DNA of 64,000 nucleotides, from positions 1 to 64,000 of the forward strand of contig JBBIMP010000018.1 of assembly GCA_037444305.1 (NCBI GenBank). The letters run 5' to 3'. Below are positions 1 through 64,000 of this stretch, one piece after another. The DNA comes from Acidobacteriota bacterium (GTDB taxonomy: Bacteria > Acidobacteriota > UBA6911). The position numbers and the translations under genes are program-made. The notes below the pieces were generated by a model. It ran no database searches. It was not told where the DNA came from and saw only the letters and a program-made list of their open reading frames with translations. How positions within the stretch are numbered: position 1 is the stretch's first letter; each line of letters begins with the position of its first letter.

Positions 1-574
1 CCAACCCCGGATTTTGTCGCGGCATGGCGCGACAAGAATCCTTAATTTGTTGGGCAGCGTCCTGGGTGTCGCGCAAAGGAAGGTCGTGCTGGGGATGCGA
101 CTCGACCTCCAGCGATAGCCCCAGCTTATGAAGATCTTCTCTCGACTTGGGACTGACGAAGCGCCGCGCCGAGCCAAGGTACACCGCGACCGGCTTTTGC
201 TGCGCGACTAGGTTTCGGACATTCTCAAGCGTTCCGCGGCTCTTTCCGTCCCAAAGCATCAGGCCATAGGAGGCATCATTGGCCATCTGTTTGTCTTTCG
301 CGGAATAGAGTTCAAACCCACGCGCTCCGCTCGGTGGGTTGACGAGGCAAACCTTCCAGTGGCCGACGTTATTGCGAACGGATCCGGCTATCGCGTAAAC
401 GATTACTCGCTCGTAGTCCCGATCTGCCAAATGCTGCTGCAGAGCGCGATCGGCGCCATTGGCGTCGCCGACAAAGAACCATAGGCCTCGGTCAATGAGG
501 TCGTTGAGTTTAGACCTGATGCTGTCGTTGAGCCGAGCGATCCGTCGTGAACCACCGAGAAATACCGCTTCCAT
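1..574 (-). CDS. SLOG-superfamily (DprA/Smf/LOG-like Rossmann) protein. N-terminal ~190 aa; the gene runs off the window start.
   Basis: The reverse-complement ORF starts at ATG 574..572 and has no stop before position 1. Translation: MEAVFLGGSRRIARLNDSIRSKLNDLIDRGLWFFVGDANGADRALQQHLADRDYERVIVYAIAG... The GGS..(x)..VGDANGAD..(x)..VIVYA pattern is typical of SLOG/DprA-like Rossmann folds. Its ATG overlaps the stop of the upstream PRTase (ggcTGAtcATG). Confidence 0.45.
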   Translation of the reverse strand, partial: MEAVFLGGSRRIARLNDSIRSKLNDLIDRGLWFFVGDANGADRALQQHLADRDYERVIVYAIAGSVRNNVGHWKVCLVNPPSGARGFELYSAKDKQMANDASYGLMLWDGKSRGTLENVRNLVAQQKPVAVYLGSARRFVSPKSREDLHKLGLSLEVESHPQHDLPLRDTQDAAQQIKDSCRAMPRQNPGL

Positions 575-576
575 GA

Positions 577-1178
577 TCAGCCCCGAGTTTTTGTCAACGC
601 AAGGGCGAAAACCGCGGAAACGCCCCCGGATTCCTTGAGGAGACGAGCGAGTGCATTCATCGTAGCGCCGGACTGGTAGAGGTCATCGAGAAGCAAAACC
701 CTTCGGCCCTTCAACCCTTCGCCCTCGATCGCGTGCACTCCTTGAGCAATTCAACGCGCTCCGCATAGTCGGCGTTCTTGAGTTCGGGCGTTGCCTTCGT
801 CTTCCGCACGCTTGTCTTGTCCACTGGCAGATCCAGCAGCCTTCCGAGTTCATCGGCGATCTGGTATAGCGGCTGGACTGCTCGACTCTTACTGGGCGAC
901 GCGGGAACGATGATATCGATTCCGGGGTTCCAGCCACGAACGAAGTCACAGGCAGCCTGGGCAATGGGTGTGACAGTCGATTGATCACCTCGGTACTTGA
1001 GCCTGTAGAACAGCTCTCCGAGCTCCGTGCGAGTGCTCTCGAACTGGGGATGTCCGTACTCGTTGTACCCGATGAACTCACTGCTGGTGACGTGGCGATC
1101 CAGAACACGGCCATCATCCCATGTCCCATGCAACGGTCTCGGATTCAGTTGCATCTTGTCCTCAGCTACGCTGCCCAA
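577..1178 (-). pseudogene. ComF/GntX-type phosphoribosyltransferase (PRTase), split by a frameshift in a gaaggg repeat tract
   Basis: The N-terminal ORF (1178..711) contains IDIIVPASPSKSRAVQPLYQIADELGRLL, matching the ComF-type motif D-x-IVPVP...RG-FNQ. After a frame change near 700-745, the C-terminal half reads KGRRVLLLDDLYQSGATMNALARLLKESGG, the PRPP-binding loop typical of type I PRTases (VLLVDD..TG.T). The two frames overlap within the repeat gagggcgaagggttgaagggccgaagggtt. Confidence 0.6.
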
Positions 1179-1246
1179 CGGGAAGCATCAGCTGCGGCGC
1201 GCGCTTTGCGCCGTCGACTGGATGCTGTTGTTAGCCGGGCTCTCTC

Positions 1247-1459
1247 TCACAGCAGCTTCCGGAATTGCTCTGGAGTGAGCCCAGCGTCGCGGGCGATTCC
1301 ACCCATCGTCAGGGCATTCACAGGATTGTGCCTTGGGACTGTGAGAATTCTGACCCCGTCGGACATGACGACATGTTTCCCCTGACGGATGATCCGAAAG
1401 CCCGCTTTCTCAAGTGCACGAGCTGCCTCCAGGTGATTGATGCCCGGTATCTTTGGCAC
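1247..1459 (-). CDS. hicA: HicA-family mRNA interferase toxin
   Basis: 70 aa: MPKIPGINHLEAARALEKAGFRIIRQGKHVVMSDGVRILTVPRHNP... This is a YcfA/HicA-like fold with a ..GKH..h....tvP.H.. pattern, and it sits immediately downstream of hicB. Confidence 0.78.
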   Translation of the reverse strand: MPKIPGINHLEAARALEKAGFRIIRQGKHVVMSDGVRILTVPRHNPVNALTMGGIARDAGLTPEQFRKLL

Positions 1460-1462
1460 GAG

Positions 1463-1660
1463 TCAGCCCGCGACCTCGATTTCTCGGATCACAGCATCTC
1501 TCAGGAGTTCGTCGCGCGCTTCGAGATATTCCTTGATGGCCTCTTGGATGTTGGCTAGCGCCTCATCCTCAGTGGCGCCCTGGGACCAACATCCTGGGAG
1601 TCCAGGAACAGATACACTGTAGCCCTCGTCAGTCTCATGCAAAGCTATTTTATACCTCAT
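1463..1660 (-). CDS. hicB: HicB-family antitoxin (short UPF0150 form)
   Basis: 65 aa: MRYKIALHETDEGYSVSVPGLPGCWSQGATEDEALANIQEAIKEYLE. This is the classic HicB/UPF0150 signature. There is a 4-bp gap to hicA. Confidence 0.75.
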   Translation of the reverse strand: MRYKIALHETDEGYSVSVPGLPGCWSQGATEDEALANIQEAIKEYLEARDELLRDAVIREIEVAG

Positions 1661-1879
1661 GTTGCCTCTTGCCTAAAGTATACACCCGCGCCCCTCCGGC
1701 TAACGCGAGCTGCGGATCAGCGGCGGGCCGCGTAGCGGACCGGCCGCTGCATCGCGTTGTTAGCGGCCCCTTGTCATCCTACCGCACGGCCCCCAGGAAA
1801 GGTAGTAGAGTCCGCGTGATAGCTGTGGCGGGCGTATCCGGCGCTCTAGCAAGGCGTCACAGGCCTCTCCAGGGTGCCG

Positions 1880-1908
1880 TTGACAAATCAGTCAACGCCA
1901 GCTAGGAT
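1880..1908 (+). promoter_or_regulatory. Near-consensus sigma70 promoter with an embedded palindrome, upstream of the MTase
   Basis: TTGACA (1880-1885), a 17-nt spacer, then TAGGAT (1903-1908), with the ATG at 1915. The inverted repeat TTGAC-N6-GTCAA (1880-1895) overlaps the -35 region and is a likely operator for the N-terminal XRE HTH of the downstream protein. Confidence 0.55.
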
Positions 1909-1914
1909 GGCACC

Positions 1915-4440
1915 ATGACTTTCGGGGCCTTCATTCGCGACCGTCGAGCAGCGCTCGGGATATCTCTCCGGGTCGCTGCCCAGAAGCTCGGGGTCGACGC
2001 AGCTCATCTGTCCCGTGTCGAAGCCGGTAAGGTACCCGTCTCTGAACAACTGATCCATCGCCTGGCGGGGGTTCTCGAATGCGAGGCAGACGAGCTGCTG
2101 CTCCTAGCCGGACGCCTTCCAGAATCCATCCGTGCCATGGTGGTGCAGCAGCCGTACCGCGCGACGGCTGCGCTGAGAACAATGGCCGAGATGTGCGTGG
2201 CTGAACCAGGCGTGCCCTACGGAGAGCCGCTCTTCGCCGAGCGAGGAGTGCGCGTCATCGAAGACGGCTTTCCCTTCGAGGAGATCAGCGAGATCGCTGA
2301 GGTCGAGAGCTGGCGCAAGGAGATTTACAGGCCCATCTACCACGTCCACAAGTGGTGGGCGCAGCGGTTGGGTTCCGTGTTCCGAGCGGCAATTCTCGGC
2401 GCGGCAGCCCCCAAGGGTTCATCGGTCTTGGACCTCTTCTACGAGCCGGTTCGTCTACCGGGCGTCGTGGTTTTCGACCCGTTCATGGGGAGCGGGACCA
2501 CAGTCGGCGAGGCGCGGAAGCTCGGTTGCACTGTTATCGGGCGCGACATTAACCCAGTGGCGTACCGTGCGGTTCGCGTCGCACTCGGCCCTGTGGACAG
2601 GGGAAGGGTGCACGAGCATTTCCGGAAGCTCGAATCCGGTGTCGGCAAAGAGATCAAGAAGCTGTACAGTTCGGTTGACAGTGACAGAGAGCTATGCGAC
2701 GTCCTCTACTTCTTCTGGGTTAAGGTCGTTCCGTGTCCTAAGTGCCAGGCGAAGGTCGACCTCTTCTCGAGCTACGTTTTCGCGACGCACGCGTACAAAA
2801 AGCAGAACCCGGAGGCCAAAATCATCTGTCCAGAGTGCGGCGATGTTTTCTCTGGGCGACACGACGACACCCAGGTCGCATGCCGATGTGGCGCTCGCTT
2901 CAATCCGCAAGAGGGGCCGGCCAAGCGAACCACAGCAATTTGCCGCCTGTGCGGGCACGAATTCCCGATTGCGAAGACTGCGAAAAGCGCCGGGAGGCCT
3001 CCGGATCACCGGCCCTACGCGAAGTTAGTGCTTCGGAAGGACGGAAGCAAGGAATACCTTGGGATCACGGACGGCGACCTGTCTGCGTTCATGGCCGCAA
3101 GGAACCGCCTGAGAGACTTCGATCCACCGCTTCCTAGTGTACCCATCGGCGACGGCCACAACACGCGCCAGATCCTGAACTACGGGTATCGGCACTGGCA
3201 CGAGTTGTTCAATGAGCGCCAGCTCCTGGCCCTGACGATGCTAGCAGGCGCGATTCGGGACATCCCGGAGAACTCGGCTCGGGATGCGCTCGCCGTACTC
3301 TTCTCGGGCATACTTGAGTTCAACAACATGTTCGCATCGTACAAGGGAGAAGGCACCGGCGCGGTGCGGCATATGTTCTCACACCACATCCTCAAGCCAG
3401 AGCGGACGCCCATCGAGGCGAACATCTGGGGGACGCCGCGGAGTTCGGGTGCCTTCTCGACGCTGTACGAATCCCGGTTGCTTCGCGCGCTGGATTACCG
3501 CGACGCCCCCTTCGAACTCGCGGTTGAGTACAGAGGCCCACGCAAGACAGGAAGGAAGGTAGTGGGTGTCAGCCCGCCGATCGGTGGGCCGATAATAGAG
3601 CGGTACCCGAAAGGCGGTCTTAAGCCCGGCGCTACATACCTCTCTTGCGGGGACTCGTCTGCCACGGACCTCCCCGACAAGAGCGTTGACCTCGTGATAA
3701 CGGACCCGCCTTTTTTTGACAACGTCCACTACTCTGAGCTCGCCGATTTCTTCTTCGTCTGGCAACAGCTTTACTTCGGTGACGGTTCATTCAGTGGCGC
3801 CTGTACCACCCGCCGGGACGCCGAAGTTCAGGACGTCGAAGCCGGTGCGTTCGCAGACAAGCTCGGCAAGGTCTTTGCGGAATGCCACCGTGTGCTGCGA
3901 GACGAAGGCGTCCTCGTCTTCAGCTATCACCACTCGCGCGAGGATGGGTGGGTTGCGGTCGCGCAGGCCGTTTTGGGTGCCGGCTTCAACATAGTTCAGA
4001 GCCAGCCCGTCAAGGCCGAGATGTCGGTCGCCGCTCCGAAAAGTCAGGCGAAGGAGTCTATCGACCTCGACGTACTGATCGTCTGCCGCAAACGAAAATC
4101 CGACCCGCGGCCGCGGCGTGCTGATGAGGGAGTTTTGCAACGAGCTGTCGCGAGCGCCGAGGAAAAGGTTAGACGGTTCAACAGCGTGGGCCGACATCTC
4201 TCTCGAAACGATGTGCGCGTCATTTTGCTAAGTCAGGTCCTGGTGGAACTGAGCGTGGGGAGGACGGCGAGCGAGGTGGGGGTTTCGCTCAAGGCCCTAC
4301 TGCCGAAGACCCGCAGCATCATCGAGAGGTCATGGAAGGACCAGAACGTGCGGGAACCATCGGGTCCCGTTGCGCCGCAGCCAGGGGCGGTGCAGCGTGA
4401 ATTGTGGGAAACACTGCCTACACGCGGAACGGGAGCCTAA
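1915..4440 (+). CDS. XRE-HTH::DUF1156 (COG1743) N6-adenine DNA methyltransferase with a Zn-ribbon
   Basis: 841 aa. N-terminus: GISLRVAAQKLGVDAAHLSRVEAG (XRE-type HTH). DUF1156 N-terminal signature: IEDGFPFEEISEIAEVESWRKEIYRPIYHVHKWWAQR. Motif I: VVFDPFMGSGTTVGEA. Cys clusters CPKCQ...CPECG / CRLCGHEF form the Zn-ribbon. Motif IV: DLVITDPPFFDNVHYSELADFF. Confidence 0.85.
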   Translation: MTFGAFIRDRRAALGISLRVAAQKLGVDAAHLSRVEAGKVPVSEQLIHRLAGVLECEADELLLLAGRLPESIRAMVVQQPYRATAALRTMAEMCVAEPGVPYGEPLFAERGVRVIEDGFPFEEISEIAEVESWRKEIYRPIYHVHKWWAQRLGSVFRAAILGAAAPKGSSVLDLFYEPVRLPGVVVFDPFMGSGTTVGEARKLGCTVIGRDINPVAYRAVRVALGPVDRGRVHEHFRKLESGVGKEIKKLYSSVDSDRELCDVLYFFWVKVVPCPKCQAKVDLFSSYVFATHAYKKQNPEAKIICPECGDVFSGRHDDTQVACRCGARFNPQEGPAKRTTAICRLCGHEFPIAKTAKSAGRPPDHRPYAKLVLRKDGSKEYLGITDGDLSAFMAARNRLRDFDPPLPSVPIGDGHNTRQILNYGYRHWHELFNERQLLALTMLAGAIRDIPENSARDALAVLFSGILEFNNMFASYKGEGTGAVRHMFSHHILKPERTPIEANIWGTPRSSGAFSTLYESRLLRALDYRDAPFELAVEYRGPRKTGRKVVGVSPPIGGPIIERYPKGGLKPGATYLSCGDSSATDLPDKSVDLVITDPPFFDNVHYSELADFFFVWQQLYFGDGSFSGACTTRRDAEVQDVEAGAFADKLGKVFAECHRVLRDEGVLVFSYHHSREDGWVAVAQAVLGAGFNIVQSQPVKAEMSVAAPKSQAKESIDLDVLIVCRKRKSDPRPRRADEGVLQRAVASAEEKVRRFNSVGRHLSRNDVRVILLSQVLVELSVGRTASEVGVSLKALLPKTRSIIERSWKDQNVREPSGPVAPQPGAVQRELWETLPTRGTGA

Positions 4441-4933
4441 ACCGACCGCGCGGGCGCGTCCTAGCCTCGCGATCCGGTGTGGGAAACGGGTCCACGAGCT
4501 GGGTAATGGACCAGCCCTCCGGCGCGTCGGAGCGGCGTCGATAGCAATAGAACCTTCGGGTGGTGCCTTCTGAGACGGACCGACGCAGCCTGTATGCAAG
4601 CTGCAGATCCGGCTCCTTACGCGGAACGTCCTCATCTGGGTGGATCAGGATAGGCAAGCCATCGAACTCCCGAGCACCGAGGGGGTTGGCGAAGATGAGC
4701 ATAGGTCGAGCCCGGTCGGCTCCGTCGCCATACGTCCCGAGTCCGATGCGTTTCTGGCGCTCGCCTGTGATGCTCAGGTACAGTTCAAAGTCCTCGTTCA
4801 GGGCGTTGCCATCCACCAGGCACAAGGCCGTCAGGACAACAGTCTGCGCGTCGTCGGGGGCGCACTCCAAGCAAACGAATAGGTAGAAGCCGCGGATGTC
4901 GAGGGCTGCACCCGCTGCATCATAGACGCGCAC
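4418..4933 (-). CDS. Hypothetical protein, probably the C-terminal part of a frameshifted nuclease-like gene
   Basis: 171-aa ORF that overlaps the upstream ORF 4831..5301 by about 100 bp in another frame. Convergent with, and abutting, the 3' end of the MTase gene. Confidence 0.3.
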   Translation of the reverse strand: MRVYDAAGAALDIRGFYLFVCLECAPDDAQTVVLTALCLVDGNALNEDFELYLSITGERQKRIGLGTYGDGADRARPMLIFANPLGAREFDGLPILIHPDEDVPRKEPDLQLAYRLRRSVSEGTTRRFYCYRRRSDAPEGWSITQLVDPFPTPDREARTRPRGRFRLPFRV

Positions 4934-5301
4934 ACGCCCGCAGGGGGCGTAGTGTTGTAATCGAGTCCAGAGCCTCGGGCGACACCGCCCTGCGCCGTCC
5001 GCTCCAGTTTCTTGACCTCAATGCCCACGATGCGGTTGATGTCGGTTGTTCGGTGCTTGAGGTCCATTCCTTCGCACATGCGAGGCCGGTACAGGACCAT
5101 GTCGGGGGTGATGAGCGGCCCGGTCGCCCTCGCGCACGAGATCGCTTCGATGCCTGTGAGCACTTCTGTGACAAGGTACTCGTCGAACGGATCGTCTTGG
5201 GTGTTTCGTTTGTCACGAAGTCTGAACGGTACCGGTCGTCCTGCGCTATCGAAAAACCGGTGGCGCAGTGCCAGAAAGGCGAATGTGGGGAGGTCGATCA
5301 T
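4831..5301 (-). CDS. Hypothetical PD-(D/E)xK-like protein; candidate restriction endonuclease, N-terminal part
   Basis: 156 aa containing ..TPDMVLY.. followed about 25 aa later by ..INRIVGIEVKK.. (a PD...E-x-K arrangement). Frame overlap with ORF 4418..4933 suggests a single disrupted gene. Confidence 0.3.
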   Translation of the reverse strand: MIDLPTFAFLALRHRFFDSAGRPVPFRLRDKRNTQDDPFDEYLVTEVLTGIEAISCARATGPLITPDMVLYRPRMCEGMDLKHRTTDINRIVGIEVKKLERTAQGGVARGSGLDYNTTPPAGVCASMMQRVQPSTSAASTYSFAWSAPPTTRRLLS

Positions 5302-5590
5302 GTCCTTGCCTCACTGGTTACGGGGAATGTCTCATCAGGTGCCGCTTATATTATGCGGGTCTCGATAGCTGGATAGGCCGCCAGTCGGCACCCGCTCAAA
5401 CCATCGAGAATATATCTCTCATAGCACAATGTTGTTTAAAGTCAAACGGTTATGCGGAAGCTGATGGGCGGCATATCCAGCTATGCTGCGAGTTCCGCCC
5501 GCTTAACTGGATAACAAGGGCGAAGTTTTGCTGAATCCCACTGCTCCCTTGGCGGACGGGTTCTGTATACTCCCCCTCGCCGCCACAAAC

Positions 5591-6682
5591 TCACATGCCG
5601 GTATCCAGCGGACTCCGAACCTCTCGGCCGCCACGATTCAGCACATGTGTGCAGATCATCGTCGTGCTCACGTCGCTGTGCCCTAGAAGCTCCTGAATCG
5701 TCCGGATGTCGTACCCTGCCTCCAGCAAATGCGTCGCAAAAGAATGACGCAGCGAATGACAGCTTGCCGGCTTCGCAATTCGCGCCTGGAGGGCTGCCCT
5801 GCGGACCGCTTTCTGCAATACCGACTCGTGAAGATGATGCCTGCGCTTCCTCCCCGACGAGGAATCCCAATAATGCCGGGTCGCCGGAAATACCCACTGC
5901 CAGCTCCATTCCCACGGAGCCTTGGGATACTTTCGCTCGATTGCCTGAGGCAACTCGACGCTCCCCGCCCCGCGTCGAAGATCCTCCCCATGCCTTTGGC
6001 GCACTCTTTCGATGTGCGCGGCCAGCGGTTCCGAAACTTTGCCCGGGAGAAGCGTCACCCGATCCTTGTTCCCCTTGCCGTCACGAACCGTAATTTCACT
6101 CCGGGCAAAATCCACATCCTTGATGCGCAGCCGACAGCATTCGAGCAGTCGCAAGCCGGCACCATAGAGCAGGGAGGCCATGATCCATTCCACCCCTCGC
6201 AGGTTGCCCAATAGGGCTGTTACTTCCGAGCGCGAAAGCACTACAGGCAGATGAACAGGCCGCTTCGCCCTCACGATGCCGGCGACCCACTCGAGGTCCG
6301 CCTGCAGCACCTCCCGGTAAAGAAATACCAGCGCGCATAACGCCTGGTTCTGCGTGGACGCGCTGACCCTGCCCTTGACCGCAAGATGGGTCAGAAACTG
6401 CGAGATCTCTGCCTCGCCCATCTCAGCCGGGTGCCGCTTGCCGTGAAAAAGAATGAATCGGCGAATCCAGCCGACGTATGACTTGGCCGTTCTGCGGCTG
6501 TAGCTGCGCCGCAAGATCTCGTCGCGGACACGGTCCAGCAGTTTCGGTTTTTGCGGGCAGAGAGAGACATTCTCACACACGAATGCGGCGGCCCGAGCAC
6601 AGCAGAATAGAAAATCGGCGGCAACATCTGATGGCTTCGCATCGGCGGTCACCAGAGGTTCAACGATCGATTCTTGGAGCAT
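5591..6682 (-). CDS. intI: Integron integrase IntI (tyrosine recombinase)
   Basis: Contains [39 protein letters not shown] (R-H-R-Y catalytic region). Also contains the IntI-specific additional domain [50 protein letters not shown], which aligns with IntI1 ALERKYPRAGHSWPWFWVF...[22 protein letters not shown]. The [12 protein letters not shown] box is also present. Confidence 0.9.
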
Positions 6683-7101
6683 TTCACCTCATAAGTTGCC
6701 CGAACGCCAGAGATATTTCAGCAGCGCGCCGGCAAATCCAATAACCGGGTCGTATCCCCCGCGAAAAACAGCAACGGGCTTTTCCTGCTTGAAACAAGAT
6801 GGCGCCGGTTGCGGCGTAAATCGCCGGCAATAGTCGTTGGCGGCAGGCGAAATCAAGGACTTCCCGGCGCTGGCGGCGCATGCGGCGACAAGGATTAGGA
6901 GAGAAGCGATGCCCCAGCGCTGGGCTGTTTCCCTTCGCGGGGACAGCGCGATCAGAAAGGCTCGCGGACGCATGCCTTGGCGCTGAACGAACCCGTGCTC
7001 CCGTTCAGTGTCTTGGGATCGAGATCCACCGTGTGCGTTTTGTAGGCGCTGCCGATTCAACCGGTGGCACGGGCGCCGCATGCGCGATCCAATTGTCCCA
7101 C

Positions 7102-7146
7102 TTGACGAGCTCTGTGACTCCTAGTAGCATGAGCGTGTGAGTCACA
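7102..7146 (+). promoter_or_regulatory. Promoter with a dyad operator upstream of, and overlapping, the vapB start
   Basis: TTGACG (7102-7107), a 17-nt spacer, then TAGCAT (7125-7130). The 8-bp inverted repeat TGTGACTC (7113-7120) / GAGTCACA (7139-7146) brackets the -10 and the GTG start, typical of RHH antitoxin autoregulation. Confidence 0.5.
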
Positions 7147-7364
7147 GACTGCAGGTCCTTATTCCCGAAGAATTGGATGCCCGTGTGCGCAAAGCGTCGC
7201 AGCGTTGCCGTATTTCCAAGGGGGAGTGGGTGCGACGGGCCATCGAACGCACCCTGGCCGAAGACGGGGCAACAGCCGAACCCCTCTCTCAACTGGCCTC
7301 ATTGGAGGCGCCCACGGCCGACATTGACCAGATGCTGGAGGAAATCGAAACGGGGCGCACGTGA
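7137..7364 (+). CDS. vapB: Ribbon-helix-helix (CopG/VapB-type) antitoxin
   Basis: 75 aa with a GTG start: ..HRLQVLIPEELDARVRKASQRCRISKGEWVRRAIERTL. This is an RHH beta-strand plus two helices. Its stop overlaps the vapC start (7361). Confidence 0.72.
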   Translation: MSHRLQVLIPEELDARVRKASQRCRISKGEWVRRAIERTLAEDGATAEPLSQLASLEAPTADIDQMLEEIETGRT

Positions 7365-7765
7365 GGGTTTTCATCGACTCCAACATTCCGATGTATGTCG
7401 CCGGCCGCGAACATCCTCACCGAGAACCGGCGCGCCGCTTATTGGAGAAGGTCCGCGCCGCCGAGCTGGAAGCATGCACCAGCACGGAAGTTCTGCAGGA
7501 AATCCTTTACCGCTACACTGCCTTGCAACGGCTGGACCTGGCACGACGGGTGTATGAGCTCTTCGTGCTGATTTGTCCGGTGATCTATCCCGTAACCCTG
7601 GCCGATACCGACCGCGCGAAGCAACTGGTATGCGGCGGAGGCAGCATCGGGGTTCGCGATGCGATTCACGCCGCCGTCATGCTGAACAACGACGTCCACA
7701 ACGTTGCGACGTTCGATGCAGCCTTCGACCTGATCCCGGGAGTGCGCCGCCTGCCTCTGGATTGA
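7361..7765 (+). CDS. vapC: PIN-domain toxin VapC
   Basis: 134 aa beginning MRVFIDSNIPMY (PIN N-terminal acidic residue), with ..DAIHAAVMLNNDVHNVATFDAAFD (C-terminal conserved Asp). Confidence 0.82.
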   Translation: MRVFIDSNIPMYVAGREHPHREPARRLLEKVRAAELEACTSTEVLQEILYRYTALQRLDLARRVYELFVLICPVIYPVTLADTDRAKQLVCGGGSIGVRDAIHAAVMLNNDVHNVATFDAAFDLIPGVRRLPLD

Positions 7766-7864
7766 AGGGCAAAGATCTTCCCCACCTGCTGAGGCAATGC
7801 ATGATAGATCCGGATTCAAGGGACTATCCGAGGAGCGGAGTTTCGATCGCAGGCTTTTGGCGGA

Positions 7865-8917
7865 TCAGCGGCCTGCCGCCGCGAGCTGGCCGCAGGCGGC
7901 GGCGATGTCGTGGCCGCCGCTGTAACGGCGGTGCGTGGCCAGCCCCGCCCGGTGCAGAACTTCGCGGAATGCGGATTCCGTCTCGCGAGCCGTCCGCCGG
8001 AATTCGTCCCGCCCGCCGGCGTCGGCGTTGTAGGGGACGATGCTGATCCGCGGCCGCACGCCCGTGGCGCGCACGAAATCCCGGCCGAGCCGCGCCAGCG
8101 CCGCAGCGTGCTCCGGGCTGTCGTTGACCCCTTCGAGAAGCGTCACGGCCCACATCGGCGCGATGCGCGTTTTGCGCGAATGATCGGCAACGGCGGCCAT
8201 TACCTGTTCGAGCGGGTGGGCGCGGTCGATCGGCATCAATCGGCGGCGGACCTCAGGCAGTGCGCTGCCGATCGAAATGCCAAGACGAACCTTGGGCGCC
8301 TCTGCGGCCAGCTGGCGAATGCCCTCGGGCAATCCCACGGTGCAGACTGTGATGGCTTTGGCGTTTACTGCCATCGTGCTCGGATTGCAGGCGACGGCGA
8401 TCGCCTGGAGCACTGCATCGAGATTGGCCAGCGGTTCCCCCATCCCCTGGAAGACAATCCCATGAATGCGTTCGCCGCGGCGGGGGTCCAGTCCGCCTCG
8501 GACAATCCGCAACTGTTCGATGATTTCCCACGCTTCCAGGTTCCGGTGCAGCCCAAGCCTGCCGGTGGCGCAGAAGGAACAACCGAGCCCGCAGCCGGCC
8601 TGCGAACTGACGCACACGGAGAAGCGGCCGGGACGGTCGAGCGGAATGCGGACGGCCTCCACGGTGCCGCCCCCCGGAACTTCCAGGATATATTTGATGA
8701 ACGGATCGACCCCACTCCGTTGATTGGCGCACACCGTCAGCTTCGGGAGCGATCCCGCAGCGGCGGCCGCGTCAATGACCGATTGCTTTACGCGCCGGAC
8801 AAACTCCAGGCCGCCTCCGCGGTGGATGCCGCTCGCTATTCTCCGGGCGTCGGTCAGGGAAATGCCGGGAATGATTTGAACCAGTTCATCCGGAGTCAGT
8901 GCCTGCAGAGCAATCAT
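7865..8917 (-). CDS. rlmN: Radical-SAM 23S rRNA/tRNA m2A methyltransferase RlmN
   Basis: 350 aa with the radical-SAM motif CSFCATG, plus GMGEPLAN and ..ISIVPYN.. regions, giving RlmN/Cfr family topology. Confidence 0.85.
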   Translation of the reverse strand: MIALQALTPDELVQIIPGISLTDARRIASGIHRGGGLEFVRRVKQSVIDAAAAAGSLPKLTVCANQRSGVDPFIKYILEVPGGGTVEAVRIPLDRPGRFSVCVSSQAGCGLGCSFCATGRLGLHRNLEAWEIIEQLRIVRGGLDPRRGERIHGIVFQGMGEPLANLDAVLQAIAVACNPSTMAVNAKAITVCTVGLPEGIRQLAAEAPKVRLGISIGSALPEVRRRLMPIDRAHPLEQVMAAVADHSRKTRIAPMWAVTLLEGVNDSPEHAAALARLGRDFVRATGVRPRISIVPYNADAGGRDEFRRTARETESAFREVLHRAGLATHRRYSGGHDIAAACGQLAAAGR

Positions 8918-8940
8918 AACAGGGGAGACAGGCGGTGCCG

Positions 8941-9150
8941 CCCTTTCAGGGCTTCCGGTTCACCTCCTGTCCGGCGATCCCAGGGCTTACGCCCTGGGCT
9001 TTCCTGCAGGACCCTTTCAGGGTCCATCATTTAGGTATCACCCCGGCCGGTCCGTTTTCAGAGTCCGCGTTTAGGTATCACCCCGGCCGGTCCCCTTTCA
9101 GGATTTGTTGTTTGGGTTCGATACCGGCCTATTCCTTTTCAGGATTCCTC
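8941..9150. repeat. Short direct-repeat array in the rlmN upstream region
   Basis: Two 34-bp near-identical units, TTTAGGTATCACCCCGGCCGGTCC(G/C)(T/C)TTTCAG(A/G)G, at 9030-9063 and 9070-9103. There are five copies of CYTTTCAGR. A perfect palindrome GGACCCTTTCAGGGTCC lies at about 9009-9025, and a hairpin CAGGGCTTACGCCCTG at about 8981-8996. Confidence 0.6.
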
Positions 9151-9174
9151 ACCTTGGTGTCTGTCTGCAATCCT

Positions 9175-10353
9175 CTAAAAGGCGAACAGGTAGTTGAGTT
9201 TGACGGCGAGGGAACGGTTCCGGATGTTGAACACGCCGCCCCACTCGTCGGTCTCATTGTACACGATGAAGAAATCGCTCCCCGGCCGGACGATCCAGTT
9301 GAAGCGGATATTGCTGGAGAACAGCCGGCTGTCGGTGTTGTACTGAAAGAGCGTCAGCAGAGCCATGTCGTTGCCGAAGGCAACCTGGAAGCGCGTGGAC
9401 ACCAGCTGAGTCGTGAACTTGCCCGCGGGGAGATCCACCCAGTTCACTTCGTAGCGGCCCGAGAGATCGAAATACCGGTTGATCCGGTAGCTGGTGTCGG
9501 CGGAGATTCGATCGCGCTCCCCGTTCCAGAACCCGCCCGTGTCGTAGGCCAGATTGAGGCGCACGTGCCTCCGGCGGAATGTGTCCAGACGTGCGGAGAA
9601 CGTGTTGAAGCGGTAGACTCCCGGCTGGATGGCCACTCCTGTCCTCAGCGCGAAAGGCTCCTCGATCTGCTCGAGCTGATTGACGACGGCTAAGGTCAGG
9701 GCGTCTCCGCTCTCGAACGTCGTGCCGACCGTGAGTTCACGGGTGCGGGTCTCGAGTATGTTCCCCTGGTCGGTCACGTACTGCAGCGAAGCGGAAAAAT
9801 CGAACTTGCGCACCCACTCCAGGCCCGGCCGCGGGCTGTAGCGCAGCTCGCCGGCGTTCTGCCGGCTGCCCGGCCGCCGCACGAAGCCGATCCCCGGCTG
9901 AAAGTTCTCCCCGGCGTCCATATACCGGTAATCGGCCCCCCAGCGGTCGGTGTCGTAGGCGAAGCGCAGATAGGCGGAGTGCGCGCCCTCTTCGATGTCA
10001 GGCGCGTCCACCTTTGCCAGGAAGCCCTCGAGCGCCCAGGCCTGCTTGAAGAGAAAGCCGGCATCCGCTCCGAAGACTCGATTGAAGCCGCCGCCTCCTT
10101 CGCGGTTGGTGAACAGCGCACCGATGCTGGAACGGCTCTCGATGTCGCGGCGGACGCGCAGGACGGTGAAGTTGTCGGCTGCAAAGCCGTGCTCCTCGCC
10201 CGTCTGAATGTTCATCGCGCCGATGCTGTAGGGCCCCTGGCGCCCGGAAAGGCGGGCGCCGGCGCGTATGGGAATGATTCGCCCGTTGGGCGAAAGGCCG
10301 ATGCGCCGGGTGAAGACGAGGTCGTTCTGGCGGGGCACGCCGAACTGGAACAT
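9175..10353 (-). pseudogene. DUF5916-family outer-membrane protein, C-terminal fragment (beta-barrel ending ..NYLFAF)
   Basis: 392-aa ORF ending with the outer-membrane C-terminal Phe signature. Separated from the upstream CBM9-like fragment by a frame break at 10353-10420. Confidence 0.55.
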
Positions 10354-10419
10354 CCGCTCCCCTTCCAGGAAGAACTGCCGCTTCTCGGGGAAAAAGAGTG
10401 AAAAGCGCGTGAAGTTGAT

Positions 10420-11007
10420 CTACTGGACGTCGACTTCCTCCTGGGCAAAGTCCGTGTTGACGGTGAAATCGGCGGTGAGTCCCGAGGTGACTCCCCATTT
10501 CACGTCCAGGCCGGCGTCGGCGCGGCCCTCGGTGGGCGTCCCCTGCCCGCCATAGCCCGCGCCGGCGAGCGCATAAGGCCGGGCTTCGATGCTGCGGCCC
10601 GGTTCGATCCCGCGCAGGCCGTGCAGGTGCCCCAGTTCCGCCGGCCGGTACCAGCTGGAATCATTGGGGACGAAAGGCCAGTAGACCCCTTCGTTCTTGC
10701 GCGGGATGTTGCGCTTGAAGCCGATCCCGAAAATCACATCGCCGCCGTCGGCCGGCGATTGAAAACGGAGGGACTTGAACGGGATGGCGACCTCCACCTC
10801 CCACCCGGCCGGATTCCAGCTGCCCTGGGCGTGCCAGACCGCGTCCCAGTTGTGGTTGCGGGTTTCAGTGGATTCGCCCGTTTGAAACAGGTCCTCTATC
10901 AGGCCGTTGGCGTTGGTGACAAACTGGATCGCGGTGCGATGGTCGTTGTAGGCATCGAGCAGGATCGAGACCAGATCGTCCGCGCCGGCGTTCTCGTCGC
11001 GGAACAT
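10420..11007 (-). pseudogene. CBM9-like N-terminal fragment of the same DUF5916 protein
   Basis: 195 aa: ..NHNWDAVWHAQGSWNPAGWEVEVAIPFKSLRF.. (CBM9/DOMON-like). No signal peptide is present, so the gene looks truncated and frameshifted. Confidence 0.5.
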
Positions 11008-11222
11008 CGAATTGCCAGCAGGAAAATCAAGGAAAACGCGCCCCCGAAGCCTTCGATCGATCCCTCAGGATGCAAAGAACGGCTAAGAATATTCTCATCG
11101 AGAGCGGATGTCCACCATTAGCCTGGTTCTTTCTGTGTTTGTCCGTGTTCGTCCGCGTCCCAAGATGCGTGCTTCCCCCATTTCATGAATAATCCGGGTC
11201 AGGTGAGCCGGCGGCGGACGTA

Positions 11223-14200
11223 TCAGGGTGCGGCGGAGTGGCGCGCATGGCAGAGGGTGTTGACCAGCCGAAGCTCCTCGACCGTCCGGCATGGCGTTGC
11301 CGGCAGGCGAGGACTTGCCACCAGCAGGGTGAGACATCGCGCGCGGGAAATGGCCACGTTCAACCGGTTCCTGCTGAAGAGGAATTCAATATCCCGGGGC
11401 AGATCCTCTGCGCTCGAGGTCGTCATCGAGACGATAACCACCTCCGCCTCCTGCCCCTGGAATTTGTCGACGGTGCCGACACGGGCGCCGGCCGGCAGAA
11501 CCGACCGCAGGCGGTTGACCTGCACATTGTAGGGGGCCACGACGAGAATGTTCTCGGGCCGCATGGGGTGCACGGCGCCGTCCGTGTCGGTGAAGGCCTG
11601 CAGCAGCAGGTTGGAGTAGACCTCGCGCACTACCTGAGCCTCCTCCTCGGATTTCTGCGAGCAGCCGGCGTGATCCACCCCGATGAAGCGGATTCCTGTC
11701 GGGCGCAACTCGGGGTGCGCGCCCCGCTTGAGGAGGAGTCTGCGATTCTGGTTCTTTGCCTCCGGGTGGAGCCGCCCTTCATACACGGCCTCGGATATGA
11801 AACGGCAGACATCGGCGTGCATGCGCCACGTGGTGGGCAGAAAAATCCCCCGCTCGGGCGGGATCGTCGCCGCGTCGCGGAGCAGGTACTCGAGAACAGA
11901 CATCCCCGACTCGCCGGGATGCACGCCCTGGATCGGCTGGCCGAGCTGCATCTGGTCTCCAACCAGCACGATGTTTTTGGCGCTGGTTCCCATAGCCACG
12001 AGGTTTGCCAGCGACACCTGGCCCGCCTCGTCCACGAACAGGCAGTCGAGCCTGCCGTCCATGTCCGGGTGCGCAAACAGCCAAGCCGAGCCGGCGAACA
12101 GGTCGGCGGAGAAATCGAATCTTTCGGTGCGGGTTTCGTTGGCAATCTGCCGCCCTGCGAAGAACGATTCGCTGTTCATTTCGGTCGCCTTCTTGATGCC
12201 GCGAAACGTGAGCCCGGTTTCGTCGGCCCGCCTCTCCACCGCGTGCAGCAGATTGTGGATCGCCTTGTGGGAGTTCGAGGCGACGCCGACCTTCTTTCCC
12301 TGCCGAATCAGCTCCACGATGATGCGGGATGAGACATATGTTTTGCCGGCGCCGGGCGGCCCCTGGATGAGCAGGCAGCTGTTCCTGAGATTGGCGACGG
12401 CGCGGGTGGACTCGATGACAAGGTCCTCCTTCCCGCTGATGATGGGGAGACCGTGCTTGAGGCCCTTGATTGCAGGCAGTTGCCGGAGCAGCAGCGATCG
12501 CGCGGCCGGATACTTCCCATCGCCCGCCGCCATGGAATCGGCGAAGCGGCCCAGGGCATCGTGCAGCACCCTCGTATCTATGGGCCCGGAGGGTATTAGG
12601 GAAAGTTCCGCCGGCAGCGATCCGGCCGAAGCGCCCCGTTTCAACTTCAGGGTGCCTCCTTCCAGGTCCAGCGCCACGATTGTGCCGGCAGGTTCCAACG
12701 TTGCTGCAACCAGACAGCGGTTGCCCGGTCCGAGTTTTGAGTCCTGCGGCGGAAAGCGATACCCGGCGACGATCGAGCGCTTCTCCGTCCGCTGTGGAAT
12801 GCCCGGATCCAGGCCGAGTGCGCCGATGCACTCGTAGTCCTCCACCAGGTCCTCGGGCGTGCTCTCCTGGCGGTCGAACATGGCCCACCATGCCGGCTTG
12901 GCCTCCCGGCGGTGAAAACCGAGCAGGTGCACGACGGTTTCGCGCGCAACCTTCTCCTCCGGAGGGCTGCCCTTCATGAGTTTCTTCCGGCGCGCGGCGA
13001 TTTCCTCCTCCGCCTGGGTTCGGGCAGCGGCTTTTTCCTCGTCCTGGTCCTCCGGCGCCTCGAACCAGGGGGTGCCGTCCGGCCGCAGATCGAGCAGCCA
13101 CTCGCGAAGCAGGTGCGTGGAACGGCAGTCTGCCCGGTTGTAATCCCGGATCTGCTCCAGCAGGCTGTCGTCGTGCGTCAATCGCCACTGCTCGTAAACC
13201 ACGATGCTGTCGCCGGCGCTTGTCACCTCGCCCTCTCGCTTTTTCATGTAGAAAACCTCGAGGTCCTTCAGCGAATAACCCCGCGCGGAAGCCTGGAGGC
13301 CTTCGCGTACGACCTTGTAGAGGTCGACCAGCTTGCGGGCCCGCAGCAGGTGGTCGACTTCCGCCTCGCGCGTGCCGTAGCGCGAGGCCAGCCGTTTGAG
13401 CGCGTTCTCCTCGTAGTGGTTGTAGTGATAGATGTGCGCGCCCGGATGCGCCTCGAGATGCTCCATGAAAAAGTCGACTGCCTGCCGGAACGCCGCCATC
13501 TCCTCGTCGTGGTTGTGGGCCCAGAATTCGCGGAAGACCGGCTTCCGGCTCGCAAACCGGTAAACGCCGAACAGGTATTCCAGGCCCTCGCCGAAGAAAG
13601 GATCCCCTTCGATGTCGAAGAACAGGTCGGCGGCATCGGGTCTGGGCAGCCTTTCGAAGCCTCTGCCCTCCTTGGGCGGGAGGAGCTGCCAGGAGTCCTG
13701 GCCGGTGTCGCGCCTGTTCGTCTGCAGGCGCGCCTGGGTGCGCAGTCGCGTCAGGCTCTCCTGGCCGATCCCGTCAATGCGCCGCGAATCGGGCGTGGAG
13801 GCCAGTGTCCGGGCTGTGGCGATGCCGGCCTCTATCAGCCTGCGGATCTGCGACTGGCGGATGTTGGCGACGAGCGTCAGGTGGTCGTCGTCCTCCCACC
13901 GGCGGCAACAAAGATCGCGCCACCGGCAGAGGTCGCAGTAGCGGCAGCGGCGCGGGTATGAATATTCTGGGGGCGATGCGGCGAATTCCTCGAAGCGGCG
14001 CTGAGCCTCCAGGTGGTAGTGGCGGAAGTCGGCGAAAAGGAAAGCCGCCTCGCTGCCGTCGCCCAGCACCAGGTGCATCGAGCGGGGTGTGAGCCCCTGC
14101 ATCGCCTCCAGCATGTCGGAGTAGCAGCAGAGCTGGATTACGCGGGCGGCCGAAGGCGCTCGGGCCAGCTTTGTGTCGACCGCTTCGTAGCTGAATCTCC

Positions 14201-14558
14201 CAAGCTTGGAAGGGGTGTCGACACGCCGGAGGAAGTCGGCGTAGCCGAACCACGGGTCCTTTTGCAGCGCGGCCTGGTAGATGACGTCGGCGCCTGCGGC
14301 CATTGCCTTGCGGGTCTGGGCGGTCCTTTCTGCCAGGGAGCCATCCGTTGGGATTTCGACCGCCTCCAGGTCTTCGGACAGCAGCTTTGCGAGGTAGGCT
14401 TTTTCGTGTTCCAGCCCTTTCCTGCGGAGGAGTTCGATGCCGGCGTCCTCCCCGGCCTGAGGAAGAGGTTGCTCGCGATGGCGAAGGTCCAGCCATGCGC
14501 AGTGCTCACACTCGAGGAAGCTCAGCAGGGCCGAGGGCGCGTGCATGTGCGGCATCAT
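11223..14558 (-). CDS. Cas4/RecB-like PD-(D/E)xK nuclease (Fe-S) + RNase H-like domain + SF1 (Upf1/Dna2-like) helicase fusion; TM0106 family, Nhi-like
   Basis: 1111 aa. N-terminal Cys cluster CEHCAW...CRYCDLCRWRDLCC (Cas4-type 4Fe-4S). Middle region ..LFFDIEGDPF..EYLFG (RNase H-like, TM0106/YprB). Helicase motifs: LIQGPPGAGKTY (Walker A), LFVDEAGQ (Walker B), VLVGDQMQL, and DKFQGQEAEVVIVS..NRLNVAISRAR (motifs V and VI). Confidence 0.85.
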   Translation of the reverse strand: MMPHMHAPSALLSFLECEHCAWLDLRHREQPLPQAGEDAGIELLRRKGLEHEKAYLAKLLSEDLEAVEIPTDGSLAERTAQTRKAMAAGADVIYQAALQKDPWFGYADFLRRVDTPSKLGRFSYEAVDTKLARAPSAARVIQLCCYSDMLEAMQGLTPRSMHLVLGDGSEAAFLFADFRHYHLEAQRRFEEFAASPPEYSYPRRCRYCDLCRWRDLCCRRWEDDDHLTLVANIRQSQIRRLIEAGIATARTLASTPDSRRIDGIGQESLTRLRTQARLQTNRRDTGQDSWQLLPPKEGRGFERLPRPDAADLFFDIEGDPFFGEGLEYLFGVYRFASRKPVFREFWAHNHDEEMAAFRQAVDFFMEHLEAHPGAHIYHYNHYEENALKRLASRYGTREAEVDHLLRARKLVDLYKVVREGLQASARGYSLKDLEVFYMKKREGEVTSAGDSIVVYEQWRLTHDDSLLEQIRDYNRADCRSTHLLREWLLDLRPDGTPWFEAPEDQDEEKAAARTQAEEEIAARRKKLMKGSPPEEKVARETVVHLLGFHRREAKPAWWAMFDRQESTPEDLVEDYECIGALGLDPGIPQRTEKRSIVAGYRFPPQDSKLGPGNRCLVAATLEPAGTIVALDLEGGTLKLKRGASAGSLPAELSLIPSGPIDTRVLHDALGRFADSMAAGDGKYPAARSLLLRQLPAIKGLKHGLPIISGKEDLVIESTRAVANLRNSCLLIQGPPGAGKTYVSSRIIVELIRQGKKVGVASNSHKAIHNLLHAVERRADETGLTFRGIKKATEMNSESFFAGRQIANETRTERFDFSADLFAGSAWLFAHPDMDGRLDCLFVDEAGQVSLANLVAMGTSAKNIVLVGDQMQLGQPIQGVHPGESGMSVLEYLLRDAATIPPERGIFLPTTWRMHADVCRFISEAVYEGRLHPEAKNQNRRLLLKRGAHPELRPTGIRFIGVDHAGCSQKSEEEAQVVREVYSNLLLQAFTDTDGAVHPMRPENILVVAPYNVQVNRLRSVLPAGARVGTVDKFQGQEAEVVIVSMTTSSAEDLPRDIEFLFSRNRLNVAISRARCLTLLVASPRLPATPCRTVEELRLVNTLCHARHSAAP

Positions 14559-14753
14559 AACAGAACTGAATGCCCGGCAGGCAGGGCCCTCGGGACACGG
14601 AAAAACACAGGCAGGGCTTTTGCCGGCGGCAAAAGCCCTGCTCGCGGATTCCGGCTGGTTTTTCCCTGACGGGGACTATCCATCTATAAAGCCCGGGGAC
14701 CTTGAATCGGGCGGGTGCGGCCTTTATCATCCACGGTTGCTGGAGGAAAGTTT

Positions 14754-15371
14754 ATGAACTGGAAGGGACTGATCGTTCTCTCGCTGGCGGTGTGCATCGC
14801 AGGCTGCGGAAAGAACGGAAATAGCGGCGCAAAGGGCGAGGGGTTATCGGCTGACGAGGAGTGGCACAAGGGGATAGCGGCCGCGATGGAACGCGAGGAT
14901 CATGCCGCGGCGCTGGAACTGATCCGGCCGATAGCGGACAGAGGGGAAGCAGACGGGCAGTTCTTCATGGGCTTCATGCACTATTCCGGCTTCGGGGTGG
15001 CCAAAGACAAGGCGGAGGCGGCCCGGTGGTACCGGATGGCGGCCAAGCAGGGACATGCCAAGGCGCAGGCGAACCTCGGTCTCATGTATCACCTGGGGGA
15101 TGGAATCGACCGGAACCTCGAGGAGTCCATCTACCTCCTCAGGTCCGCCGCCGAGCAGCGCGATTCCGGAGCCCAGTTCATGCTGGGCCTCATCTACAGC
15201 CGGGGAGAGGGCGTGCCGAAGGACCCGGTCCAGGCTTACTTCTGGCTCAATCTGGCCGCCGAAGAAGGTGCGCCGAACGCCGAGAGCTTCAGAAACAAGC
15301 TTGCCGGGGCTCTCTCCGAGGAAGACATTGCCCGCGCCGAAGAGATGGCGCGGAATTGGAAGGCGAAGTAA
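14754..15371 (+). CDS. Sel1-repeat (TPR-like) lipoprotein
   Basis: MNWKGLIVLSLAVCIAGCGK carries a lipobox (IAGC). Four Sel1-like repeats follow, e.g. AKAQANLGLMYHLGDGIDRN and GAQFMLGLIYSRGEGVPKD. An RBS (GGAGGAAAG) lies 5 nt upstream. Confidence 0.75.
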   Translation: MNWKGLIVLSLAVCIAGCGKNGNSGAKGEGLSADEEWHKGIAAAMEREDHAAALELIRPIADRGEADGQFFMGFMHYSGFGVAKDKAEAARWYRMAAKQGHAKAQANLGLMYHLGDGIDRNLEESIYLLRSAAEQRDSGAQFMLGLIYSRGEGVPKDPVQAYFWLNLAAEEGAPNAESFRNKLAGALSEEDIARAEEMARNWKAK

Positions 15372-15456
15372 GAGGCACGAGGCGCAGAGGGTCCCCGAAA
15401 CCCTGCGCAAGTCGGTCCCCCGCCCCTGATTGAGCCGCGGTCCGGTCTTCGCCCGC

Positions 15457-16278
15457 TCACGGGGCAATCCTGGCCGCCGGTGGAAACGCAGCGCTGGCGA
15501 CAATCTCTGCAGCATCTCCGACAGGCACGAGGAAACATGCGGCGAGGCCGCGTGCGTTTGCCCACTTGAGCCCCTGCTCCGGTCCCATGACGTAGAGCGC
15601 CGTGGAGAGAATGTCTGCAGCCAGGGCGCTCTGGTGCAGAACAGTGACCGATCCTCGAAAGGCCGCCGGCCGGCCTGAACGCGGATCGAGGATGTGACCC
15701 ACGCGCCCGCCCGCCGTGGCGCTGTCCCTTTCGGAGCCGCCGCTCGTGGCAAAAGAACCGGACTCGAATTCCAGAGCCAGGAACGGATCCCCGCGCCTCT
15801 CGGGGTGCGGGACGTAAGCCGTCCAGGGCTCGCTGCCGGGGAGCCTTCCGTGCACCGCCAACTGACCTCCCAGGTCGATCATCCAGGGAATAGCTCCATC
15901 GTGCTCCTGCGCACGCAGCGCACGGTCGAGGGCTTCCCCTTTGCCGAAGGCTCCCGAGTCAATCCAGGCATCCGCTTGTCGGGTTATAGTGCAAGCCTTC
16001 GGGTCAAATGCGAAACGCCTCATGCCCGCATTTTTCCGCGCCCTCTCCAGTTCTTCGCCGGAGGGAATCCGGCCTCCGGTGCGCAGTCCCCAGGCATCGA
16101 TCAGGGTGCCGACGGCCGGGTCAAAAGCGAAAGCGGACCATGCGGTCAGCGTGCAGCGCGTGCCCATCAGGTAGACGCTGCGGGTAACCGGTTTCGCTTC
16201 CTCCGAAGCAAAAGGACTTGCCGCCGGTAAAGGAATCGCGAGAAGGCTCGCAACCACTGCTGACCGGAAGCGCTTCAT
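15457..16278 (-). CDS. apbE: ApbE-family FAD:protein FMN transferase (flavin transferase)
   Basis: ..GHILDPRSGRPAAF.. (ApbE signature) with an N-terminal signal peptide MKRFRSAVVASLLAIPLPAASP. Periplasmic. Confidence 0.8.
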   Translation of the reverse strand: MKRFRSAVVASLLAIPLPAASPFASEEAKPVTRSVYLMGTRCTLTAWSAFAFDPAVGTLIDAWGLRTGGRIPSGEELERARKNAGMRRFAFDPKACTITRQADAWIDSGAFGKGEALDRALRAQEHDGAIPWMIDLGGQLAVHGRLPGSEPWTAYVPHPERRGDPFLALEFESGSFATSGGSERDSATAGGRVGHILDPRSGRPAAFRGSVTVLHQSALAADILSTALYVMGPEQGLKWANARGLAACFLVPVGDAAEIVASAAFPPAARIAP

Positions 16279-16697
16279 CTGCGGCCCGACAGCCAATGTC
16301 CGGAAAACACGGCGACGAAAGCCAGGCCCACGGCCAGGTGGACGAGGGCGAGATCGTCGAGCAGAGCCGCGTCGGGAATCACCTGCAGGGCATAGCCCGA
16401 AAGGACCATGAACGGAAGAACGATCATCGCGATGACTCCCGATTTGCGCAGCCGGCGGCCGTTTTCCCGCCGCCGCCCGTTGTCCAGGATGTGCGACCGG
16501 GCCATGGCGCCCATGGCGAAAAGGAACAGCGGGGCGGCCAGGATGTGAATCTTCTGCATCACCGGCTCCAGCGGGTGGTTGACGACGGCGAACGGGTCAT
16601 CTGTTTTCGTGAAGTGTTTCAGATAGTAGTGGGCCAATCCGCTCACAGCCATCACGGCAATGAGAATCTTCAGAGACCCCATCAGCCTGCCGTTCAT
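16275..16697 (-). CDS. Small 4-TM membrane protein (DUF4405-like, His-rich). Candidate redox partner.
   Basis: 140 aa: MNGRLMGSLKILIAVMAVSGLAHYYLKHF... with four hydrophobic segments and conserved His residues. Its ATG overlaps the TGA of the upstream FMN-binding gene (ATGA). The listed 368-aa ORF is an out-of-frame extension. Confidence 0.5.
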   Translation of the reverse strand: MNGRLMGSLKILIAVMAVSGLAHYYLKHFTKTDDPFAVVNHPLEPVMQKIHILAAPLFLFAMGAMARSHILDNGRRRENGRRLRKSGVIAMIVLPFMVLSGYALQVIPDAALLDDLALVHLAVGLAFVAVFSGHWLSGRR

Positions 16698-17302
16698 TTC
16701 CCCGAAGCTCCGGTTTTCCTGCGGAGGAGCACCCGGTCGATTGCCAGGACCCGGCGGGCCGCCTGGTTCGTGGCGGCGGCAGTCAGGGTCGCACCCGCAA
16801 GCGGACGGATCTCGCGCTGGATGTGCAGCTCGCGGGTCAACCGCTTGTCCTGGTACTGGGCGTACCAATTGCCGGGAGCCATGTACTCCTGGGGCTCCAG
16901 AAAGGCCGTGACCTCGATTCGCTTCAATGCTCCTTCGGCGTCCAGGATGATGAGCAGGCTCTCCTTCTTGGTACGGATGATGTGCGTGTCGACGTAGGCC
17001 CGGCCGGCTTCTCGCCCGTCGTTGAACGCCGTGTAGCGCGCGATCAGGGCGCTCGCAATCGGGTTGCCCGCCAGCTCGCCGGCTTCCTTCATCTCGGCCT
17101 CGGTGAGGAAGATGCGTTCGGCTTTGATCGTGGCGCCGGGGAATGCGGAAATCAGCGCCTGCTCCCGCGTGATCAGTCCCCCGGATGCCGCGGGACCCGC
17201 CCGGAGCGTGAGGACGACCGCAAGCAAGCCGACGATCGATGCCGTGCGGTGACCTGACGGGAACCGGTTGAACGCCCTCTCTGAGGAATATGGGATCTTC
17301 AT
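16694..17302 (-). CDS. FMN-binding domain protein (RnfG/NqrC/NosR-type FMN_bind), a likely ApbE flavinylation substrate
   Basis: 202 aa with an N-terminal hydrophobic anchor (HRTASIVGLLAVVLTL) and ..FLTEAEMKEAGELAGNPIA.. / ..AYVDTHIIRTKKESLLIILDAEGALKRIEV.. (FMN_bind fold). Sits in an operon with apbE. Confidence 0.6.
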   Translation of the reverse strand: MKIPYSSERAFNRFPSGHRTASIVGLLAVVLTLRAGPAASGGLITREQALISAFPGATIKAERIFLTEAEMKEAGELAGNPIASALIARYTAFNDGREAGRAYVDTHIIRTKKESLLIILDAEGALKRIEVTAFLEPQEYMAPGNWYAQYQDKRLTRELHIQREIRPLAGATLTAAATNQAARRVLAIDRVLLRRKTGASGK

Positions 17303-17314
17303 CGGAATCCCTGA

Positions 17315-18709
17315 CTAAAATGCATATCCCAGCAGGATGTTGAACTGGTTCTGGCCGTTGCGGGCCCTGGACTTGATCCACTGGTAGTCGCTCTTCACGA
17401 CGATTCCATGCGTCGGGTGGAACTCCAGGCCGGACGTGTGAAACTTCCGGTCCCTCTGCGGGTCGAGGACAAAGCCAGCGGGAACGCGGTCCTGGGTGTT
17501 CACCTTTTCGAAGCGGTAGTAGGGGGTCAGCCGGACCGACTCCGTGTGCCGGGCCAGGAGGTTGTATCCGAACTGGAGGAAGCCCCCCTGAAGAACTTCG
17601 CCGATGGAGTTGGCGCCGGTGAGGTTGCGGGCGCGGTTCAGATCGGCGACGTCTTCGAGCTCGGCGCGGGCATAGAGGGCCCGGACGTCGAAGCCGCGCA
17701 TCTGAACCTGGCCGTGCAGTTCGCCGATGGTGGTGCCGACCTTGATCTCGCGGCCGTTCAGGAGGTATTGGCCCTGGCCCGAGCCACCCCGGTAGAGGGA
17801 TCCCCCCGCCACCACGCCGGGCATCGGGGAGAAGTCCAGCCTCCCGACGAAGGCCATGTCGGTAGCCTTGGCGAAGGAGCCCTTCTGGCGGCCTCCGCGA
17901 AGGCCGGCGGCGCTGAACCCGGCGGCGTCCAGGCCGTTGACTACGTAGGCGCGGTATTCGAACCTGCCGGCCGATCCGAGAAAGCCGAAGCCGTTTTCAC
18001 GCCAGGTCGCCGGGATGATGCGGGTTTCCGTTTCGCTGCGCCGCGCGCCGATGAAAGCGGTCGGCTCGTGGAACTCGTTGGTCAGCCCCATGGGAACCAG
18101 CAGCAGGCCGCCGCGCACGGTGAGGTGATCGTTCGCCAGGTAGTCGAGGTATACGAACTCGGGGGCGACGGTGCCGGATTTGCCGGTGTCGGCGTGTTCG
18201 AATTCGATCTCGGAGTTGAAAACGAACTTGTCGTTGAAACGGTAGCCGGCGTAGATGACCGCGCGGAGAAAGTCGAGTTGCGAGCCCTTGCGCAGCTTGC
18301 TCCCATTCTCGAGTTGGCCGTCGAAGTTCTCGTAGAGCATTTCGCCGTAGCCTGCCAGCGAAACCCCGTGGCGCTTCCTGTAGACGGTGGCGGCCGAGGA
18401 GCCGAGACCGAGCGAACGGGCTCTCCCCTCGGTGATCTCGATGTCCGGCTCGCCGCTGCGGAGCTTCTCGACTTCTTCCGCCAGGACGTCCAGATGGCGC
18501 TGCATCTCAGCAGGCTGCGCCTCGGCCTTTTCCTCCCGGGCGGCCAGGAGCGCCTCGAGCCTCGCGATCCGGGCCTCCAGGGCCTGGATCTTCTGTTTGA
18601 GGTCCTCCTCCTGGGCAGGGCTCCATGAGGGTGCAAGGACGGCGGCAAACATCGCCGCCGCAACGATTGGACGGATCTTCTCCAAAACACTATTCATAAC
18701 ATCACCCAT
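17315..18709 (-). CDS. Outer-membrane porin with an N-terminal coiled-coil
   Basis: 464 aa with a signal peptide and a coiled-coil (KQKIQALEARIARLEALLAAREEK). Alternating beta-strand pattern and the C-terminal ..NILLGYAF outer-membrane signature. Confidence 0.6.
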   Translation of the reverse strand: MGDVMNSVLEKIRPIVAAAMFAAVLAPSWSPAQEEDLKQKIQALEARIARLEALLAAREEKAEAQPAEMQRHLDVLAEEVEKLRSGEPDIEITEGRARSLGLGSSAATVYRKRHGVSLAGYGEMLYENFDGQLENGSKLRKGSQLDFLRAVIYAGYRFNDKFVFNSEIEFEHADTGKSGTVAPEFVYLDYLANDHLTVRGGLLLVPMGLTNEFHEPTAFIGARRSETETRIIPATWRENGFGFLGSAGRFEYRAYVVNGLDAAGFSAAGLRGGRQKGSFAKATDMAFVGRLDFSPMPGVVAGGSLYRGGSGQGQYLLNGREIKVGTTIGELHGQVQMRGFDVRALYARAELEDVADLNRARNLTGANSIGEVLQGGFLQFGYNLLARHTESVRLTPYYRFEKVNTQDRVPAGFVLDPQRDRKFHTSGLEFHPTHGIVVKSDYQWIKSRARNGQNQFNILLGYAF

Positions 18710-18896
18710 ATCAAGATTTTCACGCTATTATGAAAATCAATTTCAGGAAACACTATAAGCGCGGGAATTCCTCTGTCAAGAAAATTATGATTTGACTAGT
18801 AATTGCCTGCGGGAAGGTTCAGACGTCTTTGTGCTTGTTGGTGCCTTTGTGGTGAAGGGTCGAGATCAACCACAAAGGCATCAAGGTTCATGGAGT

Positions 18897-19613
18897 TCAC
18901 CAGACGAGTTCGAACTCGTACTTGTCCTGGCCGTGCTTGGTGTCGCTGATCCGGATCACAGCCGTGAAGCCGTTGTCCGGGGACGGATGCTGCACTACTT
19001 CGAGGGATCCCCTGCCGTCGAGCTTGCGCAATCCGAGTTCGACGCGCCGCTGCGGCAGCGCGGAGGTAAACTGGAACGTCACGTTGGTGGCATGGAATCC
19101 GGAAACGGTCCGCACGTCCGCCTCCGCTCCCTGCACGAACACATGAACCTCCCCGTCGACCGTTCCCTTCCAGCGCAGCCGCCCGGTGATCTTCTTTTCC
19201 GGCACCGGCTCCACCGGCTGCCATTGGGAGGGGCTCAGTTCGCGCGAGATGTCTTCCAGCACCCGCTGCATGTCCTGGAGCTGCCGCCTGCCGTGGGAAT
19301 ATCTTTCGGCGGCGCGGAGCTGGCCTGAGACAATGGCCACCGCGTCCCGGAGTTCCGACTCGGGGCGGCGGTCGTAGGCCATCCGCCGGAGGAGGCCGGC
19401 GCCGGCGTTAATCTGCTGCGCCAGGAACAGGACTTCGACGTCCTGCCGGTTGCCGCGGCCGCGGTTGTTGAAGCCGCGGTAGCTGTCTGCGAAGAATTCC
19501 TCTGCCATCCGCGCCAGCCTGTCGACCCGGGTTTCGAAATACCGGGCCTCGGCGGCCGGCATCAGGCCGATGCAGAAGGCCAACCCGAGCAATGCCTTGA
19601 ATGTGCTTTTCAT
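18897..19613 (-). CDS. Hypothetical secreted protein
   Basis: Signal peptide MKSTFKALLGLAFCIGLMPAAEA (start chosen at M37 of the listed ORF). No recognisable domain. Confidence 0.4.
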   Translation of the reverse strand: MKSTFKALLGLAFCIGLMPAAEARYFETRVDRLARMAEEFFADSYRGFNNRGRGNRQDVEVLFLAQQINAGAGLLRRMAYDRRPESELRDAVAIVSGQLRAAERYSHGRRQLQDMQRVLEDISRELSPSQWQPVEPVPEKKITGRLRWKGTVDGEVHVFVQGAEADVRTVSGFHATNVTFQFTSALPQRRVELGLRKLDGRGSLEVVQHPSPDNGFTAVIRISDTKHGQDKYEFELVW

Positions 19614-19737
19614 GACCCACCTCCGCTGCCGTTTCGCCCGGCGATTGCCTGCTCGATCTATTGGATGAGGCGGCCGGTCTGAAGTTGCCGGCCGCCTCAA
19701 TTTTCCCCTCCACGGAGGCACAAAGGTGGGTCGGTTG

Positions 19738-21483
19738 CTACTTCAGGGAGATCTCCCGGCTGTCGGTTCCGCCCTTTTCGGAGATCACCCGGACCGTCGC
19801 GCGCGGCTCGCCTCTGCCGTCCGCTTTCACCATCCACTCGGCCTTGACCGCGGGGGCGCGGTTGCCGGCGATGTGGCCCAGGTCGGCCGTCGCCTTGCCC
19901 ATGACGAGCGTGGCGCCGGTGAGTTCGAGAACGGCCTTGACGGTGCGCGCCGTCTCGTTGCGGATGGCCTGCCGTGTGACGTTGGTGGGGAGGTGGCCTT
20001 CGTTGTGCACCGATGCTTCGATCCGGATGTAGCCCGCGTCCCCCTTTGTGGCCTTCACATCGGCGATGCGCACCAAGGGCGACATCGAGACGAGGTACAG
20101 GTTCCACTCGGTGTGTTTCTTGAGGAAGTCCTCGAACACGGGACCCGGGTAACACATCAGGTTGGTGTAAGTCTTGCGGGCGGGATCGTAGAGCTTCGAT
20201 ATGAAGCCGCCGATTTCGACCTCGCCGAGCTGCGGGTGCTTGTAGGGTTTCCAGTCGACGAAGATCTTTCCGCCGAGTTCGGTGTCGTTCCATTTCATCT
20301 GCTCGGCCGGCGTCACGGTGCCGTTCTTGTCGTAGTCGCAGAAGGGGACGAGCGAACCCATTTCCGGAACCCAGCTGAAAACGCCGTAGTGTTCGTAGGC
20401 CCAGGCCATGAACACGCCCCAGATGGCGCCGCCGCGCGGCGGTTCGCCGCGGCCGTACACGTTGCGCACCGGCTGCTTGTTAATGATCTCGGTGTACTTC
20501 CGGCCGAAAAGCTCGAAGACGGCGTTGTCCTCGGGCGCCATCTGCTCTTCGATGCCGGTGATCGGGTCGAACTTGCGGTGGGTGGGCGGGCGGTAGAGGA
20601 AGTTGCCCGCCATGTGGTGGTTGACGACGCCGGTGATGTTTTTGTGGGCGAACAGGAACTCCGTCACGGCGCGCGCCTCCGGTTCGGACAGCGGGTAGGG
20701 GCCGGCGCCGTTCTGGATGTACTCCTGCTGCCAGTCGATCGGCCAGTTGCGGTTGATGTCCAGGCCGCCGACTCCGTCCTCGTTGTAGCGGCCGTCGTTG
20801 TCGTTGTCGATTCCTTCGGAGTAGACGCGCCAGCCGCAGGTCTCGCCTTCACGGCAGCTCACCATGAGCCGCGGGTCGTCCGGGGAAATCTTCATGTTCC
20901 CGCGCGGGTCGCGCACGCGCATCTGGGTGATGTGGCCGTCGCCGTTCAGATCCTCGGGCGGGTCTTCGTCCAGGGCGCCGTCGCCATCGGTGTCGTGCGG
21001 GCGGACGCTGCTGCGCATGCCGTCCGGTTTGGTCAGGTAGTGGTCGGAGCCGTCGGGATTCAGCTTGGGCATAACATAGACGGTTCGCGTGTCCACCAGC
21101 CGGGTGATGGCTTCGTCCCTCCCGTAGCCCTTGACCAGCGTGTCGATGGTCTTGAGGCAGACCTCGGCGCCCATCACTTCGCTGGCGTGCAGGTTGCCGT
21201 CGAACCAGTACCCCGGCTTTTCGAGCGGCTTGCCGAGCGACTGGTTGGTGATTTCGAGTACCAGCAGGTCATTTCCCAGGTAACTCTTCCCGATTTTGTG
21301 CAGCTTCGTGATGCCGGGATAGGCGCGCGCGACGGCCTCCAGGTAGGCGGCCGTTTCGGCGAAGGTGTGGTTATGGTCGAACGTGAGGTCGGTCGACTGG
21401 GCCGTGCCCGCCTGTGGGGACGAGGCGAGGGCGAGCAGCGGGATAAGGCAGAGCGGCAGTGCAATTATCTTCCATCCACGCAT
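19738..21483 (-). CDS. M14-family zinc carboxypeptidase (secreted)
   Basis: 581 aa with a signal peptide. ..YWFDGNLHASEV.. (HxxE zinc ligands), ..NRNW.. and a downstream His, giving M14 peptidase architecture. Confidence 0.8.
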   Translation of the reverse strand: MRGWKIIALPLCLIPLLALASSPQAGTAQSTDLTFDHNHTFAETAAYLEAVARAYPGITKLHKIGKSYLGNDLLVLEITNQSLGKPLEKPGYWFDGNLHASEVMGAEVCLKTIDTLVKGYGRDEAITRLVDTRTVYVMPKLNPDGSDHYLTKPDGMRSSVRPHDTDGDGALDEDPPEDLNGDGHITQMRVRDPRGNMKISPDDPRLMVSCREGETCGWRVYSEGIDNDNDGRYNEDGVGGLDINRNWPIDWQQEYIQNGAGPYPLSEPEARAVTEFLFAHKNITGVVNHHMAGNFLYRPPTHRKFDPITGIEEQMAPEDNAVFELFGRKYTEIINKQPVRNVYGRGEPPRGGAIWGVFMAWAYEHYGVFSWVPEMGSLVPFCDYDKNGTVTPAEQMKWNDTELGGKIFVDWKPYKHPQLGEVEIGGFISKLYDPARKTYTNLMCYPGPVFEDFLKKHTEWNLYLVSMSPLVRIADVKATKGDAGYIRIEASVHNEGHLPTNVTRQAIRNETARTVKAVLELTGATLVMGKATADLGHIAGNRAPAVKAEWMVKADGRGEPRATVRVISEKGGTDSREISLK

Positions 21484-21532
21484 GGCTTATATTCCTCCAG
21501 AACGTTGGTTTTCGAACAGCTCGGGCCTGGCG

Positions 21533-21970
21533 TCATCTGAAGTCGCGGGCCGAAATGACCATGGCGAGAGCCAGAACGATCAGAAGCAATCCGGGCACTT
21601 CGGAACCCGGACGGATTCCGAGCAAATGAACCCGCAGCAGCGAGAGCACAGCGCCCGTTCCAAGGGAAAGGAGCATCGCGTAGCGGGCCCACCTCTGGCG
21701 GCGGCGGAAGCCGCTCGCGGCCACCCAGGCAAATAGGACTCCGAAGGAGAAGGCATAAAATGCCGCCGTGGCGCGGCGGCCGCGCAGGGCGGCCGGCAGC
21801 CCGGGATCGACCTCGGCGAGGCGCGAAAGGCTGATCCCGGCAATCGGGTCGTCCGGCGCGTGATAGGCGGTGTACAGCGAAATCGCAGCCCCCAGGGCGA
21901 TGATCGCCCCCAGAAGGGTGAGCGTAATCCAGGCGATGGTGAGCGACAGGGATTTCTTGTCCTGTTCCAT
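21533..21970 (-). CDS. Hypothetical membrane protein
   Basis: 145 aa with four predicted TM helices. No family assignment. Confidence 0.4.
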   Translation of the reverse strand: MEQDKKSLSLTIAWITLTLLGAIIALGAAISLYTAYHAPDDPIAGISLSRLAEVDPGLPAALRGRRATAAFYAFSFGVLFAWVAASGFRRRQRWARYAMLLSLGTGAVLSLLRVHLLGIRPGSEVPGLLLIVLALAMVISARDFR

Positions 21971-22708
21971 GAAGGGTTCCTCCCGGTGTGAATGGCGACA
22001 ATCTTATGCCTGAAAGGGGGGCAAGCGCTACAATTTACGGATGAACAACTTCAAGATCGTGAACGAAAGCGGCGGCCCCTCCATATCAAAAACCCGGGCG
22101 GGAATTGACCGCCAACCTTGTGCTGGAAATCCAACACGCTGCGCTCGACTTGTTGGATTTCAAGCAGTCATGGGTGCCGAGTTCCCCTCTCGCCGCGTGC
22201 CGGGTTGTCCATCCATGTTATTAATAATGTTATAGTTACATCGTCCAGTTCAGCAGAACCGCTGTTTTGGCAAGCCGTTTGCAAGTAATGGTTGGTGTGC
22301 GAGGGGAGACAGCCCTTTTGCCCAATTGCTGTGATAAGCCGCAAAAGCGATAGCGCCGGAAGAGCCGGCAAGGTCGCGGGCAGCCCCCCAGGGCCGTCTC
22401 CCTTGGCAATCTTGATTCGAGGAAGCAACCCGAATTCCAAACCCTCATAACGGTCCAGGATCGGATTTGGACGGCTGCATTTGAAGCTGAGAATCCTAGC
22501 CGTGCCTATATCTGCAGAGCGTGCTTGCCGGCCGGGATTCCACGGAGCCCGGAGCGATAGCGACGGGTCGCGTGGCCTGATTGGGCAATCCGAGCGCATG
22601 CGATGGGATCAACATACTTCCGGCAGACCTTGCCAAAGATTTGTTTCAAAAAAGCGGATACGAAGCCATAATACGGCTTTTGCGGGGATCCGGCTTTGAA
22701 CCCCGCAA

Positions 22709-23812
22709 GTGGGGAGAACCAGGGCAATGTCGCATCCGCTTGAGCTTTCCGGCCAGACGGCTGAGCGTTTTAAGGGATTGAAATACCTGATCGGCAACAC
22801 GCCGATGCTGGCCATCCGCTTTTCATACCGGGGATCGGAGCGGGTGATCTACGCCAAGGCGGAAAGCGCCAACATGACCGGCAGCATAAAGGACCGGATG
22901 GCGTTTCACATTATCCAGCAGGCCTACGCCGAAGGAACTATCAAGCCCGGCGACCAGATCGCCGAGGCGACGAGCGGCAATACAGGCATCGCGTTTGCCG
23001 CCCTGGGACGCGCCCTGGGGCATCCCGTGACGATTTTCATGCCCGACTGGATGAGCCGGGAAAGGGTGGAGCTGATCCGCAGCCTGGGCGCCAGCATCGT
23101 CCCGGTCACCCACGAGGAAGGCGGTTTCCTGGGCAGCATAGCCAAAACCGAGGAGTTGGCCCGGCAGGAGGAAAATGTCTTTCTGCCCAGGCAGTTCTCC
23201 AACGAAGCCAACATCGCTGCCCACGAGGAAACCACGGGCCCGGAGATCTGGTGGCAGCTCAGATTCAGGCAGCTGGAGCCGGACGCTTTCGTCGCCGGCG
23301 TGGGCACCGGGGGAACCGTGATGGGTGTCGGTCGATTCCTCCGGTCGAAGAATCCCTCGATCCGCGTGCACCCCCTGCAGCCCGCCGAATCCCCGACCCT
23401 TTCCGCCGGGCACAAGGTCGGCAAGCACCGGATCCAGGGAATCTCCGACGAGTTTGTCCCGGCAATCGTGAAACTCGACCAACTGGACGAGGTCGTCAGC
23501 GTGAACGACGGGGACGCCATCCTGATAGCGCAGAAGCTGGCGGCGCAGCTGGGTCTTGCGGTCGGCATCTCATCCGGCGCCAATTTCCTCGGAGCCTTGA
23601 AGGTTCAGGAGGAGCTCGGTCCGGACGCCGTGGTGGTCACCGTTTTTGCCGACGACAACAAGAAATATCTCAGTACCGACCTGCTGCGCCAGGAGCCGCC
23701 CAAGGACGGATTTCTCTCGCCGGGAATCGAGCTGCTCGGGTTCGACTCGTTCAAGCGCGTCTGCCAGATCTGCTGTGACCTGCCCGAATGCAACCAGCGC
23801 CTTCCCGGTTGA
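22709..23812 (+). CDS. cysK: Cysteine synthase (PLP-dependent, CysK/CysM-type) with a C-terminal extension
   Basis: ..[16 protein letters not shown].. (PLP lysine), ..[10 protein letters not shown].., ..[12 protein letters not shown]... A probable alternative start is MSHPLEL at 22727. Confidence 0.85.
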
Positions 23813-23928
23813 CAGTGCGGGAAGGGCGTATTGCGCGGTCTTTGGACAAAATCCCCACACAGGCTAAGTACGCCGAAGGAGTCCCACAGAATGCCCAAAA
23901 AAGGCAAACCAAAAGCGAAAAGCAAGTG

Positions 23929-24090
23929 TTACGCCGCGGATTGAATCAGAGACGTGAGCAAGCCTGCGGACGAGATCCTCAAAACCATCGCGAAAGAGGA
24001 TATCAGATACGAGATTTCCACTCTTGTTGGGCATCCCAGATGGGAATGCCGCGGGAAACGCTCACGTCTCGGATTCAATCCGCGGCGTAA
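23929..24090. repeat. 31-bp inverted repeat pair (1 mismatch) flanking 100 bp; a MITE-like or long-hairpin element
   Basis: TTACGCCGCGGATTGAATCAGAGACGTGAGC (23929-23959) versus GCTCACGTCTCGGATTCAATCCGCGGCGTAA (24060-24090). Confidence 0.6.
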
Positions 24091-24157
24091 CAGCACCGGC
24101 GGCGGTCGCCGGAGGCGGTAGAACTTCTCTTGACTCCGAGCGCATTCAGCGCTCGCA

Positions 24158-24508
24158 GTGGAGCAAGGGGGGAGGATGTTGGGAATGCTCAAGAGACATG
24201 AAATCAAGGTTTTACTCAATGCCGGACACTCACAGACTGAAGTTGCCCGCCTGGCCGGCATCTCACTTCGTTCGGTCAAACGCATCGCAAAAGAAGAGGC
24301 CATCACGCATGTCGACGATCATGCTCGGCGCCGGGACTGCGGTATCGGCCAGCCAAACGTGGTTGGGAATTTCCGGAAATCTGTTGTAGCCGTCCTCGAA
24401 AAAGAACCAGGACTGAAGTCGGTCGAGATCCTGCGGCGGATGCGGCTGGAGGGATACAGCGGCGACACCCTTCAGGTTAACTTAGTGGGCGATGAGCGGA
24501 CAGTTTAG
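24158..24508 (+). pseudogene. istA: IS21-family transposase IstA, N-terminal HTH fragment (truncated)
   Basis: MLGMLKRHEIKVLLNAGHSQTEVARLAGISLRSVKRIAKE...EILRRMRLEGYSGD matches the IstA N-terminal HTH region. The ORF stops after about 116 aa, whereas full IstA is about 390 aa, and no istB follows. Confidence 0.55.
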
Positions 24509-24656
24509 GCAATGGAGGTGAGGGCAACGAAAATGTTGTTGGCATACCGTTTTTAAGCAGGGTAGCTTCCAGTCAAGCGGGTGGGTTTTGATGCCGCGTC
24601 TCCCGCGAATTCATCCAACTCAGCCGGCGGACATATTCGTTGCAAGCAGCGCAAGC

Positions 24657-24893
24657 TTACAGATCGTAGTGTTTGTACAAGGTATCGATTTGGCCCGCTA
24701 CAACAACCGCCACGGCCCCCTTTTGGATTCGGTTGAGAGAACGGATAACCTCTCGGACCCTTTTCCCGGACAGCCTGTACTTTGTCGCGCCTCCCGGAGC
24801 ATTTTCGGGCAGGCCAAGAGCTAGAACAAGTTCCACATCCAGCTTATGGAACCCCCTCTGCCTCATGCGCATCTCAGCGTGTTTTGAAAGCAT
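24657..24893 (-). CDS. DUF4258-family protein (toxin-like small protein)
   Basis: 78 aa starting MLSKHAEMRMRQRGF..., with the H-A-x2-R-M-x-E/Q-RG motif characteristic of DUF4258. Confidence 0.55.
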   Translation of the reverse strand: MLSKHAEMRMRQRGFHKLDVELVLALGLPENAPGGATKYRLSGKRVREVIRSLNRIQKGAVAVVVAGQIDTLYKHYDL

Positions 24894-24928
24894 TTTTTCA
24901 TACCTCCAATGGATGAAGGCAAAGGCGA

Positions 24929-25663
24929 TTAATCACACTCCTGCGATTCTTTATTCTCAAAGAACTTGCGTTTCTCAATGGCGTCAACCAATCTCTTGAC
25001 CCAATAAATCCCAGGAACTTTGAGATTCTTAAGAGTGTCCTGCAGATCTCCAGAAGACTGATAAACATTGTCGCATGCGCGCTCGAAATCTCTGGCCTTT
25101 GACAAGACATTTTCTTTGTCTGCCTCTGTAATAAGCTCTTTTTTGAGCAGATCGTCGAGGTGCTTTTTCACTACATCGTATGCAATAAAGCCTGTGAGGT
25201 TTTCGACGACATCGAGAGCACTTGGATTGCTGCTCAGCACTATTTCCAGTGCATTACATGGTGTGAATTCCAGAGCGTTGATGTAGCATTCTAGGAAGTC
25301 CCGCTTAGATCCAACAAGGTACTTGATGAGATTAATGTGACGGACAACATCGACGGGGTAGAATCCAACGGAGCCCCTTTCCGTCTTCCGAATATTGCTG
25401 GTTCCCGATATCAGTTTCATCCCCACATATTTTTTGAAGGTGGGCGCTTTGACCACCATCCCCTTCTTGGCAAGAAGTTCCTGGATTTCTTTAAAAGTCA
25501 AACCCCGCTCTTGGTGCCTTTTTTCGAGCTCATCTAACTCATGCGATGTGAAGTAGCAGGAATGGGTAGCCAAGGATCTACGGTATTGTGGATCATTGAC
25601 GATGGTTCTTGATAGTACATCTCGAAGTTCGGCGTGTTGTTTTGCAAGATCATCTAGTCTCAT
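24929..25663 (-). CDS. Hypothetical 244-aa protein in an AT-rich islet
   Basis: A long ORF in a region of about 42% GC against a 65% GC background. Lys/Glu-rich. It is the upstream partner, 35 bp away, of the DUF4258 gene. No family recognised. Confidence 0.5.
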   Translation of the reverse strand: MRLDDLAKQHAELRDVLSRTIVNDPQYRRSLATHSCYFTSHELDELEKRHQERGLTFKEIQELLAKKGMVVKAPTFKKYVGMKLISGTSNIRKTERGSVGFYPVDVVRHINLIKYLVGSKRDFLECYINALEFTPCNALEIVLSSNPSALDVVENLTGFIAYDVVKKHLDDLLKKELITEADKENVLSKARDFERACDNVYQSSGDLQDTLKNLKVPGIYWVKRLVDAIEKRKFFENKESQECD

Positions 25664-26434
25664 ATTAGTTATCCCTCCAGGGTTATAATAGCTCTCATAG
25701 CTATCGAATAATATACTGCAGTATAATTCATGTAACGTAGCCTGTCAACAATTTTTTTAGAAAGGGCTATCAAGATGCCTTGCTGCGAGGTCGTGGAATT
25801 CGGGCTGTGATTTCCGAAGACGGCTTATAATTTGAAAATAATATATTTAGAGGATTGCAGCTACAGCATGGCTGGCTAGCGCTAACTGCTCGTAATGGAG
25901 TGGAACGACCTAGCCGGCGAGACCTTCAAATTCAATTTTCCCCATGTGTCGATTCTCGCCCTATTTCCCCAATCCCATTCTCAGAAGCTATCCCCCCTTC
26001 AGCTCGACATCGTCTTAGCCGTTTTTGCAACAATGGCAATCTTTTGGTCCATTTTTGTCTGGTGTCGATTTCGCTTTATCCAATGCCGAAGTCGGATAAA
26101 TGCTCTTCATCATCCCGTCTCTCTGTTAGCTTTTGTGTTTCTGGATTGCGGGCAAAAGTCCGACTGGCTGGTGTCGCGACATTCACCGTTTTCGGCTCGG
26201 CCGGCAGGCCCTGAAATTCCTTGTCCACTTCCTCCAGGACCTCCACAAACCGGTTCATGTGGGCGACAACGGCGACCGGGGCAGAAACGACCTGCAACTG
26301 CGTTTTTTTCAATGTCGGCACAAACCTGCACCGGCTGCTGAAGCATACTCCGCCCTGGTCGCCTAATCTCGGTCCCACACGACCGGCAAACACAGGGAGG
26401 GACCACTGGCACTGAGGACCTGACACCATATTCT

Positions 26435-27991
26435 CTACTGTCGGCCCGCAAGATGGAGGCGGCCGTGCAGGCGGATGGCGCCCTCTTCGTAATTCAGCTC
26501 GGCGGAAAACGCTCCCATTTCCTGAAGGGATCCGACTAGGGTGTCCAGCAGCAGGCGCAAGCGCGTGTCGGCCCGCTCCAGCGAGCGGGAGTGAACGAGT
26601 CTCGCGAGCTGCGGGCCGCCCGTGATCAGAGCGCCGTGCGTGCCGGGTGAATTGTAGCCAGCTGGGTGATGTTTCAATCCTTCCACCCAGTTTCTGGCTG
26701 CTCTGGCTGCGCCCACAGAAGTTCCCGCTATCAGGTGATCGTCCCCGATTTCGATCGTCAACACCTCAGCCCGGCCGGAGATTGACTCGAACGAGATTGT
26801 GAGAGTGCTGAGGCCGCCGCTCGATGCGATGCGGTATTGCGGCCTCAGCAGGCCGAAGCTGTCCAGCCAGGCCATTTCACGAAGCCACGCGAGTAAGTCG
26901 CTGAGTGTGGCGTCGAACACTGCGGTCTCGTGCAGTTCAAAAACAACGGCAAGTGCCCTCCCGCCTGAAGCCTCGTCAGGGGTGACCAGGAGCCAGGCAT
27001 GTTCGCCGAAGGCTCCGAAGAGGTCGCGTGAGAGGTCGCGCCGGTACCGCTGCTGAAACTCGTTCAGCCAGAAATCGAGATTGCGCAGCGGTCCCCGCGG
27101 ATCGTTGGCTGAGACATATTGCGCCCAAGGGAGCCAGGCTGCGGGCTCCGGCCGGAACGCCGCCGCCAGCAGCGCGCCGGCAGGCAAGCCCGGCGGCAGC
27201 GTCGACGACGCTGCTTCGGGGTCGAAAAGGCGGAACAGTGCCGGTGGCAGGCGGCCTTCGTCGTAGACAATGACCGCGTCGTCGATGATTTCGCCCCCCG
27301 ACAGTTCGCGCCGGAAGCCTGCGTACCGGACCGCGGCCATTTCGGCTGCCAGGATCGCCTCGAGCCAGTGCATGGGGGCTGAGGTCTCGCGCGACGCCTC
27401 ACGCGCCCAACCCGCCAGGGCCTGGGGATTGATCCAGCCCCGGACCAGTCCCCCCTCCGGCAGCCGGTTGTTTATTTCATCCATCGGAAGCACCCCGGTC
27501 AATCCCATGGAATCCTCCCTGGCGCAGGAGTCAAGGAAAGCCTCGTCACCCGCAGCCCCGACCCAGAGCGCTCCGCGGCCGAACCGGTAGGCGAGCCCGT
27601 CTGCGCGACGGAGAACAGCTTCCGCTTCAAACGGATCGGCGGGCTGCAGGATGGCGATGGGCGTGAGCGCCGGTCGGCGGCCGGCGCGCGCGAGGAAAAC
27701 CACCGCTTCCTCTCCAAGCAGGCGCGGCAGGTGATGGATCGAAATGCCTGCGCACTCGAGGACGGCGTCCTGCAGGCGCGCAATCGGATCAATGGCGCGG
27801 ATTTCATTCCAACGCAGGTCCAGGTCCCTCACCTGGAACGCCAGGATGGCCGAGGCCGGAACGAGGTCCAGCAGCGGCCTCGAGGCCGCGGCGGTGGCGG
27901 CGAGTGAGGATAGCCTCTCGGGGCGCCTGGTGGTGAGAGGAAGGCAGGCCGCGAGAATCAGCAGGCAGAAGCAAGTCGTTTCATGTTTCAC
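26435..27991 (-). CDS. Hypothetical secreted protein (518 aa)
   Basis: Signal peptide MKHETTCFCLLILAACLPLTT. No recognisable catalytic motif. Confidence 0.45.
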   Translation of the reverse strand: MKHETTCFCLLILAACLPLTTRRPERLSSLAATAAASRPLLDLVPASAILAFQVRDLDLRWNEIRAIDPIARLQDAVLECAGISIHHLPRLLGEEAVVFLARAGRRPALTPIAILQPADPFEAEAVLRRADGLAYRFGRGALWVGAAGDEAFLDSCAREDSMGLTGVLPMDEINNRLPEGGLVRGWINPQALAGWAREASRETSAPMHWLEAILAAEMAAVRYAGFRRELSGGEIIDDAVIVYDEGRLPPALFRLFDPEAASSTLPPGLPAGALLAAAFRPEPAAWLPWAQYVSANDPRGPLRNLDFWLNEFQQRYRRDLSRDLFGAFGEHAWLLVTPDEASGGRALAVVFELHETAVFDATLSDLLAWLREMAWLDSFGLLRPQYRIASSGGLSTLTISFESISGRAEVLTIEIGDDHLIAGTSVGAARAARNWVEGLKHHPAGYNSPGTHGALITGGPQLARLVHSRSLERADTRLRLLLDTLVGSLQEMGAFSAELNYEEGAIRLHGRLHLAGRQ

Positions 27992-28027
27992 CTCCTGGGA
28001 TTGGCCGGCGAACCCGCAGACGGCGGA

Positions 28028-29176
28028 TCAGCCGGAGACCGTCTCCCCGGGCTCGCCCGTTGAGACCGATTCCGGAGTGGCCGTCTTCCTGCCCGGCAGT
28101 TCGCGGCCGAAGGCAGTGAGGCCGCCTAGCGCCCCGAGACCCATGGTCTCGACGGCCGAGGACGGGACGATGATCATCGACCCTTTCTGCCGCAGCCCCT
28201 CGTAAACCATGTTCATCGCGCGCAGGTGCAGGGCAACCGGATTGTCCTTGTAGTGCTCCGAAGCGCGCGCAAACTTCTCGGCGATTTCGGTCTCCGCGGT
28301 GCCGAGAATGATCCGGCTCTGACGTTCGCGTTCCGCCTGGGCCTGCCGGCTCATCGCATCTTCGAGGTCCTTGGGGATGACGATGTCGCGTATTTCGACC
28401 GCCTGCGTGGTAATGCCCCAGTGGCTGGTCTTTTCGTCCAGCACCGCCTGCACCTCGTGTCCCAGCCGGTCCCGCTCGGAGAGCAGGTTGGCCAGATCGT
28501 TTTTGCCGATGGCATTGCGCAGCGCGGTCTGCGCAGAGAGGATCACGGCGGCTTCGAATTGCTCCACTTCGAGGACGGACTTCTGGGCATCCCAGACCAC
28601 CCAGAACGCGATCGCGTCCACGTTCACCGGCACCGTGTCGGAGGTAAGCGTCATTTCGGCGCTGAAGTCGTTCACGCGGATGCGCTGGTCGACGAAGCGG
28701 GCAACTTTGTCCACCACCGGAAGGATCAGGAACAGGCCCGGCTTGCGCAGCGCCTGGAAACGGCCGAACCGCAGGACGACGGCGCGCTCCCACTGGTAGG
28801 CGATCTGCACGGATCCCGACAGGAGCAGTGCCGCGATCGCCGTCCCGAGCAGGATTTCGCTTTCGGGCCGGAGCCTGAGATAGCCGAGCAGGCAGGCCCC
28901 GGTGCCCAGGATGACCATCGTCTCCCACACCTGAGTCACCCTGACGAGCACCGCGAGCAGCAGAGCCGAACCCAGAAACAGGATTACGGCGCGCGGGCTG
29001 TAAGCATAAAGGTTGAGATGCACGACCAGGCCGATCACGAAGACGCCGATCAGCAGGAGAGCGTTGACCGGGGCGAAGCGGAAATCGGCCTGGAAAGACA
29101 TGGCAAACCGGTCGAGGCCAAGCCCGGAGGAGAATTTTTCAATCCGGCCCGCCGTTTCTTTTGAGATGGGGCTCAT
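28028..29176 (-). CDS. SPFH/band-7 (stomatin/HflC-like) membrane protein
   Basis: N-terminal TM helices, then ..VVLRFGRFQALRKPGLFLILP..VDAIAFWVV..EIRDIVIP.. (SPFH domain), then a coiled-coil AMSRQAQAERERQSRIILG. Confidence 0.85.
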   Translation of the reverse strand: MSPISKETAGRIEKFSSGLGLDRFAMSFQADFRFAPVNALLLIGVFVIGLVVHLNLYAYSPRAVILFLGSALLLAVLVRVTQVWETMVILGTGACLLGYLRLRPESEILLGTAIAALLLSGSVQIAYQWERAVVLRFGRFQALRKPGLFLILPVVDKVARFVDQRIRVNDFSAEMTLTSDTVPVNVDAIAFWVVWDAQKSVLEVEQFEAAVILSAQTALRNAIGKNDLANLLSERDRLGHEVQAVLDEKTSHWGITTQAVEIRDIVIPKDLEDAMSRQAQAERERQSRIILGTAETEIAEKFARASEHYKDNPVALHLRAMNMVYEGLRQKGSMIIVPSSAVETMGLGALGGLTAFGRELPGRKTATPESVSTGEPGETVSG

Positions 29177-29487
29177 AGCGAACCATCCTTTCTTTGCTTC
29201 AGGCCAACCAGGACCTCATCCAGCGAAAAGCCGTAGGACGAGGCCCGGGCCAGCAGTTCGGTGAGAATCTGGTCCAGCATGCGCCGGCGTTCGAGTTGGT
29301 CGATTTCGGGCTTGCGCTGGCCGACGAAGGTGCCCGATCCCTGGTGGGTGTCAAGCACGCCTTCGATCTCGAGTTCGCGGTAGGCGCGGATCAATCCTCT
29401 ATGGTGAAACCGACCTTGATCGTCACCTGCCAGTAGGCGACCTTGCCGTCCTGGATGTGCCCCCTGGTTTCCACCACCTGGAACCAC
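29173..29487 (-). CDS. Small GntR-like winged-HTH regulator (start uncertain)
   Basis: ..[24 protein letters not shown].. matches the GntR HTH recognition helix plus wing. Its stop overlaps the SPFH start. The N-terminal 30 aa of the listed ORF overlap the dodecin gene, so the true start is probably internal. Confidence 0.4.
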
Positions 29488-29600
29488 CGCATGTTCCTGA
29501 CCGTTTTCGCGGCGCGGTTGAGGGCGTTCTGAATGGCGTCCTCGATCGTGGTCGTGGAGGACCCGGTCAGCTCGATCAGCTTGTAAACGTGTTCAGACAT
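29391..29600 (-). CDS. Dodecin-family flavin-binding protein
   Basis: 69 aa, [69 protein letters not shown], closely resembling characterised dodecins. A GGAGAGG RBS is present. Confidence 0.8.
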
Positions 29601-29723
29601 CTGCCTCTCCTTTGGGGTAAGTGAGCTTGAACAAAACAATTCTGTACCATTGCGCAACAGGGAAAATAGCGGCCGAAAATGCATTTGTGCTATATTCGGG
29701 CACGATACAGGACCCGCGCGACA

Positions 29724-30269
29724 ATGGCCACATTCGACGAAGAGGACCTCAGGGTATCCAGGGTCATGCCCCTCGTGTACGACGAGTTGCGCAGGCTCGC
29801 CCGCCGTTACATGGCGAGGGAGAGGATCGGGCACTCCCTGCAGGCGACGGCGCTCGTCAACGAAGCCTACCTCAAACTCGCAAAGGAAAGAAATCCCGTC
29901 TGGAAGAACCGGGCGCACTTCTGCGCCATCGCGGCAGCATCCATGCGCGAGATCCTGGTGGATCGCGCCCGCGCCCACAAGGCGTCCAAGAGAGGCGGAT
30001 CGCGGGTGCGCGTGACGCTGGGAGACGCCGTCGCCGTCACGGCCGAGGCCGACGTCGACGTACTGGTGCTGGATGAGGCGCTGCGGCGGCTTGCGGGAGT
30101 CGATCCCCAGCAGGCGCGGATCGTGGAACTGCGCTTTTTCGGCGGATTGACCGTGGAAGAGGCGGCCGCCGCGATGGGGATCTCCACGGCGACCGTGAAG
30201 CGCGGCTGGGCCATGGCCAGGGCTTGGCTCAAGGGAGAAATGGAAAGGGAGGGCGGCGATGGACCCTGA
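29724..30269 (+). CDS. ECF-type RNA polymerase sigma factor (Ser/Thr-kinase-associated subgroup)
   Basis: Sigma region 2, ..[31 protein letters not shown].., and region 4, ..[37 protein letters not shown]. Overlaps the downstream kinase gene. Confidence 0.85.
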
Positions 30270-31827
30270 ACGCTGGCGCCGCCTGAAGGAACTGTTCGAA
30301 GGAGCCCTGGCGCTGGACCCTGCGGAACGCGACGAATACCTCGAACGGCGGTGTTCGGGCGACGCGGCGCTGAGGAGGGAGGCGGGGGCGCTGCTGGCCA
30401 ACTACGAGAGCGGGGACGACTTTCTCGAGCGCCCGGCCCACGAGGCGGCCGCGCACCTGTTCGAAGAAAAAGGGGAGGGCGGGGTATGCGTGGGGGAGCG
30501 CCTCGGTCCCTACGCTCTCAAGGGCAAGCTGGGCGAGGGGGGCATGGGCGTCGTCTATCTGGCGGAAGACACTCGCCTGGGACGAGAGGTCGCCCTGAAG
30601 GTTCTGCCGCCGCGCCTGGCGAGCGACGAGCGCTTCCGGGCGCGCCTGCGGCGCGAGGCGCTGGCCGTCGCCAGCCTCTCGCACCCCGGAATTGCCACCC
30701 TTTTCGCGCTGGAAGAAATCGAGGGAAGCCTCTGCCTGGTGCGCGAGTATGTGCACGGCCGAACCCTCCGGGAAGAGCTGTCCTCGGGGCCGTTGCCGCC
30801 GGGGGCGCTTCTCGAGTGCGCCGTGCGCATTGTCCGGGCGCTTGCAGCGGCGCACGCCCAGGGGATCATCCACCGGGATCTCAAGCCCGAGAACGTGATC
30901 CGGACGGATTCCGGGGAGACGAAGATCCTCGACTTCGGCCTCGCGAGGTTTCAAGGTGCGCAGCGGTTGCGCGACAGCCTGTCAGAACCCCGGTTGACGA
31001 AGAGCGGGGCCTTTGTCGGGACCCCGGCGTACGCCTCTCCGGAGCAACTGCTCGGCAGCGGGGTGGATTTCCGCACCGACATTTTCTCCCTCGGCGTGCT
31101 GCTGTTCGAGCTCGCATCGGGAGTGCATCCCTTCGCCGCACCCGACCCCATTTCCTCCATCGCCCGCATATTCGAGGCGGACAGCGTGGACCTGTCCCCG
31201 GTCGATTCAGGCGGCCCTCCCGGCCTGGGCCGGATCCTCCGGCGGTGCCTGCACAAAGACCCGGCACGTCGCTACGGCAGCACCGGGGAACTGGCGGCGG
31301 ACCTGGAGGCCTTGCGGGCCGCCTTCAAAGGGTCGCGAACCGCGGAGCCCGGCGAGATGGAGACCGGCGGGCCCGGAAGCAATGCCGCACGGCTGAAGCC
31401 GCTCTGGTGGTGGCGGTTTCACCAGGCCGCCGTCGGCATCATCTACTATGGGATGCTCTACCCGCTGTGGAAGGCGAGGGAGTGGATGGGCAGCCCCATG
31501 GGGGATTGGCTATTTTTCGCCGCTCTGATCGCCGTGGCGGTGGCCTCCAACCTGCGCTTTCACCTCTGGTTCACCTCCGTCTTTTACCCGGCCGAGCTCC
31601 AGGGACAGCTGCGCCGGTCTTTTCGCTGGATCCGCGGCGCAGACGTTGCGTTTGTGTTCCTCCTGGCTGCCGGGGGGGCGGCGATTCTGCGTACGCGGGG
31701 CGCCGTGGCGGCCCTGCTGATCGCCGTGGCCATCGGCTGCCTGGTGCAGTGCACGCTGATTGAACCGACCACTACCAGGGCCGCGTTCGCGCCGGAGAAG
31801 GATGACGGGGTCAATCGGGCCGTGTGA
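30259..31827 (+). CDS. Ser/Thr protein kinase with a C-terminal multi-TM domain (probable anti-sigma/partner of the ECF sigma)
   Basis: [28 protein letters not shown] (glycine-rich loop and VAIK-like Lys), HRDLKPENV (catalytic loop), [15 protein letters not shown], followed by four hydrophobic helices. The N-terminus has the region shared with kinase-linked ECF systems. Confidence 0.9.
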
Positions 31828-33109
31828 CCGCCGCGAGAGCTCTGACGGCTGAACCCGCCGCATGCCGGTCCCTCATGACCCCGAGTGTCCGCTGCATCGA
31901 CTCGCGGGCGACTCCGTCGATCAGCGGCCGGATCATCAACGAAAGCACCGGTGGAATGCCGCGGCTGAGCGTGAGAGACTCGCACTCGACGATGACGCCG
32001 CCCCGCACCTGCTCGTAGCGCCAGTAGCTGTTCAACCGCCAGAGAAAGCCGCGATCGTTTCCGACCGGCTTCTCGCGTTCTTCTCCCGGGTTCGCACTCT
32101 CCAGTTCCGCTATCCGCCGGGATTCGCTGCTGCTGAAAGCGCGGGCGTCGCCGTGCTTTTCGTAGCGCACCACGTGCTCGGAGTTGTACGCCACCGTCAC
32201 GATCTTTTTGCGCTCCAGCCTGAGGTAGAGCACATGAAAACCGGGTCCGCGCTCCAGGACCGCCGATTCCAGGACATCCTCCTGCTTCGTGTCCTCCGGT
32301 GCCGGGTTTGCGATGCGGGCCAGCAGGTCCTCGAGCCGCACCCCGGGTATCAGGACGCTCCCCCGCCAGTGGTGAATCGCACCGCCGGGAATGTCGATCC
32401 GCCTCCCCTCGGCGTCGAGCGAACAAATTTTGGCGACCGGGATGCTGCCCTCGAGGACAGCGTTGCGTTCGGCTGCGGGGCGACTGCCCTCCAGGAAATC
32501 CATGGCGAGGAATCCTTGGGGCGCCGCAAGCTCCGCCAGAATGCGCCGCTGTGTGGCCTCGACGTAGGCTTTCCAGGCCTGGATGGTCTCCTGCCGGAGT
32601 TGAGCCGCCTCCAGGCGGCCGCCGCCCCAGAGGACGAGCAGGATGGGCAGGATGCCCGGAATCTTTGAAAACCAGCGGTTTTTCATGATGCCTCCTTTCA
32701 ATGCCGGATCTGCGGACCTTTGGGCGAATACCAGCAGGTCGCCGGCGAAGAAGTTCACGAGGGAGCAGACGCCGATCGCGAGCAGGTTGGCCGGAACGGG
32801 CGGCAGCCCGAGGTCACCCGCGAGCACCCGCATCAGAAAGAGGTTTCCGACAAGCGAGATGGCGCCGTTGGCAAGGTTGAATGCGAAGAAGCGCTTCAGC
32901 ATTGCCCCCGGTGCACTGCCCCGCGTCCGGTCAGCCCAGGTCCAGCGCTCGTGCCAGAGAAAGTTGTGCACGACGGCAATCTCGACCGCGAGAGCCGTGG
33001 CGGGCATGTAGTGCAGGGCCAACCCCGCCGTCAGCAGCCAGAGGACCGAAAGCTGCACCATGATGCCCAGGGCGCCCACGGAGTTGAATGCCAGCCAGCG
33101 TCTGAACAT
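31811..33109 (-). CDS. GtrA-family membrane protein, fused to or followed in-frame by a secreted domain of unknown function
   Basis: N-terminal 140 aa: MFRRWLAFNSVGALGIMVQLSVLWLL..VVHNFLWHERWTW.. (GtrA). An internal M (MKNRWFSKIPGILPILLVLW) could start a separate 290-aa secreted protein. No stop lies between them. Confidence 0.55.
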   Translation of the reverse strand: MFRRWLAFNSVGALGIMVQLSVLWLLTAGLALHYMPATALAVEIAVVHNFLWHERWTWADRTRGSAPGAMLKRFFAFNLANGAISLVGNLFLMRVLAGDLGLPPVPANLLAIGVCSLVNFFAGDLLVFAQRSADPALKGGIMKNRWFSKIPGILPILLVLWGGGRLEAAQLRQETIQAWKAYVEATQRRILAELAAPQGFLAMDFLEGSRPAAERNAVLEGSIPVAKICSLDAEGRRIDIPGGAIHHWRGSVLIPGVRLEDLLARIANPAPEDTKQEDVLESAVLERGPGFHVLYLRLERKKIVTVAYNSEHVVRYEKHGDARAFSSSESRRIAELESANPGEEREKPVGNDRGFLWRLNSYWRYEQVRGGVIVECESLTLSRGIPPVLSLMIRPLIDGVARESMQRTLGVMRDRHAAGSAVRALAAVTRPD

Positions 33110-33152
33110 GTCGGCTCCTCCTTTGCCGGCGCCGCGAGGCCCGGCCGGCGAT

Positions 33153-33833
33153 TCAGTCGGGAAGCGTCTCCGTCTTGTACAGCGCGCGCGTATTTCGGGC
33201 CGCGGAGACGACGAAGGTGACCGCCAGACCGGCGATGGCGACGAGTCCGCCGATGTCGAACAGGCGGTAGGGGCCGCTGCCGAAAACCAGGACCTCAGGC
33301 CTGTAGAGCAGGCAGAGCGAACCGGCCGCCAGGATGATCCGCAGCTCCGTGGGCCCCACGTGGAGGAAAGCCAGGCGGAAGATTCCCAGGGAATGTGTCG
33401 CGAGGTAAACCTCGCCGGAGACCATCAGGTAGGCCGAGAGCAGTCCCAGGGCGATCGCCGGGTTCATGAAGCCGGAAAGCGCGAGGCCCCCCAGGATGAA
33501 CAGCGTGCCGGCCATGTCAATCACGTGGTCGACGTACCAGCCGTACCGGGGGCGCTGGCGGTTGCGCACGCGCGCCAGCGTCCCGTCCAGGCTGTCACCG
33601 AACCAGTTGAGCGCCAGCGCTGCGACGGCCAGGACGAGCGCGTAGCGGTTCCACCGGGCGGCCCAGTAGGCGGCGCCGGCCAGGGCCATCGCTGCCAGCC
33701 CGAGCAGTGTAAGGTGGTCGGAGTTTACCCAGGGCGGCAGCCGCCGCGCCATCCGGATCAGCGCCCGCTTTTCCGCGGCCGCAAGCACGCTGCTGTGTTC
33801 GCGTATGTGTATCGCATGGGATTCGGTGGCCAT
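33153..33833 (-). CDS. CDP-alcohol phosphatidyltransferase family protein
   Basis: ..NWFGDSLDGTLARV..(D-G-x2-A-R)..G..D.. motif and multiple TM helices. Confidence 0.8.
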   Translation of the reverse strand: MATESHAIHIREHSSVLAAAEKRALIRMARRLPPWVNSDHLTLLGLAAMALAGAAYWAARWNRYALVLAVAALALNWFGDSLDGTLARVRNRQRPRYGWYVDHVIDMAGTLFILGGLALSGFMNPAIALGLLSAYLMVSGEVYLATHSLGIFRLAFLHVGPTELRIILAAGSLCLLYRPEVLVFGSGPYRLFDIGGLVAIAGLAVTFVVSAARNTRALYKTETLPD

Positions 33834-34018
33834 GATCTTTTTCCTCCTGCAGGGGAAAAGCCCCTCAACCTGGAATGCGCAGAAGGGGACAAGAAGGGAT
33901 CGCGCTTTTTCGCTTGGCGGGATTTCTGTTTGCCCGTAGACTCCGGATCTTGTCGGATTATTGAACCTTCCGCCCTGTCCGGCACGGCGGCACCTGCCGG
34001 ACTGCCGGTCCTGCAGAG

Positions 34019-35374
34019 GTGATGGCGATGCTCGAGCAATTCATTCAGTGGCACGGCACGGTGAACAGCTGGGTCTGGGGGCCATACACCATGACCCTGC
34101 TCATGGGTACGGGACTCTACCTCACGGTCCGCAGCCGGGCGGTGCAGCTGCGGCTGCTGGCGCGTGCGTTCCGCGAGGTGCTGGGAAACATTTTTCGCAA
34201 GTCGGCGGGCACAGGCACCGTTACCCCCTTCCAGGCGGTGTCCACAGCACTCGCCTCGACGGTGGGCGTGGGCAACATCGCCGGGGTTTCCACCGCAATC
34301 ACCATCGGCGGGCCGGGCGCGCTCTTCTGGCTGATGGTCTCCGGCCTGCTCGGGATGGCCACGAAGTTCAGCGAGGTGGTGATCGCGCTCTCCTACCGGG
34401 AACAGGACGGCGGCGGCACCTACCGGGGCGGCGCCATGTACATCCTCAAGAAAGGGCTGAAGCTGCCGTGGCTCGGCGCGATCTTCGCTCTGCTGACGGC
34501 GCTGGCGGCATTCGGCATCGGCAACATGGTGCAGGCCAACAGCGTGGCCGACTCGCTGCGCGCAACTTTCGGGATCGACAACCGCCTCAGCGGGATTGTG
34601 CTGGTCGTGCTGACGGCAATTGTCATTCTGGGCGGGATCCGCAGGATCGCCGAGGTGACGCAGATTCTCGTCCCTTTCATGTGTCTCTCCTACCTGCTCG
34701 GGGCCGTCTTCATCCTGATCCGTTTTTATGAGGGAATCCCCGGGGCGATCGCTCTTGTGTTCAACTCCGCCTTCACGGGCCACGCGGCCGCCGGAGGATT
34801 CGCCGGTGCGACGATCATGCAGGCGATGCGCTATGGAGTCGCGAGAGGCCTGTTCAGCAACGAGGCCGGGCTCGGGAGCGCGCCGATCGTGCACGCGGCC
34901 GCGCGCACCGACCACCCCGTGCGCCAGGGCTTCTACGGCGTCTTCGAGGTCTTCGTCGACACCATGCTGGTCTGCGCCACGACCGGGCTCGTGGTCCTGC
35001 TTACGGGCGAGTGGATGAAGGGGGAAACGGGCGCGGCGCTGGCGGCCAAGGCTTTTGAAATGGGTTTGCCCGGCGTCTGGGGCGACGTGGTCGTCACCAC
35101 GGGGATCCTGGCATTTGCCTTCTCCACTATCCTCGGCTGGTCGTATTACGGGGAGACGGGAGCGACCTACCTGTTCGGCACGAGGATCATTCTGCCCTAC
35201 CGGCTGGTCTGGCTGGTTTTTGTATACCTGGGCGCCGTCGGCTCGCTCCACCTGGTCTGGGATGTGGCCGACACACTGAACGGGTTGATGGCCATCCCGA
35301 ACCTGGTGGCGATCCTGGGGTGCAGCGGCATCGTGGTCAAGGCTCTACGGGATTTCAAAGCGCGGCAGCTGTAG
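34019..35374 (+). CDS. Alanine/glycine:cation symporter (AGCS family)
   Basis: 451 aa with 11 or more TM segments. ..[33 protein letters not shown].. is typical of the AGCS/AlsT family. Confidence 0.85.
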   Translation: [451 protein letters not shown]

Positions 35375-35423
35375 CCCGGATGTTTCATGAATAATGCAGG
35401 CAGGGCTGCGGCGGCGATCGGTC

Positions 35424-36104
35424 TCAGGGTTCAAAGCGGAGCAGGCCGAAGCGCTCCGGGACGTGGAAATCGGGGAGCGGGGTGAAAGTCGGCTGCCAAG
35501 CGAGATAGCCGCGATCGGCGCCCGAACCGACGCAGCGGAAGAGATTGGCGCGCCAGCGCTCCCCGGGGGACGGGGATTTCCCGAGCGCCGCGAACGGGAT
35601 CCGCATCGCGATCACGACCAGGTCTTCCGCAACACGCGCGGCCGCGGTCATGCCGCCGGCAAACTCCCAATCGGTAGCGCGGTCCTGGTCCGGCCGGCGG
35701 GAATCGAGGCGGATGGATAGGTCGAGCCATTCCCCCGTGGGTGCGGCTTCGAACTCAAAGTAACGGGTGACGGGAGCGTCGTCGGGCGAGAGGAAGATTT
35801 CGCAGACGTCCCGTTCCCAAAGGCCGATCGTTTTGCGGGCTGTCTGCGGCGCCCGGGAGACAATCAGCGGCTCGTTCTGACGGCAAACGAAGCGCACCAG
35901 CAGCGAATCCGGCGTCCAGATGACCCGAGCCTCGGCATGGCGGCTTGCCGGCGCTTCCCGGCCCGACCAGTAGCGGGCGATGGCGACGGGGGTCGAAGTC
36001 TTCCAGGCAGCGTGATCCAGATCCGAGGCAGAGATCCGACGGCTCACGCGTCGAGCCCGGATGATTTCTGCCCTATCCTCGGTCATGATCATGGCAACCC
36101 GCAT
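35424..36104 (-). CDS. Hypothetical protein, possibly a CBM9/DOMON-like beta-sandwich
   Basis: Trp/Arg pattern ..AAWKTSTPVAIARYWSG...VIWTPDSLLVRF..WERDVCEIFLSP..YFEFEAAPTGEWLDLSIRL. The assignment is weak. Confidence 0.3.
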   Translation of the reverse strand: MRVAMIMTEDRAEIIRARRVSRRISASDLDHAAWKTSTPVAIARYWSGREAPASRHAEARVIWTPDSLLVRFVCRQNEPLIVSRAPQTARKTIGLWERDVCEIFLSPDDAPVTRYFEFEAAPTGEWLDLSIRLDSRRPDQDRATDWEFAGGMTAAARVAEDLVVIAMRIPFAALGKSPSPGERWRANLFRCVGSGADRGYLAWQPTFTPLPDFHVPERFGLLRFEP

Positions 36105-36192
36105 CCCGGCCTGCCCTATATATTGGCCGATGACTGAAAGAGCGTATTATAGTGGGAATCGAGAGCGGCACGATCGATTCGAGAACAAGGAC

Positions 36193-37491
36193 ATGAACGC
36201 TTTCATCCAGGTCTCTTCGGCCGAACCGGTGTGCGGGGAGGAAGTCCCTCTGGCGCTCGCCGGCAGGGTGATGTCGCAATTTGACGTCGAGGCGCCGCTG
36301 GAAGCCTACGATTTTCCTGAGAAGGGCAACATCCATCAGCACACTTTTATCATCCGGTCCGGGAGCGGCCGGAACACCCGCGACTACCTTCTCCAGCGGA
36401 TCAATCAGCAGGTTTTCACGCGCCCCAGGAGCGTGATGGCGGCGATGACGGCGTGCCTGGAGGCCCAGCGAAAGAACCTGGCGCGGGAAGGAAGCCGCCT
36501 GCAGGGCGAATGGGAGCCTATACGCCTGATCCCCACACGCGGCGGCGCTCCCTACCTGGAGCATGAAAACAGGCGCGGCAAGACCTATTGGCGGATGATG
36601 GTCCGCATCCCCGGCTGCGTGACGTACAAGAACCTCGGCGAGATCCCCGGCCGGGAGGCGCGGCTGGCGCTGGCCGAAGAGGCCGGCCGCGGGCTGGCCA
36701 TCTACGGGGACCTCACGGCGGACATGGATGCCGGCAGCCTGGCCAGCCCGCTGCCCGGCTATCGGGACACGGGGATTTACTACAACCAGCTGAAGTCGGT
36801 GCTCCGCGGCAACAGCACCGAGGCGGAGGCGGGCCCGCTGCTGCCGTCTGACGAGGAGTTGCGGCAGAGCACGCTCCGGCACTTTCTGGTGCATCTGCCG
36901 GAGGAGGAGACCGCGCGTCGCCGGGAGGATGAGACGCTGCGACCCTTCATCGACCTGGCCGAGGCGAGCGAGGATTACGCGATGCGCCTGCTGCTCGAGA
37001 TGGAATCGGGCAGGATCCGCACGGTCGCCATCCACGGGGATACCAAGCTCGACAATTTTCTCTTCGGTTCGCGCTCCGGAAGGGTGAAATCACTCGTGGA
37101 CCTGGACACCATCATGCCCCACACCTGGCTGGCGGACTGGGGAGACATGGTGAGGTCGCTCGTCAACGTGGCCGGCGAGAAGGAGAGGAACCTCGACAGG
37201 GTGGAAGTGGACATGGAGGTCTACGAGGCGCTGGCGCGGGGCTTCCTCCGGACGGCCCGCCGCGTGACCCGGGACGAGATCGAACTGATGGTGGATGGCG
37301 TGCAGATCATAGCCCTCGAGCTGGGAGTCCGCTTCCTGGCCGACCATCTGCGCGGGGACAGCTATTTCAAGCTGAACCTCACCGATCCGCCGGACATGAA
37401 CAAGTACCGGGCCATGGTTCAGCTCCGGCTGTTTGAAAAGCTGAAGGAAAACGGGGACCAGGCGAGGCGGTGCATCTCCCGCTGGGCGTGA
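36193..37491 (+). CDS. APH/ChoK-fold phosphotransferase (protein-kinase-like) family protein; candidate sugar 1-kinase
   Basis: ..IHGDTKLDNFLF.. (Brenner H-G-D-x4-N catalytic motif) and ..LVDLDTIMP.. (DxD metal site). The gene precedes two phosphohexomutase paralogues. The start is uncertain (alternative M at 36130). Confidence 0.65.
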   Translation: MNAFIQVSSAEPVCGEEVPLALAGRVMSQFDVEAPLEAYDFPEKGNIHQHTFIIRSGSGRNTRDYLLQRINQQVFTRPRSVMAAMTACLEAQRKNLAREGSRLQGEWEPIRLIPTRGGAPYLEHENRRGKTYWRMMVRIPGCVTYKNLGEIPGREARLALAEEAGRGLAIYGDLTADMDAGSLASPLPGYRDTGIYYNQLKSVLRGNSTEAEAGPLLPSDEELRQSTLRHFLVHLPEEETARRREDETLRPFIDLAEASEDYAMRLLLEMESGRIRTVAIHGDTKLDNFLFGSRSGRVKSLVDLDTIMPHTWLADWGDMVRSLVNVAGEKERNLDRVEVDMEVYEALARGFLRTARRVTRDEIELMVDGVQIIALELGVRFLADHLRGDSYFKLNLTDPPDMNKYRAMVQLRLFEKLKENGDQARRCISRWA

Positions 37492-37521
37492 AGCTGCGGC
37501 CGGCACGCCCCGGCGGACGGT

Positions 37522-38901
37522 TTGCCGATCATGCGTGAACTCAAGATAAGTCCGTCGTGGATCAGGGGAGTGGTCGGCGAGGCACTCACGCCCGAGCTGA
37601 CGGTCGACTTTGCCTGCGCCTTCGGAGCGTGGGCGGATGGCGGGCCGGTGGTCATCGGCCGGGACACGCGGCGGTCCTCCCCCATGTTGCGGGCGGCGGT
37701 GACGGCGGGTCTCATGTCGAGAGGATGCGAGGTGATCGACATGGGAATCTGCACGACGCCGCTGCTTTCCTTTGCCGTGCGCGAGCTGGCCTGCGCCGGC
37801 GGCATCTCCATCACGGGCAGCCACAACGACGCGCAGTGGAATGCGTTGAAATTTCTGGGTCCGGACGGAGCGCTGCTCAATGCGGTCAAGGGGGAGGAAC
37901 TGCTCGACATTTACCATGCGTCCCCATGCGGCGCGACGCCTCCGGCCTGGCTGGCCGTTTCCGCGCCGCCGCCCGACGTGAGAGAGCGGTACGTAGAGCA
38001 TCTGCTCGCCGCTGTCGACGGAGGCGCTATCCGCAGGCGGCGATTCAGGCTGGCCCTTGATTTCTGCAACGGGGCGGCCGGCGGTGTCGCTGCCGAATTC
38101 CTGGGCCGGCTCGGCTGCACCCTCGTCCCCCTGAATGCGGAGCCGGGCGGGACCTTCGCGCATCCGCCCGCGCCGTCCCCGGAGAACATGCGCCAGTTGA
38201 GCCGCTTCACACGGGAAGTGGCGGCGGACCTCGGCGCCGCGCTCAATGTCGACGGCGACCGGATCGGCTTCGTCCTGCGCGACGGGCGGGCGCTGTCGGA
38301 GGAGCACACACTGCCGCTGGCAGCCCTGGGCCGCCTGGCGCGCCGGCCGGGACCCGTGGTGGTCAACCTGTCGACTTCGCGCATGACGGATATCGTGGCA
38401 GCGCGCTTCGCCCAGAGGGTGGTGCGGGCGCCCGTGGGCGAGAGCTATGTGGTGGACCGCGCGCTGGAGGAGGGCGCGGTCCTCGCCGGCGAAGGATCGG
38501 GGGGAACCGTCGCGCTGCCGGCCGGCATGACGTTTGACGGCCTGCTGACGCTCGGCATCGTGCTGGAAGGGATTGCCGGCGAAGAGGGCGGACTGCAGTC
38601 CCTGGCCGACTCCCTTCCCCGCCTGGAGATGCGGAAGGGCGCGGTGGAATGCCTCCCTGACCGGGCCTACCGTGCCTTGGAATATTTCAGGGCATGCTAT
38701 GTCAGCCGGCAGCCCGACTTCACCGATGGAGTGCGCATCGACCTGCAGCATGCCTGGCTTCACGTCCGCGTTTCGAACACCGAGCCGCTCGTGAGAGTCA
38801 TTGCCGAGGCAGAGGATGCCGGCCGGGCAGACCGGCTCTTTGAGGAGGCGATGGCGCTGGCACGGCGGGCGGCGGACTCTGCGAGGGGGGGTGTGGGGTG
38901 A
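37522..38901 (+). CDS. Alpha-D-phosphohexomutase (phosphoglucosamine/phosphomannomutase family), copy 1
   Basis: ..GGISITGSHNDAQWNALKF.. (active-site Ser loop, a variant of T-A-S-H-N-P), ..LNVDGDRIGFV.. (metal-binding loop D-G-D-x-D/R) and ..GEGSGG.. (sugar-binding loop). Confidence 0.8.
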   Translation: MPIMRELKISPSWIRGVVGEALTPELTVDFACAFGAWADGGPVVIGRDTRRSSPMLRAAVTAGLMSRGCEVIDMGICTTPLLSFAVRELACAGGISITGSHNDAQWNALKFLGPDGALLNAVKGEELLDIYHASPCGATPPAWLAVSAPPPDVRERYVEHLLAAVDGGAIRRRRFRLALDFCNGAAGGVAAEFLGRLGCTLVPLNAEPGGTFAHPPAPSPENMRQLSRFTREVAADLGAALNVDGDRIGFVLRDGRALSEEHTLPLAALGRLARRPGPVVVNLSTSRMTDIVAARFAQRVVRAPVGESYVVDRALEEGAVLAGEGSGGTVALPAGMTFDGLLTLGIVLEGIAGEEGGLQSLADSLPRLEMRKGAVECLPDRAYRALEYFRACYVSRQPDFTDGVRIDLQHAWLHVRVSNTEPLVRVIAEAEDAGRADRLFEEAMALARRAADSARGGVG

Positions 38902-40253
38902 TGCGGCCGCCGGCCCTCAAGATCGGCATAAGCGGCGTCCGCGGCATTGCCGGGGAATCGCTCACGCCGCGGATCGTTACGTCCTTTGCCGCCGCCTTCG
39001 GGACCTGGTGCGGGCCGGGCACCATCCTGATCGGCACCGACACCCGGCCGTCGCGCGAAATGCTCGCGCAGGCTGCCGTCGCGGGATTGCTCAGCGTCGG
39101 CTCGACTCCGGTCTGCCTCGGAATCGTGCCGCTGCCTTCGCTTCAGTATCATGCGCGGCACAGCGATGCCGTCGGCGCGGTCTGCGTGACGGCCAGCCAC
39201 AACCTGGTCGAGTGGAATGCCCTGAAGTTTTTCGGGCCCGACGGCAGCGCGCTGCGACCCAGCCAGTTTGCCGAACTGACCGATCTCTACCACCAGGGTT
39301 TCTACCCGCGGGTTCGCGCGGAGGACATTCGCGAAACACGGACCGATGCGTCGGCGGTGGCGAAGCACAGGGCGGGAGTGCTCGCGGCGGTCGACGCGGG
39401 CTTGATCCGGTCCCGCCGGTTGACGGTTGCGGTCGATTGCTGCAACGGCGCGGCTGCGGAAGCGGCGCCCGAGTTTCTCCGGGCGCTGGGCTGCCGGGTC
39501 ATCGAGGTGCACACGAATTCCGCAGCGCCGTTTCCGCGGAATCCGGAGCCCGCGGCGGAGAATCTGGAGGATCTCTGCCGCGCGGTCGCCGAATCGGGGG
39601 CAGCCGTCGGCCTGGCGCTGGATGCGGACGCCGACCGGCTGGCAATCGTGGGGGAGCGGGGCCGCCCGCTGGGTGAGGACTGCACCGTGGCGCTGGCGGC
39701 GGATCATCTCCTGGGCCGGAGGGGCAGTCCCGTGGTCGTGAGCCTGCCGACCAGCCGGCTGGTGGACGAGATCGCTCGAAGGCACGGCTCGGCGGTTCAC
39801 CGGACCAGGGTGGGGGAAAGCCACGTGGTTGAACGCATGCATGCCTGCGGCGCAGCCATCGGCGGCGAGGGGAACGGCGGTGTCGTCGTGCCGGCGGTGA
39901 ATCCGTGCCGCGACGGCTTTGTGGCGATGGCGCTGTTGCTGGAGATGATCGCCGAGCGGCGGGCCGGACCGGAGGAGATCCGATCGCAGTGGCCGCCGTA
40001 CGCCATGGTGAAGCGCCGGATGCCGTGCCGCGCCCGTGACGTGGCGGCTTTTCTCCGGCTGATGCGCCACCTGTACCGCGACGACGAACTGGATCTCACG
40101 GACGGCGTACTGGTCCGCCGGCCGGACAGATGGCTGCACATCCGTGGTTCGAACACCGAGCCCGTCCTGAGAATCATCGCGGAGGCCCCCACAGACGAGG
40201 AAGCGCAGGGTCTGGTGCAGCACGCGCTCACTTACCTGCGCTCCCCGGGATGA
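38898..40253 (+). CDS. Alpha-D-phosphohexomutase, copy 2 (tandem paralogue; its start overlaps the copy 1 stop)
   Basis: ..CVTASHNLVEWNALKF.., ..LDADADRLAIV.. and ..GGEGNGG.., the same architecture as copy 1. Overlap is gtgATGa. Confidence 0.8.
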   Translation: MMRPPALKIGISGVRGIAGESLTPRIVTSFAAAFGTWCGPGTILIGTDTRPSREMLAQAAVAGLLSVGSTPVCLGIVPLPSLQYHARHSDAVGAVCVTASHNLVEWNALKFFGPDGSALRPSQFAELTDLYHQGFYPRVRAEDIRETRTDASAVAKHRAGVLAAVDAGLIRSRRLTVAVDCCNGAAAEAAPEFLRALGCRVIEVHTNSAAPFPRNPEPAAENLEDLCRAVAESGAAVGLALDADADRLAIVGERGRPLGEDCTVALAADHLLGRRGSPVVVSLPTSRLVDEIARRHGSAVHRTRVGESHVVERMHACGAAIGGEGNGGVVVPAVNPCRDGFVAMALLLEMIAERRAGPEEIRSQWPPYAMVKRRMPCRARDVAAFLRLMRHLYRDDELDLTDGVLVRRPDRWLHIRGSNTEPVLRIIAEAPTDEEAQGLVQHALTYLRSPG

Positions 40254-40443
40254 GAGCAAGCCGGGGAAATCCCGGCGCCGGTCAGCACCGTAATCCGGGC
40301 AGCGGGAACAAGCCGCTGGGAGAGCAGTTCGATCTTCCTCCGGATGTCCATGAGATGCCCCCCTCGTTGCGCGGATCACGCCTGGGCGGTCCAGTGTCGG
40401 CTATAATCCACGAGGCAGGGACCGATCACGGAGAAAGAAGCGG

Positions 40444-41088
40444 ATGAAGCGGGAAAAACGAATCGAGCAAATCCTGGAGAAGCTGGATGAGACCTACCCG
40501 GACGCGCGCTGTGCCCTCGAGCACGGCAATCCCCTCGAGTTGCTGGTGGCCACGATCCTGTCGGCGCAATGCACGGATGAGCGCGTCAACCTGGTAACGC
40601 GCGAGCTGTTCGGAAAGTTCCGCAAGCCCGAGGACTATCTTGGCGTCCCGGCGGAGGAGTTCGAGGCGGACATACACTCCACCGGTTTTTTCCGCAACAA
40701 GACAAAGAGCATACGAGGGGCCTGCCGCGTGATCCTCGACAGGTTCGAGGGGAAGGTTCCCGACACGATGGAGGGGCTGCTCGAGCTGCCCGGGGTCGCC
40801 AGGAAAACCGCGAACGTGGTCCTGGGGACCGCGTTCGGAAAGGCCGAAGGCATTGTCGTGGACACCCACGTGCTCCGCGTTTCGCGCCGCCTGGGACTGA
40901 GCCGGGACGGGACGGCCGAAAAGGTGGAAGCCGACCTGATGGGGCTGATGGACCGGGAGAGGTGGATCGCATTCTCCCACCAGGTGATCCAGCACGGGCG
41001 GCGGGTGTGCAAGGCAAGGAAGCCTTTGTGTGGCGACTGTTCCGTCGAAGACCTCTGTTCATCCGAGGATAAGACGACGCCGCGCTGA
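40444..41088 (+). CDS. nth: Endonuclease III (DNA glycosylase/AP lyase)
   Basis: HhH-GPD ..LPGVARKTANVVL.., catalytic Lys/Asp region, and a C-terminal 4Fe-4S cluster CKARKPLCGDCSVEDLC. Confidence 0.9.
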   Translation: MKREKRIEQILEKLDETYPDARCALEHGNPLELLVATILSAQCTDERVNLVTRELFGKFRKPEDYLGVPAEEFEADIHSTGFFRNKTKSIRGACRVILDRFEGKVPDTMEGLLELPGVARKTANVVLGTAFGKAEGIVVDTHVLRVSRRLGLSRDGTAEKVEADLMGLMDRERWIAFSHQVIQHGRRVCKARKPLCGDCSVEDLCSSEDKTTPR

Positions 41089-41167
41089 GCGGTCCGGCTC
41101 GTGTCGCGGATTATCGTTCTGACGATCGGCGGCGCGGTCGCTTCCGTGGATGCCGTGTCTGCGCCGG

Positions 41168-41720
41168 TCACTTGCCGGCGACCCGGGAAATGTGGCGCAG
41201 GAATCGGCGATGGTCCACGGCGACGTTTCCGGTCACCCGCTGCCCCGCGGCGACGTCGCCGATCACGGCCGATCCCAGACTGATCCCGGCCCCATCCCCT
41301 ATGGTTATGCTGTTTGCCAGGGTTGCGCCCGGCCCGATCCAGACGTCGTCGCCGATCGTCACGTACCCGTTCACGACGCTGCCGTGCCCGATCTTGCAGC
41401 GCCTGCCGGTGCGGACGTTGTGCGAAACGAAGGCGCCGTTTCCGACGCGCGTGGAAGGGCCGATTGTGGTGGGCTGCCGGAAGAACGCGCGGGCGGCGTC
41501 CATGTAGTTGTGACAATGGATGACGTCGGGCTCGAATTCCAGTCGGCGAAGTTTCGAAACGACGGGAATCCCTGCCGCCGCAATTTCCGCCGCGATGTCC
41601 CCGAGAATCGGGCTGTAAACGGCAACCGCGTGGCCCTTCGGCGTGGTCTCAATCCGCTTACATCTCCCGGAAAGGATCACGTTTCGCACAGGCTTCTGGC
41701 TCTGGGCTTGAAGCCGCGAA
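41168..41720 (-). CDS. Hexapeptide-repeat sugar N/O-acyltransferase (NeuD/PglD-like). Start approximate.
   Basis: The C-terminal left-handed beta-helix repeats, ..IGHGSVVNGYVTIGDDVWIGPGATLANSITIGDGAGISLGSAVIGDV.., are preceded by a Rossmann-like ..AVAVYSPILGDIAAEIAAAGIPVV... The 5' end of the listed 343-aa ORF is out of frame. Confidence 0.6.
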
Positions 41721-41721
41721 T

Positions 41722-41932
41722 CGCGGTGGCCGTTCTTTACACCGTGGGAATTGCCAGCGGCCTGCTGGCGGTCGTGGTTTACCGGCGCAGCTTCGGGGAA
41801 GCGGTCGTCCTGCTGGAGGATGAGGAGCTGCGGCGGCGCATGGGCGCGGCAGGGCGACAGCGAGCGGAAACCAGGTTTTCGAGCCGGATGATGATCGAGC
41901 GGACGCTGGAGCTCTACCGTCGGCTGGGCTGA
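41722..41932 (+). pseudogene. Remnant C-terminal tail of a GT1/GT4 glycosyltransferase
   Basis: ..EDEELRRRMGAAGRQRAETRFSSRMMIERTLELYRRLG* is the typical GT4 C-terminal helix. No N-terminal domain lies upstream, since that space is occupied by the opposite-strand acyltransferase. Confidence 0.45.
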
Positions 41933-41956
41933 AGCGGATTTAGGCGCGCCCGGTGC

Positions 41957-42493
41957 ATGCCTTCCGGGCCTGGTCGGAATACGGCTGCAGCAGACCACCG
42001 TTTCGACCGTGGCGCCGCGGAGCTTCTCGCGGAGAAGATGCCCGGGCTGCACGTAGTCCTGATCGGGCCGATCAGCCCCATGAACCGCCGGAACCTGCAG
42101 GCCCGGGCGAACATCCATGCGCTGGGAGCCATCGAATACGGTCGTCTGCCCGGGTTTTTGCAGCACGCCGATTTGGGACTGCTGCCGCTGAGCGATCACC
42201 CGAAGAACCGCGGGAGGAGCCCGATGAAGCTGTTCGAGTACGCGGCGGCGGGGCTGCCGGTAGTTGCACGCAGCGCTTCGGACACAATCCGGAGAAACGA
42301 GTCCTTTGTCCGGACCTATGCCGATCCGTCAGAGATCGTGAGCAAAGTGGCCCGTATTCTGCAAGGCGAACATGCCGGCAGAGAGGACATAAGGGAGCTG
42401 GCGCGCGCGCACTCCTGGAAGGCCAAGGCAGACGTGCTCCTGGATTTCGTCAACTCGCTGACACCGGGCGTGCAGAACGCGGCGCGCCAATGA
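41957..42493 (+). pseudogene. Glycosyltransferase family 1 C-terminal domain only (truncated gene)
   Basis: ..GLHVVLIGPIS..NIHALGAIEYGRLPGFLQHADLGLLPLSD....KLFEYAAAGLPVVA.. matches the Glycos_transf_1 C-domain including the E-x7-E region. The roughly 170-aa N-terminal domain is missing. Confidence 0.55.
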
Positions 42494-42813
42494 GGAGGAT
42501 GCGGAGGTCCATGACATTGGTGCGCGTGGGGCAGGTGATGATCAGGTCGTCCAGCTTAGAGAAGAACTCGTAGGAGTTGTTGTCGTCGCGGCACTGCTCG
42601 AAAACCCGGGGACCGATGGCCGCGGCCGCCTTGCCGGCCCCCAGGACCCAAAGGTTCCGGGCGCGGTTCGGATCGTACCGCTGCCCGGCCAGCCGCAGCG
42701 TCGAGCCGCGCATCTTGAGAGCCCGTTGGATGGCGGCCCCCGGGTCCGCCGCCCGAAGCGCCGCGGACCATATCTTCTCGGCATCGGACCGCAGATCGGG
42801 CTTGCTTTTCATG
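42450..42813 (-). pseudogene. Glycerate kinase (MOFRL/GckA family), N-terminal fragment
   Basis: MKSKPDLRSDAEKIWSAALRAADPGAAIQRALK...NLWVLGAGKAAAAIG matches the DUF4147 N-terminus with the G-x-GKA motif. Similarity is lost after about 95 aa and the ORF terminates. The full protein is about 420 aa. Confidence 0.45.
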
Positions 42814-42831
42814 CGCCGGCCCCGTTCATGG

Positions 42832-43878
42832 CTATTCCCCGCCCGCCGGTTTTTGCGGCGGCTGCAGTTGGGGCAGGATCTGGTCGGCCGCCCCGGTAAA
42901 GACGGCCACCACCTGGCGGTCAAACTGGGTGTCGGCGCAGCTCTCCAGCTCCAGCAGGGCCATGTCCACGCTCAAGGCGGACCGGTGCGGCCTGCACCGG
43001 GTCATTGAATCAAAAGCCTCCGCCACGGCGATGATCCTGGCGCCGAGCGGAATAATGTTCCCTTTCAACCCGTCCGGGTAGCCGCCGCCGTCGTATCGTT
43101 CATGATGGTGGCGGATGTATTTCAAGACCTCGTCGTCGTCCAGGATAGGCTTCAGTACGACCTCGGCCAGGCAGGTGTGTTCCTGGATCTGGCGGTACTC
43201 CTCCAGGGTCAGGCTTTCCTTCTTGTGCAGCAGGAGATCCTCGACGGGGATCATGCCGACGTCGTGCAGAAGTGCGGCCAGGTAGACCTTGCGCACGCCG
43301 TCTTTGGTCATCTTCAGTTCCCTGGCGACATGGCGGGAGATCTCGGCCACGTTCACGGAGTGGCCCACGTCGAAGGGAATTCTCAGTTCGAGCAGGCGCA
43401 CGAGGACCTGGGTCATCGAATAGAAAAGCCGCTGGGTCTCCGCTGCCCGCTCCTCGACCATCTGCTCGAGGTAGTTCTGAAACTCCCGATTGGAGCGCTC
43501 GAGCCTTCCGGTTGCGAGAGCCCGCTTGGCAGCCAGCACCACCTGGCTGAGGTTGAAGGGCTTGACAATGTAGTCGTAGGCTCCGAGATGGATGCACTCC
43601 ATGGCGGTCTCCGCGGTGTTCAAGCCGGTGATCATGACCACCAGCGAGCCGGGGTGCGCCTCCCGGATCTCCTCCAGCAGTTCCTGGATCGGCCTGCCGG
43701 GCATCCTGATGTCGGTGAACACCAGGTCGAAGGCTTGCCGCCGCAATTCGGCCAGCGCGCCGTCGACGTCCGCGGCGGTACGGCAGGCGAAGCCCTCTCC
43801 CGTCAGCAGGGAGTCGAGAATTTCCCTGATGTCCGGTTCGTCGTCCACAATCAGAATCTGTGATTTGTTGTTTTCCAT
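42832..43878 (-). CDS. Response regulator with an HD-GYP c-di-GMP phosphodiesterase domain
   Basis: REC domain: ILIVDDEPDIREIL...DLVFTDIRMPG (phospho-acceptor Asp). HD-GYP domain: ..AALLHDVGM...HHERYDGGGYP. Confidence 0.85.
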   Translation of the reverse strand: MENNKSQILIVDDEPDIREILDSLLTGEGFACRTAADVDGALAELRRQAFDLVFTDIRMPGRPIQELLEEIREAHPGSLVVMITGLNTAETAMECIHLGAYDYIVKPFNLSQVVLAAKRALATGRLERSNREFQNYLEQMVEERAAETQRLFYSMTQVLVRLLELRIPFDVGHSVNVAEISRHVARELKMTKDGVRKVYLAALLHDVGMIPVEDLLLHKKESLTLEEYRQIQEHTCLAEVVLKPILDDDEVLKYIRHHHERYDGGGYPDGLKGNIIPLGARIIAVAEAFDSMTRCRPHRSALSVDMALLELESCADTQFDRQVVAVFTGAADQILPQLQPPQKPAGGE

Positions 43879-43973
43879 AGAAATCCCGCGACAGGCGCCC
43901 AGCGGCCGGCCAACAATCGATTGACACTGGGGAGCCCAAATAGGATCATGTCGACCGATCGGTCTGGAGGCCC

Positions 43974-44171
43974 ATGAAAGAGAAATTTGCCGGTTTCAGA
44001 GAAGCGTGCGACTTCAAGGTCGACGACAAACAGCACCAGTGCGGGGATTGCGCGCTGTTCATTTCCGAGGAGCAGTTCATCGACGCCAAGAGCAACTGGG
44101 GCACCTGCCGTTACCACTCGCACGCCTTTTTGAAGTTCCGGCGAGCCTGCTACTCGTTCGAGAAGAAGTAA
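43974..44171 (+). CDS. Small Cys-rich hypothetical protein (possible zinc ribbon)
   Basis: 65 aa with Cys at positions 12, 23, 26, 45 and 59, and a GGAGG RBS 4 nt upstream. Not conserved-domain verified. Confidence 0.3.
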   Translation: MKEKFAGFREACDFKVDDKQHQCGDCALFISEEQFIDAKSNWGTCRYHSHAFLKFRRACYSFEKK

Positions 44172-44213
44172 GCCCGCCACTCGGCCCGGGGGATTCCCTC
44201 TCCCGGCCCCCAT

Positions 44214-45452
44214 TCAGTTGCGTTCCACCACGGCCGCGGCGACGAGGTTCGCGATGACGCCGCGGAGGTGCGTAGCGTCGCCCTTGCCGTCGGGATGCAC
44301 GCGGTTGCTCAGTATCACGACAAAACAGTCGAGATCGGGATTCACCCACAGGGAAGTGCCGGTGAAGCCCGTGTGCCCGAATCCTTCGCGGAAGAGGTCA
44401 CCGCGAGGGGAGGAGAAGGCAGTGTCCAGGTCCCAGCCGAAGCCCCGGACGGAGGCCGCGGCTTTCGGGGACTGCGGGGAGGTCATGGCGCTGACAGCCA
44501 GCGGTGCGAGCAGATTCCTGCCGTCGTGACTCCCGTGGTTCAGCAGCATCTGAGCATAGATCGCGACGTCCGCGGCGCTCGAAAACAGCCCGGCATGCCC
44601 GGCCACGCCCCCCATGCGCCATGCCGTCGGATCGTGCACCTCGCCCCGGAGGATCGCGTCGGATGGCGCGGCGGCGTCCGCTCCGCCGAGGTACGCGAGC
44701 GCCCGCGTGCGGGACTCGGTGGGGGCGATCCTGGAGTGCCATTCGGCCGGCGGGTTGAACGCCGTATCCTTCATGCCGAGGGGTTCGTACAGGGCTTCAC
44801 GGACGAACACATCCAGGGATTGTCCCGCCACCGACCGGACTATTTCCGCGAGCGCGATGAAATTCAGGTCGCTGTACTTGAACTCGGTGCCCGGCTTGCT
44901 TTCGGTGGTTTCCAGCCAGAGCTCCTCCAGCGCGGCCTCGCGACCGGTCCATTTTCGGGCGAGGTCGAAATCTGGACGCAGGCCCGAATAATGAACCAGG
45001 AGGTGGCGCACGGTGATGTCCTCCTTGCCGCCGCCGGTAAACCTCGGCAGGTAACGGCGCACTCTGTCGCCCAGCCGGACCCTGCCGTCCTGAACGAGCA
45101 TCATGATCGCCGGCGTGGTCGCCATAACCTTGGTCAGGGAGGCCATGTCGAATATGGTGTCCAGCGTCATGGGCTCTGCCGCGGGGCGGACGGCGCGATT
45201 TCCAAAAGGCTTCCAATAGGCGATCTTGCCGTGCCTCGCGACCAGTACCACCGCCCCGGGTATCTCGCCGCCGCGAATGGCTCGTGCGACCGCTTCGTCG
45301 ATCAGCGCCAGCCGCGAGGGCGATAAGCCGACGGCTTCCGGGGGTGCGGTGGGCAAGCCTCGAGAACCCGGAGCCCGCGCCTGCGAGTCTGCGGCTGGCG
45401 CATCGAGCATGAGAATGGAAGCGAGGCAGAGCGACAGATAGGATTGCAGCAA
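44214..45452 (-). CDS. Serine hydrolase, beta-lactamase/PBP4*-family (class C-like fold), secreted
   Basis: ..FDMASLTKVMATT.. (S-x-x-K), ..HYSGL.. (Y-x-N/S-like) and ..GHTGFTG.. (K/H-T-G box), with a signal peptide. Confidence 0.8.
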   Translation of the reverse strand: MLQSYLSLCLASILMLDAPAADSQARAPGSRGLPTAPPEAVGLSPSRLALIDEAVARAIRGGEIPGAVVLVARHGKIAYWKPFGNRAVRPAAEPMTLDTIFDMASLTKVMATTPAIMMLVQDGRVRLGDRVRRYLPRFTGGGKEDITVRHLLVHYSGLRPDFDLARKWTGREAALEELWLETTESKPGTEFKYSDLNFIALAEIVRSVAGQSLDVFVREALYEPLGMKDTAFNPPAEWHSRIAPTESRTRALAYLGGADAAAPSDAILRGEVHDPTAWRMGGVAGHAGLFSSAADVAIYAQMLLNHGSHDGRNLLAPLAVSAMTSPQSPKAAASVRGFGWDLDTAFSSPRGDLFREGFGHTGFTGTSLWVNPDLDCFVVILSNRVHPDGKGDATHLRGVIANLVAAAVVERN

Positions 45453-45465
45453 GTTTCACCCTCCT

Positions 45466-45837
45466 TCAGAGGTTTCCGGCAGCCCTGGCCTCCAGGACTT
45501 CGCGGATCTTCCCCTTGAGCGGCTCGAGGTCGCCGGATTTGATGACGTAGCCGTCGGCGGCCCAGGCGAGAAAATTGTCCATGTAGCAGGAATAGGCAGT
45601 GTTCAGAATGACCGGCACCTTCTCGTTTTCCTGCAGCATCTGGATCATGGCCTCCAGGCCGTCCATCTCCGGCATCCTGATGTCCATGAGGACCAGGTCG
45701 GGAGGCTCGCTCGCGACAATATCCAGGGCCTGCCGCCCGTTCTCCGCCACCAGCGTGCGGTAGCCCTCCTGTTCCAGTTCGGTCTGGTAGAGCTTACGCA
45801 GGTTTTTGTCGTCTTCGACGATTAGGATGGTTTTCAT
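45466..45837 (-). CDS. Single-domain (CheY-like) response regulator
   Basis: MKTILIVEDDKNLRKLY...DLVLMDIRMPEMDGLEA.. This is a REC domain only. Confidence 0.85.
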   Translation of the reverse strand: MKTILIVEDDKNLRKLYQTELEQEGYRTLVAENGRQALDIVASEPPDLVLMDIRMPEMDGLEAMIQMLQENEKVPVILNTAYSCYMDNFLAWAADGYVIKSGDLEPLKGKIREVLEARAAGNL

Positions 45838-47328
45838 TCAGCGCTCCTCCTGCACCCGCTCGGAGCTCCCGCCGGTGAGAGCCGCAGCGGCGGGTTGAGG
45901 CGTCAAGCGGAATCTCAGGTAAAACGACGTTCCTTTGCCGGGCTCGCTCTCGAAGCGGATCGAGCCCTTGTGGTTGTTCACGACCTGCGACACGATGAGC
46001 AGGCCGAGGCCGGTGCCCGAATCCTTGGTCGTGAAAAAGGGCGTGAACAGGCGGTTCCAGTTTTCCCTCACTATTCCCACGCCGGTATCCTTCACGCAGA
46101 TCTCGCAGCAGTCCTTTTGCAGCGAGGTCGCGACCGTGAGGATCCCTCCCGCGGGCATGGCGTCGATGGCGTTGATCACCAGGTTCATCAGGGCGTGCCG
46201 CATCTGGGCCTCGTCGGCGGGCACCCCGGGAAGGTCCGATGCCAGCCGGAGCGTTAGCTTGATCCGCCTCGCGGGACGTTCGCTGAGCATGCTGTGCGCG
46301 ACGGTGTGAATCAGGGCGTTGATGTCCACCGGCTTGAGGTCCGGTTCGGGCATCCGGCTGTAGCCGAGAACTTCCCGCACCAGCTTCTCCAGCCGGTCCA
46401 CTTCCGACACGATGATCTGCAGCTCCTCGGTCCGCGCGTCGTCCGTCGGCGAACGGCGCAGCAGGCGGCGCGCGAATCCGCCGATCGAGACCAATGGAGT
46501 CCGGATCTCGTGTGCCAGCAGAGCGGCCATTTTCCCGACCGCCGACAGGCGCTCCGCCTGCAGCAGGTACTTCTGGTTCTGCAGCAGGGCGCGATTCGTG
46601 CTCTCGCAGGCGGCCACTTTTTCGAGCAACTCGCGGTAGAGCCGGCAGTTCTCAATGGCCCCGCTCGCCTCGTGCGCGTAGATCTGCAGCAGGCGCAGGC
46701 TCGGCAGGCCGATGGGGGCGCGGGTGAAGTAGTTGTCGGCAATCAGGACCCCGAGTTCGCGGTCGGCCATGTACAGGGGCGCGACCGCGAATTCCGCGGT
46801 GCCCAGAAGTTCGGCGACCGCGGAAGCGGCCGGCAGGGCGTGGGGTTCATGGTAGCCGCCGGCGGTCCGGCAGGCTTCGCGCGATTTCATAACGCGGATG
46901 ATGGGGTGGTCTTTGTCGGAGAGGGGAATCGCGAACCTGGCGACGATCTCGTTCACGCGCTCGTCCCTGCGGATGCCGGCCTCGTTCAACGCTTCCAGGA
47001 GATCGCCGAGGCTGCGGTGGTGCTCCATCAGTTCGCGCCAGATGACGGAGGCCTCTTCGGGGGAGCCCGGGCCGATGGCCATGCGGCCGCGCAGCAGGCC
47101 GGCATCGGTGTCGAGCAGCAGCAGGAAGGCCCGGTTGAAGCCCAGGCCGTGGCCGGCCGTGACGCCGACCAGAATCGTGTAGAGGGCCCGCTCCTCATCC
47201 AGGGTGCGCTGGAGCGCACGGCTTACTTCGTAGAGAATGCTCAGCTCGGCGAGCCGGTTCTCCGGGCTGAACGCCGCCGGCGGGGCGGGCAGTGACGGTT
47301 CGGCGCCAGGCATGGGGTGCGCTCCCAT
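45838..47328 (-). CDS. Cytoplasmic GAF-domain sensor histidine kinase
   Basis: GAF-like N-terminus. H-box ..LLAHEIRTPLVSI.., N-box ..LMNLVINAIDA.., G1 ..VKDTGVGI.. and G2 ..GTGLGLLIV... No TM segments. Confidence 0.85.
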   Translation of the reverse strand: MGAHPMPGAEPSLPAPPAAFSPENRLAELSILYEVSRALQRTLDEERALYTILVGVTAGHGLGFNRAFLLLLDTDAGLLRGRMAIGPGSPEEASVIWRELMEHHRSLGDLLEALNEAGIRRDERVNEIVARFAIPLSDKDHPIIRVMKSREACRTAGGYHEPHALPAASAVAELLGTAEFAVAPLYMADRELGVLIADNYFTRAPIGLPSLRLLQIYAHEASGAIENCRLYRELLEKVAACESTNRALLQNQKYLLQAERLSAVGKMAALLAHEIRTPLVSIGGFARRLLRRSPTDDARTEELQIIVSEVDRLEKLVREVLGYSRMPEPDLKPVDINALIHTVAHSMLSERPARRIKLTLRLASDLPGVPADEAQMRHALMNLVINAIDAMPAGGILTVATSLQKDCCEICVKDTGVGIVRENWNRLFTPFFTTKDSGTGLGLLIVSQVVNNHKGSIRFESEPGKGTSFYLRFRLTPQPAAAALTGGSSERVQEER

Positions 47329-47424
47329 CGGAACCGGGCGAGCGTCCGGGACGGCCCGGGCGCGGAATGGCGGTTGCTCGTCGCCTCGGCCGCTTCTCCT
47401 TCCGGGCCACTCGGCTCCGGTCGG

Positions 47425-48918
47425 TTAGCCATGCCTCTGATTGTATATTTTTTGGTACAGCCGCAGGTATTTTTTTGCCGATTCCCGCCACGACCAGTCC
47501 TGCGACATGCAGCGGATAACGAGCTTCCGCCATGCCGGAGGGTCGCCGTAGAGCCGCAGGGCGCGCCTGATGGCCGTCATCATTTCGCCGCTCGAGTACT
47601 CGTGGAAGGAGAAGCCGGTCCCGGTGCGGCCGTCGTAATCGATAATGGTGTCCGCCAGGCCCCCTGTTGCCCGGACGATGGGCACGGTGCCGTAGCGCAG
47701 GCTGTACAACTGGTTCAGGCCGCAGGGCTCGTATTTCGACGGCATGAGGAACATGTCGGCTCCCGCTTCCACCCGGTGCGCGAGCGCGTTGTCGAAGACG
47801 AATCGGGCGGCGACCTTTTCCGGATGGCGGTCCGACAGAGCCTGGAAGAGATCCTGGTATTTCTGCTGGCCCGTGCCCAGCACAACCAACTGCAGGTCCA
47901 GGGCCGCCAGTTCTCGCATCGCCTTTTCGATGAGATCGAAACCCTTTTGATCGGCAAGGCGCGAGACGATGCCGACGAGCGGGACTTCGCGCGCGGGTTC
48001 GGGCAGGGCGAAGTCGCGGCGCAGCTCCCGCTTGCAGATCGCCTTTCCGGCCAGATCGTCCGCGGAGTAGCTGGCGGGGATCCACCGATCGGTTTCGGGA
48101 TTCCACTCGGTATAGTCGATGCCGTTCACTATGCCGCTCAGGTGGGCGCTCCGGGTTTTGAGCACGCCCTCGAGGCCGTAGCCGTACTCGGGCCCCGCCT
48201 GAATCTCGCGGGCATAGGTCTCACTGACCGTGTTCACGAGGTCGGCCAGTTCGATGCCGGCCTTCATGAAGTTCAGCTTCCCCCAATACTCGAAGGGGGA
48301 GCCGGGATGGAAGTGCTCGGACGCAATCCCCGCCAGCGCGAGGGCTTGGGGCGGGAAGAGCCCTTGGTGCGCCAGATTGTGAATGGTCAGCAGGACGCCC
48401 GTGCGCGCGAAGAAAGGATCGTCCCGGTACACGGTGCGGAGAAGGCCGGGCACGAGGGCCGTGTGGGAGTCGTGGCAGTGAATGACGTGGACCGGAATGC
48501 CCCGTCCCCGCAGGAACAGCAGTCCCGCCTTCATGAAGAAGATGAAGCGCTCGGCGTTGTCCTCGAAGCCCATGCGGGTTTTGGGGTCATCGTAGATCCC
48601 GTCCCTGGAGAAGTAATCGCGCCCGCCGAACAGGAACACCTGGATGCCTGTTCCCGGGACGACCGTCCGGTAGACCCGGGCGGGGATTTCGTCCTTTCCC
48701 AGCGTCACCGAAAACGCGGGCATTTCCTGGAAGGGTTGAATGCCGTGGGCATCGAAGTCGATCGCGCCGTATGCGGGGAGGAACACCGAGACGCGCGCGC
48801 CGAGCCTTTCCAGGTTCTGCGGCAGGGCCCCGACGACATCCGCGAGGCCGCCGACCTTCGCAAAGGGCGTGGCCTCGGCCGAGAACATTGCGACGTCAAG
48901 CGCTGGCGTGTGTTTCAT
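47425..48918 (-). CDS. glgA: Glycogen synthase (ADP-glucose type, GT5)
   Basis: N-terminal ..AEATPFAKVGGLADVVGALP.. (K-x-G-G-L) and a C-terminal E-x7-E region ..LMPSKYEPCGLNQLYSLRYGTVPIV... The start is taken at MKHTPAL (48918). Confidence 0.85.
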   Translation of the reverse strand: MKHTPALDVAMFSAEATPFAKVGGLADVVGALPQNLERLGARVSVFLPAYGAIDFDAHGIQPFQEMPAFSVTLGKDEIPARVYRTVVPGTGIQVFLFGGRDYFSRDGIYDDPKTRMGFEDNAERFIFFMKAGLLFLRGRGIPVHVIHCHDSHTALVPGLLRTVYRDDPFFARTGVLLTIHNLAHQGLFPPQALALAGIASEHFHPGSPFEYWGKLNFMKAGIELADLVNTVSETYAREIQAGPEYGYGLEGVLKTRSAHLSGIVNGIDYTEWNPETDRWIPASYSADDLAGKAICKRELRRDFALPEPAREVPLVGIVSRLADQKGFDLIEKAMRELAALDLQLVVLGTGQQKYQDLFQALSDRHPEKVAARFVFDNALAHRVEAGADMFLMPSKYEPCGLNQLYSLRYGTVPIVRATGGLADTIIDYDGRTGTGFSFHEYSSGEMMTAIRRALRLYGDPPAWRKLVIRCMSQDWSWRESAKKYLRLYQKIYNQRHG

Positions 48919-49044
48919 GGGATCCTGGTTCCTTAAATGCTGCCCGCGCAGCCGCTCCGGCATGATCATCGGGACCAGGCCGGGCCGGCGGATTGCGCAG
49001 ATTCGCGGCTGATTCCCGGGCTCCGCTTTCCTGGCTTCCGCGGG

Positions 49045-50073
49045 TTACAGTTCCACCTCGCGGAGATATTTCGCGGCCTCTTCGGGCGCCGTGGGATTGA
49101 TGTAAAACCCGGTTCCCCATTCGAAGCCCGCGACGCTGGTGAGGCGGGGAATGATCTCGAAATGCCAGTGGAAGTCGACCGTTATCGTGTCCCAGTAAGC
49201 CGTGCGCTTGGGCGTGGCGCGCGTGTTGGGAATGGTGTGGATCAGAAAATTGTAGGGGGGGTCGTTCAGGCATTTCTTGATTCTCTGCAGCAGCTCTTTC
49301 AGCGTCCGGGCGAGGCCGCGGAGCATGTCGTCGCTGATTTCCGCGAAGCTGTGGTGGTGATTGCGCGGAGCCAGAAAGAGCTCGAAGGGAAAGCGGGAGG
49401 CGTACGGGGTCAGAGCGACGAAGGCGTCGTTTGCCATGACGATCCGCTCCTCCCTGTCCAGTTCCTCCGCGAGGATGTCGCAGAACAGGCAACGCTCTTT
49501 GACCTGGTAGTGCCGCTTCGCGGAATTGAGCTCCTCGGCCAGCGTGAGCGGCGTCACCGGGGTTGCGATGATCTGGGTGTGCGGGTGGGCCAGCGAGGCC
49601 CCGGCCGCGGCGCCGTGATTCCGGAAGATGAGGATGTACTTGAAACGTCCGTCCCGCAGGAGATCCACGAGCCGTTCCCGGTACATCCAGAGAACCTTCG
49701 TGAGGTCCTCCACGGGCATGTCCGCCATGTCCATGTCGTGCCTGGGAGTCTCGATGATGACCTCGTGTGCGCCGACGCCGTTCATGCGGTCGTGCACCCC
49801 GATGCCCTTGCGTTCGAGCGCGCCTTCGATGCGGAGGGCGGGAAACTTGTTGGGCACGACGCGGACCTCCCAGCCGGGCGTGTTGGGGCCGGTGCCGTTC
49901 GGGCGAATTGCATAGATCTCGGGAGGAGTCTTGCCCTCGTTGCCTTCGCAAAAGGGGCAGAAACCTTCCGCCAGGGCCGCATCCTGCTTGGGGAAATCGT
50001 CGGGCCGGCGGCCCCTTTCGGTTGCGATGATTACCCAGCGCTTCTGGATCGGGTCGTGTCGTAGTTCTGGCAT
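49045..50073 (-). CDS. galT: Galactose-1-phosphate uridylyltransferase-like (GalT/HIT-family nucleotidyltransferase)
   Basis: ..CPFCEGNE.. (zinc site) and ..ASLAHPHTQIIA.. (H-x-H-x-Q active site). The start is taken at MPELRHDP (50073). Confidence 0.75.
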   Translation of the reverse strand: MPELRHDPIQKRWVIIATERGRRPDDFPKQDAALAEGFCPFCEGNEGKTPPEIYAIRPNGTGPNTPGWEVRVVPNKFPALRIEGALERKGIGVHDRMNGVGAHEVIIETPRHDMDMADMPVEDLTKVLWMYRERLVDLLRDGRFKYILIFRNHGAAAGASLAHPHTQIIATPVTPLTLAEELNSAKRHYQVKERCLFCDILAEELDREERIVMANDAFVALTPYASRFPFELFLAPRNHHHSFAEISDDMLRGLARTLKELLQRIKKCLNDPPYNFLIHTIPNTRATPKRTAYWDTITVDFHWHFEIIPRLTSVAGFEWGTGFYINPTAPEEAAKYLREVEL

Positions 50074-50247
50074 AGGCGGGACGCTCAGCCTGCAGTCATT
50101 TCCGGGTGAAGCCCGGAGCCTCCGGGCGGTTCCTGTTCCACGCGCCGATGGTAGCAGGAGTGCGCAGAGAAAGTCCCGCACATTATTGCCTCCCGGGCTC
50201 GCACCCGGGTGCGGGGAACCGGTCCGCAAACGGGCGGAACATCCGTC

Positions 50248-52419
50248 TCAGACCATCCATTCGTAGTGATCCAGCCCCCAGGGGTCCACCGGGACCGTGA
50301 TGAAGCCGCTGGCGGGGAATCTCTCCACCTCGTGCCCCTTTTCAAAAATCGAAACGGAAAAACTCACCTCGTCCGGACCGTCGATGCCGAGCGCCGCCAG
50401 GGGTACCGCGGCCTCGAGGATCCGGTCCCCGGCGAAGCTTGCGGCAGCTCCCTCGACGGGGCTCTGAAACTCGAGGATCTGCCATTGCGTGGGGGCCTCC
50501 ATTCCGGCAAGCAGGCGGCACTCAAGGGGGCCGATCAGGTCCAGCTGCACGGAGGTGGCGTCCGTCATCCTGCGCCGGGCCTCCTCGGTGAAATCGACCC
50601 TGAGGTAGAAATATTCCTTGTCGTAGCCGAAAAAGGTCATCTCGAGGTAGCGCACGAGACGGTGCATGGCGTCGCCGCCGCCCGCGGCGGCGAAGCCGGC
50701 GGATAGCCACTCGAAGTAGCTGGTGACCTTGCCGTCGATCACGGGGTGAATGGTCTGAGTGGGGTTGCGGAACTGTGTCGAGGCCCGGGCCTGCTTTATC
50801 GGCAGGTCCAGGTTCGAGGGGGACTTGAGGCCGAGCACGCGGTAGGCGCTTTTTATGCGGTTTCTGAAGAGAGCGTCGAATTCCGCCGCGTTCTGCGTCT
50901 GGTGGTCGTCGCCATACCACCAGAACCAGTCGCTGCCTTCGGCGACCAGAATGTGGCGAAAGGCCTCCGCGAGAGCGGCGGAGTCCCCCTCCTCCCTTGC
51001 ACGCTCGGCGAGGACCTGCCGGGCAAGGGCGAGGCACTCCCAGGCGCGGTTCTTTTCGGGGTGGCCTATCCACGTGGCCAGGTTCCCGTAGATCCAGCTC
51101 CCCGCAACGAAGGTCGGGAGGCTCTCGCGGTGCGGCTCGAGCTGCAGATACTGCGAAAAGGTCGTGGGCCGGATGAAATCAGCTTCCGTCAAGCCGCGGT
51201 AGAGCGCCTCGAGGAAGTCCTTGCCGTTGTTCGGGTAGTGTTCCCACGCATTTTCGCCGTCGAGGATCACCGGGACGACATAGTGCGTACCGTCATCCGG
51301 GACGGAGCGGTGAATCTCCCGGAGGCGAGCCAGGAAGTCCGCCGCGGCATCGGCGGCGTGCCAGCGCGAGTAAATGAACCCGACCAGGTCGGAGAGCTCG
51401 TGATCCCGGAAAAATAGGCATGGACCGCGCTCGCCCCAGCGGTAGGTCCGATACTGCCGGGCGGGCGCATCCTTCAACCGGATCCCCGACTCGCGCAGGG
51501 AGTTGGCGAGGACGGCTTCGTCGGATGCCAGCCACTGGATTTCCGCGGCGGCTGCGACCGAGAGCGATTCGGCGCTCAGGGCTCCCTCGGAGGGCCACAT
51601 GCCCCGGGGCGGCTGGCCGAACTCCTCGGCAAAACGGCGCACGGCCGAGTCGATCTGGCGCCGGGCATCGGCGGGGTGCGCAAAACTGCTCGAGGGTAGG
51701 CTGATGCCGGGCAGAGCTTCCCTCGCGGAGCGGCCGTCGCACAACAGGGGGAGGATGGGGTGATAGTAGGGCGATGCCGACAGCTCGATCCTGCGCTCCT
51801 CCGCCAGGCTCCGGTACAGGGGAAGAATGGTGCCGATGAACGCGAGCTGGCGCTCGAACAGGACTTCCTTGTCCGCCTCGTTGAAGCCCCTCCCCTTGCG
51901 CAACAGCCCGGCCACGGCCGGGTCCTTCCGCAGGCAGTCGCCGCACCAGCTCAGGTTGTACCAGACCTGCAGGTCCCGGTAGTCCTGCGCCGAAAATCGC
52001 TTCACCGCCGCTGAATAGGTGCCGGTCGGATCCTCCGGCCCGCGGCGGTCGTGGAGTTCCCGGTAGCGGGGGTAGGGAAGGATCATCTGCTTCCAGGGCA
52101 GCTGGAAGAAAGTCTTCAGGAGGAAGGCCCGTTCCCTCTCGTCCAGCTGATTCGGCTCCCGCAGGGAGAGGGACATGCAGGTTTCGGTGGCCCGGCCGCC
52201 GGCATAATGGCCGAGCTGGTCCAGGAGCGTCGGGACCATATTGATGGTCAGGCTCATCTGCGGGATCTCGGCCGCGGTGGCGGCCATGTCGTAGTAATCC
52301 TTGATGGCGTGGAATCTGGTCCAGGGCAGAATGATCTCCCCGGTGCGGGGATCCTGGTAGTCGGGTTGGTGCATGTGCCACAGGATGGCCACGCACAGTG
52401 GTTTTTTCGCCATGCGCAT
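50248..52419 (-). CDS. Glycoside hydrolase family 57 (alpha-glucan branching/amylopullulanase-type)
   Basis: ..AILWHMHQPDY.. (GH57 region I), ..PYYHPILPLL.. and ..WPSEGALS.. (catalytic Glu) ... ..ILDGENAWE.. and ..EGSDWFWWYGDD... The start is taken at MRMAKKP, with an AAGAGGA RBS. Confidence 0.85.
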   Translation of the reverse strand: MRMAKKPLCVAILWHMHQPDYQDPRTGEIILPWTRFHAIKDYYDMAATAAEIPQMSLTINMVPTLLDQLGHYAGGRATETCMSLSLREPNQLDERERAFLLKTFFQLPWKQMILPYPRYRELHDRRGPEDPTGTYSAAVKRFSAQDYRDLQVWYNLSWCGDCLRKDPAVAGLLRKGRGFNEADKEVLFERQLAFIGTILPLYRSLAEERRIELSASPYYHPILPLLCDGRSAREALPGISLPSSSFAHPADARRQIDSAVRRFAEEFGQPPRGMWPSEGALSAESLSVAAAAEIQWLASDEAVLANSLRESGIRLKDAPARQYRTYRWGERGPCLFFRDHELSDLVGFIYSRWHAADAAADFLARLREIHRSVPDDGTHYVVPVILDGENAWEHYPNNGKDFLEALYRGLTEADFIRPTTFSQYLQLEPHRESLPTFVAGSWIYGNLATWIGHPEKNRAWECLALARQVLAERAREEGDSAALAEAFRHILVAEGSDWFWWYGDDHQTQNAAEFDALFRNRIKSAYRVLGLKSPSNLDLPIKQARASTQFRNPTQTIHPVIDGKVTSYFEWLSAGFAAAGGGDAMHRLVRYLEMTFFGYDKEYFYLRVDFTEEARRRMTDATSVQLDLIGPLECRLLAGMEAPTQWQILEFQSPVEGAAASFAGDRILEAAVPLAALGIDGPDEVSFSVSIFEKGHEVERFPASGFITVPVDPWGLDHYEWMV

Positions 52420-52640
52420 TCCTCTTGCTACCGCCGCCGGCCGGGCACGGTCTGCGCCGCGCAGATTATCAAAAACCGGCCCCACACCGCCAGTAGGCGG
52501 GAGTGCCTCCGGCTCCCCAGGATTTCGTATCGACCGGGAGGCTCGAAAAACGAGCATTTCGCTTGACCATGCGTCACCGGCGGTGCTATCTGTGGCCTAA
52601 ATTCCATCCGGATAACTGAGAATCTAAGGAGGGCGACACC

Positions 52641-52919
52641 TTGAACAAGGGAGATCTGGTTGCAAAGATCGCGGCAGATGCATCCATCACGAAAACCCAG
52701 GCGGAGAAGGCCTTCAATTCCCTGGTGAAGAGCATCACGGGATCACTGAAGAAGGGGCAGAAAACCACCATTGTCGGATTCGGCAGCTTTTCGGTCGGCA
52801 AACGGAAAGCGCGCCTCGGGAGAAATCCGCAGACCGGGGCCATGATCAGGATCCCGGCTCGCAAGGTTCCCAAGTTTACCGCGGGCAGCGATCTCAAGAA
52901 AGCCGTCAACGCCAGGTAG
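52641..52919 (+). CDS. hup: HU-family nucleoid-associated DNA-binding protein
   Basis: 92 aa: MNKGDLVAKIAADASITKTQAEKA...IVGFGSFSVGKRKARLGRNPQTGAMIRIPARKVPKFTAG. Confidence 0.9.
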   Translation: MNKGDLVAKIAADASITKTQAEKAFNSLVKSITGSLKKGQKTTIVGFGSFSVGKRKARLGRNPQTGAMIRIPARKVPKFTAGSDLKKAVNAR

Positions 52920-52944
52920 GAAACGAATAGGGGCAAACGAAAAA

Positions 52945-52970
52945 GCCCCCGGAGCCCGGGGGCTTTTTTG
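52945..52970. terminator. Bidirectional intrinsic terminator between hup and rpoD
   Basis: GCCCCCGG-AGC-CCGGGGGC followed by TTTTTT. On the opposite strand the hairpin is preceded by an A-tract, so an equivalent T-tract follows it when read from the rpoD side. Confidence 0.75.
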
Positions 52971-52992
52971 CAGGCGCGTCGGTCACGTCGGG

Positions 52993-54564
52993 TCAGTTCT
53001 TGCTGACGAAATTGGAGAACTCACGCAGTTTGCTCGAGCGATAGGGGCTGCGCAGTTTCAGCAGCGCCTTCTCTTCAATCTGGCGGATGCGCTCGCGCGT
53101 GACGTGGAAAAGCTCGCCCACCTCCTGCAGCGTGTATTCCTTGCCGGCGTCGTTCAGCCCGTAGCGCATCCGGACGATCTCCTGCTCGCGGGGAGACAAG
53201 GTCTGCAGAGCGGCCATGGTCACCTCGCGCAGACTGCGCCTCATGGCATCGTCATCCGGGGAGACCGCCGTCTTGTCCTCGATGAACTTGTTCAGCACCG
53301 CGTCCTTGTTGTCGGCGATACTGGCCTCCAGCGAGATCGGCTCCTGCGCGGCTTTCAAGATCTGGGTGATTTTGACCACCGGCGTCTTGAGCTCCTTCGA
53401 GAGCTCGTGAACGGTGGGCTCCCGCCCCAGCCGCTTGGAAAGCTCGTTCGAGGTCTTCAGCACGCGGTTCATGGCCTCGACCATGTGCACCGGAACCCTG
53501 ATGGTCCGGCCCTGGTCCGCGATGGCGCGCGTGATGCTCTGACGGATCCACCACGTTGCATAGGTCGAAAACTTGTGGCCCAGCCGGTAGTTGAATTTGT
53601 CTACGGCTTTCATGAGGCCCATGTTGCCTTCCTGCACCAGGTCCAGGAGATCCAGACCAGGGTAGGAATAGTGTTTGGCGATGCTGAGGACCAGCCGCAG
53701 GTTGGCGCGCACGAATTCATCCTTGGCGTGGGCCATCTGTGCCTTGTTCTCCCGGATCAAACCGAGAATGCGGCCCAGCTCCATGGTGTTGGTCAGGTGC
53801 TGTGCCTCCAGGCTTTTCCGGCGGGCAATCGCCTCGCGTACCGCCTTGGTCCTCCGGTCCACGGGCCGGCTCTTGGGCAGCTCGCACTCGTTCATCTCCT
53901 GCAGGACCTCCTCCAGCCGCCGCACCAGCGAATGCACCTGGGACTCGGAAAAGTCGATGCGGGAGAAGAGCGCGAAGATGGCTTCGCGGCACTTCTGGAT
54001 CTTGGCGAGCTCCTTTTGCCGGTCGCCGTTGCGAGACTTCTTTTTTTTCAGGCCCTCCTTCAGCGCGCGGTGCCGGACCTCCAGCTGCTTGAGGCGGCCG
54101 GTGATCTTCCGAAGCTCCTTTTCCCTGGCCAGGCCGGCCTCCGGACCGGCACTCCCCTCCTCGTCCGTCGTCTCGGTGGGTGCCGGGCTGAGCTGATCGG
54201 CCATCCGGAATACCTGGGCGGACGAGATCGAGGTCAGCGCCAGCAGCCGCAGGATGTTCGTCTGCGCCGACTCGATCTTCTTGGCCAGATAGACCTCCTC
54301 CTCGCGCGTCAGAAGGGGGATTTTGCTCATGCTGCGATAGTATATGTAGAGGGGATCCGGAGCGGCGGACGATGCTTCCCCTTTCGTGGCCAGGCGGTTC
54401 TCAACCGGCGTGCGAGGGAAGCGCACCCGATCCACGTAATTTTCGCGGGTCAGACCCGGCAACCGGTCCGAGTCGTGATCCCCGGACGCGCGCACTTCTT
54501 CAGCACCGTCGAAATCGTCCGATACCTCAACCTCTTCACGTTCTTCACAATCAACCATTTGCAT
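52993..54564 (-). CDS. rpoD: RNA polymerase primary sigma factor sigma70
   Basis: ..DLLDLVQEGNMGLMKAVDKFNYRLGHKFSTYATWWIRQSITRAIADQ.. (region 2), ..LREVTMAALQTLSPREQEIVRMRYGL.. (region 4), and an acidic region 1.1. The start is ambiguous (54564, or GTG at 54600). Confidence 0.9.
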   Translation of the reverse strand: MQMVDCEEREEVEVSDDFDGAEEVRASGDHDSDRLPGLTRENYVDRVRFPRTPVENRLATKGEASSAAPDPLYIYYRSMSKIPLLTREEEVYLAKKIESAQTNILRLLALTSISSAQVFRMADQLSPAPTETTDEEGSAGPEAGLAREKELRKITGRLKQLEVRHRALKEGLKKKKSRNGDRQKELAKIQKCREAIFALFSRIDFSESQVHSLVRRLEEVLQEMNECELPKSRPVDRRTKAVREAIARRKSLEAQHLTNTMELGRILGLIRENKAQMAHAKDEFVRANLRLVLSIAKHYSYPGLDLLDLVQEGNMGLMKAVDKFNYRLGHKFSTYATWWIRQSITRAIADQGRTIRVPVHMVEAMNRVLKTSNELSKRLGREPTVHELSKELKTPVVKITQILKAAQEPISLEASIADNKDAVLNKFIEDKTAVSPDDDAMRRSLREVTMAALQTLSPREQEIVRMRYGLNDAGKEYTLQEVGELFHVTRERIRQIEEKALLKLRSPYRSSKLREFSNFVSKN

Positions 54565-55073
54565 AAGAACCCAACCCCCGGCAGGGCGCCGATGTACCAC
54601 TACCCGGCACCCCGCTGTTGATTACTTGACCTCTACGGCCGAGGCCTTGGCGGCCGGCCACCAAACCCGAGACAGAGCCTAGAATATCAGATATGTATGA
54701 CCTTAAAATGTTTCAGCCGTCGGTTGCGAAACTTCAGAACCGATCCGCCGCGCCGGGCGTCGCGAGGGTTGTCTTCCGTGATAGTACGCCGTGTGCTGCC
54801 GCCCGGTTCCCATTTAATGTTCGACCCTGGCATCTCTGTTGGCAATCCTTGGACGAGATCGCCGGAAAAATCTTCCTCTGAAATGTGAAATTTCTCTCTG
54901 CCCTCACCCGGGCTCTGCGGGATCCTTGTCGCAATCCGCAGAAAACGCATCGGTAGTTTCAAGCCGCCCTCCAATCCCCCCTGCCCCGTGAGCCCTCGCA
55001 GCCCGATTGACTCCCTCGGGCCGATTCAATATCATTTCTGCTTTCGCTATTGATCCTTCAGGAGGATTCAGGC

Positions 55074-56006
55074 GTGATCGAAGTGGAAAATCTCACCAAG
55101 GTCTACAATCAGCACAGAGCCGTTGACGGCATCTCCTTCCGGGTGGAGAAGGGAGAAATACTCGGCTTTCTCGGCCCGAACGGCGCGGGAAAAACCACAA
55201 CCATGCGCATCCTCACCTGCTACATGCCTGCCACGGAGGGTACGGCACGCGTCGCCGGGTACGATGTCTTCGAAGAGAGCATCGATGTCCGCCGGCGGAT
55301 CGGCTACCTTCCGGAAAGCCCGCCATTATATCCTGAGATGACGGTGAATTCCTACTTAAATTTTGTGGCCCGGATCAAGGGGGTGCCTTCGGCACGGCGG
55401 CGGTCCTCTGTCGATGACGTCATGCAGAAGTGCAGCATAGGCGATGTGGGCCGCAGAATCATCGGCAAGCTCTCCAAGGGCTACAAGCAGCGCGTGGGGC
55501 TGGCCCAGGCCCTGCTCAACAACCCGGAAGTCCTCATTCTGGACGAGCCGACGATCGGCCTGGACCCCAAACAGATTTTCGAAGTGCGATCCCTGATAAA
55601 AAACCTGGCCGGGGAACACACGGTCGTATTGTCGACCCACATACTCCCCGAGGTGAGCATGACCTGCAGCCGCGTCGTCATCATCGACCGCGGGAAGGTA
55701 GTCGCGCAGGATACCCCGCAGGGCCTGACCAACCAGATGAAGGGCGCGGAGAGAATCGCCCTGCAGATCGACGGGCCCCGGGAAGCCGTGCTCGAAAAGC
55801 TGCGGAGCATTGACGGCGTCCTCAGCGTCCAGGCTGGAGACGGCCAGGGTCCGGCCGCCGACTACACCGTGGAGTGCAGGCTGGAAAGCGACCTGCGGAG
55901 CGCGCTGGCCCAGGCGGTGGTTTCGCAGGGGTGGGGATTGCTCGAGTTGCGGGGCATCTCGCTGAGCCTGGAGGACGTTTTCATCAACCTCGTGACGAGG
56001 GAATAG
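55074..56006 (+). CDS. ABC transporter ATP-binding protein (ABC-2/GldA-like)
   Basis: A GTG start with an AGGAGG RBS. Walker A GPNGAGKTT, signature LSKGYKQRVGLAQAL, Walker B VLILDEPT, H-loop. Confidence 0.85.
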   Translation: MIEVENLTKVYNQHRAVDGISFRVEKGEILGFLGPNGAGKTTTMRILTCYMPATEGTARVAGYDVFEESIDVRRRIGYLPESPPLYPEMTVNSYLNFVARIKGVPSARRRSSVDDVMQKCSIGDVGRRIIGKLSKGYKQRVGLAQALLNNPEVLILDEPTIGLDPKQIFEVRSLIKNLAGEHTVVLSTHILPEVSMTCSRVVIIDRGKVVAQDTPQGLTNQMKGAERIALQIDGPREAVLEKLRSIDGVLSVQAGDGQGPAADYTVECRLESDLRSALAQAVVSQGWGLLELRGISLSLEDVFINLVTRE

Positions 56007-56050
56007 ACGGGCATCCGCAAGCCTGTTCAACGAAGTCGAGGGCGCGTGAT

Positions 56051-56818
56051 ATGCAAAACATACTGGCCATCTGGCAGCGTGAAATGAAGTCTTACTTCGT
56101 TTCTCCCATTGCCTACGTGGTGCTGACGGTCTTTCTGTTCCTGTCCGGCGTGTTCTTCTTCTCCATGCTCACCGCCGTGGTGCAGTCTACCATGATGCAG
56201 GGCTTCGGCCAGGGTGCGCAGCCCGTGGACGTTCCAGGGATCGTCAGCCGGAGTTTTTTCGGGACGACCAGCGTGGTGCTGCTTTTCATGATCCCCATGC
56301 TCACTATGGGGCTCTTCGCCGAGGAGAAGCGGCGGGGCACCATCGAGCTGCTCCGGACCACGCCCGTGGGCAACTTCCAGGCCATGATGGGGAAATACCT
56401 GGCCGGCGTCACCTTCCTGCTCGTGATGTTCTGCGCCAGCGGCCTGACGATGTCCGCGCTGTTCATCTACGGGCAGCCCGACCTGAAGCCGATCCTGGGA
56501 GGCTACCTGGGCCTCTTCCTGTACGGCGCCGCCCTGCTCGCGCTGGGTCTATTCATCTCCACCCTGACGGAAAACCAGATCGTCTCGGTCGTGATCACCT
56601 TCGGCGCCATCCTGATCCTGTGGCTCATCGAGGCCCTCGCGGGCGGGGCCGAGGGGGTTACGAGGGACGTTTTGAGCTACCTCTCGGTGATCGGGCACCT
56701 CGACGATTTCATCAAGGGTGTCATCGACACTTCGCACGTGGTTTTTTACCTGACCTTCGCCTTCGTTGGTCTGTTCCTGACTTATCGCTCGCTTGAATCC
56801 ATGCGGTGGAAAAGCTGA
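56051..56818 (+). CDS. ABC-2 type permease (GldF-like)
   Basis: MQNILAIWQREMKSYFVSPIAYVVLTVFLF... with six TM helices, typical of the ABC-2 GldF family. The listed upstream extension is out of context. Confidence 0.75.
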   Translation: MQNILAIWQREMKSYFVSPIAYVVLTVFLFLSGVFFFSMLTAVVQSTMMQGFGQGAQPVDVPGIVSRSFFGTTSVVLLFMIPMLTMGLFAEEKRRGTIELLRTTPVGNFQAMMGKYLAGVTFLLVMFCASGLTMSALFIYGQPDLKPILGGYLGLFLYGAALLALGLFISTLTENQIVSVVITFGAILILWLIEALAGGAEGVTRDVLSYLSVIGHLDDFIKGVIDTSHVVFYLTFAFVGLFLTYRSLESMRWKS

Positions 56819-58401
56819 TGAACAAGATACTTCAGAAACTCGATACGGTGGGGTTGCTGGTGCTCGTGGCCGGGGCCCTCCGCTACACCGTAACCAACGT
56901 CTGGGACCGGTGGACGCTGGCGCTGTTTATCGCGGGCAGCGTCCTGGTGGTTGCCGGGATTGCCGCCAACTACCGGCAGATCATGACGGCCCTGGGGAAA
57001 CGGTCGACGAAATACGCCACCAACTACGTGGTCTCCGTGATCCTGGTCATCGCGCTGGTGTCGGGGCTCAACTTCCTGGGGAAGCGGCACGCCAAGAGGT
57101 TCGACCTGACCGCAGGCGGCCAGTACAGCCTCGCGCCTCAGACCCTCCAGGTCCTCGACCAGCTCGTGGACGACCTCGAGATCAAGGCGTTCTTCCCCGG
57201 CGGCTCCTACCCTCCGCTCGAACAGCTGCTGACGGAATACCGGACGCGCAATCGCCGGCTGCAGTTCGAATTCATCGACCCCGACAAGAGGCCCGACACC
57301 GCGGCCCAGTTCGGCGTGACGGTTTACGGGACCTTCACCAATCCCTTTACAGGCACATCCCTGAAGTCGGGGACCGCGGTCCTGTTCTACGGGGAACGCC
57401 AGGAGAAGATCGAGAAGAGGTCGGAGGAAATCCGGGAGGAGGACATCACCAACGCCATCATAAAGGTCCAGCGCCAGGAGTCCAAGAAGATCTATTTTGT
57501 TCTCGGGCATGGGGAAAAGGACCCGGGCGTGAGCGACCGCGGCGGGTATGCGGCCGCCAAGAAGGCGCTCGAGGAGCAGGGCTACGAAGTGGGGACGGTC
57601 AACCTCGTGAGCCAGGGAGGCGTCCCTCCCGATGCGCGGGTCCTGGTAATGGCCGGGCCCACGGCGGAGCCGTTCGAGCAGGAACTGGAGTTCATGGACA
57701 CCTTTCTGAAATCGGGCGGCGGCCTGCTGCTGATGGTGGATCCATCGCCGGCGGCGTCCCTCTCCCCGTTTCTGAAGGCCTGGGGGGTGGTGCCCCACGA
57801 GGACGTGGTCCTGGACGTGAGCGGGGCAGGCCGGCTGATGGGAGCCGGACCAAGCATCCCGCTGGTAATGCAGTACGAGGGGCACAGGATCACGGACAGA
57901 TTCAACCAGATGACCTATTTCCCTTACGCCCGCTCCCTGGAAATCGCCGGCGACAAGCCGGAGGGCATCAGCATAGAACCGGTCCTCAAGGCCAATCCCA
58001 ACAGCTGGGGCGAGACCGACCTGAAGAGCTCCGAGGCGAATTTCGACGAAAAGTCCGACATCCAGGGCCCGCTGAACCTCGCCCTTGCCGTCAGCCGTGA
58101 GCCGAAGGCGCCGGCCGAGGGCGGCTCGCCGCCCACGGCGCGCATGGTGGTGGTGGGAGATTCTGATTTTGCCGCCGTGCCCTCATTCCAGTCCCAGGGG
58201 AACGGGAATCTGTTTCTCAACATGGTCAGCTGGCTGAGCCAGGACGAAGGCCTGATCTCCATCAGGCCGAAGTCCCCCCAGGACCGGCGCGTGGTGCTCA
58301 CGCAGAGCCAGCAGAGCTTGCTGAGGATTATCACGGTATTCCTGCTGCCGGGGGCCGTGCTGGCCGCGGGCATCATCGTCTGGGCCAGGCGGAGGAGATA
58401 G
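56806..58401 (+). CDS. GldG-like ABC-system auxiliary protein
   Basis: N- and C-terminal TM anchors flank a large periplasmic domain (..FDLTAGGQYSL..), with the conserved position after the GldA/F-like genes. Confidence 0.7.
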   Translation: MEKLMNKILQKLDTVGLLVLVAGALRYTVTNVWDRWTLALFIAGSVLVVAGIAANYRQIMTALGKRSTKYATNYVVSVILVIALVSGLNFLGKRHAKRFDLTAGGQYSLAPQTLQVLDQLVDDLEIKAFFPGGSYPPLEQLLTEYRTRNRRLQFEFIDPDKRPDTAAQFGVTVYGTFTNPFTGTSLKSGTAVLFYGERQEKIEKRSEEIREEDITNAIIKVQRQESKKIYFVLGHGEKDPGVSDRGGYAAAKKALEEQGYEVGTVNLVSQGGVPPDARVLVMAGPTAEPFEQELEFMDTFLKSGGGLLLMVDPSPAASLSPFLKAWGVVPHEDVVLDVSGAGRLMGAGPSIPLVMQYEGHRITDRFNQMTYFPYARSLEIAGDKPEGISIEPVLKANPNSWGETDLKSSEANFDEKSDIQGPLNLALAVSREPKAPAEGGSPPTARMVVVGDSDFAAVPSFQSQGNGNLFLNMVSWLSQDEGLISIRPKSPQDRRVVLTQSQQSLLRIITVFLLPGAVLAAGIIVWARRRR

Positions 58402-59856
58402 ATGCGCTTCCAGGGAACACTCGTTCTGTTCGCGCTTTGCCTCGGGCTGGGAGCCTTCCTTTATTTCTATGAGTACAGGGGAGGCGCGGAGCGGGAAAAA
58501 GCGAAAGAGGAGGAAAACAGGCTCTGGAACGTCGACGCCGGCGACATCCGGCAGCTGGAGTTGACGTCCGCCGGGGAGACTCTGACCCTGGATCGTGTGG
58601 ACGACAAGGGCTGGATCATCTCCGCGCCGCGCCGGCTTTCGGCGGACGGGGACGAAGCGGACCGGATCGCCTCCGCCGCCGCCGGAATCCGCCGCGAAGC
58701 AACGGTCGAGGCAGAAGCCTCCGACCTGTCCAGGTACGGCCTGGAGCCGCCCGAGCAGGTGCTCCGGTTTGCAACCCAGGACGGAAAGCGGCATGCCATA
58801 AGATTCGGCGGCAAAAACCCAGCGGGCAGTTCCACATACGCCGTCCTGGAGGAGGGCAAGGAGGTCTTCCTGGTCGGGGGCCATGTGGCCGGCGGCTTCG
58901 CCAAGAAGCTGGACGACTTCAGGAACCGCGCGGTGCTGAACTTCGATCAATACGACACCCACATGCTGGAGATCCGGAGCGCCAAAGGCACTCTGAAGCT
59001 CGCCAAGGAAGGCGACCGCTGGTGGCTGGAGGGCGACCAGCGGCACGCGGCGGAGACTTCGCAGGTGGCGTCCATGCTGGGCGCGTTGGCGAACGGGCGC
59101 GTCGAGGAGTTTTTCGAGGAGAACCCGGCGGCCTATCCCGATCTTGGTTTCGCTGCCCCGTTGCTGCAGGTGAAGCTCGCCGTGGGGAAAGACCGCGCCT
59201 TCAAGCAGCTGGCCGTGGGCCTGGAAAAGACGAAACTGCAGCGGCCGGCCGGCCGACCCGCGCAAGGGCAGCCGGGCAAGGAGACCGAGGGCACAGCCGA
59301 AGCCGGAAGGGAGGTTTTCCTGGCGAGAGACGCTTCGCGAGAGGAGCTGTTTTTCGTAAGCCGCGAACTGGTGGACCAGCTCTCCAAAACGGTCGAGGAA
59401 CTGAGGGACAAATCGCTTGCGCTGTTTCAGCGCTGGGAGATCGATGAGGTCGTCCTCTCCAACTCGACGGGGACGGTGAAATTCGCGAAATCGGAAACGG
59501 GTGCCGACTGGCTTGTCGGGGAACAGCGGAAGAAGGCGCGCTGGGATGCCGTCAGCGGGATCCTCGACCTGCTGCAGAAGCCCGTGTTGCGCTTCATCGA
59601 CCGGCCGGAAGAACCGGCGGCCTACGGGCTCGAGAAGCCTGCGGCCCGCGTCGTCCTGAAGAAGGCAGGCGTGGTGCAGGCCGATCTTTCCCTCGGCAGG
59701 AGGACCGGCGAAGGCGTCTATGCCCGGCTCGAGGGCGAGCGGACGGTAAGGGTGGCCGCGGCCGAGGTCCTGGAGGGGCTGAGCCGCGGCGAAGCGGAGT
59801 TTTTGGAGCCCGAAGCCGAGACCGAAAAAAAGGAGGCCGGCCCGGCAAAGAAGTGA
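58402..59856 (+). CDS. DUF4340-like protein (commonly follows GldG-like genes)
   Basis: N-terminal TM anchor and repeated beta-rich modules, with the typical operon position. Confidence 0.55.
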   Translation: MRFQGTLVLFALCLGLGAFLYFYEYRGGAEREKAKEEENRLWNVDAGDIRQLELTSAGETLTLDRVDDKGWIISAPRRLSADGDEADRIASAAAGIRREATVEAEASDLSRYGLEPPEQVLRFATQDGKRHAIRFGGKNPAGSSTYAVLEEGKEVFLVGGHVAGGFAKKLDDFRNRAVLNFDQYDTHMLEIRSAKGTLKLAKEGDRWWLEGDQRHAAETSQVASMLGALANGRVEEFFEENPAAYPDLGFAAPLLQVKLAVGKDRAFKQLAVGLEKTKLQRPAGRPAQGQPGKETEGTAEAGREVFLARDASREELFFVSRELVDQLSKTVEELRDKSLALFQRWEIDEVVLSNSTGTVKFAKSETGADWLVGEQRKKARWDAVSGILDLLQKPVLRFIDRPEEPAAYGLEKPAARVVLKKAGVVQADLSLGRRTGEGVYARLEGERTVRVAAAEVLEGLSRGEAEFLEPEAETEKKEAGPAKK

Positions 59857-59989
59857 CCGGCGGAAGGTGCGCCGGGGTTATACTGTCGCCGGTGTGACGG
59901 GAAGGGGCGCAGAGCCGGCCGGTGAGAGCAGCCGGCGGAAAGCCGCGGCGAAGCGGGCGAGGGCGCTGAACCCCACCGGAAGTCCCGCC

Positions 59990-60018
59990 TTGATCTGACA
60001 GGCCGATTTGGGTATACT
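59990..60018 (+). promoter_or_regulatory. Candidate sigma70 promoter of the rimP-nusA-infB operon
   Basis: TTGATC (59990-59995), a 17-nt spacer, then TATACT (60013-60018). Confidence 0.45.
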
Positions 60019-60044
60019 TCCTCGGCTAGCTTGTAGAGTGGAAA

Positions 60045-60072
60045 GTGGGCGGGCGCCCACTTTTTTATTTTT
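60045..60072 (+). terminator. Intrinsic terminator/attenuator hairpin in the rimP leader
   Basis: GTGGGCG-GG-CGCCCAC followed by TTTTTTATTTTT. It lies between the candidate promoter and the rimP ATG (60083). Confidence 0.6.
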
Positions 60073-60082
60073 GGGGTCAAGA

Positions 60083-60568
60083 ATGGCCCAGCAAGAGGAA
60101 ACGAAGCAGCGGGAAGCTCTCGAAGCGAAGATATCCATTCTGGCCGAAAAACTCGCCGCCTCGATGGGAATGGAAGTTGTCCTGGTCGAGGTCAGAGGCA
60201 GCGGCAGCCGCACGATCGTTCGAACATTTATTGACCAGCCCGGCGGAATCTCGCTGGATGATTGCGGGAGCTTCAGCAGGCGCTTTTCGGTGCTGCTGGA
60301 TGTGGAGGACTGGATTCAGCACGGCTACACGCTCGAGGTCTCGTCGCCCGGGCTGGACCGCCCCCTGGCGAAAGAGGAAGACTTCCGGCGTTTTTCGGGC
60401 AAGGGGATTAAGATCCGGACACGCGCTCCCCTCCAGGGACAGAGGAATTTCAAGGGGAGGATCCTGGGGGTTGATGGGGGACGCGTGCGTGTGGAACTGG
60501 CGCCGGGAAGGCAGGTAGAAATCGCTCTGCCGGACATCGAGAAGGCAAATCTCCTCATAGAGATATAG
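60083..60568 (+). CDS. rimP: Ribosome maturation factor RimP
   Basis: MAQQEETKQREALEAKISILAEKLAASMGMEVVLVEV...SSPGLDRP (conserved RimP core). Confidence 0.85.
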   Translation: MAQQEETKQREALEAKISILAEKLAASMGMEVVLVEVRGSGSRTIVRTFIDQPGGISLDDCGSFSRRFSVLLDVEDWIQHGYTLEVSSPGLDRPLAKEEDFRRFSGKGIKIRTRAPLQGQRNFKGRILGVDGGRVRVELAPGRQVEIALPDIEKANLLIEI

Positions 60569-60592
60569 GCCGGCCAGGCCAAGGAATGAATC

Positions 60593-62074
60593 ATGACGAA
60601 CATCATTGCCCAGACCATCAGTCAGATCAGCAAAGAGAAAAACATCGATTCGAAGATCATCATCACCGCGCTGGAAGACGCGATGGTGGCCGCAGCGCGC
60701 AAGTATTACAAGACCAACGAGGAGATCGGGGCGCGCTTTGATCCCGAGACAGGTCTGGTGGAGATCTTTGCCATCAAGCGGATCGTCGAGACGGTCGAGA
60801 ATCCGCTGCTGGAGATGTCGCTCGCAGAGGCAAAGGACGTGGACGAGACGCTGGAGGTGGACGACACGGTCGAGATCCCGAAGCCGCTGGACGTCCTGGG
60901 CAGGATCGCGGCACAGACCGCCAAGCAGGTGATCCTGCAGAAAGTGCGCGAGGCGGAGCGGCAGAACATATACGACGAATACTCCGAAAAGATCGGGGAG
61001 ATGATCAACGGGGTGGTGAAGCGGTTCGAGGGTCCCGACATGATCATCGACATCGGCAAGACCGAGGCGCTGCTCCCCTGGCGGGAACAGTCGCGGGCGG
61101 AGGCCTACAAGCAGGGCGAGCGGATAAGGGCGGTCATCGTGAAAGTGCTCCCGGTCGCCAAGGGGCCGCAGGTGATTCTCTCGCGGACGGATCCGCAGAT
61201 TCTCGTCCGGCTCTTCGAAATGGAGATCCCCGAAATCTACGACGGCACGATCGTGGTCAAGAGCGCGGTCCACGAGGCCGGGGACCGCGCCAAGGTGGCT
61301 GTGGCCTCGCTGGACCGCGACGTGGATCCGGTGGGCGCCTGCGTGGGGATCAAGGGTTCCAGGATCAACTCCGTCATCCGCGAGCTGCGGGGAGAGAAAA
61401 TCGACATTGTCCAGTGGTCGGATGACCCTGCCCAGTATGCCGCCAATGCGCTGAATCCGGCGAAGGTTTCCAAGGTCCTGATTCTCGATCCGATCGAAAA
61501 ACGGATGGAAGTGATCGTGGAGGAGAAGCAGCAATCGCTCGCCATCGGCAAGAAGGGTCAAAATGTCCGGCTGGCCTCGAAACTGATCGGATGGCAGATC
61601 GACATCAAGAGCGAAGAGCAGAAGCGCATGGAGGTGCTCAGCATCATGGAGTCGCTGACGTCTTCGTCCACGGCCCTGAGCGAGCTGGAAGGGCTCAGCG
61701 AAAAGCTCATCGAGAAGCTGGCAAATGAAGGGATTGCAAATGTCGAGCAGATTCTCGAAATGGGCGAGGAGAAGCTGAAGGAAATCCAGGGCATCGGCGA
61801 CAAGACCGCCGCGAAGATCATGGAGGCGGCGCGGGATCTTTACGAGGAGGTCGAGATCGAAGTTCCGGAAGGGGTGGAGTTGCCCACGGCGATAGGGCCG
61901 ATCACGGCGGCGCCGGAGGAGCCGGCGGCGCCAGAACCCGACGCGGCACCGGAAGAGCCGGCTACGGCTGCGCCCCTGGAGTCGATGGAAGAAACCGGCG
62001 AGGCTGACGAAGCACCCCAGGCCGGCGAGGTTGCGAGCCCGGAGGAGGAAAAGCCTGCGGAGGACATGCGGTAG
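60593..62074 (+). CDS. nusA: Transcription termination/antitermination factor NusA
   Basis: N-terminal domain, S1 (..VVKRFEGPDMIIDIGKTEALLP..), KH1/KH2 (..GACVGIKGSRINSVIRELRGEKIDIV.. and ..AIGKKGQNVRLASKLIGWQIDI..) and a C-terminal acidic repeat region. Confidence 0.95.
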   Translation: MTNIIAQTISQISKEKNIDSKIIITALEDAMVAAARKYYKTNEEIGARFDPETGLVEIFAIKRIVETVENPLLEMSLAEAKDVDETLEVDDTVEIPKPLDVLGRIAAQTAKQVILQKVREAERQNIYDEYSEKIGEMINGVVKRFEGPDMIIDIGKTEALLPWREQSRAEAYKQGERIRAVIVKVLPVAKGPQVILSRTDPQILVRLFEMEIPEIYDGTIVVKSAVHEAGDRAKVAVASLDRDVDPVGACVGIKGSRINSVIRELRGEKIDIVQWSDDPAQYAANALNPAKVSKVLILDPIEKRMEVIVEEKQQSLAIGKKGQNVRLASKLIGWQIDIKSEEQKRMEVLSIMESLTSSSTALSELEGLSEKLIEKLANEGIANVEQILEMGEEKLKEIQGIGDKTAAKIMEAARDLYEEVEIEVPEGVELPTAIGPITAAPEEPAAPEPDAAPEEPATAAPLESMEETGEADEAPQAGEVASPEEEKPAEDMR

Positions 62075-62277
62075 CAGCGCGTACCGCAGCGGCAATTCCG
62101 GCAGGCGCGTCTCCGCGGGAATGGCGCCGCAGATCGGGGGAAATCGGCGGGTATCTCCCACAGCGCGCCTGCGGGCGCGCGGCAGGGCCGGTTGAAAACC
62201 GGCGCGGAGTTGATTTAACATTTGCGGTTGACCTGTCCATTGGGTGACAGGAAACCGTTTAGGGGCAAGTTGCACTA

Positions 62278-64000
62278 ATGGAAAAAATTACGGTCGCGGA
62301 CCTGGCAACAGAATGTTCCGTTCAGAGCAAGGTTATCCTCGGCGAGCTGAAGAGGCTGGGACTGTACGTTTTTTCAGCTTCTGCGCCGATCGACGTCAGT
62401 TTCGCCGAGACCATCAGGAAGAAGATCCAGGCGCAGCGCGACCAGGAGCAGGCCATGCTGGCCGAGGCCGAGAAGAAGGAGGCCGAAGCCGCCAAGAAAG
62501 CCGCCAAGAAGGCGGGCAAAGCTGCGGCCGCAAAGGCGGCGGTCGAAGAGAAAGAGGAGAAAAAGGAGAAGAAGGCCGCCACACCCGGGGTGGTCAAGAA
62601 GAAGGCGGCGGCCAAGGAGGAAAAGCCCGCGGCCAAGGCAGCGGCTCCCCGGAAGCGCAAGGCGGCAGCCAAGCCTGAACCCGAGCCCGTGGAGACTCCC
62701 GCGGCCCCTGCAATGGTGCCCCGAAAGGGCCGTTACCACTACAATCCCGAGACCGAGCAACTCGAAGGGATCGACCTCGAAGCTCCCAAGCCGGAGGCGC
62801 CGGCTCTGGCGGAGGTGGCGCAGGAGATTATGGTCGAAGCGGCAGAAGCAGTCCCGGAGGCGCCGGAGGAAGTCGCCGCTCCCGAGGAGGTCGCCGCTCC
62901 CGGGGCCCTCGAAGCACCCGCGGAGGAACCTGTTGTCGCAGCGGGGGCGGAACCGCCGGCGGCCCCGGCTGACATCGAGGAGAAGCGCGTCCCCGCTCCC
63001 GGCACGGTCGCCAAGAAGATCGTCGTGCGCAAGACGCGCAGCAAGATCCTGATGCGCACCAGCGCCGACGCGCCGACGCCGGCCGATGCCGTGCGCATGC
63101 TCAAGACGCTCAAGGAGGACAAGGCGGCCGGTGTACGCTTCCCCGCCCCGCCGCGGCACCTGAAGCGCAAAGGCGCGAAGCCTGCCGTACAGGAACGTGT
63201 CGTCAAGATTCCGGATCTGCCGAAGCCCCCCGCCTCGCCCGAGGATTTCAAGCCCATCTCGATCACCGAGGGCGTCACCCTCAAGGAGCTCGCCGAGAAA
63301 ATGGAGATCAAGTCGAAGTACATCATCCAGAGGCTGATCTCCAAGGGCATCCTCGCCTCCATCAACCAGACGCTCGACGTGGATGTGGCCAAGGAGGTCT
63401 GCGCGGAATTCGGGTTCCGGGCCGAGGTGATCAGTTTCGAGCAGGAGGCCGAGGCCCAGCAGCATGTCGAGGACAAGGTCGAGGACTACGAAACGCGCCC
63501 GCCGGTCGTCACCATCATGGGGCACGTGGACCATGGGAAGACTTCGCTGCTGGACGCGATCCGCGAAACCAACGTCACCGCCTCGGAGGCCGGGGGTATC
63601 ACCCAGCACATCGGCGCCTACAACGTCGGCATCCACAACCGCAAAATCGTGTTCCTGGACACGCCGGGCCATGAAGCCTTCACCCTCATGCGCGCCCGAG
63701 GCGCCCAGGTGACCGATATCGTAGTGCTCGTCGTCGCCGCCGACGACGGCGTGATGCCGCAGACTGTGGAGGCGATCCACCACGCGCGGGCCGCCAACGT
63801 GCCCATCGTCGTGGCCATCAACAAGATCGACAAGCCGGAGGCGCAGATCGACAAGGTCAAGCAGGCGCTGGCGGACCGGGGACTGCTGGCCGAGGATTGG
63901 GGCGGAGACACGGTCACGGTGCCGGTGTCGGCCAAAAAGCGGAACAACCTCGACCTGCTCCTGGAGATGATCCTGCTCGTGGCCGACATGAAGGAACTCA
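62278..64000 (+). CDS. infB: Translation initiation factor IF-2 (5' partial; continues beyond the window)
   Basis: [29 protein letters not shown] (IF2_N), then a long Ala/Lys/Glu-rich linker, then the G-domain: [24 protein letters not shown] (G1), DTPGHEAF (G3), NKIDK (G4). Confidence 0.9.

Follow-up and report, generated by a model that had tools for sequence, protein, structure and literature searches.

The window analyzed here is a 64-kb stretch of DNA from an acidobacterial (Terriglobia-like) MAG. Position 1 coincides with one end of contig CAZIEJ010000014.1 (MAG GCA_964538715.1), beyond which that assembly has no sequence. The features at this end are listed in Table 1. A sequence-only reading had named SLOG, PRTase, hicBA, HTH-methylase, nuclease-like ORFs, IntI, vapBC and rlmN here, all of which are present where it placed them. 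G+C is ~0.55-0.65 over 1-7750 and 0.64-0.68 farther right, and with this step near 7750 the right border drawn by that reading agrees with the composition. Positions 1-6682 form a single integron, in which intI is read leftwards and is followed by the attI region and then by the cassettes, all on the minus strand. At least three cassettes follow intI on its own strand, and every one is closed by an attC site.

Table 1. Features of the integron and its right flank (window positions)
Feature	Position	Strand	Remarks
attC of cassette 3	1-55	minus	R'' GCCCAAC 55-49; R' GTTGG 5-1, cut by contig end
SLOG-fold gene, ShosA/DprA-like presumed antitoxin	2-574	minus	191 of ~205 codons present
Cassette 3, PRTase + SLOG	5-1178	minus	1174 bp
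PRTase gene, PsyrT/ShosT-like presumed toxin	577-1154	minus	pseudogene, 1-nt deletion near 739
attC of cassette 2	1173-1236	minus	R1 36.9 bits, E 1.3e-8, minus strand only
Cassette 2, hicBA	1179-1703	minus	525 bp; bounded by G|TT of two attC R' boxes
hicA	1247-1459	minus	Pfam HicA_toxin 33.6 bits, above cut-off
hicB	1463-1660	minus	Pfam HicB_lk_antitox 44.6 bits, above cut-off
attC of cassette 1	1698-1765	minus	R1 37.6 bits, E 7.9e-9; plus strand 5.9 bits; fold z = -2.7
Cassette 1, R-M pair	1704-5344	minus	3641 bp
Methylase promoter TTGACA-17-TAGGAT	1880-1908	plus	promoter scan, 10/12 positions
HTH (Xre)-fused DNA methylase	1915-4440	plus	Pfam HTH_31, HTH_3, N6_N4_Mtase
Type II restriction endonuclease gene (EcoRV-like PD-(D/E)XK fold)	4418-5301	minus	pseudogene, 1-nt deletion near 4942
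attI region (presumed)	5345-5590	minus	conserved with sister integron L005
intI, integron integrase	5591-6682	minus	TIGR02249 457 bits vs cut-off 265
vapB (RHH, weak)	7137-7364	plus	RHH sub-threshold
vapC (PIN)	7361-7765	plus	PIN 57.5 bits
RlmN/Cfr-family radical-SAM methyltransferase gene	7865-8917	minus	Pfam Radical_SAM; start of higher-G+C flank

The attC sites were detected using a covariance model, R1, trained solely on 12 attC sites taken from other loci (88% of its cells are paired; none of 500 shuffles was as good). Searching both strands of the 64-kb window gave exactly two matches, the attC sites of cassettes 1 and 2, both on the minus strand with E ~1e-8. The arm asymmetry of the first is atypical. 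The attC of cassette 3, incomplete at the contig end, was not picked up by R1. It folds as a canonical single hairpin (z = -3.55) in which the R boxes pair, the spacer does not, and the 5' arm has one extrahelical C. All cassette borders were confirmed through three-way junction comparisons with other genomes, and the R'' box of each cassette's own attC is complementary to that cassette's start. The R'' of cassette 2, CCGGCTAAC, pairs with the start TTAGCCGG at 1703, and that of cassette 3 pairs with G|TTGGGC at 1179-1173. IntI-type recombination at G|TT would have brought the cassettes in. A fourth cassette begins with bases 4-1 (TTGG); since the contig terminates inside the third attC, the array goes on past the window. 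The integrase had been credited with almost no cassette array. Instead, everything to the left of intI is array, with three attC delimiting three cassettes, and none of the uncharacterized ORFs that had been suggested to hold new immune functions is left over in it.

The same genes could be seen as a generic defence island, with unrelated conflict genes inserted independently at a hotspot by rlmN and intI being an orphan (In0) integrase. The low-G+C block does adjoin a housekeeping-type gene, vapBC lies on the rlmN side without an attC, and PADLOC models recognize the methylase and the PRTase but no other gene in the region. Against this stand the three attC at exact inter-cassette positions, all on the intI strand, the cassette borders upheld by the three-way comparisons, and the same layout in L005. 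Independent insertion is very improbable; it is already contradicted for 1-6682 and could apply only to vapBC (6683-7865). The earlier description of a compact conflict and mobile cluster beside a housekeeping-type gene is accurate, and the composition of the cluster is foreign, but 1-6682 is organized as an integron array.

IntI aligns over its full length, end to end, with VchIntIA (2a3v; E 5e-88). Its catalytic Tyr codon is TGC (Cys344, 5653-5651), and this Cys is opposite the Tyr of VchIntIA QIYTHV in the alignment. Tyr occupies the catalytic position in 77 of 79 relatives, and the Cys-bearing protein was found again in a second assembly. The IntI of L005 is 84% identical, and the homology spans intI and attI only, stopping at G|TT. 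Past attI, L005 carries MazEF- and BrnT-type cassettes, and its three attC sites there are on the strand of intI. The attI region of the window was placed by comparison with this one relative, and the canonical GTT is absent from it. It contains three TATCCAG(Y)TA motifs, a 120-nt hairpin (5365-5484; z = -4.4) and a candidate cassette promoter, a promoter-like site at 5438-5409 found by promoter scan. The junction between attI and cassette 1 reads ...CGCATAATATAAG|CGGCACC, without G|TT. L005 reads G|TTAGGTTCC at the equivalent point (11245, corresponding to window 5345), where the homology breaks off. The GTT crossover would have been lost most simply by a 4-bp TTAA deletion.

On the other side of intI, vapBC has its own promoter-like site at 7102-7130. 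In a canonical integron, with its cassettes upstream of intI, the genes on the left would have no connection with it and vapBC would be the sole cassette. This pair diverges from intI, like the cassettes of classical integrons, and TA cassettes are common. However, R1 found no attC on either strand of 6683-7865 (the best match, 8.3 bits with E 0.9, is inside vapC), the spacer at 7760-7870 folds no better than shuffles, and the L005 homology stops at the intI start. We find a canonical arrangement scarcely credible. vapBC is also absent beside intI in L005. With no attC, its membership in the integron is unsupported, and vapBC and the rlmN-like gene would be neighbors outside the array rather than cassettes. 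The latter, named rlmN by the sequence-only reading, encodes an RlmN/Cfr-family radical-SAM enzyme that scores below the equivalog cut-offs (PRK14470 261 bits; TIGR00048 222 vs 290 bits, NCBIfam). In an R1 survey of 69 loci, 64 of them IntI loci, attC sites were downstream on the intI strand in 16 and upstream on the opposite strand in nine. Region 1-6682 very likely belongs to the chromosomal integrons known as "inverted".

Judged by their predicted proteins, the three cassettes carry, in turn, restriction-modification (R-M) genes, hicBA and a ShosTA-like toxin-antitoxin pair. In the first, nuclease-like ORFs had been rightly noticed, but the two (4418-4933 and 4831-5301) are one 294-aa endonuclease gene broken by the deletion. 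Its fold is EcoRV/SwaI-like with the motifs PD67...E95-V-K97, and the family has no model match in Pfam, PADLOC or NCBIfam. The 841-aa methylase has Zn ribbons lying between motif I (DPFMGSGTT) and motif IV (DPPF). Of the label HTH-DUF1156, HTH_31 and N6_N4_Mtase score above cut-off, but DUF1156 is sub-threshold (17.2 vs 24 bits; NCBIfam DUF1156_antiphage 116 vs a cut-off of 1000). Its PADLOC matches are MTase_II (1.3e-26) and DUF1156_MTase (2e-24). A palindrome, GTTGAC-N6-GTCAAC (1879-1896), overlaps the methylase promoter and is presumed to be an operator for the methylase's own fused HTH domain. The methylase, antisense to the array, would run from its own promoter and is probably autoregulated through this domain. 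The two genes are always paired and convergent, and the pairing is kept in three other contexts. L085 has 80% DNA identity over 1878-5344; the homology begins at 1878, includes the palindrome and stops within one base of the attI border. The 3666-bp counterpart in L085 has its own attC and breaks a DUF1016 gene at CTTG|TTGGAC, with G|TT on both sides. Re-joining the flanks without it gives one DUF1016_N domain (E 3.5e-34). This insertion shows cassette 1 to be mobile.

Cassette 3 starts with G|TTGGGCAGCG in the window, L089 and L090 alike, and the upstream DNA is different in all three. One start in three contexts shows that this cassette, too, is mobile. The deletion in its PRTase gene, which lies in two frames, was placed against intact 192-aa homologues. 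The Pribosyltran motif is present, and the C-terminal part matches Pribosyltran, PsyrT and ShosT. The SLOG-like gene has no match in Pfam, PADLOC or NCBIfam. Its 668 homologues, typically 205 aa, share a conserved core and a variable tail, and a conserved AAQQ motif in the tail corresponds to the attC R''. Past ~residue 157, the tail is read-through of attC. In the AlphaFold model of a homologue with 84% identity, pLDDT is >90 across residues 1-157; the top PDB match of the model is ShosA (8zva, E 1.4e-4), followed by DprA, the TRPM SLOG domain, LOG and the ThsA SLOG domain. The two genes are a conserved operon resembling ShosTA/PsyrTA, a likeness read from sequence and model through one profile match, that of a homologue, and one fold match with TM ~0.5. 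The operon is most likely ShosTA/PsyrTA-like, with a PRTase toxin that would disturb nucleotide metabolism, restrained by a DprA/ShosA-like partner. Members described as non-canonical, the HTH-methylase (with its endonuclease) and the PRTase-SLOG operon, turn out to be ordinary members of large families.

Both killer genes, endonuclease and PRTase, have a 1-nt deletion each, and their protective partners are intact. Addiction modules usually decay in this order, the toxic partner being lost before the protective one. Since IntI has Cys for the nucleophile Tyr, the attI G|TT is gone and two toxic genes are mutated, the integron looks frozen, with disabling mutations in integrase, attachment site and toxins; this inertness is inferred from the lesions. 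Shown by the analysis are the mutations themselves, the folds of the proteins, movement of cassettes 1 and 3, where the cassettes begin and end, the attC sites with their strand and the family of the integrase. Both frameshifts and the Cys-bearing IntI recur in the Logan assembly of SRR11582151, although the two assemblies are probably from the same reads and the frameshifts and Tyr-to-Cys change could reflect variation in the population or be artefacts (minority or consensus). The same integron might be fully active, its frameshifts, Tyr-to-Cys change and missing GTT being assembly or consensus errors or confined to a minority of cells. The source is a MAG, the Logan contigs of SRR11582151 stop ~10-30 nt from the cassette borders, fitting junction heterogeneity in the population, and an in-frame stop in a neighboring gene could signal general sequence-quality problems. 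On the other hand, all four lesions are found in two assemblies made by different software. Neither deletion takes a base from a homopolymer run, though that of the endonuclease directly follows a C5 run. The lesions also fall in the toxic partners while the protective ones escape, as expected of selection and not of random error. We consider an active integron unlikely. The gene with the in-frame stop is a nearby DUF5916 gene; pseudogenes may occur throughout this MAG and not just in the island. An integron with defence and toxin-antitoxin cassettes that has undergone decay is, as a whole, an explanation in which we have high confidence.

The inverted integron-integrase group, of Treponema and others, was reportedly treated by Boucher in 2007. 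It is described in Cury 2016 (PMC4889954). Like its members, the window IntI has the integron-specific signature; attC and cassettes follow intI on its strand, each cassette start is complementary to the R'' box of its own attC, and the crossover is at G|TT. The window integron differs in its acidobacterial host, the Cys nucleophile, the missing attI GTT, and an attI hairpin and TATCCAG(Y)TA motifs common to L005 only.

Known type IIP R-M systems, such as the SsoII type, combine an EcoRV/SwaI-like endonuclease with an HTH-autoregulated methylase. The window pair is likewise convergent, with a PD-(D/E)XK endonuclease, an N-terminal HTH on the methylase and a palindrome over its promoter. Unlike these systems, its endonuclease family lacks a profile model, and its large methylase has Zn ribbons and is distantly DUF1156-like. 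Phage-defence cassettes (BRiCs; Kieffer et al., bioRxiv 10.1101/2024.07.02.601719) and the TA cassettes of sedentary chromosomal integrons carry defence or TA modules, including two-gene cassettes, as the window does, and have homologues outside integrons without attC, as do the R-M pairs of L087 and L088. The window differs in that one cassette holds both genes of a 3.6-kb R-M pair, whose methylase is antisense and self-promoted, and in having two systems inactivated; its systems are predicted from sequence.

ShosTA (PDB 8zva; PMC11961720, PMC12961424), the mechanism of which is described in PMC11961720, resembles cassette 3, as does PsyrTA. A PRTase toxin gene is directly upstream of a DprA/SLOG-fold partner gene, an intact PRTase homologue matches the PADLOC profiles PsyrT (9e-14) and ShosT (5e-10), and the best PDB fold of the partner is ShosA. 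The partner does not match the PADLOC ShosA or PsyrA models, and PDB entries gave no significant sequence match for either protein. In contrast to the known systems, the window proteins are much smaller (192 aa and a ~157-aa core vs the 308-aa ShosA), a RecQ domain like that of PsyrT is absent, and attC encodes the tail of the SLOG partner. Cassette insertion at secondary (attG-type) genomic sites is mentioned in PMC12901181 and PMC4889954. The R-M cassette of L085, observed in that genome and not in the window, resembles such an insertion, as it lies inside the DUF1016 gene at GTT with G|TT on each side.

The genes of positions 1-7800 had been taken for a compact defence island by the sequence-only reading. 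Positions 1-6682 are instead a single integron and its array, with attC sites between the gene groups, and we regard this reading as highly probable. All of the named genes were recovered by the ORF map and profile searches, although four of the calls needed correction, and the island stands out in composition, with a lower G+C content over 1-7750 than in the flank. Two imperfect palindromes lie exactly between the gene groups and share the minus-strand sequence GCTAACAAC. Both of these attC sites were picked up by a custom palindrome scan (AAC...GTT with constrained folding), whose background was about one match per 5 kb, and a covariance model was therefore used instead. This model, R1, was built from 12 attC sites of other genomes only and contains no window sequences. 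In its alignment, 88% of the cells are paired and 10 pairs changed on both sides, which none of 500 shuffles equalled. Across both strands of the 64-kb window, R1 matched exactly twice, at the two palindromes and on the minus strand only. A direct-repeat search gave chance families only, and a search of the island against Rfam gave no match.

The attC sites of cassettes 2 and 3 show a clear asymmetry of extrahelical bases. In the attC of cassette 1 the asymmetry is ambiguous, and the strand of this site is settled by its R1 scores (37.6 bits on the minus strand vs 5.9 bits on the plus strand). The third attC, at the contig end, has the R'' box GCCCAAC, a 7/3-nt unpaired spacer, a stem with one extrahelical C (z = -3.55) and an R' box, GTTGG, that is truncated by the contig end. 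The support for this site consists of its fold and complementarity; R1 missed it, as it missed the attC after the SLOG gene at two other loci, L089 and L090. Complementarity between the start of a cassette and the R'' box of its own attC is a classical cassette signature. Such pairs are AAGCGGCACC (5348) with GGGGCCGCTAAC, TTAGCCGG (1703) with CCGGCTAA, and TTGGGC (1178) with GCCCAA. Contig CAZIEJ010000014.1 (MAG GCA_964538715.1) ends at window position 1, and no leftward extension was possible, either from this contig or from the Logan contigs, which are shorter.

Coordinates of the integron, its cassettes and the neighbouring features in the window
Feature	Position	Strand	Detail
Cassette 1	5344-1704	-	restriction-modification (R-M) pair
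Endonuclease gene	4418-5301	-	1-nt deletion near 4942
Methylase gene	1915-4440	+
attC of cassette 1	1698-1765	-	R1 E 8e-9
Cassette 2	1703-1179	-	hicBA
attC of cassette 2	1173-1236	-	R1 E 1e-8
Cassette 3	1178-5	-	PRTase and SLOG partner
PRTase gene	577-1154	-	1-nt deletion near 739
SLOG partner gene	2-574	-
Third attC	55-1	-
attC read-through of SLOG partner	1-104	-	columns 170-246 of alignment A1
Hairpin in presumed attI	5365-5484	-	120 nt, z = -4.4
intI	5591-6682	-
Segment right of intI	6683-7865		94-codon ORF and vapBC
94-codon ORF	6689-6973	-	lipoprotein-like signal (LILVAAC)
Acido-Lenti-1-like element	8979-9024	+	30.5 bits (gathering score 37), E 1e-3
Two direct copies	9027-9100		CATTTAGGTATCACCCCGGCCGGTCC..TTTCAG, intergenic
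DUF5916-family gene	9175-11007	-	in-frame TAG at 10422-10420
RNase_H_2-helicase gene	11223-14558	-	1111 aa

The integrase carries the signature of an integron-specific tyrosine recombinase (TIGR02249, 457.1 bits vs a cut-off of 265) and aligns along its full length with VchIntIA (2a3v; E 5e-88 over residues 50-360). It had been described as having almost no cassette array; three attC sites follow intI on its own strand, all downstream and at coordinates below the gene. This is the inverted integron-integrase layout, a group that has already been described (PMC4889954). When 69 loci, 64 of them IntI loci, were surveyed with R1, the layout was inverted in 16 and canonical, with attC upstream and on the opposite strand, in 9. 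The closest relative is L005, a sister integron in a Terriglobia MAG with 84% IntI identity. Its RHH-PemK and BrnT cassettes are accompanied by attC sites at 11877, 12558 and 13703, on the same strand as intI. One further locus, L089, has an attC cluster at 5872-10119 with no integrase within 8 kb (CALIN-like), in which an intact PRTase-SLOG cassette lies beside DUF6883/DUF4926 and acetyltransferase cassettes.

The catalytic tyrosine of the integrase is absent, since Cys344 (TGC, 5653-5651) stands opposite the Tyr of QIYTHV in 2a3v. This Tyr is kept in 77 of 79 relatives, a biased count, as MICTHVLN was the seed peptide of the locus scan. Two more IntI homologues, at L028 and L048, also have Cys in this place (MICTHV), and one of them adjoins a large attC array; both came from the scan seeded with that peptide, so the frequency of Cys is not informative. 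Since homology with L005 sets in at 6652, the true start of intI is probably downstream of 6682. The annotated start is directly preceded by a 94-codon ORF that had no family match in a profile search and may be spurious.

Over window 1878-5344, the DNA of cassette 1 is 80% identical to locus L085; the match stops one base short of the attI border. The L085 copy is a 3666-bp unit that begins G/TTAACGGCACC (slash, crossover point) and ends in its own attC (9561-9622, R1 48 bits). It interrupts a DUF1016 gene, which resumes after G/TTGGAC, and the rejoined flanks give a single continuous DUF1016_N domain (E 3.5e-34). The R-M pair is thus a genuine mobile cassette, able to land at a secondary GTT site. 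No attC was found in the distant R-M copies at L087 and L088. The methylase has the SAM-binding and catalytic motifs of a type II R-M methylase (DPFMGSGTT and DPPF; PF01555 56.5 bits, PADLOC MTase_II 1.3e-26). It had been called an HTH-DUF1156 methylase; the HTH-methylase part stands, and the likeness to anti-phage DUF1156 is only distant, below the curated cut-offs (PF06634 17.2 vs 24 bits, NF042963 115.8 vs 1000). The adjacent endonuclease has an EcoRV-like nuclease fold. The two nuclease-like ORFs reported here (156 and 171 aa) do encode a nuclease but are one gene split by the deletion. Homologues of the corrected protein (294 aa) number 911; the best listed are about 260-350 aa long, with 91-100% query coverage and up to 87% identity. 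The protein had no match in PADLOC, Pfam or NCBIfam. At the homologous loci compared, the endonuclease gene is always convergent and overlapping with an HTH-methylase gene of about 840 codons. The methylase gene runs antisense to the array from its own promoter, TTGACA-17-TAGGAT, which is overlapped by the palindrome GTTGAC-N6-GTCAAC. This palindrome is kept in L085 and is presumed to be the operator of the fused HTH domain.

The attI border was located by two comparisons. Homology between the window and L005 covers only intI and about 245 nt downstream, ending at window 5345 (L005 11245), where L005 reads G/TTAGGTTCC; homology with L085 ends at 5344. At this border, G/TTAGG in L005 compares with AAG/CGGC in the window. 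The window junction reads ...CGCATAATATAAG/CGGCACC, while ...TTAAG/TTAACGGCACC would be expected from L005 and L085. The simplest account of these sequences is that a 4-bp TTAA deletion removed the GTT crossover at attI. GTTAAGC at 5503-5509 was considered as an attI core and discarded, since L005 has GCTAAGC there and the homology runs 160 nt further. Among the fetched loci, the attI region has no DNA relatives besides L005. The presumed attI region also holds a hairpin and three copies of TATCCAG(Y)TA, two direct and one inverted. A sigma-70-like promoter in the loop of the hairpin is directed into the array. The element is conserved in L005 only (11098-11225), and its candidate roles are IntI binding, cassette promoter and intI terminator.

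To the right of intI, neither strand of the segment up to 7865 carries an attC; the segment has no counterpart in L005, and no relatives of the vapBC side were found among the fetched loci. The vapBC pair has its own promoter-like site. Its PIN domain scored 57.5 bits (cut-off 23.6), and the gene overlaps by 4 nt an upstream 75-aa ORF with RHH matches only below threshold; the pair was classed as VapBC. The gene called rlmN falls below the NCBIfam cut-offs (TIGR00048 equivalog, 222 vs 290 bits; PRK14470, 261 vs 441 bits), and is assignable only at the level of the RlmN/Cfr family. Just upstream of it is a match to the Acido-Lenti-1 RNA motif, followed by the two direct copies. L005 carries two similar elements of about 80 nt, in both orientations (14527-14608 and 14702-14781), and these elements are consistent with an acidobacterial origin. 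The 1111-aa protein, 3 kb off the island, combines RNase_H_2 (RNase H-like) with an SF1 helicase (AAA_11/AAA_12, with a weak Schlafen-helicase match) and may be conflict-related.

We lean towards the view that the integron has now decayed. The endonuclease and PRTase genes carry one 1-nt deletion each; their partner genes, for the methylase and the SLOG protein, are intact. Both frameshifts, like the Cys-IntI, recur in the Logan assembly, probably from the same reads. Logan contigs of the same run stop about 10-30 nt from the borders (L093, 9059-5354; L004, 5379-1699; L002, 1726-26). In the DUF5916-family gene, the TAG falls between ..EEVDVQ and INFTRFSLFFPEKR.., and the two ORFs share one frame. 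The gene is another pseudogene or else a case of stop read-through outside the island, and pseudogenes may therefore not be limited to the island.

Chromosomal integrons with toxin-antitoxin (TA) cassettes are well known, and integron-borne defence cassettes have already been described. Current knowledge is not overturned. Under the integron reading, a seemingly mixed defence island comes down to one mechanism, integron capture, by which addiction and defence modules would have accumulated in an acidobacterial chromosome. The recent view of integrons as banks of defence genes would thereby come to include soil Acidobacteriota and the inverted integrase type. Exact borders are available for three cassettes, and the endonuclease of 294 aa and the SLOG partner come into view as two large families that lack a profile model. 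The notable elements are the unusually large 3.6-kb R-M cassette with its secondary-site insertion in another genome, a compact ShosTA-like cassette family, and a coherent inactivation pattern. This last would give the picture of a dying integron, with the nucleophile lost, the attI crossover lost, and toxic genes lost ahead of their antidotes.

Cassette 2 was classed as HicAB (PF07927 33.6 bits and PF15919 44.6 bits, each with a cut-off of 27). Cassette 3 begins G/TTGGGCAGCG in the window, L089 and L090, with different upstream DNA in each. Its PRTase gene is present as first called, only in two frames rather than a single intact one, as comparison with the intact homologues (192 aa) at L089 and L090 shows; at these two loci, 3 nt separate the PRTase and SLOG genes. 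Against PADLOC, the intact homologue matched PsyrT (9e-14) and ShosT (5.1e-10), with no curated cut-off to set these values against. The SLOG partner has 668 homologues, with a typical length of 205 aa, and no match in Pfam or NCBIfam. Its AlphaFold model has pLDDT >90 over residues 1-157, and the best Foldseek match in the PDB is ShosA (8zva, E 1.4e-4, TM 0.50), followed by DprA, the TRPM SLOG, LOG and ThsA-SLOG. The tail past residue 157 is a read-through of attC, in which a conserved AAQQ motif corresponds to GCCCAACAA. SLOG-partner ORFs read through their own attC, the tail being disordered in the model, and many annotated 205-aa proteins therefore end in residues encoded by a recombination site.

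The PRTase toxin ShosT acts by disturbing purine metabolism, and ShosA is a DNA-binding antitoxin that is unstable through its C-terminus (PMC11961720). By analogy, we infer that cassette 3 probably acts as ShosTA does. A broader joint reading, which as a whole is tentative and rather doubtful, would make the PRTase and SLOG partner a widespread, mainly integron-borne "mini-ShosTA" TA/anti-phage family, as yet unnamed, with a disordered, attC-encoded tail that could make the antitoxin labile as the C-terminus of ShosA does, and would make the EcoRV-like endonuclease and HTH/Zn-ribbon methylase an R-M family, so far uncharacterised, travelling as a 3.6-kb cassette insertable at intragenic GTT. 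Compared with ShosTA itself, cassette 3 represents a distinct, smaller family: the SLOG partner matched no PADLOC model, those of ShosA and PsyrA included, even at E values up to 1, and neither the PRTase, searched against PDB chains, nor the SLOG profile, searched against PDB sequences, gave a significant match.

Follow-up and report, generated by a model that had tools for sequence, protein, structure and literature searches.

ShosTA consists of the phosphoribosyltransferase (PRTase) toxin ShosT and the DprA-like antitoxin ShosA (Millman 2022; PMC11961720; PMC12961424), while PsyrTA, also described as RqlHI, combines a RecQ-like helicase-PRTase toxin with a DprA-like partner (PMC4670107). 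Both are validated phage-defence toxin-antitoxin systems, and the action of their antitoxins is disputed, with DNA repair, RecA recruitment, and intrinsic instability all under discussion. The PRTase domain is the toxic part of ShosT, and a D331A/D332A mutant loses toxicity (PMC11961720). No direct toxin-antitoxin binding was found in either of the two ShosTA papers, which implicate DNA binding and RecA recruitment instead (PMC11961720; PMC12961424). A further arrangement, in which a PRTase gene is paired with a gene for a SLOG protein of the YpsA clade, has been noted computationally (Burroughs 2015; Brzozowski 2019, PMC6459960), and the passages of those sources that concern this pair give it no function, polarity, or mobile context. 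That streamlined defence systems can be carried in integron cassettes has already been described in general.

Here we examined a two-gene unit at the beginning of a 64,000-nucleotide stretch of an Acidobacteriota genome (contig JBBIMP010000018.1 of assembly GCA_037444305.1; hereafter the window). Both genes are minus-strand reading frames with the same direction, the first encoding a ComF-like PRTase and the second a SLOG-fold protein (Table 1). We consider it probable that this promoterless cassette represents an abortive-infection type of PRTase-toxin/SLOG-antitoxin module related to ShosTA and PsyrTA, the toxin gene of which has been inactivated in this genome. The PRTase gene begins at an ATG (1154-1152; N-terminus MQLNPRPLHG) and its true stop is a TGA at 579-577, while the SLOG frame is still open at position 1, which is the edge of the window and of the contig alike. 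The original prediction had placed the two genes in one operon with the PRTase stop overlapping the SLOG start. The coupling is kept in 68 distinct loci, where the spacing between stop and start is tight (an ATGA overlap in 29 and a 2-nt spacer in 24), and this supports a tightly coupled operon, but at our locus the two codons do not overlap and are separated by 2 nt (TGAtcATG). A promoter scan inside the cassette returned nothing convincing.

Table 1. Features of the PRTase-SLOG cassette and its array, given as positions in the window.
Feature	Position	Strand	Remarks
Complete integron gene cassette (PRTase + SLOG)	5..1178	-	Crossovers G/TT at 1179/1178 and 5/4
PRTase gene, putative toxin, pseudogene here	577..1154	-	Repaired product 192 aa
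SLOG-fold partner gene, putative antitoxin, intact	1..574	-	Start ATG 574-572
Frameshift site, one A lost	736..743	-	AAGGAAG to AAGGAG (GGAAG); sole gap in the DNA alignment with L001, the closest intact relative
Premature TGA of the shifted frame	711..713	-	147-aa product without PRPP loop
GAAGGG x3, not the frameshift site	699..720	-	8-nt spacing; codes EGLKGRR; GAAGGGTTGAAGGGCCGAAGGG at 720-699
PRPP-binding loop codons, VLLLDDLYQSGAT	661..699	-	Out of frame with the N-terminal part; conservation in 73 sequences
Own attC of the cassette, cut by the window edge	1..55	-	R'' GCCCAAC 55-49, L'' 41-28, L' 21-9, R' GTTGG 5-1
attC of the upstream hicBA cassette	1173..1236	-	R'' GGCTAAC 1236-1230, R' GTTGGGC 1179-1173
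hicBA toxin-antitoxin cassette	1179..1703	-	hicB 1463-1660, hicA 1247-1459
attC-like site closing the preceding methylase/nuclease unit	1698..1765	-	RYYYAAC/GTTRRRY-type ends
Integron integrase, co-directional with the cassettes	5591..6682	-	TIGR02249 457 bits, cutoff 265; 4.4 kb off

Judged by its homology breakpoints, which fall exactly at GTTRRRY on both sides and recur in many unrelated arrays, the PRTase-SLOG unit is one integron gene cassette. At the upstream boundary, more than 20 distinct metagenome or genome loci share a leader of about 35 nt that starts exactly at GTTGGGC, GTTAGGC, or GTTGAGC (GTTRRRY), and before it they carry attC palindromes that are unrelated to each other, many of them starting with GCCTAAC. 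At the downstream boundary, homology extends past the SLOG stop as far as ...GCGGCGAGCC-GTT, where the GTT of GTTRRRY marks its end. The locus therefore combines what is expected of an integron cassette, namely attC cores with G/TT crossovers, occurrence of the same cassette in different arrays, and an integrase nearby. A search for the two-gene unit elsewhere, which the original prediction had proposed, recovered it in more than 20 unrelated arrays and also brought up relatives on plasmids. In two metagenome contigs, fragments of intI immediately precede the cassette and share its orientation. None of the 59 genome loci has intI within 8 kb, the copies there lying deep in arrays or in attC clusters that have no integrase. 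The attC of the cassette itself begins at GCCCAAC inside the codons of the SLOG tail. This R'' is kept in all relatives, which diverge after it, and the part that follows in our locus is different from, and shorter than, that of most relatives, which accounts for the divergent tail of the SLOG protein. The contig CAZIEJ010000014.1 (GCA_964538715.1, 75,269 bp) ends inside the attC at the same base as the window. The L'' of this site contains one extra C, equivalent to the bottom-strand extrahelical G, and such an extra C was seen in two attC sites.

A strict scanner that combined regular expressions with folding found only the attC of the hicBA cassette; it missed the site that closes the methylase/nuclease unit, where the first base of R'' is C, as well as the edge-cut site. 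Single-strand folding z-scores of these short attCs were weak (-0.4 to -2.1), and our attC calls are based on comparative breakpoints, not on folding energy. The orientation rule for attC sites (longer 5' arm) held at two of the sites and failed at the one closing the methylase/nuclease unit. As had been predicted, hicBA and a DNA methylase lie next door: we found HicA and HicB (Pfam HicA_toxin, 33.6 bits; HicB_lk_antitox, 44.6 bits) and an HTH-fused N6/N4 DNA methylase. Beyond the integrase lies a vapBC pair, which, like hicBA and the methylase/nuclease unit, is a toxin-antidote or defence unit. The cassettes have a GC content of 57.7% and a GC3 of 0.64-0.67, as opposed to a GC3 of 0.83-0.89 in native genes, and the window outside the array looks chromosomal. 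The integrase has a Cys in place of its catalytic Tyr (codon 5651-5653), reading ICTHV where VchIntIA (2a3v) has IYTHV. Neither the cassette nature of the unit nor the frameshift in the nuclease-like gene, described below, was part of the original prediction.

The PRTase gene is split between two reading frames, the first ending in the premature TGA after 147 codons and the second being open from 738 to the true stop and encoding VHAIEGEGLKGRRVLLLDDLYQSGATMNALARLLKESGGVSAVFALALTKTRG, the PRPP-binding half of a phosphoribosyltransferase. Joined together, the two frames give 192 aa, which is the length of nearly all of the 235 homologues found, and the repaired protein aligns without gaps to the 192-aa homologues; the relatives all have a single frame. 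The closest intact DNA relative, L001, comes from a 420-kb contig of a gammaproteobacterial metagenome-assembled genome (MAG) and has 93% nucleotide identity, and its alignment with the window shows, in about 600 columns, one single 1-nt gap (CTCAAGG-AGTGCAC in the window vs CTAAAGGAAGCGCAC) at ~739/740. The ancestral reading at this point is L-K-E-V-H, and from the invariant His141 onward the gene is now read in the other frame. The exact 147-aa truncated protein is recorded in two assemblies. The frame is thus broken as originally predicted, but the switch does not occur inside the GAAGGG repeat: the lesion precedes the repeat by 13-20 nt, on its 5' side, in sequence that is not repetitive, and the repeat itself, which contains the out-of-frame stop, aligns without gaps.

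Two alternatives to a fixed loss of the gene have to be weighed at this point. Slippage at GAAGGG or ribosomal frameshifting could restore the PRTase in part of the population, in which case the break would be a phase-variable or programmed switch. The threefold GAAGGG motif with its 8-nt period is non-random (recovered in 0 of 100 shuffles) and close to the break, and toxin genes are plausible targets for on/off control. However, GAAGGG is absent from the equivalent place in all 30 distinct relatives, which also lack length variation there, Tandem Repeats Finder reported no tandem array at the site (the repeat is below its threshold), and the PRTase of every relative is encoded in a single frame. 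As the indel is outside the repeat and the repeat is not conserved, the slipped-strand phase variation that had been proposed finds no support, and programmed frameshifting at the lesion was rejected because the sequence there contains no slippery heptamer. Such a switch is largely refuted by these alignments, and we give it next to no probability. The other alternative is that the A was lost in sequencing or assembly and that the organism has an intact gene and a functional PRTase-SLOG module. The data are a consensus from a MAG, and each of the two frameshifts in the array (see below) removes one base from a run of two (AA and TT, respectively), a kind of change that is typical of errors. 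Over 1701 nt, deletion included, the sequence is 100% identical to that of an independent Logan assembly of SRR11582151, so that the products of two different assembly programs show no difference there, although this is a comparison of consensus sequences and the Logan contig may share its reads with the MAG. A 1-nt deletion near 4927-4947 has likewise shifted the frame of the nuclease-like (restriction-enzyme-like) gene at 4418-5301 (minus strand), the partner of the methylase, and the relatives of its product are single 294-aa proteins that cover 100% of the joined query at 86% identity. Each of the two killer genes in the 5.5-kb array thus contains one of the indels, while a crude GC3 scan of ~57 kb of native genes, suggestive only, found no obvious frame breaks. 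Disruption of the PRTase with retention of the SLOG gene has also recurred independently in other genomes, and the integrase has been inactivated as well, through a substitution and not an indel. An error is accordingly quite improbable. Because of the identity to the Logan assembly, the second 1-nt deletion in another killer gene, and the absence of obvious breaks in native genes, we infer that the deletion is biological, and that it is probably a real mutation. Together with the loss of the catalytic tyrosine in the integrase, these observations suggest an array that is frozen and decaying, with its killer genes lost, and, as far as its reading frames indicate, the copy of the cassette in the window is inactive.

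To gain insight into the function of the intact module, we compared both proteins with known families. The repaired PRTase passes the Pfam Pribosyltran cutoff (30.6 bits; cutoff 26.3), and among the PADLOC models it matches the toxins PsyrT (2e-13) and ShosT (6e-9), although it covers only positions 538-685 of the 689 in the PsyrT model. A search of PDB sequences with the PRTase profile did not return E. coli ShosT. The best structural match is the competence protein ComF, which agrees with the ComF-type assignment of the original prediction as far as the fold is concerned, but the protein is not a competence ComF: it scores 45.5 bits against TIGR00201 (ComF), for which the cutoff is 233.55, and, with one Cys in its whole length, it lacks a zinc finger. 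An in-frame PRTase with a ComF zinc finger, which had been named as an observation that would speak against a defence role, was accordingly not what we found. The first 42 residues, at the N-terminus, make up a small beta-sheet, and the protein has no second Rossmann domain and no N-terminal pyrophosphatase. A PRPP-binding PRTase domain as in the ShosTA toxin is present. In its PRPP loop, D157, G163, A164, and T165 are invariant among 73 sequences and D158 is nearly so (>=90%), and D157/D158 are the equivalents of D331/D332 in ShosT.

The SLOG partner was modelled with confidence over residues 1-154 (574 to 113; pLDDT >90) and is disordered beyond them. It has a SLOG-type Rossmannoid fold with glycine-rich ligand loops, so the fold comparison bears out the SLOG-like Rossmann assignment that had been made from sequence, and the domain is basic (pI 9.8). 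Its nearest fold is that of YpsA, with DprA also among the SLOG matches. Scans of the fragment against Pfam, PADLOC, and NCBIfam, including the DprA, LOG, YpsA, ShosA, and PsyrA models, gave no match, a search of PDB sequences with the family profile returned noise only, and no match to the SLOG domain was found in phage genomes. The protein is thus not recognizable as a housekeeping LOG or DprA orthologue, the second observation that had been named as contrary to a defence role. When its profile was aligned by hhalign with a DprA-like partner of a related PRTase (see below), the GSR and GxAxGxD loops lined up with an E value of 0.17, and we did not call the protein DprA-like because this is not significant. 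The family comprises 2038 cluster representatives and has many invariant polar residues, which would fit a ligand-binding or a LOG-like hydrolytic role. It had been suggested that the gene continues past the window and may carry an effector there. It does continue, with 191 aa inside the window, but as homologues are ~205 aa long, only a short tail encoded by the attC is missing, and this leaves no room for a larger protein or a hidden effector.

Several lines of evidence point to a PRTase toxin with a SLOG antidote. The PRTase family is found with three kinds of partner: a bare SLOG domain, a SLOG-HTH fusion, and a DprA-like protein. Two loci that encode PRTases with 50% (L096; full-length match with E 7e-60) and 44% identity (L098) have DprA-like proteins of 311-315 aa directly following, and these match PsyrA (4e-51), ShosA (8.5e-43), and Pfam DNA_processg_A (2.6e-43). 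The same PRTase family therefore pairs with either a ShosA-type protein or a short SLOG protein. Relatives of the SLOG domain with 39-46% identity occur in 101 plasmid records, and in the two records that were inspected the SLOG proteins are 281-286 aa long, are encoded directly behind a PRTase gene, and have as their C-terminus a HigA-type 'addiction module antidote' HTH (TIGR02684, 83-91 bits; cutoff 53.7), which is absent from the SLOG protein of the window. Loss of the two genes is also one-sided. About 10 of 55 SLOG-seeded loci have an intact SLOG gene with a PRTase that is truncated, interrupted by stops, or missing; a damaged copy or remnant lies beside the intact SLOG gene at five loci and nothing of it is left at another. 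The PRTase-seeded set added three more loci with an intact SLOG gene and a broken or missing PRTase, and among its ~33 loci there was no intact PRTase beside a broken SLOG gene, the three that had been flagged being DprA-type partners or cases of alignment divergence. This asymmetry thus comes from two differently seeded searches, with a classification that was curated by hand. The conflict or defence role in the original prediction is supported by the matches to PsyrT and ShosT and by the toxin-antitoxin and restriction-modification neighbours. It is on the basis of these model matches, the swapping of partners, the HTH fusions on plasmids, the coupling of the genes, the one-sided loss, and the neighbourhood that we read the PRTase as the toxin, and we infer its toxicity, the polarity of toxin and antidote, and the biochemical mechanism by analogy with the characterized systems.

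Other functions can be considered for the same genes. The PRTase may make a signal nucleotide that the SLOG protein senses or processes, acting through another effector in a nucleotide-signalling conflict system. In relatives of the SLOG domain, fusions occur with Abi_alpha, NADAR, DUF488, and (weakly) HEPN_AbiU2, and the many invariant polar residues of the family suggest a ligand pocket, both of which would be in keeping with signalling. Yet the cassette contains two genes only and no effector, its SLOG protein is a bare 150-aa domain with an attC-encoded tail, both the pattern of loss and the joining with an antidote HTH are in line with the logic of a toxin-antitoxin pair, and ShosTA and PsyrTA, the characterized relatives, behave as such pairs; we therefore regard signalling as rather unlikely. 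That ComF and DprA appear among the structural matches of the two proteins, ComF being the best for the PRTase, might instead point to housekeeping genes, either a ComF/DprA-like pair for DNA uptake or enzymes of nucleotide salvage. This is very hard to reconcile with a PRTase that falls far below the ComF cutoff and has no zinc-finger cysteines, a SLOG protein that matches neither DprA nor LOG models, and a pair that is sporadic, mobile, and foreign in composition, with copies on plasmids as well as in integron arrays, and we give it very little credence. With toxicity assigned to one of the two genes, the roles could also be exchanged. YpsA, the nearest fold of the SLOG protein, is growth-inhibitory when overproduced in Bacillus (PMC6459960), which makes a reversed polarity formally possible, and by this comparison the SLOG gene, not the PRTase gene, may be the toxic partner.

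If the PRTase is the toxin and the SLOG protein the antidote, the intact 192-aa ComF-like PRTase would use its VLLLDDLYQSGAT loop to bind PRPP and would act as a poison, either by using up PRPP or by making an aberrant phosphoribosylated product. The translationally coupled SLOG protein, a minimal basic Rossmann domain, would counteract it, probably without sequestering the toxin, and might do so by acting on DNA like ShosA or by binding or degrading a toxic nucleotide. In the window, the loss of one A at ~739/740 would truncate the PRTase before the PRPP loop, so the toxin would be dead and only the antidote gene intact, and the array as a whole appears to have decayed in the same way, with a frameshifted nuclease and an integrase that lacks the catalytic tyrosine. 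A more specific proposal, which we regard as possible but doubtful, is that the SLOG protein neutralizes the PRTase at the level of small molecules, by working as a LOG-like phosphoribohydrolase or by soaking up the toxic phosphoribosylated product, and not through DNA binding or RecA recruitment. If this is true, the SLOG pocket would be the seat of antidote activity throughout the ShosTA/PsyrTA class, which would help to identify the real product of the toxin. It is also a possibility that the attC itself encodes the disordered tail of the antidote as a built-in degron.

The cassette shares with ShosTA the order of two genes, toxin and then antitoxin, and PRTase relatives (44-50%) that pair with genuine ShosA/PsyrA-like proteins. 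It differs in that the PRTase has no N-terminal pyrophosphatase domain and is much shorter (192 aa vs 424 aa for ShosT), and in that an integron cassette carries the pair. Its second protein, a bare 150-aa SLOG domain, has no SAM domain, does not match ShosA, PsyrA, or DprA, and is closer to YpsA in fold; the SAM domain and DprA Rossmann fold (Pfam DNA_processg_A) that characterize the ShosTA antitoxin are thus not found in it. PsyrTA/RqlHI similarly has a partner in the SLOG superfamily, but the PRTase of the cassette, with its 192 codons, lacks the helicase domain, and its partner is not DprA-like by sequence. Compared with ComF/ComFC, the PRTase lacks the four-Cys zinc finger and belongs to a mobile cassette, not a competence locus. 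The plasmid pairs of PRTase and SLOG-HTH proteins, annotated in RefSeq as 'addiction module antidote protein', are of the same PRTase family with a SLOG domain of 39-46% identity and an overlapping gene order, but they end in the HigA-type HTH (TIGR02684), where the SLOG protein of the cassette has its attC-encoded tail instead. The cassette pair may be the YpsA-clade SLOG/PRTase pair of Burroughs and Aravind, which was never characterized, although its SLOG protein scores below every Pfam YpsA model. By analogy, then, the pair would work like ShosTA and PsyrTA but without the extra domains of their toxins, and it falls outside these systems on the antitoxin side. We propose that the bare-SLOG pair is a variant of ShosTA/PsyrTA-type pairs, whose toxicity and rescue are carried over to this subfamily from the better-studied members.

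Counted by cluster, the cassette family extends to about 670 close and 2000 distant relatives in many phyla. Because a toxin family shared with ShosTA and PsyrTA is paired here with a bare 150-aa SLOG protein, it would provide a minimal system for probing how the antidote acts. The locus is also an example of how integron arrays can store streamlined toxin-antidote and defence modules, and of how such stored modules may decay, with the killer genes breaking first and the protectors being kept.

Both the window (positions 1-5) and its source contig, CAZIEJ010000014.1, stop partway through an attC site, within its R' core, and an independent Logan contig (L104) has both of its ends within attC hairpins. 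The breaks in the assembly thus fall at cassette boundaries. The array probably extends past the contig end. In most related loci (e.g., L094:1110-1260, L082, and L066), an attC of ~130 nt overlaps with the final ~30 codons of SLOG, whose product has a basic, disordered C-terminal tail (...SGRSQPRKRRSASARGRS). The recombination site therefore also encodes this tail, and SLOG members with other attCs have different tails or a length of 170 aa. In L001, the Gammaproteobacteria MAG contig with the closest intact PRTase relative by DNA identity, two near-identical segments of ~170 nt (7940-8110 and 8330-8510) lie upstream of the cassette cluster.

Alignment with VchIntIA 2a3v places a Cys at the position of the catalytic tyrosine in the integrase of the window (codon 5651-5653, minus strand; TTMICTHV versus TTQIYTHV), and this protein is probably inactive as a recombinase. 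The integrase gene, intI, and the cassettes (1-5590) are transcribed in the same direction, with the cassettes past the integrase 3' end, which is an "inverted integrase" arrangement as opposed to the usual divergent one. Truncated intI fragments adjoin the PRTase cassette in two other loci, L068 and L101, through a common GGAAACCAYATA sequence. The stretch that separates the integrase stop codon from the first gene of the cassettes in the window contains an imperfect hairpin of 120 nt (5365-5484; DNA fold z of -5.9 and -4.4 for the two strands), in which no clear AAC/GTT cores were found. It could belong to attI, represent a long attC, or be unrelated to either. The GTTAAGC motif at 5506-5500 may mark the attI crossover.

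Features of the window and of two other contigs
Feature	Coordinates	Strand	Description
Gene convergent with the methylase	4418-5301	minus	Two overlapping ORFs, break near 4927-4947
intI	5591-6682	minus	Integron integrase
VapBC-like pair	7137-7765	plus	PIN-domain toxin (7361-7765) and small upstream gene
1111-aa protein	11223-14558	minus	RNase_H_2 (RecB-like) domain and superfamily-1 helicase (AAA_11/AAA_12)
PRTase and DprA-like pair	L096:2375-3916, L098:2631-4176		193-aa PRTase of the window PRTase's family, then 311-315-aa DprA-like protein

The gene beside the methylase is split by a 1-nt deletion (PPCGRVRV to PPAG/VRV); its relatives are unsplit 294-aa proteins without a Pfam or PADLOC match, and the gene probably encodes the nuclease component of a unit that resembles a restriction-modification system. 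The VapBC-like pair lies on the opposite side of the integrase from the cassettes, and no attC was found beside it. The 1111-aa protein may be another defence gene.

On two marine-sediment-type contigs, L096 and L098, the DprA-like proteins encoded after the PRTase match PsyrA/ShosA, the antitoxins of known phage-defence pairs. This pair is a shortened ShosTA that lacks the pyrophosphatase domain. Within the SLOG family of the window, P0466, P0497, P0491, and P0484 are joined to Abi_alpha, HEPN_AbiU2 (a weak match), DUF488-N3a, and NADAR, with gene-call fusions being possible. These architectures suggest that SLOG proteins of this family take part in sensor-effector arrangements in other conflict systems.

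What the first reader, a model, noticed from the sequence alone, without database searches (positions are those of the whole stretch)
1880..5301. Solitary XRE-HTH::DUF1156 adenine methylase with a self-operator promoter, plus a convergent PD-(D/E)xK-like gene
DUF1156 (COG1743) methylases are normally the methylase component of a predicted multi-gene defence system, found together with DUF499 and DUF3780 or helicase partners (established knowledge). Here those partners are absent. The methylase instead carries an N-terminal XRE HTH, and its near-consensus promoter contains a TTGAC-N6-GTCAA palindrome over the -35. That is a C-protein-like autoregulatory arrangement, now built into the methylase itself. 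Immediately downstream and convergent is a roughly 290-aa ORF pair with a PD..(E)VKK pattern, split by a frameshift. This could be a new minimal restriction-modification-like pair, or a methylase left orphaned after its nuclease decayed.
Basis: partly seen in the sequence, partly recalled or inferred. Interest (0 to 1): 0.75.

Follow-up and report, generated by a model that had tools for sequence, protein, structure and literature searches.

The report
Self-regulated restriction-modification integron cassette, nuclease broken
This is an ordinary two-gene restriction-modification system of an unannotated family, carried as a single integron gene cassette: its methylase switches its own promoter off, and its nuclease gene here is broken by a one-base deletion.

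Summary
ORF 1915-4440 (+) is an 841-aa XRE-HTH::N6_N4 amino-methyltransferase. Its TTGACA-17-TAGGAT promoter carries a perfect CGTTGAC-N6-GTCAACG palindrome. Downstream is a convergent gene of about 294 aa, split by a frameshift.

- **The methylase is only a distant relative of DUF1156/Hma methylases.** It scores below both curated cut-offs.
- **It always pairs with the convergent gene.** That was so in 80 of 80 species-level loci.
- **The partner is an unannotated EcoRV-like PD-(D/E)xK restriction endonuclease.** Some relatives carry a true C protein instead of the fused HTH.
- **The palindrome tracks the fused HTH.** It sits at the methylase promoter in 21/26 HTH-bearing loci and 0/54 HTH-less loci. 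This points to SsoII/EcoRII-style autorepression, a known mechanism, here on a probably leaderless mRNA.

The pair appears to be one roughly 3.7-kb integron cassette. It lies next to an integron integrase (5591-6682) and ends in an attC site (1696-1768). The same cassette with its attC recurs in other integrons.

The nuclease here lost one C from a C6 tract. The integrase has lost its catalytic tyrosine (Y344C). What remains is an orphaned, self-regulated methylase in a decaying integron.

The parts
1696..1768 (-). attC recombination site that closes the R-M cassette. On the - strand it reads R'' GCTAAC ... CAGCGG/CCGCTG stem ... R' GTTAGCC (1705->1699).
   Evidence: Covariance model R1 gives 49.4 bits, E 8.6e-10. 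A homologous attC follows the methylase promoter at the same place in L006 and L085. It folds as an imperfect hairpin. The Logan contig L002 ends exactly at 1699.
1878..1897 (.). Operator palindrome CGTTGAC-AAATCA-GTCAACG, overlapping the -35 hexamer.
   Evidence: Sequence read directly. Conserved at the same place in 21/26 HTH-bearing loci and 0/54 HTH-less loci.
1880..1908 (+). Methylase promoter TTGACA-17-TAGGAT. The -10 hexamer ends 6 nt before the ATG and there is no Shine-Dalgarno sequence, so the mRNA is probably leaderless.
   Evidence: Promoter scan, 10/12. The same -10-to-start spacing of 6-8 nt is seen in homologues.
1915..4440 (+). HTH::amino-methyltransferase, 841 aa: XRE HTH at aa 3-61, motif I DPFMGSGTT, Cys-rich Zn-ribbon-like insert, motif IV DPPF. 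It appears intact.
   Evidence: Pfam, PADLOC and NCBIfam scans. More than 4900 homologues; the top 120 are full length at 60-90% identity.
4418..5301 (-). Restriction endonuclease pseudogene (EcoRV-like PD-(D/E)xK family, 294 aa when intact). Its 3' end overlaps the methylase 3' end by 23 nt.
4943..4947 (-). Frameshift site: a C5 run where intact relatives have C6 (codons for T-P-P-C).
   Evidence: Three-frame translation. Nucleotide comparison with L086/L087/L005/L006. The same sequence is present in the Logan contig L002.
5350..5510 (-). Long imperfect hairpin between the intI stop and the nuclease start, with GTTATCC/GTTAAGC core-like motifs at 5515-5501. It may be the attI region. The 5' boundary of the cassette is not resolved.
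   Evidence: 31-nt inverted repeat arms. Fold dG -29.1, z -4.4. Partial alignment with L085.
5591..6682 (-). Integron integrase IntI, transcribed toward the cassettes (Treponema denticola-type layout). The catalytic Tyr is replaced by Cys (Y344C, codon 5651-5653).
   Evidence: TIGR02249, 457 bits against a cut-off of 265. Y is present in all 15 aligned homologues and C only here. Layout precedent: PMC3607928.
1171..1239 (-). Second attC site, closing the neighbouring HicB/HicA cassette (about 1179-1704).
   Evidence: Model R1 gives 75.9 bits, but this sequence was one of the four used to build the model. HicA/HicB Pfam hits.

Best explanation
The locus is a Type II restriction-modification module packaged as one integron gene cassette of roughly 3.7 kb.

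**Methylase (M).** M is a large beta-class amino-methyltransferase, probably N6-adenine. Its N-terminal XRE helix-turn-helix most likely binds, as a dimer, the CGTTGAC-N6-GTCAACG operator that overlaps the -35 box of its own promoter. That would repress its own, probably leaderless, transcript once enough M is present. This is antitoxin-type autorepression, as in M.SsoII and M.EcoRII.

**Nuclease (R).** R is an EcoRV-like PD-(D/E)xK endonuclease encoded convergently, with 3' ends overlapping by 23 nt. Within the cassette it lies in the sense direction of the array and has no recognisable promoter of its own. It would therefore depend on transcription entering from upstream.

**State of this copy.** R is inactivated by loss of one C from a C6 tract, and the adjacent integron integrase has lost its catalytic tyrosine. 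What remains is an orphan, self-limiting DNA methylase in a frozen, decaying cassette array.

**Shown:** domain content, gene linkage, nuclease fold, co-occurrence of operator and HTH, attC/IntI context, and the lesions.

**Inferred:** DNA binding and repression, the leaderless start, the methylated base, R's dependence on upstream transcription, and that the frameshift is biological rather than an assembly error.
For: **M**
- HTH_3/HTH_31 plus PF01555.
- The best PADLOC match is a Type II MTase model.

**R**
- An intact 294-299-aa convergent partner is present in L003 and L004.
- An M homologue is adjacent in 80/80 loci found through R, across many bacterial phyla and one archaeon.
- E...PD...ExK residues are invariant.
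- Three relatives (L046, L056, L059) have a small HTH gene ending just upstream of R. The one tested, in L056, matches C.AhdI at E 8.8e-19. C proteins are specific to R-M systems.

**Operator**
- The palindrome lies at the -35 box in 21/26 HTH-fused loci and 0/54 HTH-less loci, p = 6.5e-15.
- A -10 box lies 6-8 nt before the start codon throughout.
- The mechanism has precedent (PMC3874152).

**Cassette**
- IntI scores 457 bits on TIGR02249.
- attC model hits occur only in integron-like arrays across 982 kb searched.
- L006 has five co-oriented attCs, two of which bracket the pair.
- The attC after the M promoter is conserved in the window, L085 and L006.
- L085 shows the same order: intI, R, M, attC.
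- Only M has a promoter-like site inside the L006 cassette.

**Lesions:**
Against: - No biochemical or methylome data exist, so specificity, the methylated base and cleavage are all unknown.
- The cassette's 5' boundary and attI are not identified, and there is no canonical GTT at the junction with the conserved cassette sequence.
- Hairpin z-scores for the attC sites are modest in this GC-rich DNA.
- The covariance model was built from only four sites. Two of the window/L006 hits are training sequences.
- The frameshift lies in a homopolymer. The two assemblies that share it (the MAG and Logan contig SRR11582151) may derive from the same reads, so an artefact or a minority allele is not excluded.
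Confidence: 0.75

Rival explanations
1. The system is an active R-M system. On this view the apparent frameshift is an assembly or consensus error, a minority allele, or a slippage-prone (phase-variable) C tract, and full-length R is made.
For: There is a single lesion, in a homopolymer (C5 against C6 in L086/L087). All invariant catalytic residues are retained on both sides of it. M is intact. The two assemblies that agree are 100% identical over 3681 bp and may share reads.
Against: Two different assemblers give the same C5. A 5-6 nt tract is short for phase variation. Decay of R is common in this family: 9 of 80 loci carry frameshifts or stops. The closest intI-adjacent relative, L085, has a dead R with two different lesions. 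Neighbouring genes are also damaged: IntI Y344C and a split PRTase gene.
Confidence: 0.17
2. M is the methylase of a DUF1156/Hma-type multi-gene defence system whose DUF499/DUF3780/helicase partners have been lost or lie outside the window.
For: There is distant homology: PADLOC DUF1156_MTase 2e-24 and HmaB 5e-24, and NCBIfam DUF1156_antiphage E 1.7e-33. A sub-threshold DUF1156 Pfam match lies at aa 119-170. The window begins at a contig end, so nothing to the left can be seen.
Against: M is below both curated cut-offs: 17.2 < 24 bits and 116 < 1000 bits. No PF06634 appears among the 120 closest homologues. The REase is the partner in 80/80 loci. No DUF499/DUF3780 gene was called in the gene tables of L001, L003 or L004. 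The pair is bounded by an attC site, with unrelated cassettes beyond it.
Confidence: 0.03
3. The palindrome is not an HTH operator. It would instead be two copies of the system's own recognition site (GTTGAC and GTCAAC both fit GTYRAC), so that promoter methylation controls M expression as in CfrBI-type regulation.
Against: The palindrome tracks the HTH domain, not the R-M pair: 21/26 against 0/54. Half-sites drift to TTGAT/ATCAA in some loci, while position and spacing are kept. GTYRAC sites are not depleted in the cassette or the window.
Confidence: 0.05

Closest known systems
SsoII/Ecl18kI/EcoRII/MspI/ScrFI-type R-M systems, in which the methyltransferase carries an N-terminal HTH and represses its own promoter
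   Same: An N-terminal HTH is fused to the MTase. A palindromic operator overlaps the MTase promoter. The expected role is antitoxin-like autorepression (PMC3874152 and PMC2760811).
   Different: To my knowledge those MTases are C5-cytosine enzymes of about 380-480 aa. In Ecl18kI (PMC3874152), and to my knowledge in SsoII, the R and M genes are divergent, so the one operator also influences R. Here the MTase is an 841-aa beta-class amino-MTase and the genes are convergent with overlapping 3' ends. No operator lies upstream of R, and the M mRNA is probably leaderless.
C-protein-controlled Type II R-M systems (C.AhdI, C.BclI, C.PvuII, C.Esp1396I)
   Same: The HTH is of the XRE class. Leaderless transcripts from an operator-embedded promoter are known for C genes (my own knowledge). 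Some members of this same R-M family do use a true C gene upstream of R (L046, L056, L059).
   Different: The window has no separate C gene. The fused HTH is only weakly similar to C.AhdI (E 0.008). There is a single palindrome rather than the two-operator C-box arrangement, and it precedes M, not R.
EcoRV-lineage Type IIP endonucleases (SwaI, EcoRV, NlaIV, HincII, ThaI, BglI)
   Different: There is no detectable sequence similarity: no Pfam, NCBIfam or PDB sequence hit. The protein is longer, at 294 aa. RefSeq annotates the family as hypothetical. Its specificity is unknown.
DUF1156 / HmaB / MADS-type defence methylases
   Same: The overall MTase architecture is shared, with distant homology over the C-terminal catalytic half.
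   Different: It falls below the family thresholds. It has an N-terminal HTH. Its partner is a single small REase rather than DUF499/DUF3780/helicase proteins.
Defence and toxin-antitoxin cassettes of sedentary chromosomal integrons
   Same: A cassette bounded by attC, next to IntI and among TA cassettes (HicAB). Integrons are known to be enriched in R-M, TA and defence genes (bioRxiv 10.1101/2024.07.02.601686).
   Different: At about 3.7 kb the cassette is unusually large, with two genes, one of them in antisense orientation with its own regulated promoter. The integron has the T. denticola-type co-directional intI (PMC3607928) and a catalytically dead integrase.

Membership tests
Type II restriction-modification system | A separate DNA methyltransferase with SAM-binding and catalytic motifs | tested here: met
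   PF01555 at E 5e-15; motif I DPFMGSGTT and motif IV DPPF are present.
Type II restriction-modification system | A separate endonuclease with a nuclease fold and catalytic residues | tested here: met
Type II restriction-modification system | Tight, conserved linkage of the R and M genes | tested here: met
   80/80 loci.
Type II restriction-modification system | Matching sequence specificity of cleavage and methylation | not testable with these tools
   Needs a methylome and cleavage assays.
DUF1156 (PF06634) / DUF1156_antiphage (NF042963) methylases of Hma-type systems | Score above the curated family threshold | tested here: not met
   Pfam 17.2 bits against 24. NCBIfam 115.8 bits against 1000.
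DUF1156 (PF06634) / DUF1156_antiphage (NF042963) methylases of Hma-type systems | Neighbouring DUF499 / DUF3780 / helicase partner genes | tested here: not met
   None in the gene tables of L001, L003 or L004. The REase is the partner in 80/80 loci. The remaining loci were not scanned explicitly for DUF499.
MTase-HTH autoregulated R-M systems (SsoII-like) | An N-terminal HTH domain fused to the MTase | tested here: met
   HTH_31 at E 1.5e-11, aa 3-61.
MTase-HTH autoregulated R-M systems (SsoII-like) | A palindromic operator overlapping the MTase promoter | tested here: met
   1878-1897 overlaps the -35 box. It co-occurs with the HTH in 21/26 loci against 0/54.
MTase-HTH autoregulated R-M systems (SsoII-like) | Demonstrated binding and repression | not testable with these tools
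   Needs EMSA or footprinting and reporter fusions.
MTase-HTH autoregulated R-M systems (SsoII-like) | Homology to the SsoII-like C5-cytosine MTase family | tested here: not met
   The catalytic domain is N6_N4_Mtase (an amino-MTase), with no C5 MTase hit. It works like this group but is not a member of that protein family.
Integron gene cassette | An integron integrase (with the IntI-specific insert) adjacent | tested here: met
   TIGR02249, 457 bits against a cut-off of 265. Homologues are named integron integrase.
Integron gene cassette | An attC site at the cassette's 3' end, within an array of co-oriented attC sites | tested here: met
   Model R1 hits at 1696-1768 and 1171-1239. L006 has an array of five attCs that bracket the pair. 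The attC is conserved with the cassette in three loci. IntegronFinder's own model was not available.
Integron gene cassette | A defined 5' junction (G/TT core) with attI or the preceding attC | tested here: inconclusive
   L006 has GTTAC immediately before the conserved CGGCACC block. The window and L085 have ATAAG/ATAA there. GTTATCC/GTTAAGC motifs lie about 150 nt further upstream, beyond a hairpin.
Integron gene cassette | A catalytically competent integrase | tested here: not met
   Y344C at the invariant catalytic tyrosine.

The most novel reading that the evidence does not exclude
The cassette layout may be an adaptation that lets an integron store and deploy a toxic R-M system safely. 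The antidote M faces against the array and carries its own autoregulated, leaderless promoter, so it is made wherever the cassette sits. The toxin R is promoterless and in the sense direction, so it is made only as far as transcription enters from the integron promoter or upstream cassettes. It would be largely silent deep in the array and strongly expressed in first position. First-position over-expression of R, opposed by convergent M transcription, would then select for R-null mutants. That would explain why both intI-adjacent copies seen (the window and L085) carry independently broken R genes beside intact M genes.
Probability: 0.2. Interest if true: 0.65.

Novelty: new member of a known kind. 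Interest (0 to 1): 0.38.

Why it matters
- **It resolves an apparent anomaly.** A defence methylase without its partners turns out to be a conventional Type II R-M system.
- **It assigns a probable function to a widespread hypothetical protein family.** The family has 887 database relatives, no Pfam or NCBIfam model, and is annotated 'hypothetical' in RefSeq.
- **It extends MTase-borne HTH autoregulation, to my knowledge characterised only in C5-cytosine methylases, to a large amino-methyltransferase family.** The operator is conserved from Proteobacteria to a Thermoplasmata archaeon, which makes a clean test case for operator/HTH co-evolution.
- **It is a concrete example of a complete, self-regulated R-M system moving as a single integron cassette.** This fits the recent view of integrons as defence-gene banks.
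- **It raises a testable idea.** Position in the cassette array might set the toxin/antidote balance.

None of this overturns current understanding.

Tried and rejected
- **Strict attC scans.** Two home-made scans (RYYYAAC...GTTRRRY with forced AAC/GTT pairing in the MFE fold) missed the real sites and returned only coding-region false positives. I replaced them with a regex on the conserved stem and a covariance model.
- **MAFFT alignment of all eight attCs.** It mis-registered the 3' ends (A3) and was not used for modelling.
- **Rfam on 1-8000.** Nothing was found.
- **Sequence searches with the nuclease.** There were no hits in Pfam, NCBIfam, PADLOC or PDB sequences, and no homologues in the plasmid or phage collections.
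- **Operator upstream of R.** I looked for the M operator or any conserved palindrome upstream of R in 23 loci and found none. Direct HTH control of R is therefore not supported.
- **A repeat near 7860-7879.** It resembles part of the attC but lies inside the rlmN coding sequence and was not hit by the model. I dismissed it as chance.
- **GTYRAC as the recognition site.** I considered this but found no depletion signal.


Full report
**Where the window comes from.** The window is the first 64 kb of contig CAZIEJ010000014.1 of MAG GCA_964538715.1. Position 1 is the contig end.

**What is there**

- ORF 1915-4440 (+) encodes 841 aa. It has an XRE-type HTH (HTH_31 E 1.5e-11, HTH_3 E 4.7e-8, aa 3-61) and an N6_N4_Mtase domain (PF01555, E 5e-15).
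- The methyltransferase motifs run in the beta-class order: motif I DPFMGSGTT near aa 190, a Cys-rich insert, then motif IV DPPF near aa 600.
- Upstream lies TTGACA (1880-1885), 17 nt, TAGGAT (1903-1908). This is the best sigma-70-like match in 1100-7200.
- The -35 hexamer sits inside a perfect palindrome, CGTTGAC-AAATCA-GTCAACG (1878-1897).
- The -10 hexamer ends 6 nt before the ATG and there is no Shine-Dalgarno sequence. The transcript is therefore probably leaderless.
- Downstream and convergent lie ORFs 4831-5301 and 4418-4933 (-).

**The methylase family**

- The DUF1156 Pfam match is sub-threshold (17.2 bits against 24).
- NCBIfam's DUF1156_antiphage model gives 115.8 bits against a cut-off of 1000.
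- PADLOC places it nearest a generic Type II MTase model. DUF1156_MTase, HmaB and PglX follow at about 1e-24.
- More than 4900 relatives exist. The 120 best are 60-90% identical, nearly all HTH+MTase fusions, and none carries PF06634.

It is a distant cousin of the Hma/DUF1156 methylases, not a member.

**The partner gene**

- Homologous loci L003 (Tectomicrobia) and L004 carry an intact convergent ORF of 294 or 299 aa. It overlaps the methylase's 3' end by 15-23 nt.
- The window's two ORFs align to its two halves. The junction falls in T-T-P-P-C-G.
- The window reads ACG CCC CC- TGC where L086/L087 read ACG CCC CCC TGC. That is a one-base deletion in a C6 tract, at 4943-4947.
- The family has 887 database relatives with no Pfam domain, and no Pfam, NCBIfam, PADLOC or PDB sequence hits. 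RefSeq calls a Streptomyces member 'hypothetical protein'.
- Thirty-five diverse members share invariant E41, P66-D67 and E95-V-K97.
- Foldseek is weak, but BglI and EcoRV are again on top.

**Linkage**

- A scan of one genome per species with the partner profile returned 80 loci. They come from many bacterial phyla and one Thermoplasmata archaeon, with Streptomyces and Nocardia isolates among them.
- A homologue of the methylase is immediately adjacent in all 80, either convergent or in tandem R->M order.
- Twenty-six of the 80 have the fused HTH.
- Three HTH-less loci (L046, L056, L059) instead carry a small HTH gene ending just upstream of R. In L056 it ends about 15 nt before R and matches C.AhdI (E 8.8e-19), C.BclI and C.Esp1396I.
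- That is a bona fide R-M controller protein in the classical C-R arrangement. It independently marks the 294-aa protein as a restriction endonuclease.
- This is a Type II R-M family that uses interchangeable regulatory formats.

**The operator**

- In HTH-bearing loci the sequence (T)GTTGAC-N4-GTCAAC(A) lies about 35-40 nt before the start codon. A TAnnAT-like box follows 6-8 nt before the start.
- The pattern TTGA[CT]-N6-[AG]TCAA is at the M promoter in 21/26 HTH loci, with near-matches in the other five. It is at the promoter in 0/54 HTH-less loci, Fisher p = 6.5e-15.
- No such site precedes R.
- The palindrome therefore co-evolves with the HTH, not with the R-M pair. This favours an HTH operator over a methylation switch.
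- Repression of its own promoter by an MTase-borne N-terminal HTH is an established regulatory class (EcoRII, SsoII, Ecl18kI, ScrFI; PMC3874152).
- The fused HTH is a generic XRE domain only weakly like C.AhdI (E 0.008).

- *Integrase.* ORF 5591-6682 (-) is an integron integrase (TIGR02249, 457 bits against a cut-off of 265). Its homologues are named integron integrase.
- *attC-like repeats.* On the - strand, repeats lie at 1696-1768 and 1171-1239. Their form is xxxxAAC, spacer, extrahelical G, CAGCGG...CCGCTG stem, spacer, GTTRRRY.
- *Model search.* I built a covariance model from four such sites and searched 982 kb. It hit only the following:
  - the two window sites;
  - five co-oriented sites in L006 (Gemmatimonadota), with a weak sixth;
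  - three sites in L026;
  - one site in L005/L003.
- *L006.* Two attCs bracket the pair exactly: attC 5890-5955, R 6001-6885, M 9385<-6863, attC 9529-9597.
- *Conservation of the attC.* The attC following the M promoter is conserved together with the promoter in the window, L085 and L006. That is expected if it belongs to the cassette.
- *L085.* This JGI metagenome contig (M 86% identical) repeats the order intI, R, M, attC.
- *L005.* It begins with the 3' end of an intI on the same strand as R.
- *Layout.* The integrase is transcribed toward the cassettes, which is the Treponema denticola-type layout (PMC3607928; 'inverted integrase group', PMC3575428).
- *Neighbouring cassettes.* The adjacent cassette (about 1179-1704) is HicB/HicA. 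Integrons are known to be enriched in R-M, TA and defence cassettes.
- *Promoters.* Inside the L006 cassette only M has a promoter-like site. In the window the conserved leader of R, about 70 nt long, shows none.

The 5' junction and attI are not resolved. A 160-nt hairpin (5350-5510; dG -29.1, z -4.4) separates intI from R.

**State of this copy**

- R carries the single-base deletion. Logan contig SRR11582151_12483 is 100% identical over 1699-5379, frameshift included, but it may derive from the same reads.
- L085's R has different lesions: a frameshift near aa 76 and a stop at Y175.
- Across the 80 loci, 9 have frameshifts or stops in R. Nuclease decay that leaves an orphan methylase is therefore recurrent in this family.
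- The window's IntI has Cys at the catalytic tyrosine (TTMI**C**THV; codon 5651-5653). Tyr is present in all 15 aligned homologues.
- The next cassette's PRTase-like gene is split.

The array looks frozen and decaying.

**Verdict.** This is a conventional Type II R-M system of an unannotated family. It uses the known methylase-HTH mode of autoregulation, is mobilised as an integron cassette, and here has its nuclease inactivated. It is a new member of a known kind and of modest interest. The main open idea is position-dependent expression of R inside integrons. I give that idea 0.2 probability.

Noticed in passing
window 5651-5653 (within intI 5591-6682, - strand): The integron integrase has Cys (TGC) at the catalytic tyrosine, reading TTMICTHV. 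All 15 aligned homologues have Tyr there. The integrase is predicted to be catalytically dead.
   Followed up: yes
window 5350-5510: A 160-nt imperfect hairpin (31-nt arms, AT-rich loop, dG -29, z -4.4) lies between the intI stop and the nuclease start. Its loop contains a promoter-like TAAACA-18-TATATT, and GTTATCC/GTTAAGC motifs lie just upstream. L085 seems to have a diverged hairpin at the same place. It could be attI, Pc or a terminator; this remains unexplained.
   Followed up: partly
window 1179-1704: A 526-bp HicB/HicA toxin-antitoxin cassette is flanked by two attC sites. A promoter-like TAGGCA-17-TAAAAT overlaps the hicB start.
   Followed up: partly
window 577-1154 and 2-574 (- strand): The next cassette encodes a PRTase-like protein that appears to be split by a frameshift: 711-1154 has no Pfam hit, and 577-738 carries the Pribosyltran motif. 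It is followed by a 191-aa ORF with no Pfam hit that runs off the contig end. This may be another decayed, possibly defence-related, cassette.
   Followed up: partly
window 7102-7765 (+ strand): An RHH antitoxin / PIN (VapC-like) toxin pair lies on the other side of intI. TTGACG-17-TAGCAT ends 6 nt before the GTG start, which is another probably leaderless arrangement.
   Followed up: no
window 1699 and 5379; locus L002: An independent short-contig assembly (Logan SRR11582151) of this region breaks exactly at the attC R' end (1699) and inside the hairpin (5379). That fits variable sequence context beyond the cassette in the sample.
   Followed up: no
L046 5675-5989, L056 5711-5986, L059 5747-5986: Members of the same R-M family in Terriglobia and Binatia lack the fused HTH. 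They carry a small HTH gene just upstream of R instead; the one tested, in L056, is a classical C protein (best PDB match C.AhdI). The regulatory module has been swapped within one R-M family.
   Followed up: yes
L085 4082-4964: The closest intI-adjacent relative (JGI 3300027900) also has a dead nuclease gene beside an intact methylase, with different lesions: a frameshift near aa 76 and a stop at Y175.
   Followed up: yes
L086 4049-5262 / L087 3814-5027: In another close relative with an intact nuclease, an IS110-family transposase gene lies just beyond a weak attC-like hit (23 bits) upstream of the nuclease gene.
   Followed up: no
window 1879-1896: Both operator half-sites (GTTGAC and GTCAAC) fit GTYRAC, the HincII/HindII recognition sequence, and HincII is among the structural neighbours of the nuclease. 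This is probably coincidence: the palindrome tracks the HTH, and there is no GTYRAC depletion.
   Followed up: partly
window 11223-14558 (- strand): A 1111-aa protein with RNase_H_2-like and AAA_11/AAA_12 (Dna2/Upf1-like) helicase domains lies about 7 kb away, beyond the housekeeping radical-SAM gene. It appears unrelated to the cassette.
   Followed up: no

Follow-up and report, generated by a model that had tools for sequence, protein, structure and literature searches.

What has to be decided about the integrase gene in the 64,000-nucleotide stretch of Acidobacteriota DNA analysed here (hereafter the window) is whether it heads an integron with gene cassettes, on which of its two sides these cassettes lie, and whether the system can still capture new ones. 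The intI product (Table 1), judged from its sequence, is a true integron integrase, as had been read earlier from its IntI-specific insertion: it scores 457 bits against TIGR02249 (cut-off 265), contains the Pfam domains Phage_int_SAM_4 and Phage_integrase, aligns with VchIntIA (PDB 2A3V; E = 5e-88) over a region covering the insertion, and is 84% identical to the IntI of L001, a Terriglobia MAG.

A first description of this DNA, the sequence-only reading, saw an In0-like locus or a decayed chromosomal integron with at most one toxin-antitoxin cassette, vapBC, placed divergently from intI. The operon is indeed divergent, on the plus strand and 454 bp from the intI start (about 450 bp had been given), which is the classical position for a cassette, and toxin-antitoxin cassettes are common in integrons. 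However, neither attC nor an R'' or R' box surrounds vapBC: two unfiltered covariance models detected no attC in 6683-7865 (best match E = 7, inside vapC), and GTTRRRY does not occur on the plus strand of 6683-8000, in agreement with the earlier failure to recognize either near vapBC. It is the opposite side of intI that carries the conserved attI and three attC sites, all close relatives carry their arrays downstream, and the 5' side of intI, vapBC included, falls outside the intI-attI block conserved with L001. The mapping of attC and attI refutes the view that vapBC is the sole cassette, if any, of an In0-like or relic integron and leaves it next to no probability; we conclude that vapBC is an unrelated neighbouring toxin-antitoxin operon.

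Further elements on this side are of minor importance. The repeat CTGAACG-N12-CGTTCAG exists, at 6983-7008 and not at 7006-7031 as first located, but it is a 7-bp stem (z = -3.0; 2 of 200 shuffles are equal), and no link to recombination was found. The next gene (7865-8917), which had been taken for housekeeping rlmN, scores under every curated RlmN/Cfr cut-off. An ORF upstream of intI (6689-7081, minus strand) was considered as a gene and is probably non-coding, because it has no family match and its GC3 (0.63) does not exceed its GC1. LexA-box patterns 5' of intI (GTTC-N7-GTTC, GAAC-N4-GTTC and CTGT-N8-ACAG) gave one-mismatch matches only, which we find unconvincing.

On the 3' side the situation is different. 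Applied to the 64 kb with filters off, a covariance model derived from 73 relatives' attC sites detects only two sites, 1171-1238 and 1696-1767, both on the minus strand and corresponding to attC2 and attC1, respectively. Model R2 assigns 56 bits to attC2 (E = 4e-12), and to attC1 44.7 bits on the minus strand (E = 3e-9) as compared with 10.7 bits on the plus strand. In addition, attC1 is the best fold per nucleotide of the entire window, and attC2 and the attC sites of L001 share their structure with compensatory pairs. Rfam, searched at gathering thresholds, gave no matches and reported no attC family, and a crude scan for AAC...GTT hairpins was abandoned after yielding dozens of false positives in DNA of 60-65% GC, being useful just for spotting 1698-1765. 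A third, partial site, attC3, is a manual reading from a repeat and a fold, since neither covariance model detects it: cassette 3 begins with GTTGGGCAGCGT (1179->1168), whose reverse complement recurs without mismatch over 12 nt as ACGCTGCCCAAC (60->49), a G is extrahelical in the bottom strand of the stem, and the hairpin (z = -3.2) is equalled by none of 200 shuffles. Window position 1, where this site is cut, is the end of contig CAZIEJ010000014.1.

Table 1. Features of the integron locus and its surroundings (window coordinates; an arrow gives the reading direction and a slash the crossover).
Feature	Position	Strand	Remarks
vapB-like RHH gene	7137-7364	+	RHH match weak
vapC (PIN)	7361-7765	+	PIN 2.7e-15
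intI, integron integrase	5591-6682	-	intact 363-aa ORF
codon 344 of intI, TGC (Cys)	5651-5653	-	position of the catalytic Tyr nucleophile (VchIntIA Y302, IntI1 Y312)
attI region	5345-5520	-	3' of intI stop; from DNA homology, conserved architecture and fold
damaged attI/cassette 1 junction	5344-5345	-	AAG/CGGCAC; GTT core missing
cassette 1, restriction-modification	1704-5344	-	3.6 kb; ends in attC1
PD..EVK endonuclease-like gene, cassette 1	5301->4418	-	frameshifted at C-run near 4945
HTH-fused N6/N4 DNA methyltransferase, cassette 1	1915-4440	+	convergent with endonuclease gene
attC1	1698-1765	-	R'' CGCTAAC ... R' GTTAGCC; crossover G1704/T1703
cassette 2, hicBA toxin-antitoxin pair	1179-1703	-	hicB 1660->1463, hicA 1459->1247
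attC2	1173-1236	-	R'' GGCTAAC ... R' GTTGGGC; crossover G1179/T1178
cassette 3, cut by contig end	1-1178	-	PRTase gene and 190-aa ORF
ComF/PsyrT/ShosT-like phosphoribosyltransferase (PRTase) gene, cassette 3	1154->577	-	frameshifted near 735
190-aa ORF, cassette 3	574->2	-	without family match
attC3, partial	1-55	-	R'' GCCCAAC 55->49; stem 35-14; R' GTTGG 5->1

The 3' side of intI therefore carries no fewer than three cassettes and as many attC sites, which contradicts the earlier description of the locus as In0-like with at most one toxin-antitoxin cassette. The attC R' cores are intact, and cassettes 2 and 3 both obey the rule that a G is followed by TTRRRY and that the cassette start is complementary to its own R''; cassette 2 begins with TTAGCCGG, the 9-nt reverse complement of the attC2 R'' flank CCGGCTAAC. 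In IntegronFinder terms, In0 denotes intI without attC, and CALIN an attC cluster without nearby intI (PMC4889954). In contrast, the present locus has two attC sites with E < 1e-8 and a third, partial one, and the match at 1696-1767 (minus strand) is separated from the intI stop by 3,824 bp, within the distance of about 4 kb, and is joined to intI via attI, so that the locus is a 'complete integron' in this nomenclature.

All three visible cassettes are of addiction or defence type: restriction-modification (R-M), hicBA, and a PsyrT/ShosT-like PRTase with a partner ORF. The methyltransferase of cassette 1 matches N6_N4_Mtase, HTH_31, PADLOC MTase_II and DUF1156_MTase, and the covariance models find no attC within this segment. 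Its two endonuclease ORFs overlap out of frame and appear to constitute one broken gene, for which no homologue was retrieved; PADLOC, Pfam and NCBIfam gave no matches for these ORFs or for the 190-aa ORF of cassette 3. For cassette 2, Pfam identifies HicB_lk_antitox (1.9e-11) and HicA_toxin (4.2e-8). When the PRTase ORFs of cassette 3 are conceptually fused, one alignment spans the join to PsyrT (1.2e-13), ShosT and ComF; no PRTase ORF of this cassette with a TTG start is on record.

Between intI and the array lies the attI region of ~175 bp, which begins about 70 bp past the intI stop codon. The box TATCCAG(C/T)TA occurs in it three times, first as box 1 (5514->5501), then inverted within the arm 5484->5454, and finally in direct orientation within the arm 5395->5365. 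The two arms, of 31 nt each, enclose an AT-rich spacer of 58 nt and fold with z = -5.8. The 12-bp inverted repeat pair noticed earlier in 5355-5489 is thus real and larger than described, and what had been suspected to be a degenerate recombination site belongs to the conserved attI region. This architecture is kept in six related loci, and in seven sequences the pairing is retained in 61% of cells, compared with 28-36% in slid controls. A TATAAT-like element lies 8 nt before the crossover, while a candidate sigma-70 cassette promoter at 5438->5409 was rejected (9/12 match at best, with -35/-10 not conserved in relatives). Eight related attI sequences read AG/TT and then continue into differing cassettes, and DNA homology to L001 comprises 5345-6652 only, ending exactly at the crossover G5345.

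The region ends here with ...CGCATAATATAAG, and at the crossover the G/TT core expected next to intI is lacking: attI is conserved, and the junction reads AAG/CGG. Since the attC1 R'' flank is GGGGCCGCTAAC, cassette 1 should start G/TTAGCGGCCCC, whereas G/CGGCACC is found; likewise, the expected junction is AAG/TTAGCGGCC, and AAG/CGGCAC is read. TTAGCG is absent from the minus strand of 1-5600. The missing GTT core appears to be best explained by a 4-bp TTAG deletion, an explanation that derives from a 6/7 match after an assumed gap with an estimated chance probability of a few per cent. Only with TTAG restored would cassette 1 fit the boundary rule that cassettes 2 and 3 obey. The intact junction would read AAGTTAGCGG.

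One might instead regard the attC cluster at 1-1767 as an independent CALIN and the R-M unit as ordinary chromosomal DNA between it and intI, given that 3.8 kb without any attC separate intI from the nearest site and that TTRRRY is missing at the start of the R-M segment. We consider this very improbable: (i) the attC sites match the attI polarity in strand and direction, (ii) the homology to L001 stops precisely at the attI crossover, (iii) restoring the 4 nt makes the sequence after the G agree with the attC1 R'' flank, and (iv) large defence cassettes are known from chromosomal integrons (bioRxiv 10.1101/2024.07.02.601686).

The sequence-only reading had raised the question of whether relatives carry longer cassette arrays at this locus. 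The ten closest relatives examined (L001, L085-L089, L092 and L094-L096; 73-84% identity) all possess downstream co-oriented arrays, as evidenced by downstream plus-strand attC sites or small co-oriented ORFs, and among more distant relatives (54-65% identity) both layouts are present. In five loci (L001, L085, L088, L089 and L092) the start of the first cassette matches its own attC R'' over 8-9 nt, and L085 has one cassette more at attI than L086 and L088, the IntI proteins being identical. In our locus, the minus strand carries intI as well as attC1-3, and intI is succeeded first by attI and then by the cassettes. This layout is on record as that of inverted integron-integrases (PMC4889954, PMC8352920); the group (Treponema denticola type; Boucher 2007), discussed in PMC4889954, PMC8352920 and PMC3575428, is reported to be paraphyletic (PMC4889954). 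Based on layout and nearest relatives, the locus probably belongs to this clade, with which it shares an intI co-directional with attC and cassettes, attI and array 3' of intI, soil or freshwater hosts and small arrays, and from which it differs by its Cys nucleophile and the lack of the attI GTT core. Classical integrons (class 1; Vibrio cholerae IntIA, 2A3V) likewise share the integrase family with its IntI-specific insertion, R''/L''/L'/R' boxes and an extrahelical base in attC, the G/TT crossover, and arrays rich in toxin-antitoxin and defence cassettes. Their intI is divergent from the array, however, with attI and Pc 5' of intI, where neither is found here.

The integrase itself raises the question of function. 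Measured against the catalytic set of VchIntIA (R135, K160, H267, R270, H293 and Y302; residue list in PMC3108266), R178, K203, H309, R312 and H335 are kept, and the equivalent of Y302 is C344, so that R-K-H-R-H-Y is incomplete. The codon TGC was read straight from the DNA, and in the 2A3V alignment ..TTQIYTHVL.. of VchIntIA stands opposite ..TTMICTHVL.. of the present IntI. Of 117 relatives, 116 have tyrosine at this position and not one has cysteine; across the locus set, tyrosine is found in 79 of 82 loci. Y302 belongs to the residues that cannot be mutated (PMC3108266), and Y302F serves as a catalytic-dead control; no experiment on loss of IntI activity by Cys at the nucleophile was found in the literature, in which Y->F alone is documented. 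The remainder of the protein does not indicate general decay: of the columns conserved to at least 95%, IntI deviates at just 2, the family median, with one anomalous conserved-site change besides C344, and 8/8 binding residues listed in PMC3108266 (L, P, KYP, RHH) are conserved. Because general decay is lacking, the change to Cys344 may be recent, tolerated, or an error. According to the sequence-only reading, inactivating substitutions in an integrase with no attI or attC would have made it merely a relic; the substitution of the nucleophile is present, but so are attI and attC sites. The term decayed chromosomal integron is apt in a sense.

Taken together, we consider it likely that 1-6682 (minus strand) represents a co-oriented chromosomal integron whose capture machinery is most likely dead, with vapBC unrelated to it. 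The intI gene (6682->5591) is followed by attI (5520->5345) and by a co-directional array running off the contig end at position 1. Comparison of close relatives indicates that their IntI inserts circular cassettes at ...TAAG/TT... of attI; these cassettes begin with the reverse complement of their own attC R'' boxes. Here, the Cys344 nucleophile and the lost attI GTT core are predicted to disable capture. The array may then be a frozen remnant, as suggested by Cys344, the lost core and the frameshifts in the endonuclease and PRTase genes, and could be moved only by an IntI acting in trans on the intact attC sites. Since attI and attC exist and the nucleophile is replaced, the locus is structurally a complete integron and functionally a probable relic.

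A fully functional integron, in which Cys344 is tolerated, or in which a mixed population has given rise to consensus or assembly errors that account for Cys344, the lack of TTAG and the frameshifts, appears unlikely to us. It would agree with the perfect conservation of the rest of IntI and with the intact attC R' cores, and Logan contigs break at attI, inside attC1 and inside attC3, as expected if variant arrays coexist in the population. The IntI protein and the split PRTase gene calls are, however, also on record in independent Logan assemblies of SRR11582151, that is, an identical protein and split genes came from two assemblers. The weight of this agreement is limited in that one read set is probably behind the NCBI MAG and the Logan assemblies, which therefore may share a consensus error; moreover, Logan contig L082 ends 9 nt before the attI/cassette 1 junction, so that the damaged junction is seen in one assembly only. 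Also opposed to a functional integron are the classification of Y302 as non-mutable and the frequency of inactivated integrases, which have been reported for 10-46% of integrons and above all for those of soil and freshwater bacteria (PMC3108266). A DUF5916-like gene nearby is interrupted by an in-frame stop codon; as this is a substitution and not the product of an indel artefact, genes in this stretch do undergo real pseudogenisation.

The intact 363-aa ORF, the conserved binding residues, the single anomalous conserved-site change beyond C344 and the intact attI boxes are also compatible with a dead IntI that is kept for a non-catalytic role, in which it would still bind the attI boxes (TATCCAG) and affect expression of a locked first cassette, either by repression or as an architectural protein. 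We judge this decidedly unlikely, as purifying selection and recent inactivation cannot be told apart from one sequence, we found no precedent in the literature, and the endonuclease gene of the first cassette is itself broken. A broader proposal, which we regard as rather doubtful, is that the attI of the co-oriented clade has a distinct architecture and that the present integron is naturally locked, with IntI perhaps kept as a regulator. Such an attI would extend over ~175 bp 3' of intI with three IntI-box-like TATCCAG(Y)TA repeats, two of which, on either side of an AT-rich spacer resembling a promoter, would make up a conserved imperfect palindrome of 120 nt. The GTT-core deletion and the Tyr-to-Cys change would fix the R-M cassette in the first, expressed position, and a DNA-binding, non-cutting IntI might persist as regulator.

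In our preferred reading as a frozen remnant, the locus is of a known type, an integron with downstream array and disabled integrase, and has met an ordinary fate for soil integrons. It resembles other integrons with inactivated integrase (e.g. in Xanthomonas) in that a residue of the essential class is mutated while the array persists, and differs from them in that a single nucleophile missense in an otherwise pristine ORF coincides with a micro-deletion in the attI core, in place of a frameshift, stop or IS insertion. It is thus a further example of a state reported to be common in soil and freshwater lineages, and, coming from an uncultured soil-type MAG, a further integron with an addiction/defence array (R-M, HicAB, PsyrT/ShosT-like). 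Many phyla outside the Proteobacteria have their cassette arrays 3' of intI, and if only the divergent side is searched, complete integrons are mistaken for In0 and neighbouring toxin-antitoxin operons for cassettes.

We found no characterization in the literature of the attI of the co-oriented clade, with its three TATCCAG boxes and 120-nt imperfect palindrome. The comparative definition obtained here, comprising the AAG/TT crossover, three boxes and a conserved palindrome, is experimentally testable. A search of 80 loci for the TTATCCAG motif with two mismatches was too noisy to delimit attI relatives. In metagenome contigs, an exact attI 26-mer had no match, and a degenerate 32-mer recovered three more attI junctions.

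The product of intI scores 457 bits against TIGR02249 in a profile search (cut-off 265), contains the Pfam domains Phage_int_SAM_4 and Phage_integrase, and aligns end to end (E = 5e-88) with Vibrio cholerae IntIA of solved structure 2A3V, including the IntI-specific insertion quoted in the sequence-only reading, whose assignment to the integron integrases is thereby confirmed. In the alignment to 2A3V, R178, K203, H309, R312 and H335 are retained, and so are L-P, K-Y-P and R-H-H, the binding residues, while Cys344 (codon TGC, 5653 to 5651) is aligned to Y302 of VchIntIA; the codon there is TAC in L001, the closest genomic relative (a Terriglobia MAG, IntI 84% identical). Y302 is among the non-mutable residues (PMC3108266), and Y302F serves as the usual catalytic-dead control. 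The nucleophile position holds Tyr in 116 of 117 relatives and Cys in none, and our IntI deviates at only two columns conserved to at least 95%, which is the family median; apart from the nucleophile change, the gene is undecayed. A second, unrelated IntI with Cys at this position, only 57% identical, is encoded on the Gemmatimonadetes MAG contig CAITQY010000658.1 (L044). It was retrieved by a search pattern containing that Cys and carries no information on the frequency of Cys, yet does show that this Tyr-to-Cys change has arisen independently.

The sequence-only reading had placed an In0-like or decayed integron here, with vapBC as at most one cassette on the divergent side of intI. The attI and attC sites map instead 3' of intI, on the minus strand. 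A hairpin scan identified attC1 as the best-folding AAC...GTT element of the window, and reading along the minus strand revealed attC2, with the hicB/hicA pair between both sites; L001 carries similarly shaped attC sites directly after intI, on the same strand as that gene. Of two covariance models built for this analysis, R1 (four of these sites) independently picked up a fifth site in L001 and, in dozens of IntI relatives, arrays of attC, and R2 (73 sites), scanned without filters along the full 64 kb, yielded only two significant matches, 1171-1238 (minus strand, E = 4e-12) and 1696-1767 (minus strand, E = 3e-9; 10.7 bits on the opposite strand). An integrated cassette starts with TTRRRY, which completes the preceding R' box, and in these opening bases the R'' box of its own attC recurs as its reverse complement. 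Consistently, the R'' flank of attC2, CCGGCTAAC, matches the hicBA cassette start, TTAGCCGG, over 9 nt, and the start of cassette 3, GTTGGGCAGCGT (1179 to 1168), has an exact 12-nt reverse complement, ACGCTGCCCAAC, at 60 to 49. After it come a short hairpin (z = -3.2), whose bottom strand bears an extrahelical G, and then GTTGG at 5 to 1, where the window ends and attC3 is cut; contig CAZIEJ010000014.1 (GCA_964538715.1) ends at the same point. Since neither R1 nor R2 detects attC3 in the window, we rate it as a probable rather than a certain site.

At the DNA level, the window resembles L001 only in 5345-6652, that is, intI and about 250 bp 3' of it, and the similarity ends exactly at G5345. 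Within this flank, the inverted repeat earlier noted in 5355-5489 is real and far larger than described, with arms of 31 nt (z = -5.8). When aligned with it, the 3' flanks of six related loci, whose IntI are 73-84% identical, reveal the attI architecture summarized in the Table. In eight related attI (three from metagenome contigs, five from genomic or assembly loci) TT comes after the terminal G, and the sequence beyond is unrelated; in five loci (L001, L085, L088, L089 and L092) the first 8-9 nt past the G match the reverse-complemented R'' of the first attC. Comparison of these junctions and R'' matches locates the crossover, and shows that cassettes of this clade enter between AAG and TT in the attI 3' of intI, to be stacked co-directionally with it. 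Moreover, the metagenome contigs L085 and L087 have an extra cassette (197-aa ORF) ahead of the first cassette of L086 and L088, with the same attI and the same integrase (P0003, 81% identical to that of the window), L086 and L088 having scaffold gaps exactly at the attI junction. A one-cassette difference at attI is the mark left by integrase-mediated insertion or excision, and it documents cassette turnover directly, at the population level, in an 81%-identical relative. With attI and attC mapping 3' of intI, the gene, attI and array all lie in one orientation, the 'inverted integron-integrase' arrangement known from Treponema and other lineages (PMC4889954, PMC8352920, PMC3575428); both layouts are present among more distant relatives. 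In the attI palindrome, 61% of cells are paired in seven sequences vs 28-36% in slid controls, and the covariation score was reached by none of 500 shuffles. With so few sequences (n=7), conservation of pairing is only suggestive, and the signal could equally reflect inverted protein-binding sites. The sole consensus match to a cassette promoter is weak and not conserved in relatives.

In the window, the crossover position reads AAG followed by CGGCAC (AAGCGGC at 5341-5347), where an undamaged junction would carry AAGTTAGCGGC. From the R'' flank of attC1, GGGGCCGCTAAC, a cassette starting, after the G, with TTAGCGGCCCC is predicted. As this prediction less TTAG equals the observed sequence with one mismatch, the simplest history is a 4-bp deletion between AG repeats, which takes out the GTT triplet where IntI cuts. 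The junction is seen in one assembly only, the Logan contig L082 ending 9 nt before it (L082 3706 = window about 5354), and all assemblies of the locus probably derive from one read set. A purely indel-type assembly artefact is argued against by the in-frame stop in the DUF5916-like gene (10420-10422, ..EEVDVQ*INFTRFSLFFPEKR..), which is a substitution. Breaks in independent Logan assemblies of SRR11582151 fall 9 nt ahead of the attI crossover, inside attC1 and inside attC3 (the ends of contig L084 correspond to window about 1726 and about 26), a pattern expected if the sampled population holds alternative arrays or repeated attC sequences.

On this sequence evidence, IntI-C344 has probably kept DNA binding and lost cleavage, and the attI of the window would not be cleavable either. 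Together, both lesions would freeze the array, with the R-M cassette locked in first place, unless another IntI acting in trans uses the intact attC sites. Every element is of a known kind (integrase family, standard attC structure, co-oriented layout), and arrays of toxin-antitoxin and defence cassettes are known as well (for example, bioRxiv 10.1101/2024.07.02.601686). In soil and freshwater lineages, integrases are frequently inactivated (PMC3108266). Two points are specific to this locus: a missense change of the nucleophile is combined with a micro-deletion in the attI core, and the attI of the clade is defined by comparison.

Features of the integron and its 5' neighbourhood, with the attI elements common to the related loci
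Feature	Position	Strand	Remarks
attC3 (partial)	1-55	-	
Cassette 3	1-1178	-	ComF/PsyrT/ShosT-like phosphoribosyltransferase; 190-aa ORF with GDANGAD motif
attC2	1173-1236	-	R' = GTTGGGC
Cassette 2	1179-1703	-	hicBA
attC1	1698-1765	-	CGCTAAC...GTTAGCC; R' = GTTAGCC
Cassette 1	1704-5344	-	R-M unit
17-nt inverted repeat	1868-1884, 1891-1907		
Promoter-like element	1880-1908		TTGACA-17-TAGGAT, methyltransferase
attI region	5345-5520	-	
attI element 1			TTATCCAG(Y)TAAGC box, common to six related loci
attI elements 2 and 3			inverted and direct copy of box; ~120-nt palindrome around AT-rich spacer
attI end			...(C/T)ATA(A/C)T(A/T)T(A/T)AG; in the window ...ATAATATAAG
intI	5591-6682	-	
Stem-loop	6983-7008		CTGAACG-N12-CGTTCAG
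Promoter-like element	7102-7130		TTGACG-17-TAGCAT, upstream of vapB
10-nt inverted repeat	7111-7120, 7139-7148		TCTGTGACTC/GAGTCACAGA, perfect
vapB-like	7137-7364		
PIN/vapC	7361-7765		
RlmN/Cfr-like	7865-8917	-	
Intergenic repeats	8918-9175		units ~46 bp (..TTTAGGTATCACCCCGGCCGGTCC..TTTCAG..)
DUF5916-like	9175-11007	-	

In cassette 1, a PD..EVK endonuclease-like gene with no retrieved homologue occupies two overlapping frames split at a C-run, which we read as one putatively broken gene (5301 to 4418). An HTH domain is present at the N terminus of the 841-aa methyltransferase, whose promoter-like element is overlapped by the 17-nt inverted repeat; this suggests that the R-M unit, carried backwards in its cassette, regulates itself in a C-protein-like manner. 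The phosphoribosyltransferase gene of cassette 3 is frameshifted near 735, its conceptual fusion giving a single continuous alignment to PsyrT, ShosT and ComF profiles, and the 190-aa ORF has no match in Pfam, NCBIfam or PADLOC. The pair may represent a streamlined PsyrTA/Shosta-like toxin-antitoxin or defence system with its toxin knocked out.

On the 5' side of intI, vapB and vapC are real genes, divergent from intI and starting 454 bp away, in agreement with the roughly 450 bp first estimated. The reported lack of recombination sites around them likewise holds: no GTTRRRY occurs on the plus strand within 6683-8000, and neither covariance model, filters off, finds an attC on this side. The CTGAACG stem-loop exists, is unremarkable, and lies at 6983-7008 instead of the proposed 7006-7031. 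The 10-nt inverted repeat spanning the vapB promoter-like element is probably the operator for VapB autoregulation. The next gene, taken earlier for housekeeping rlmN, scores below every curated RlmN/Cfr cut-off (PRK14470, the best, 261 vs 441; TIGR00048 222 vs 290; Cfr 198 vs 550); its product is a divergent RlmN/Cfr-like radical-SAM methyltransferase, and its status as a housekeeping enzyme is not certain. A homologue of the DUF5916-like gene (29-54% aa identity) lies immediately upstream of intI in L085-L088 (3206-5467 in L085), so that the window is partly syntenic with those integrons, the rlmN-like gene and vapBC being interposed between the two genes here. Finally, an 85-bp piece of the intergenic repeats has two inverted copies in L001 (14527-14608 and 14702-14781, 73-75% identity), located just past its cassette array, and the repeat may be a small dispersed repeat or MITE-like element.
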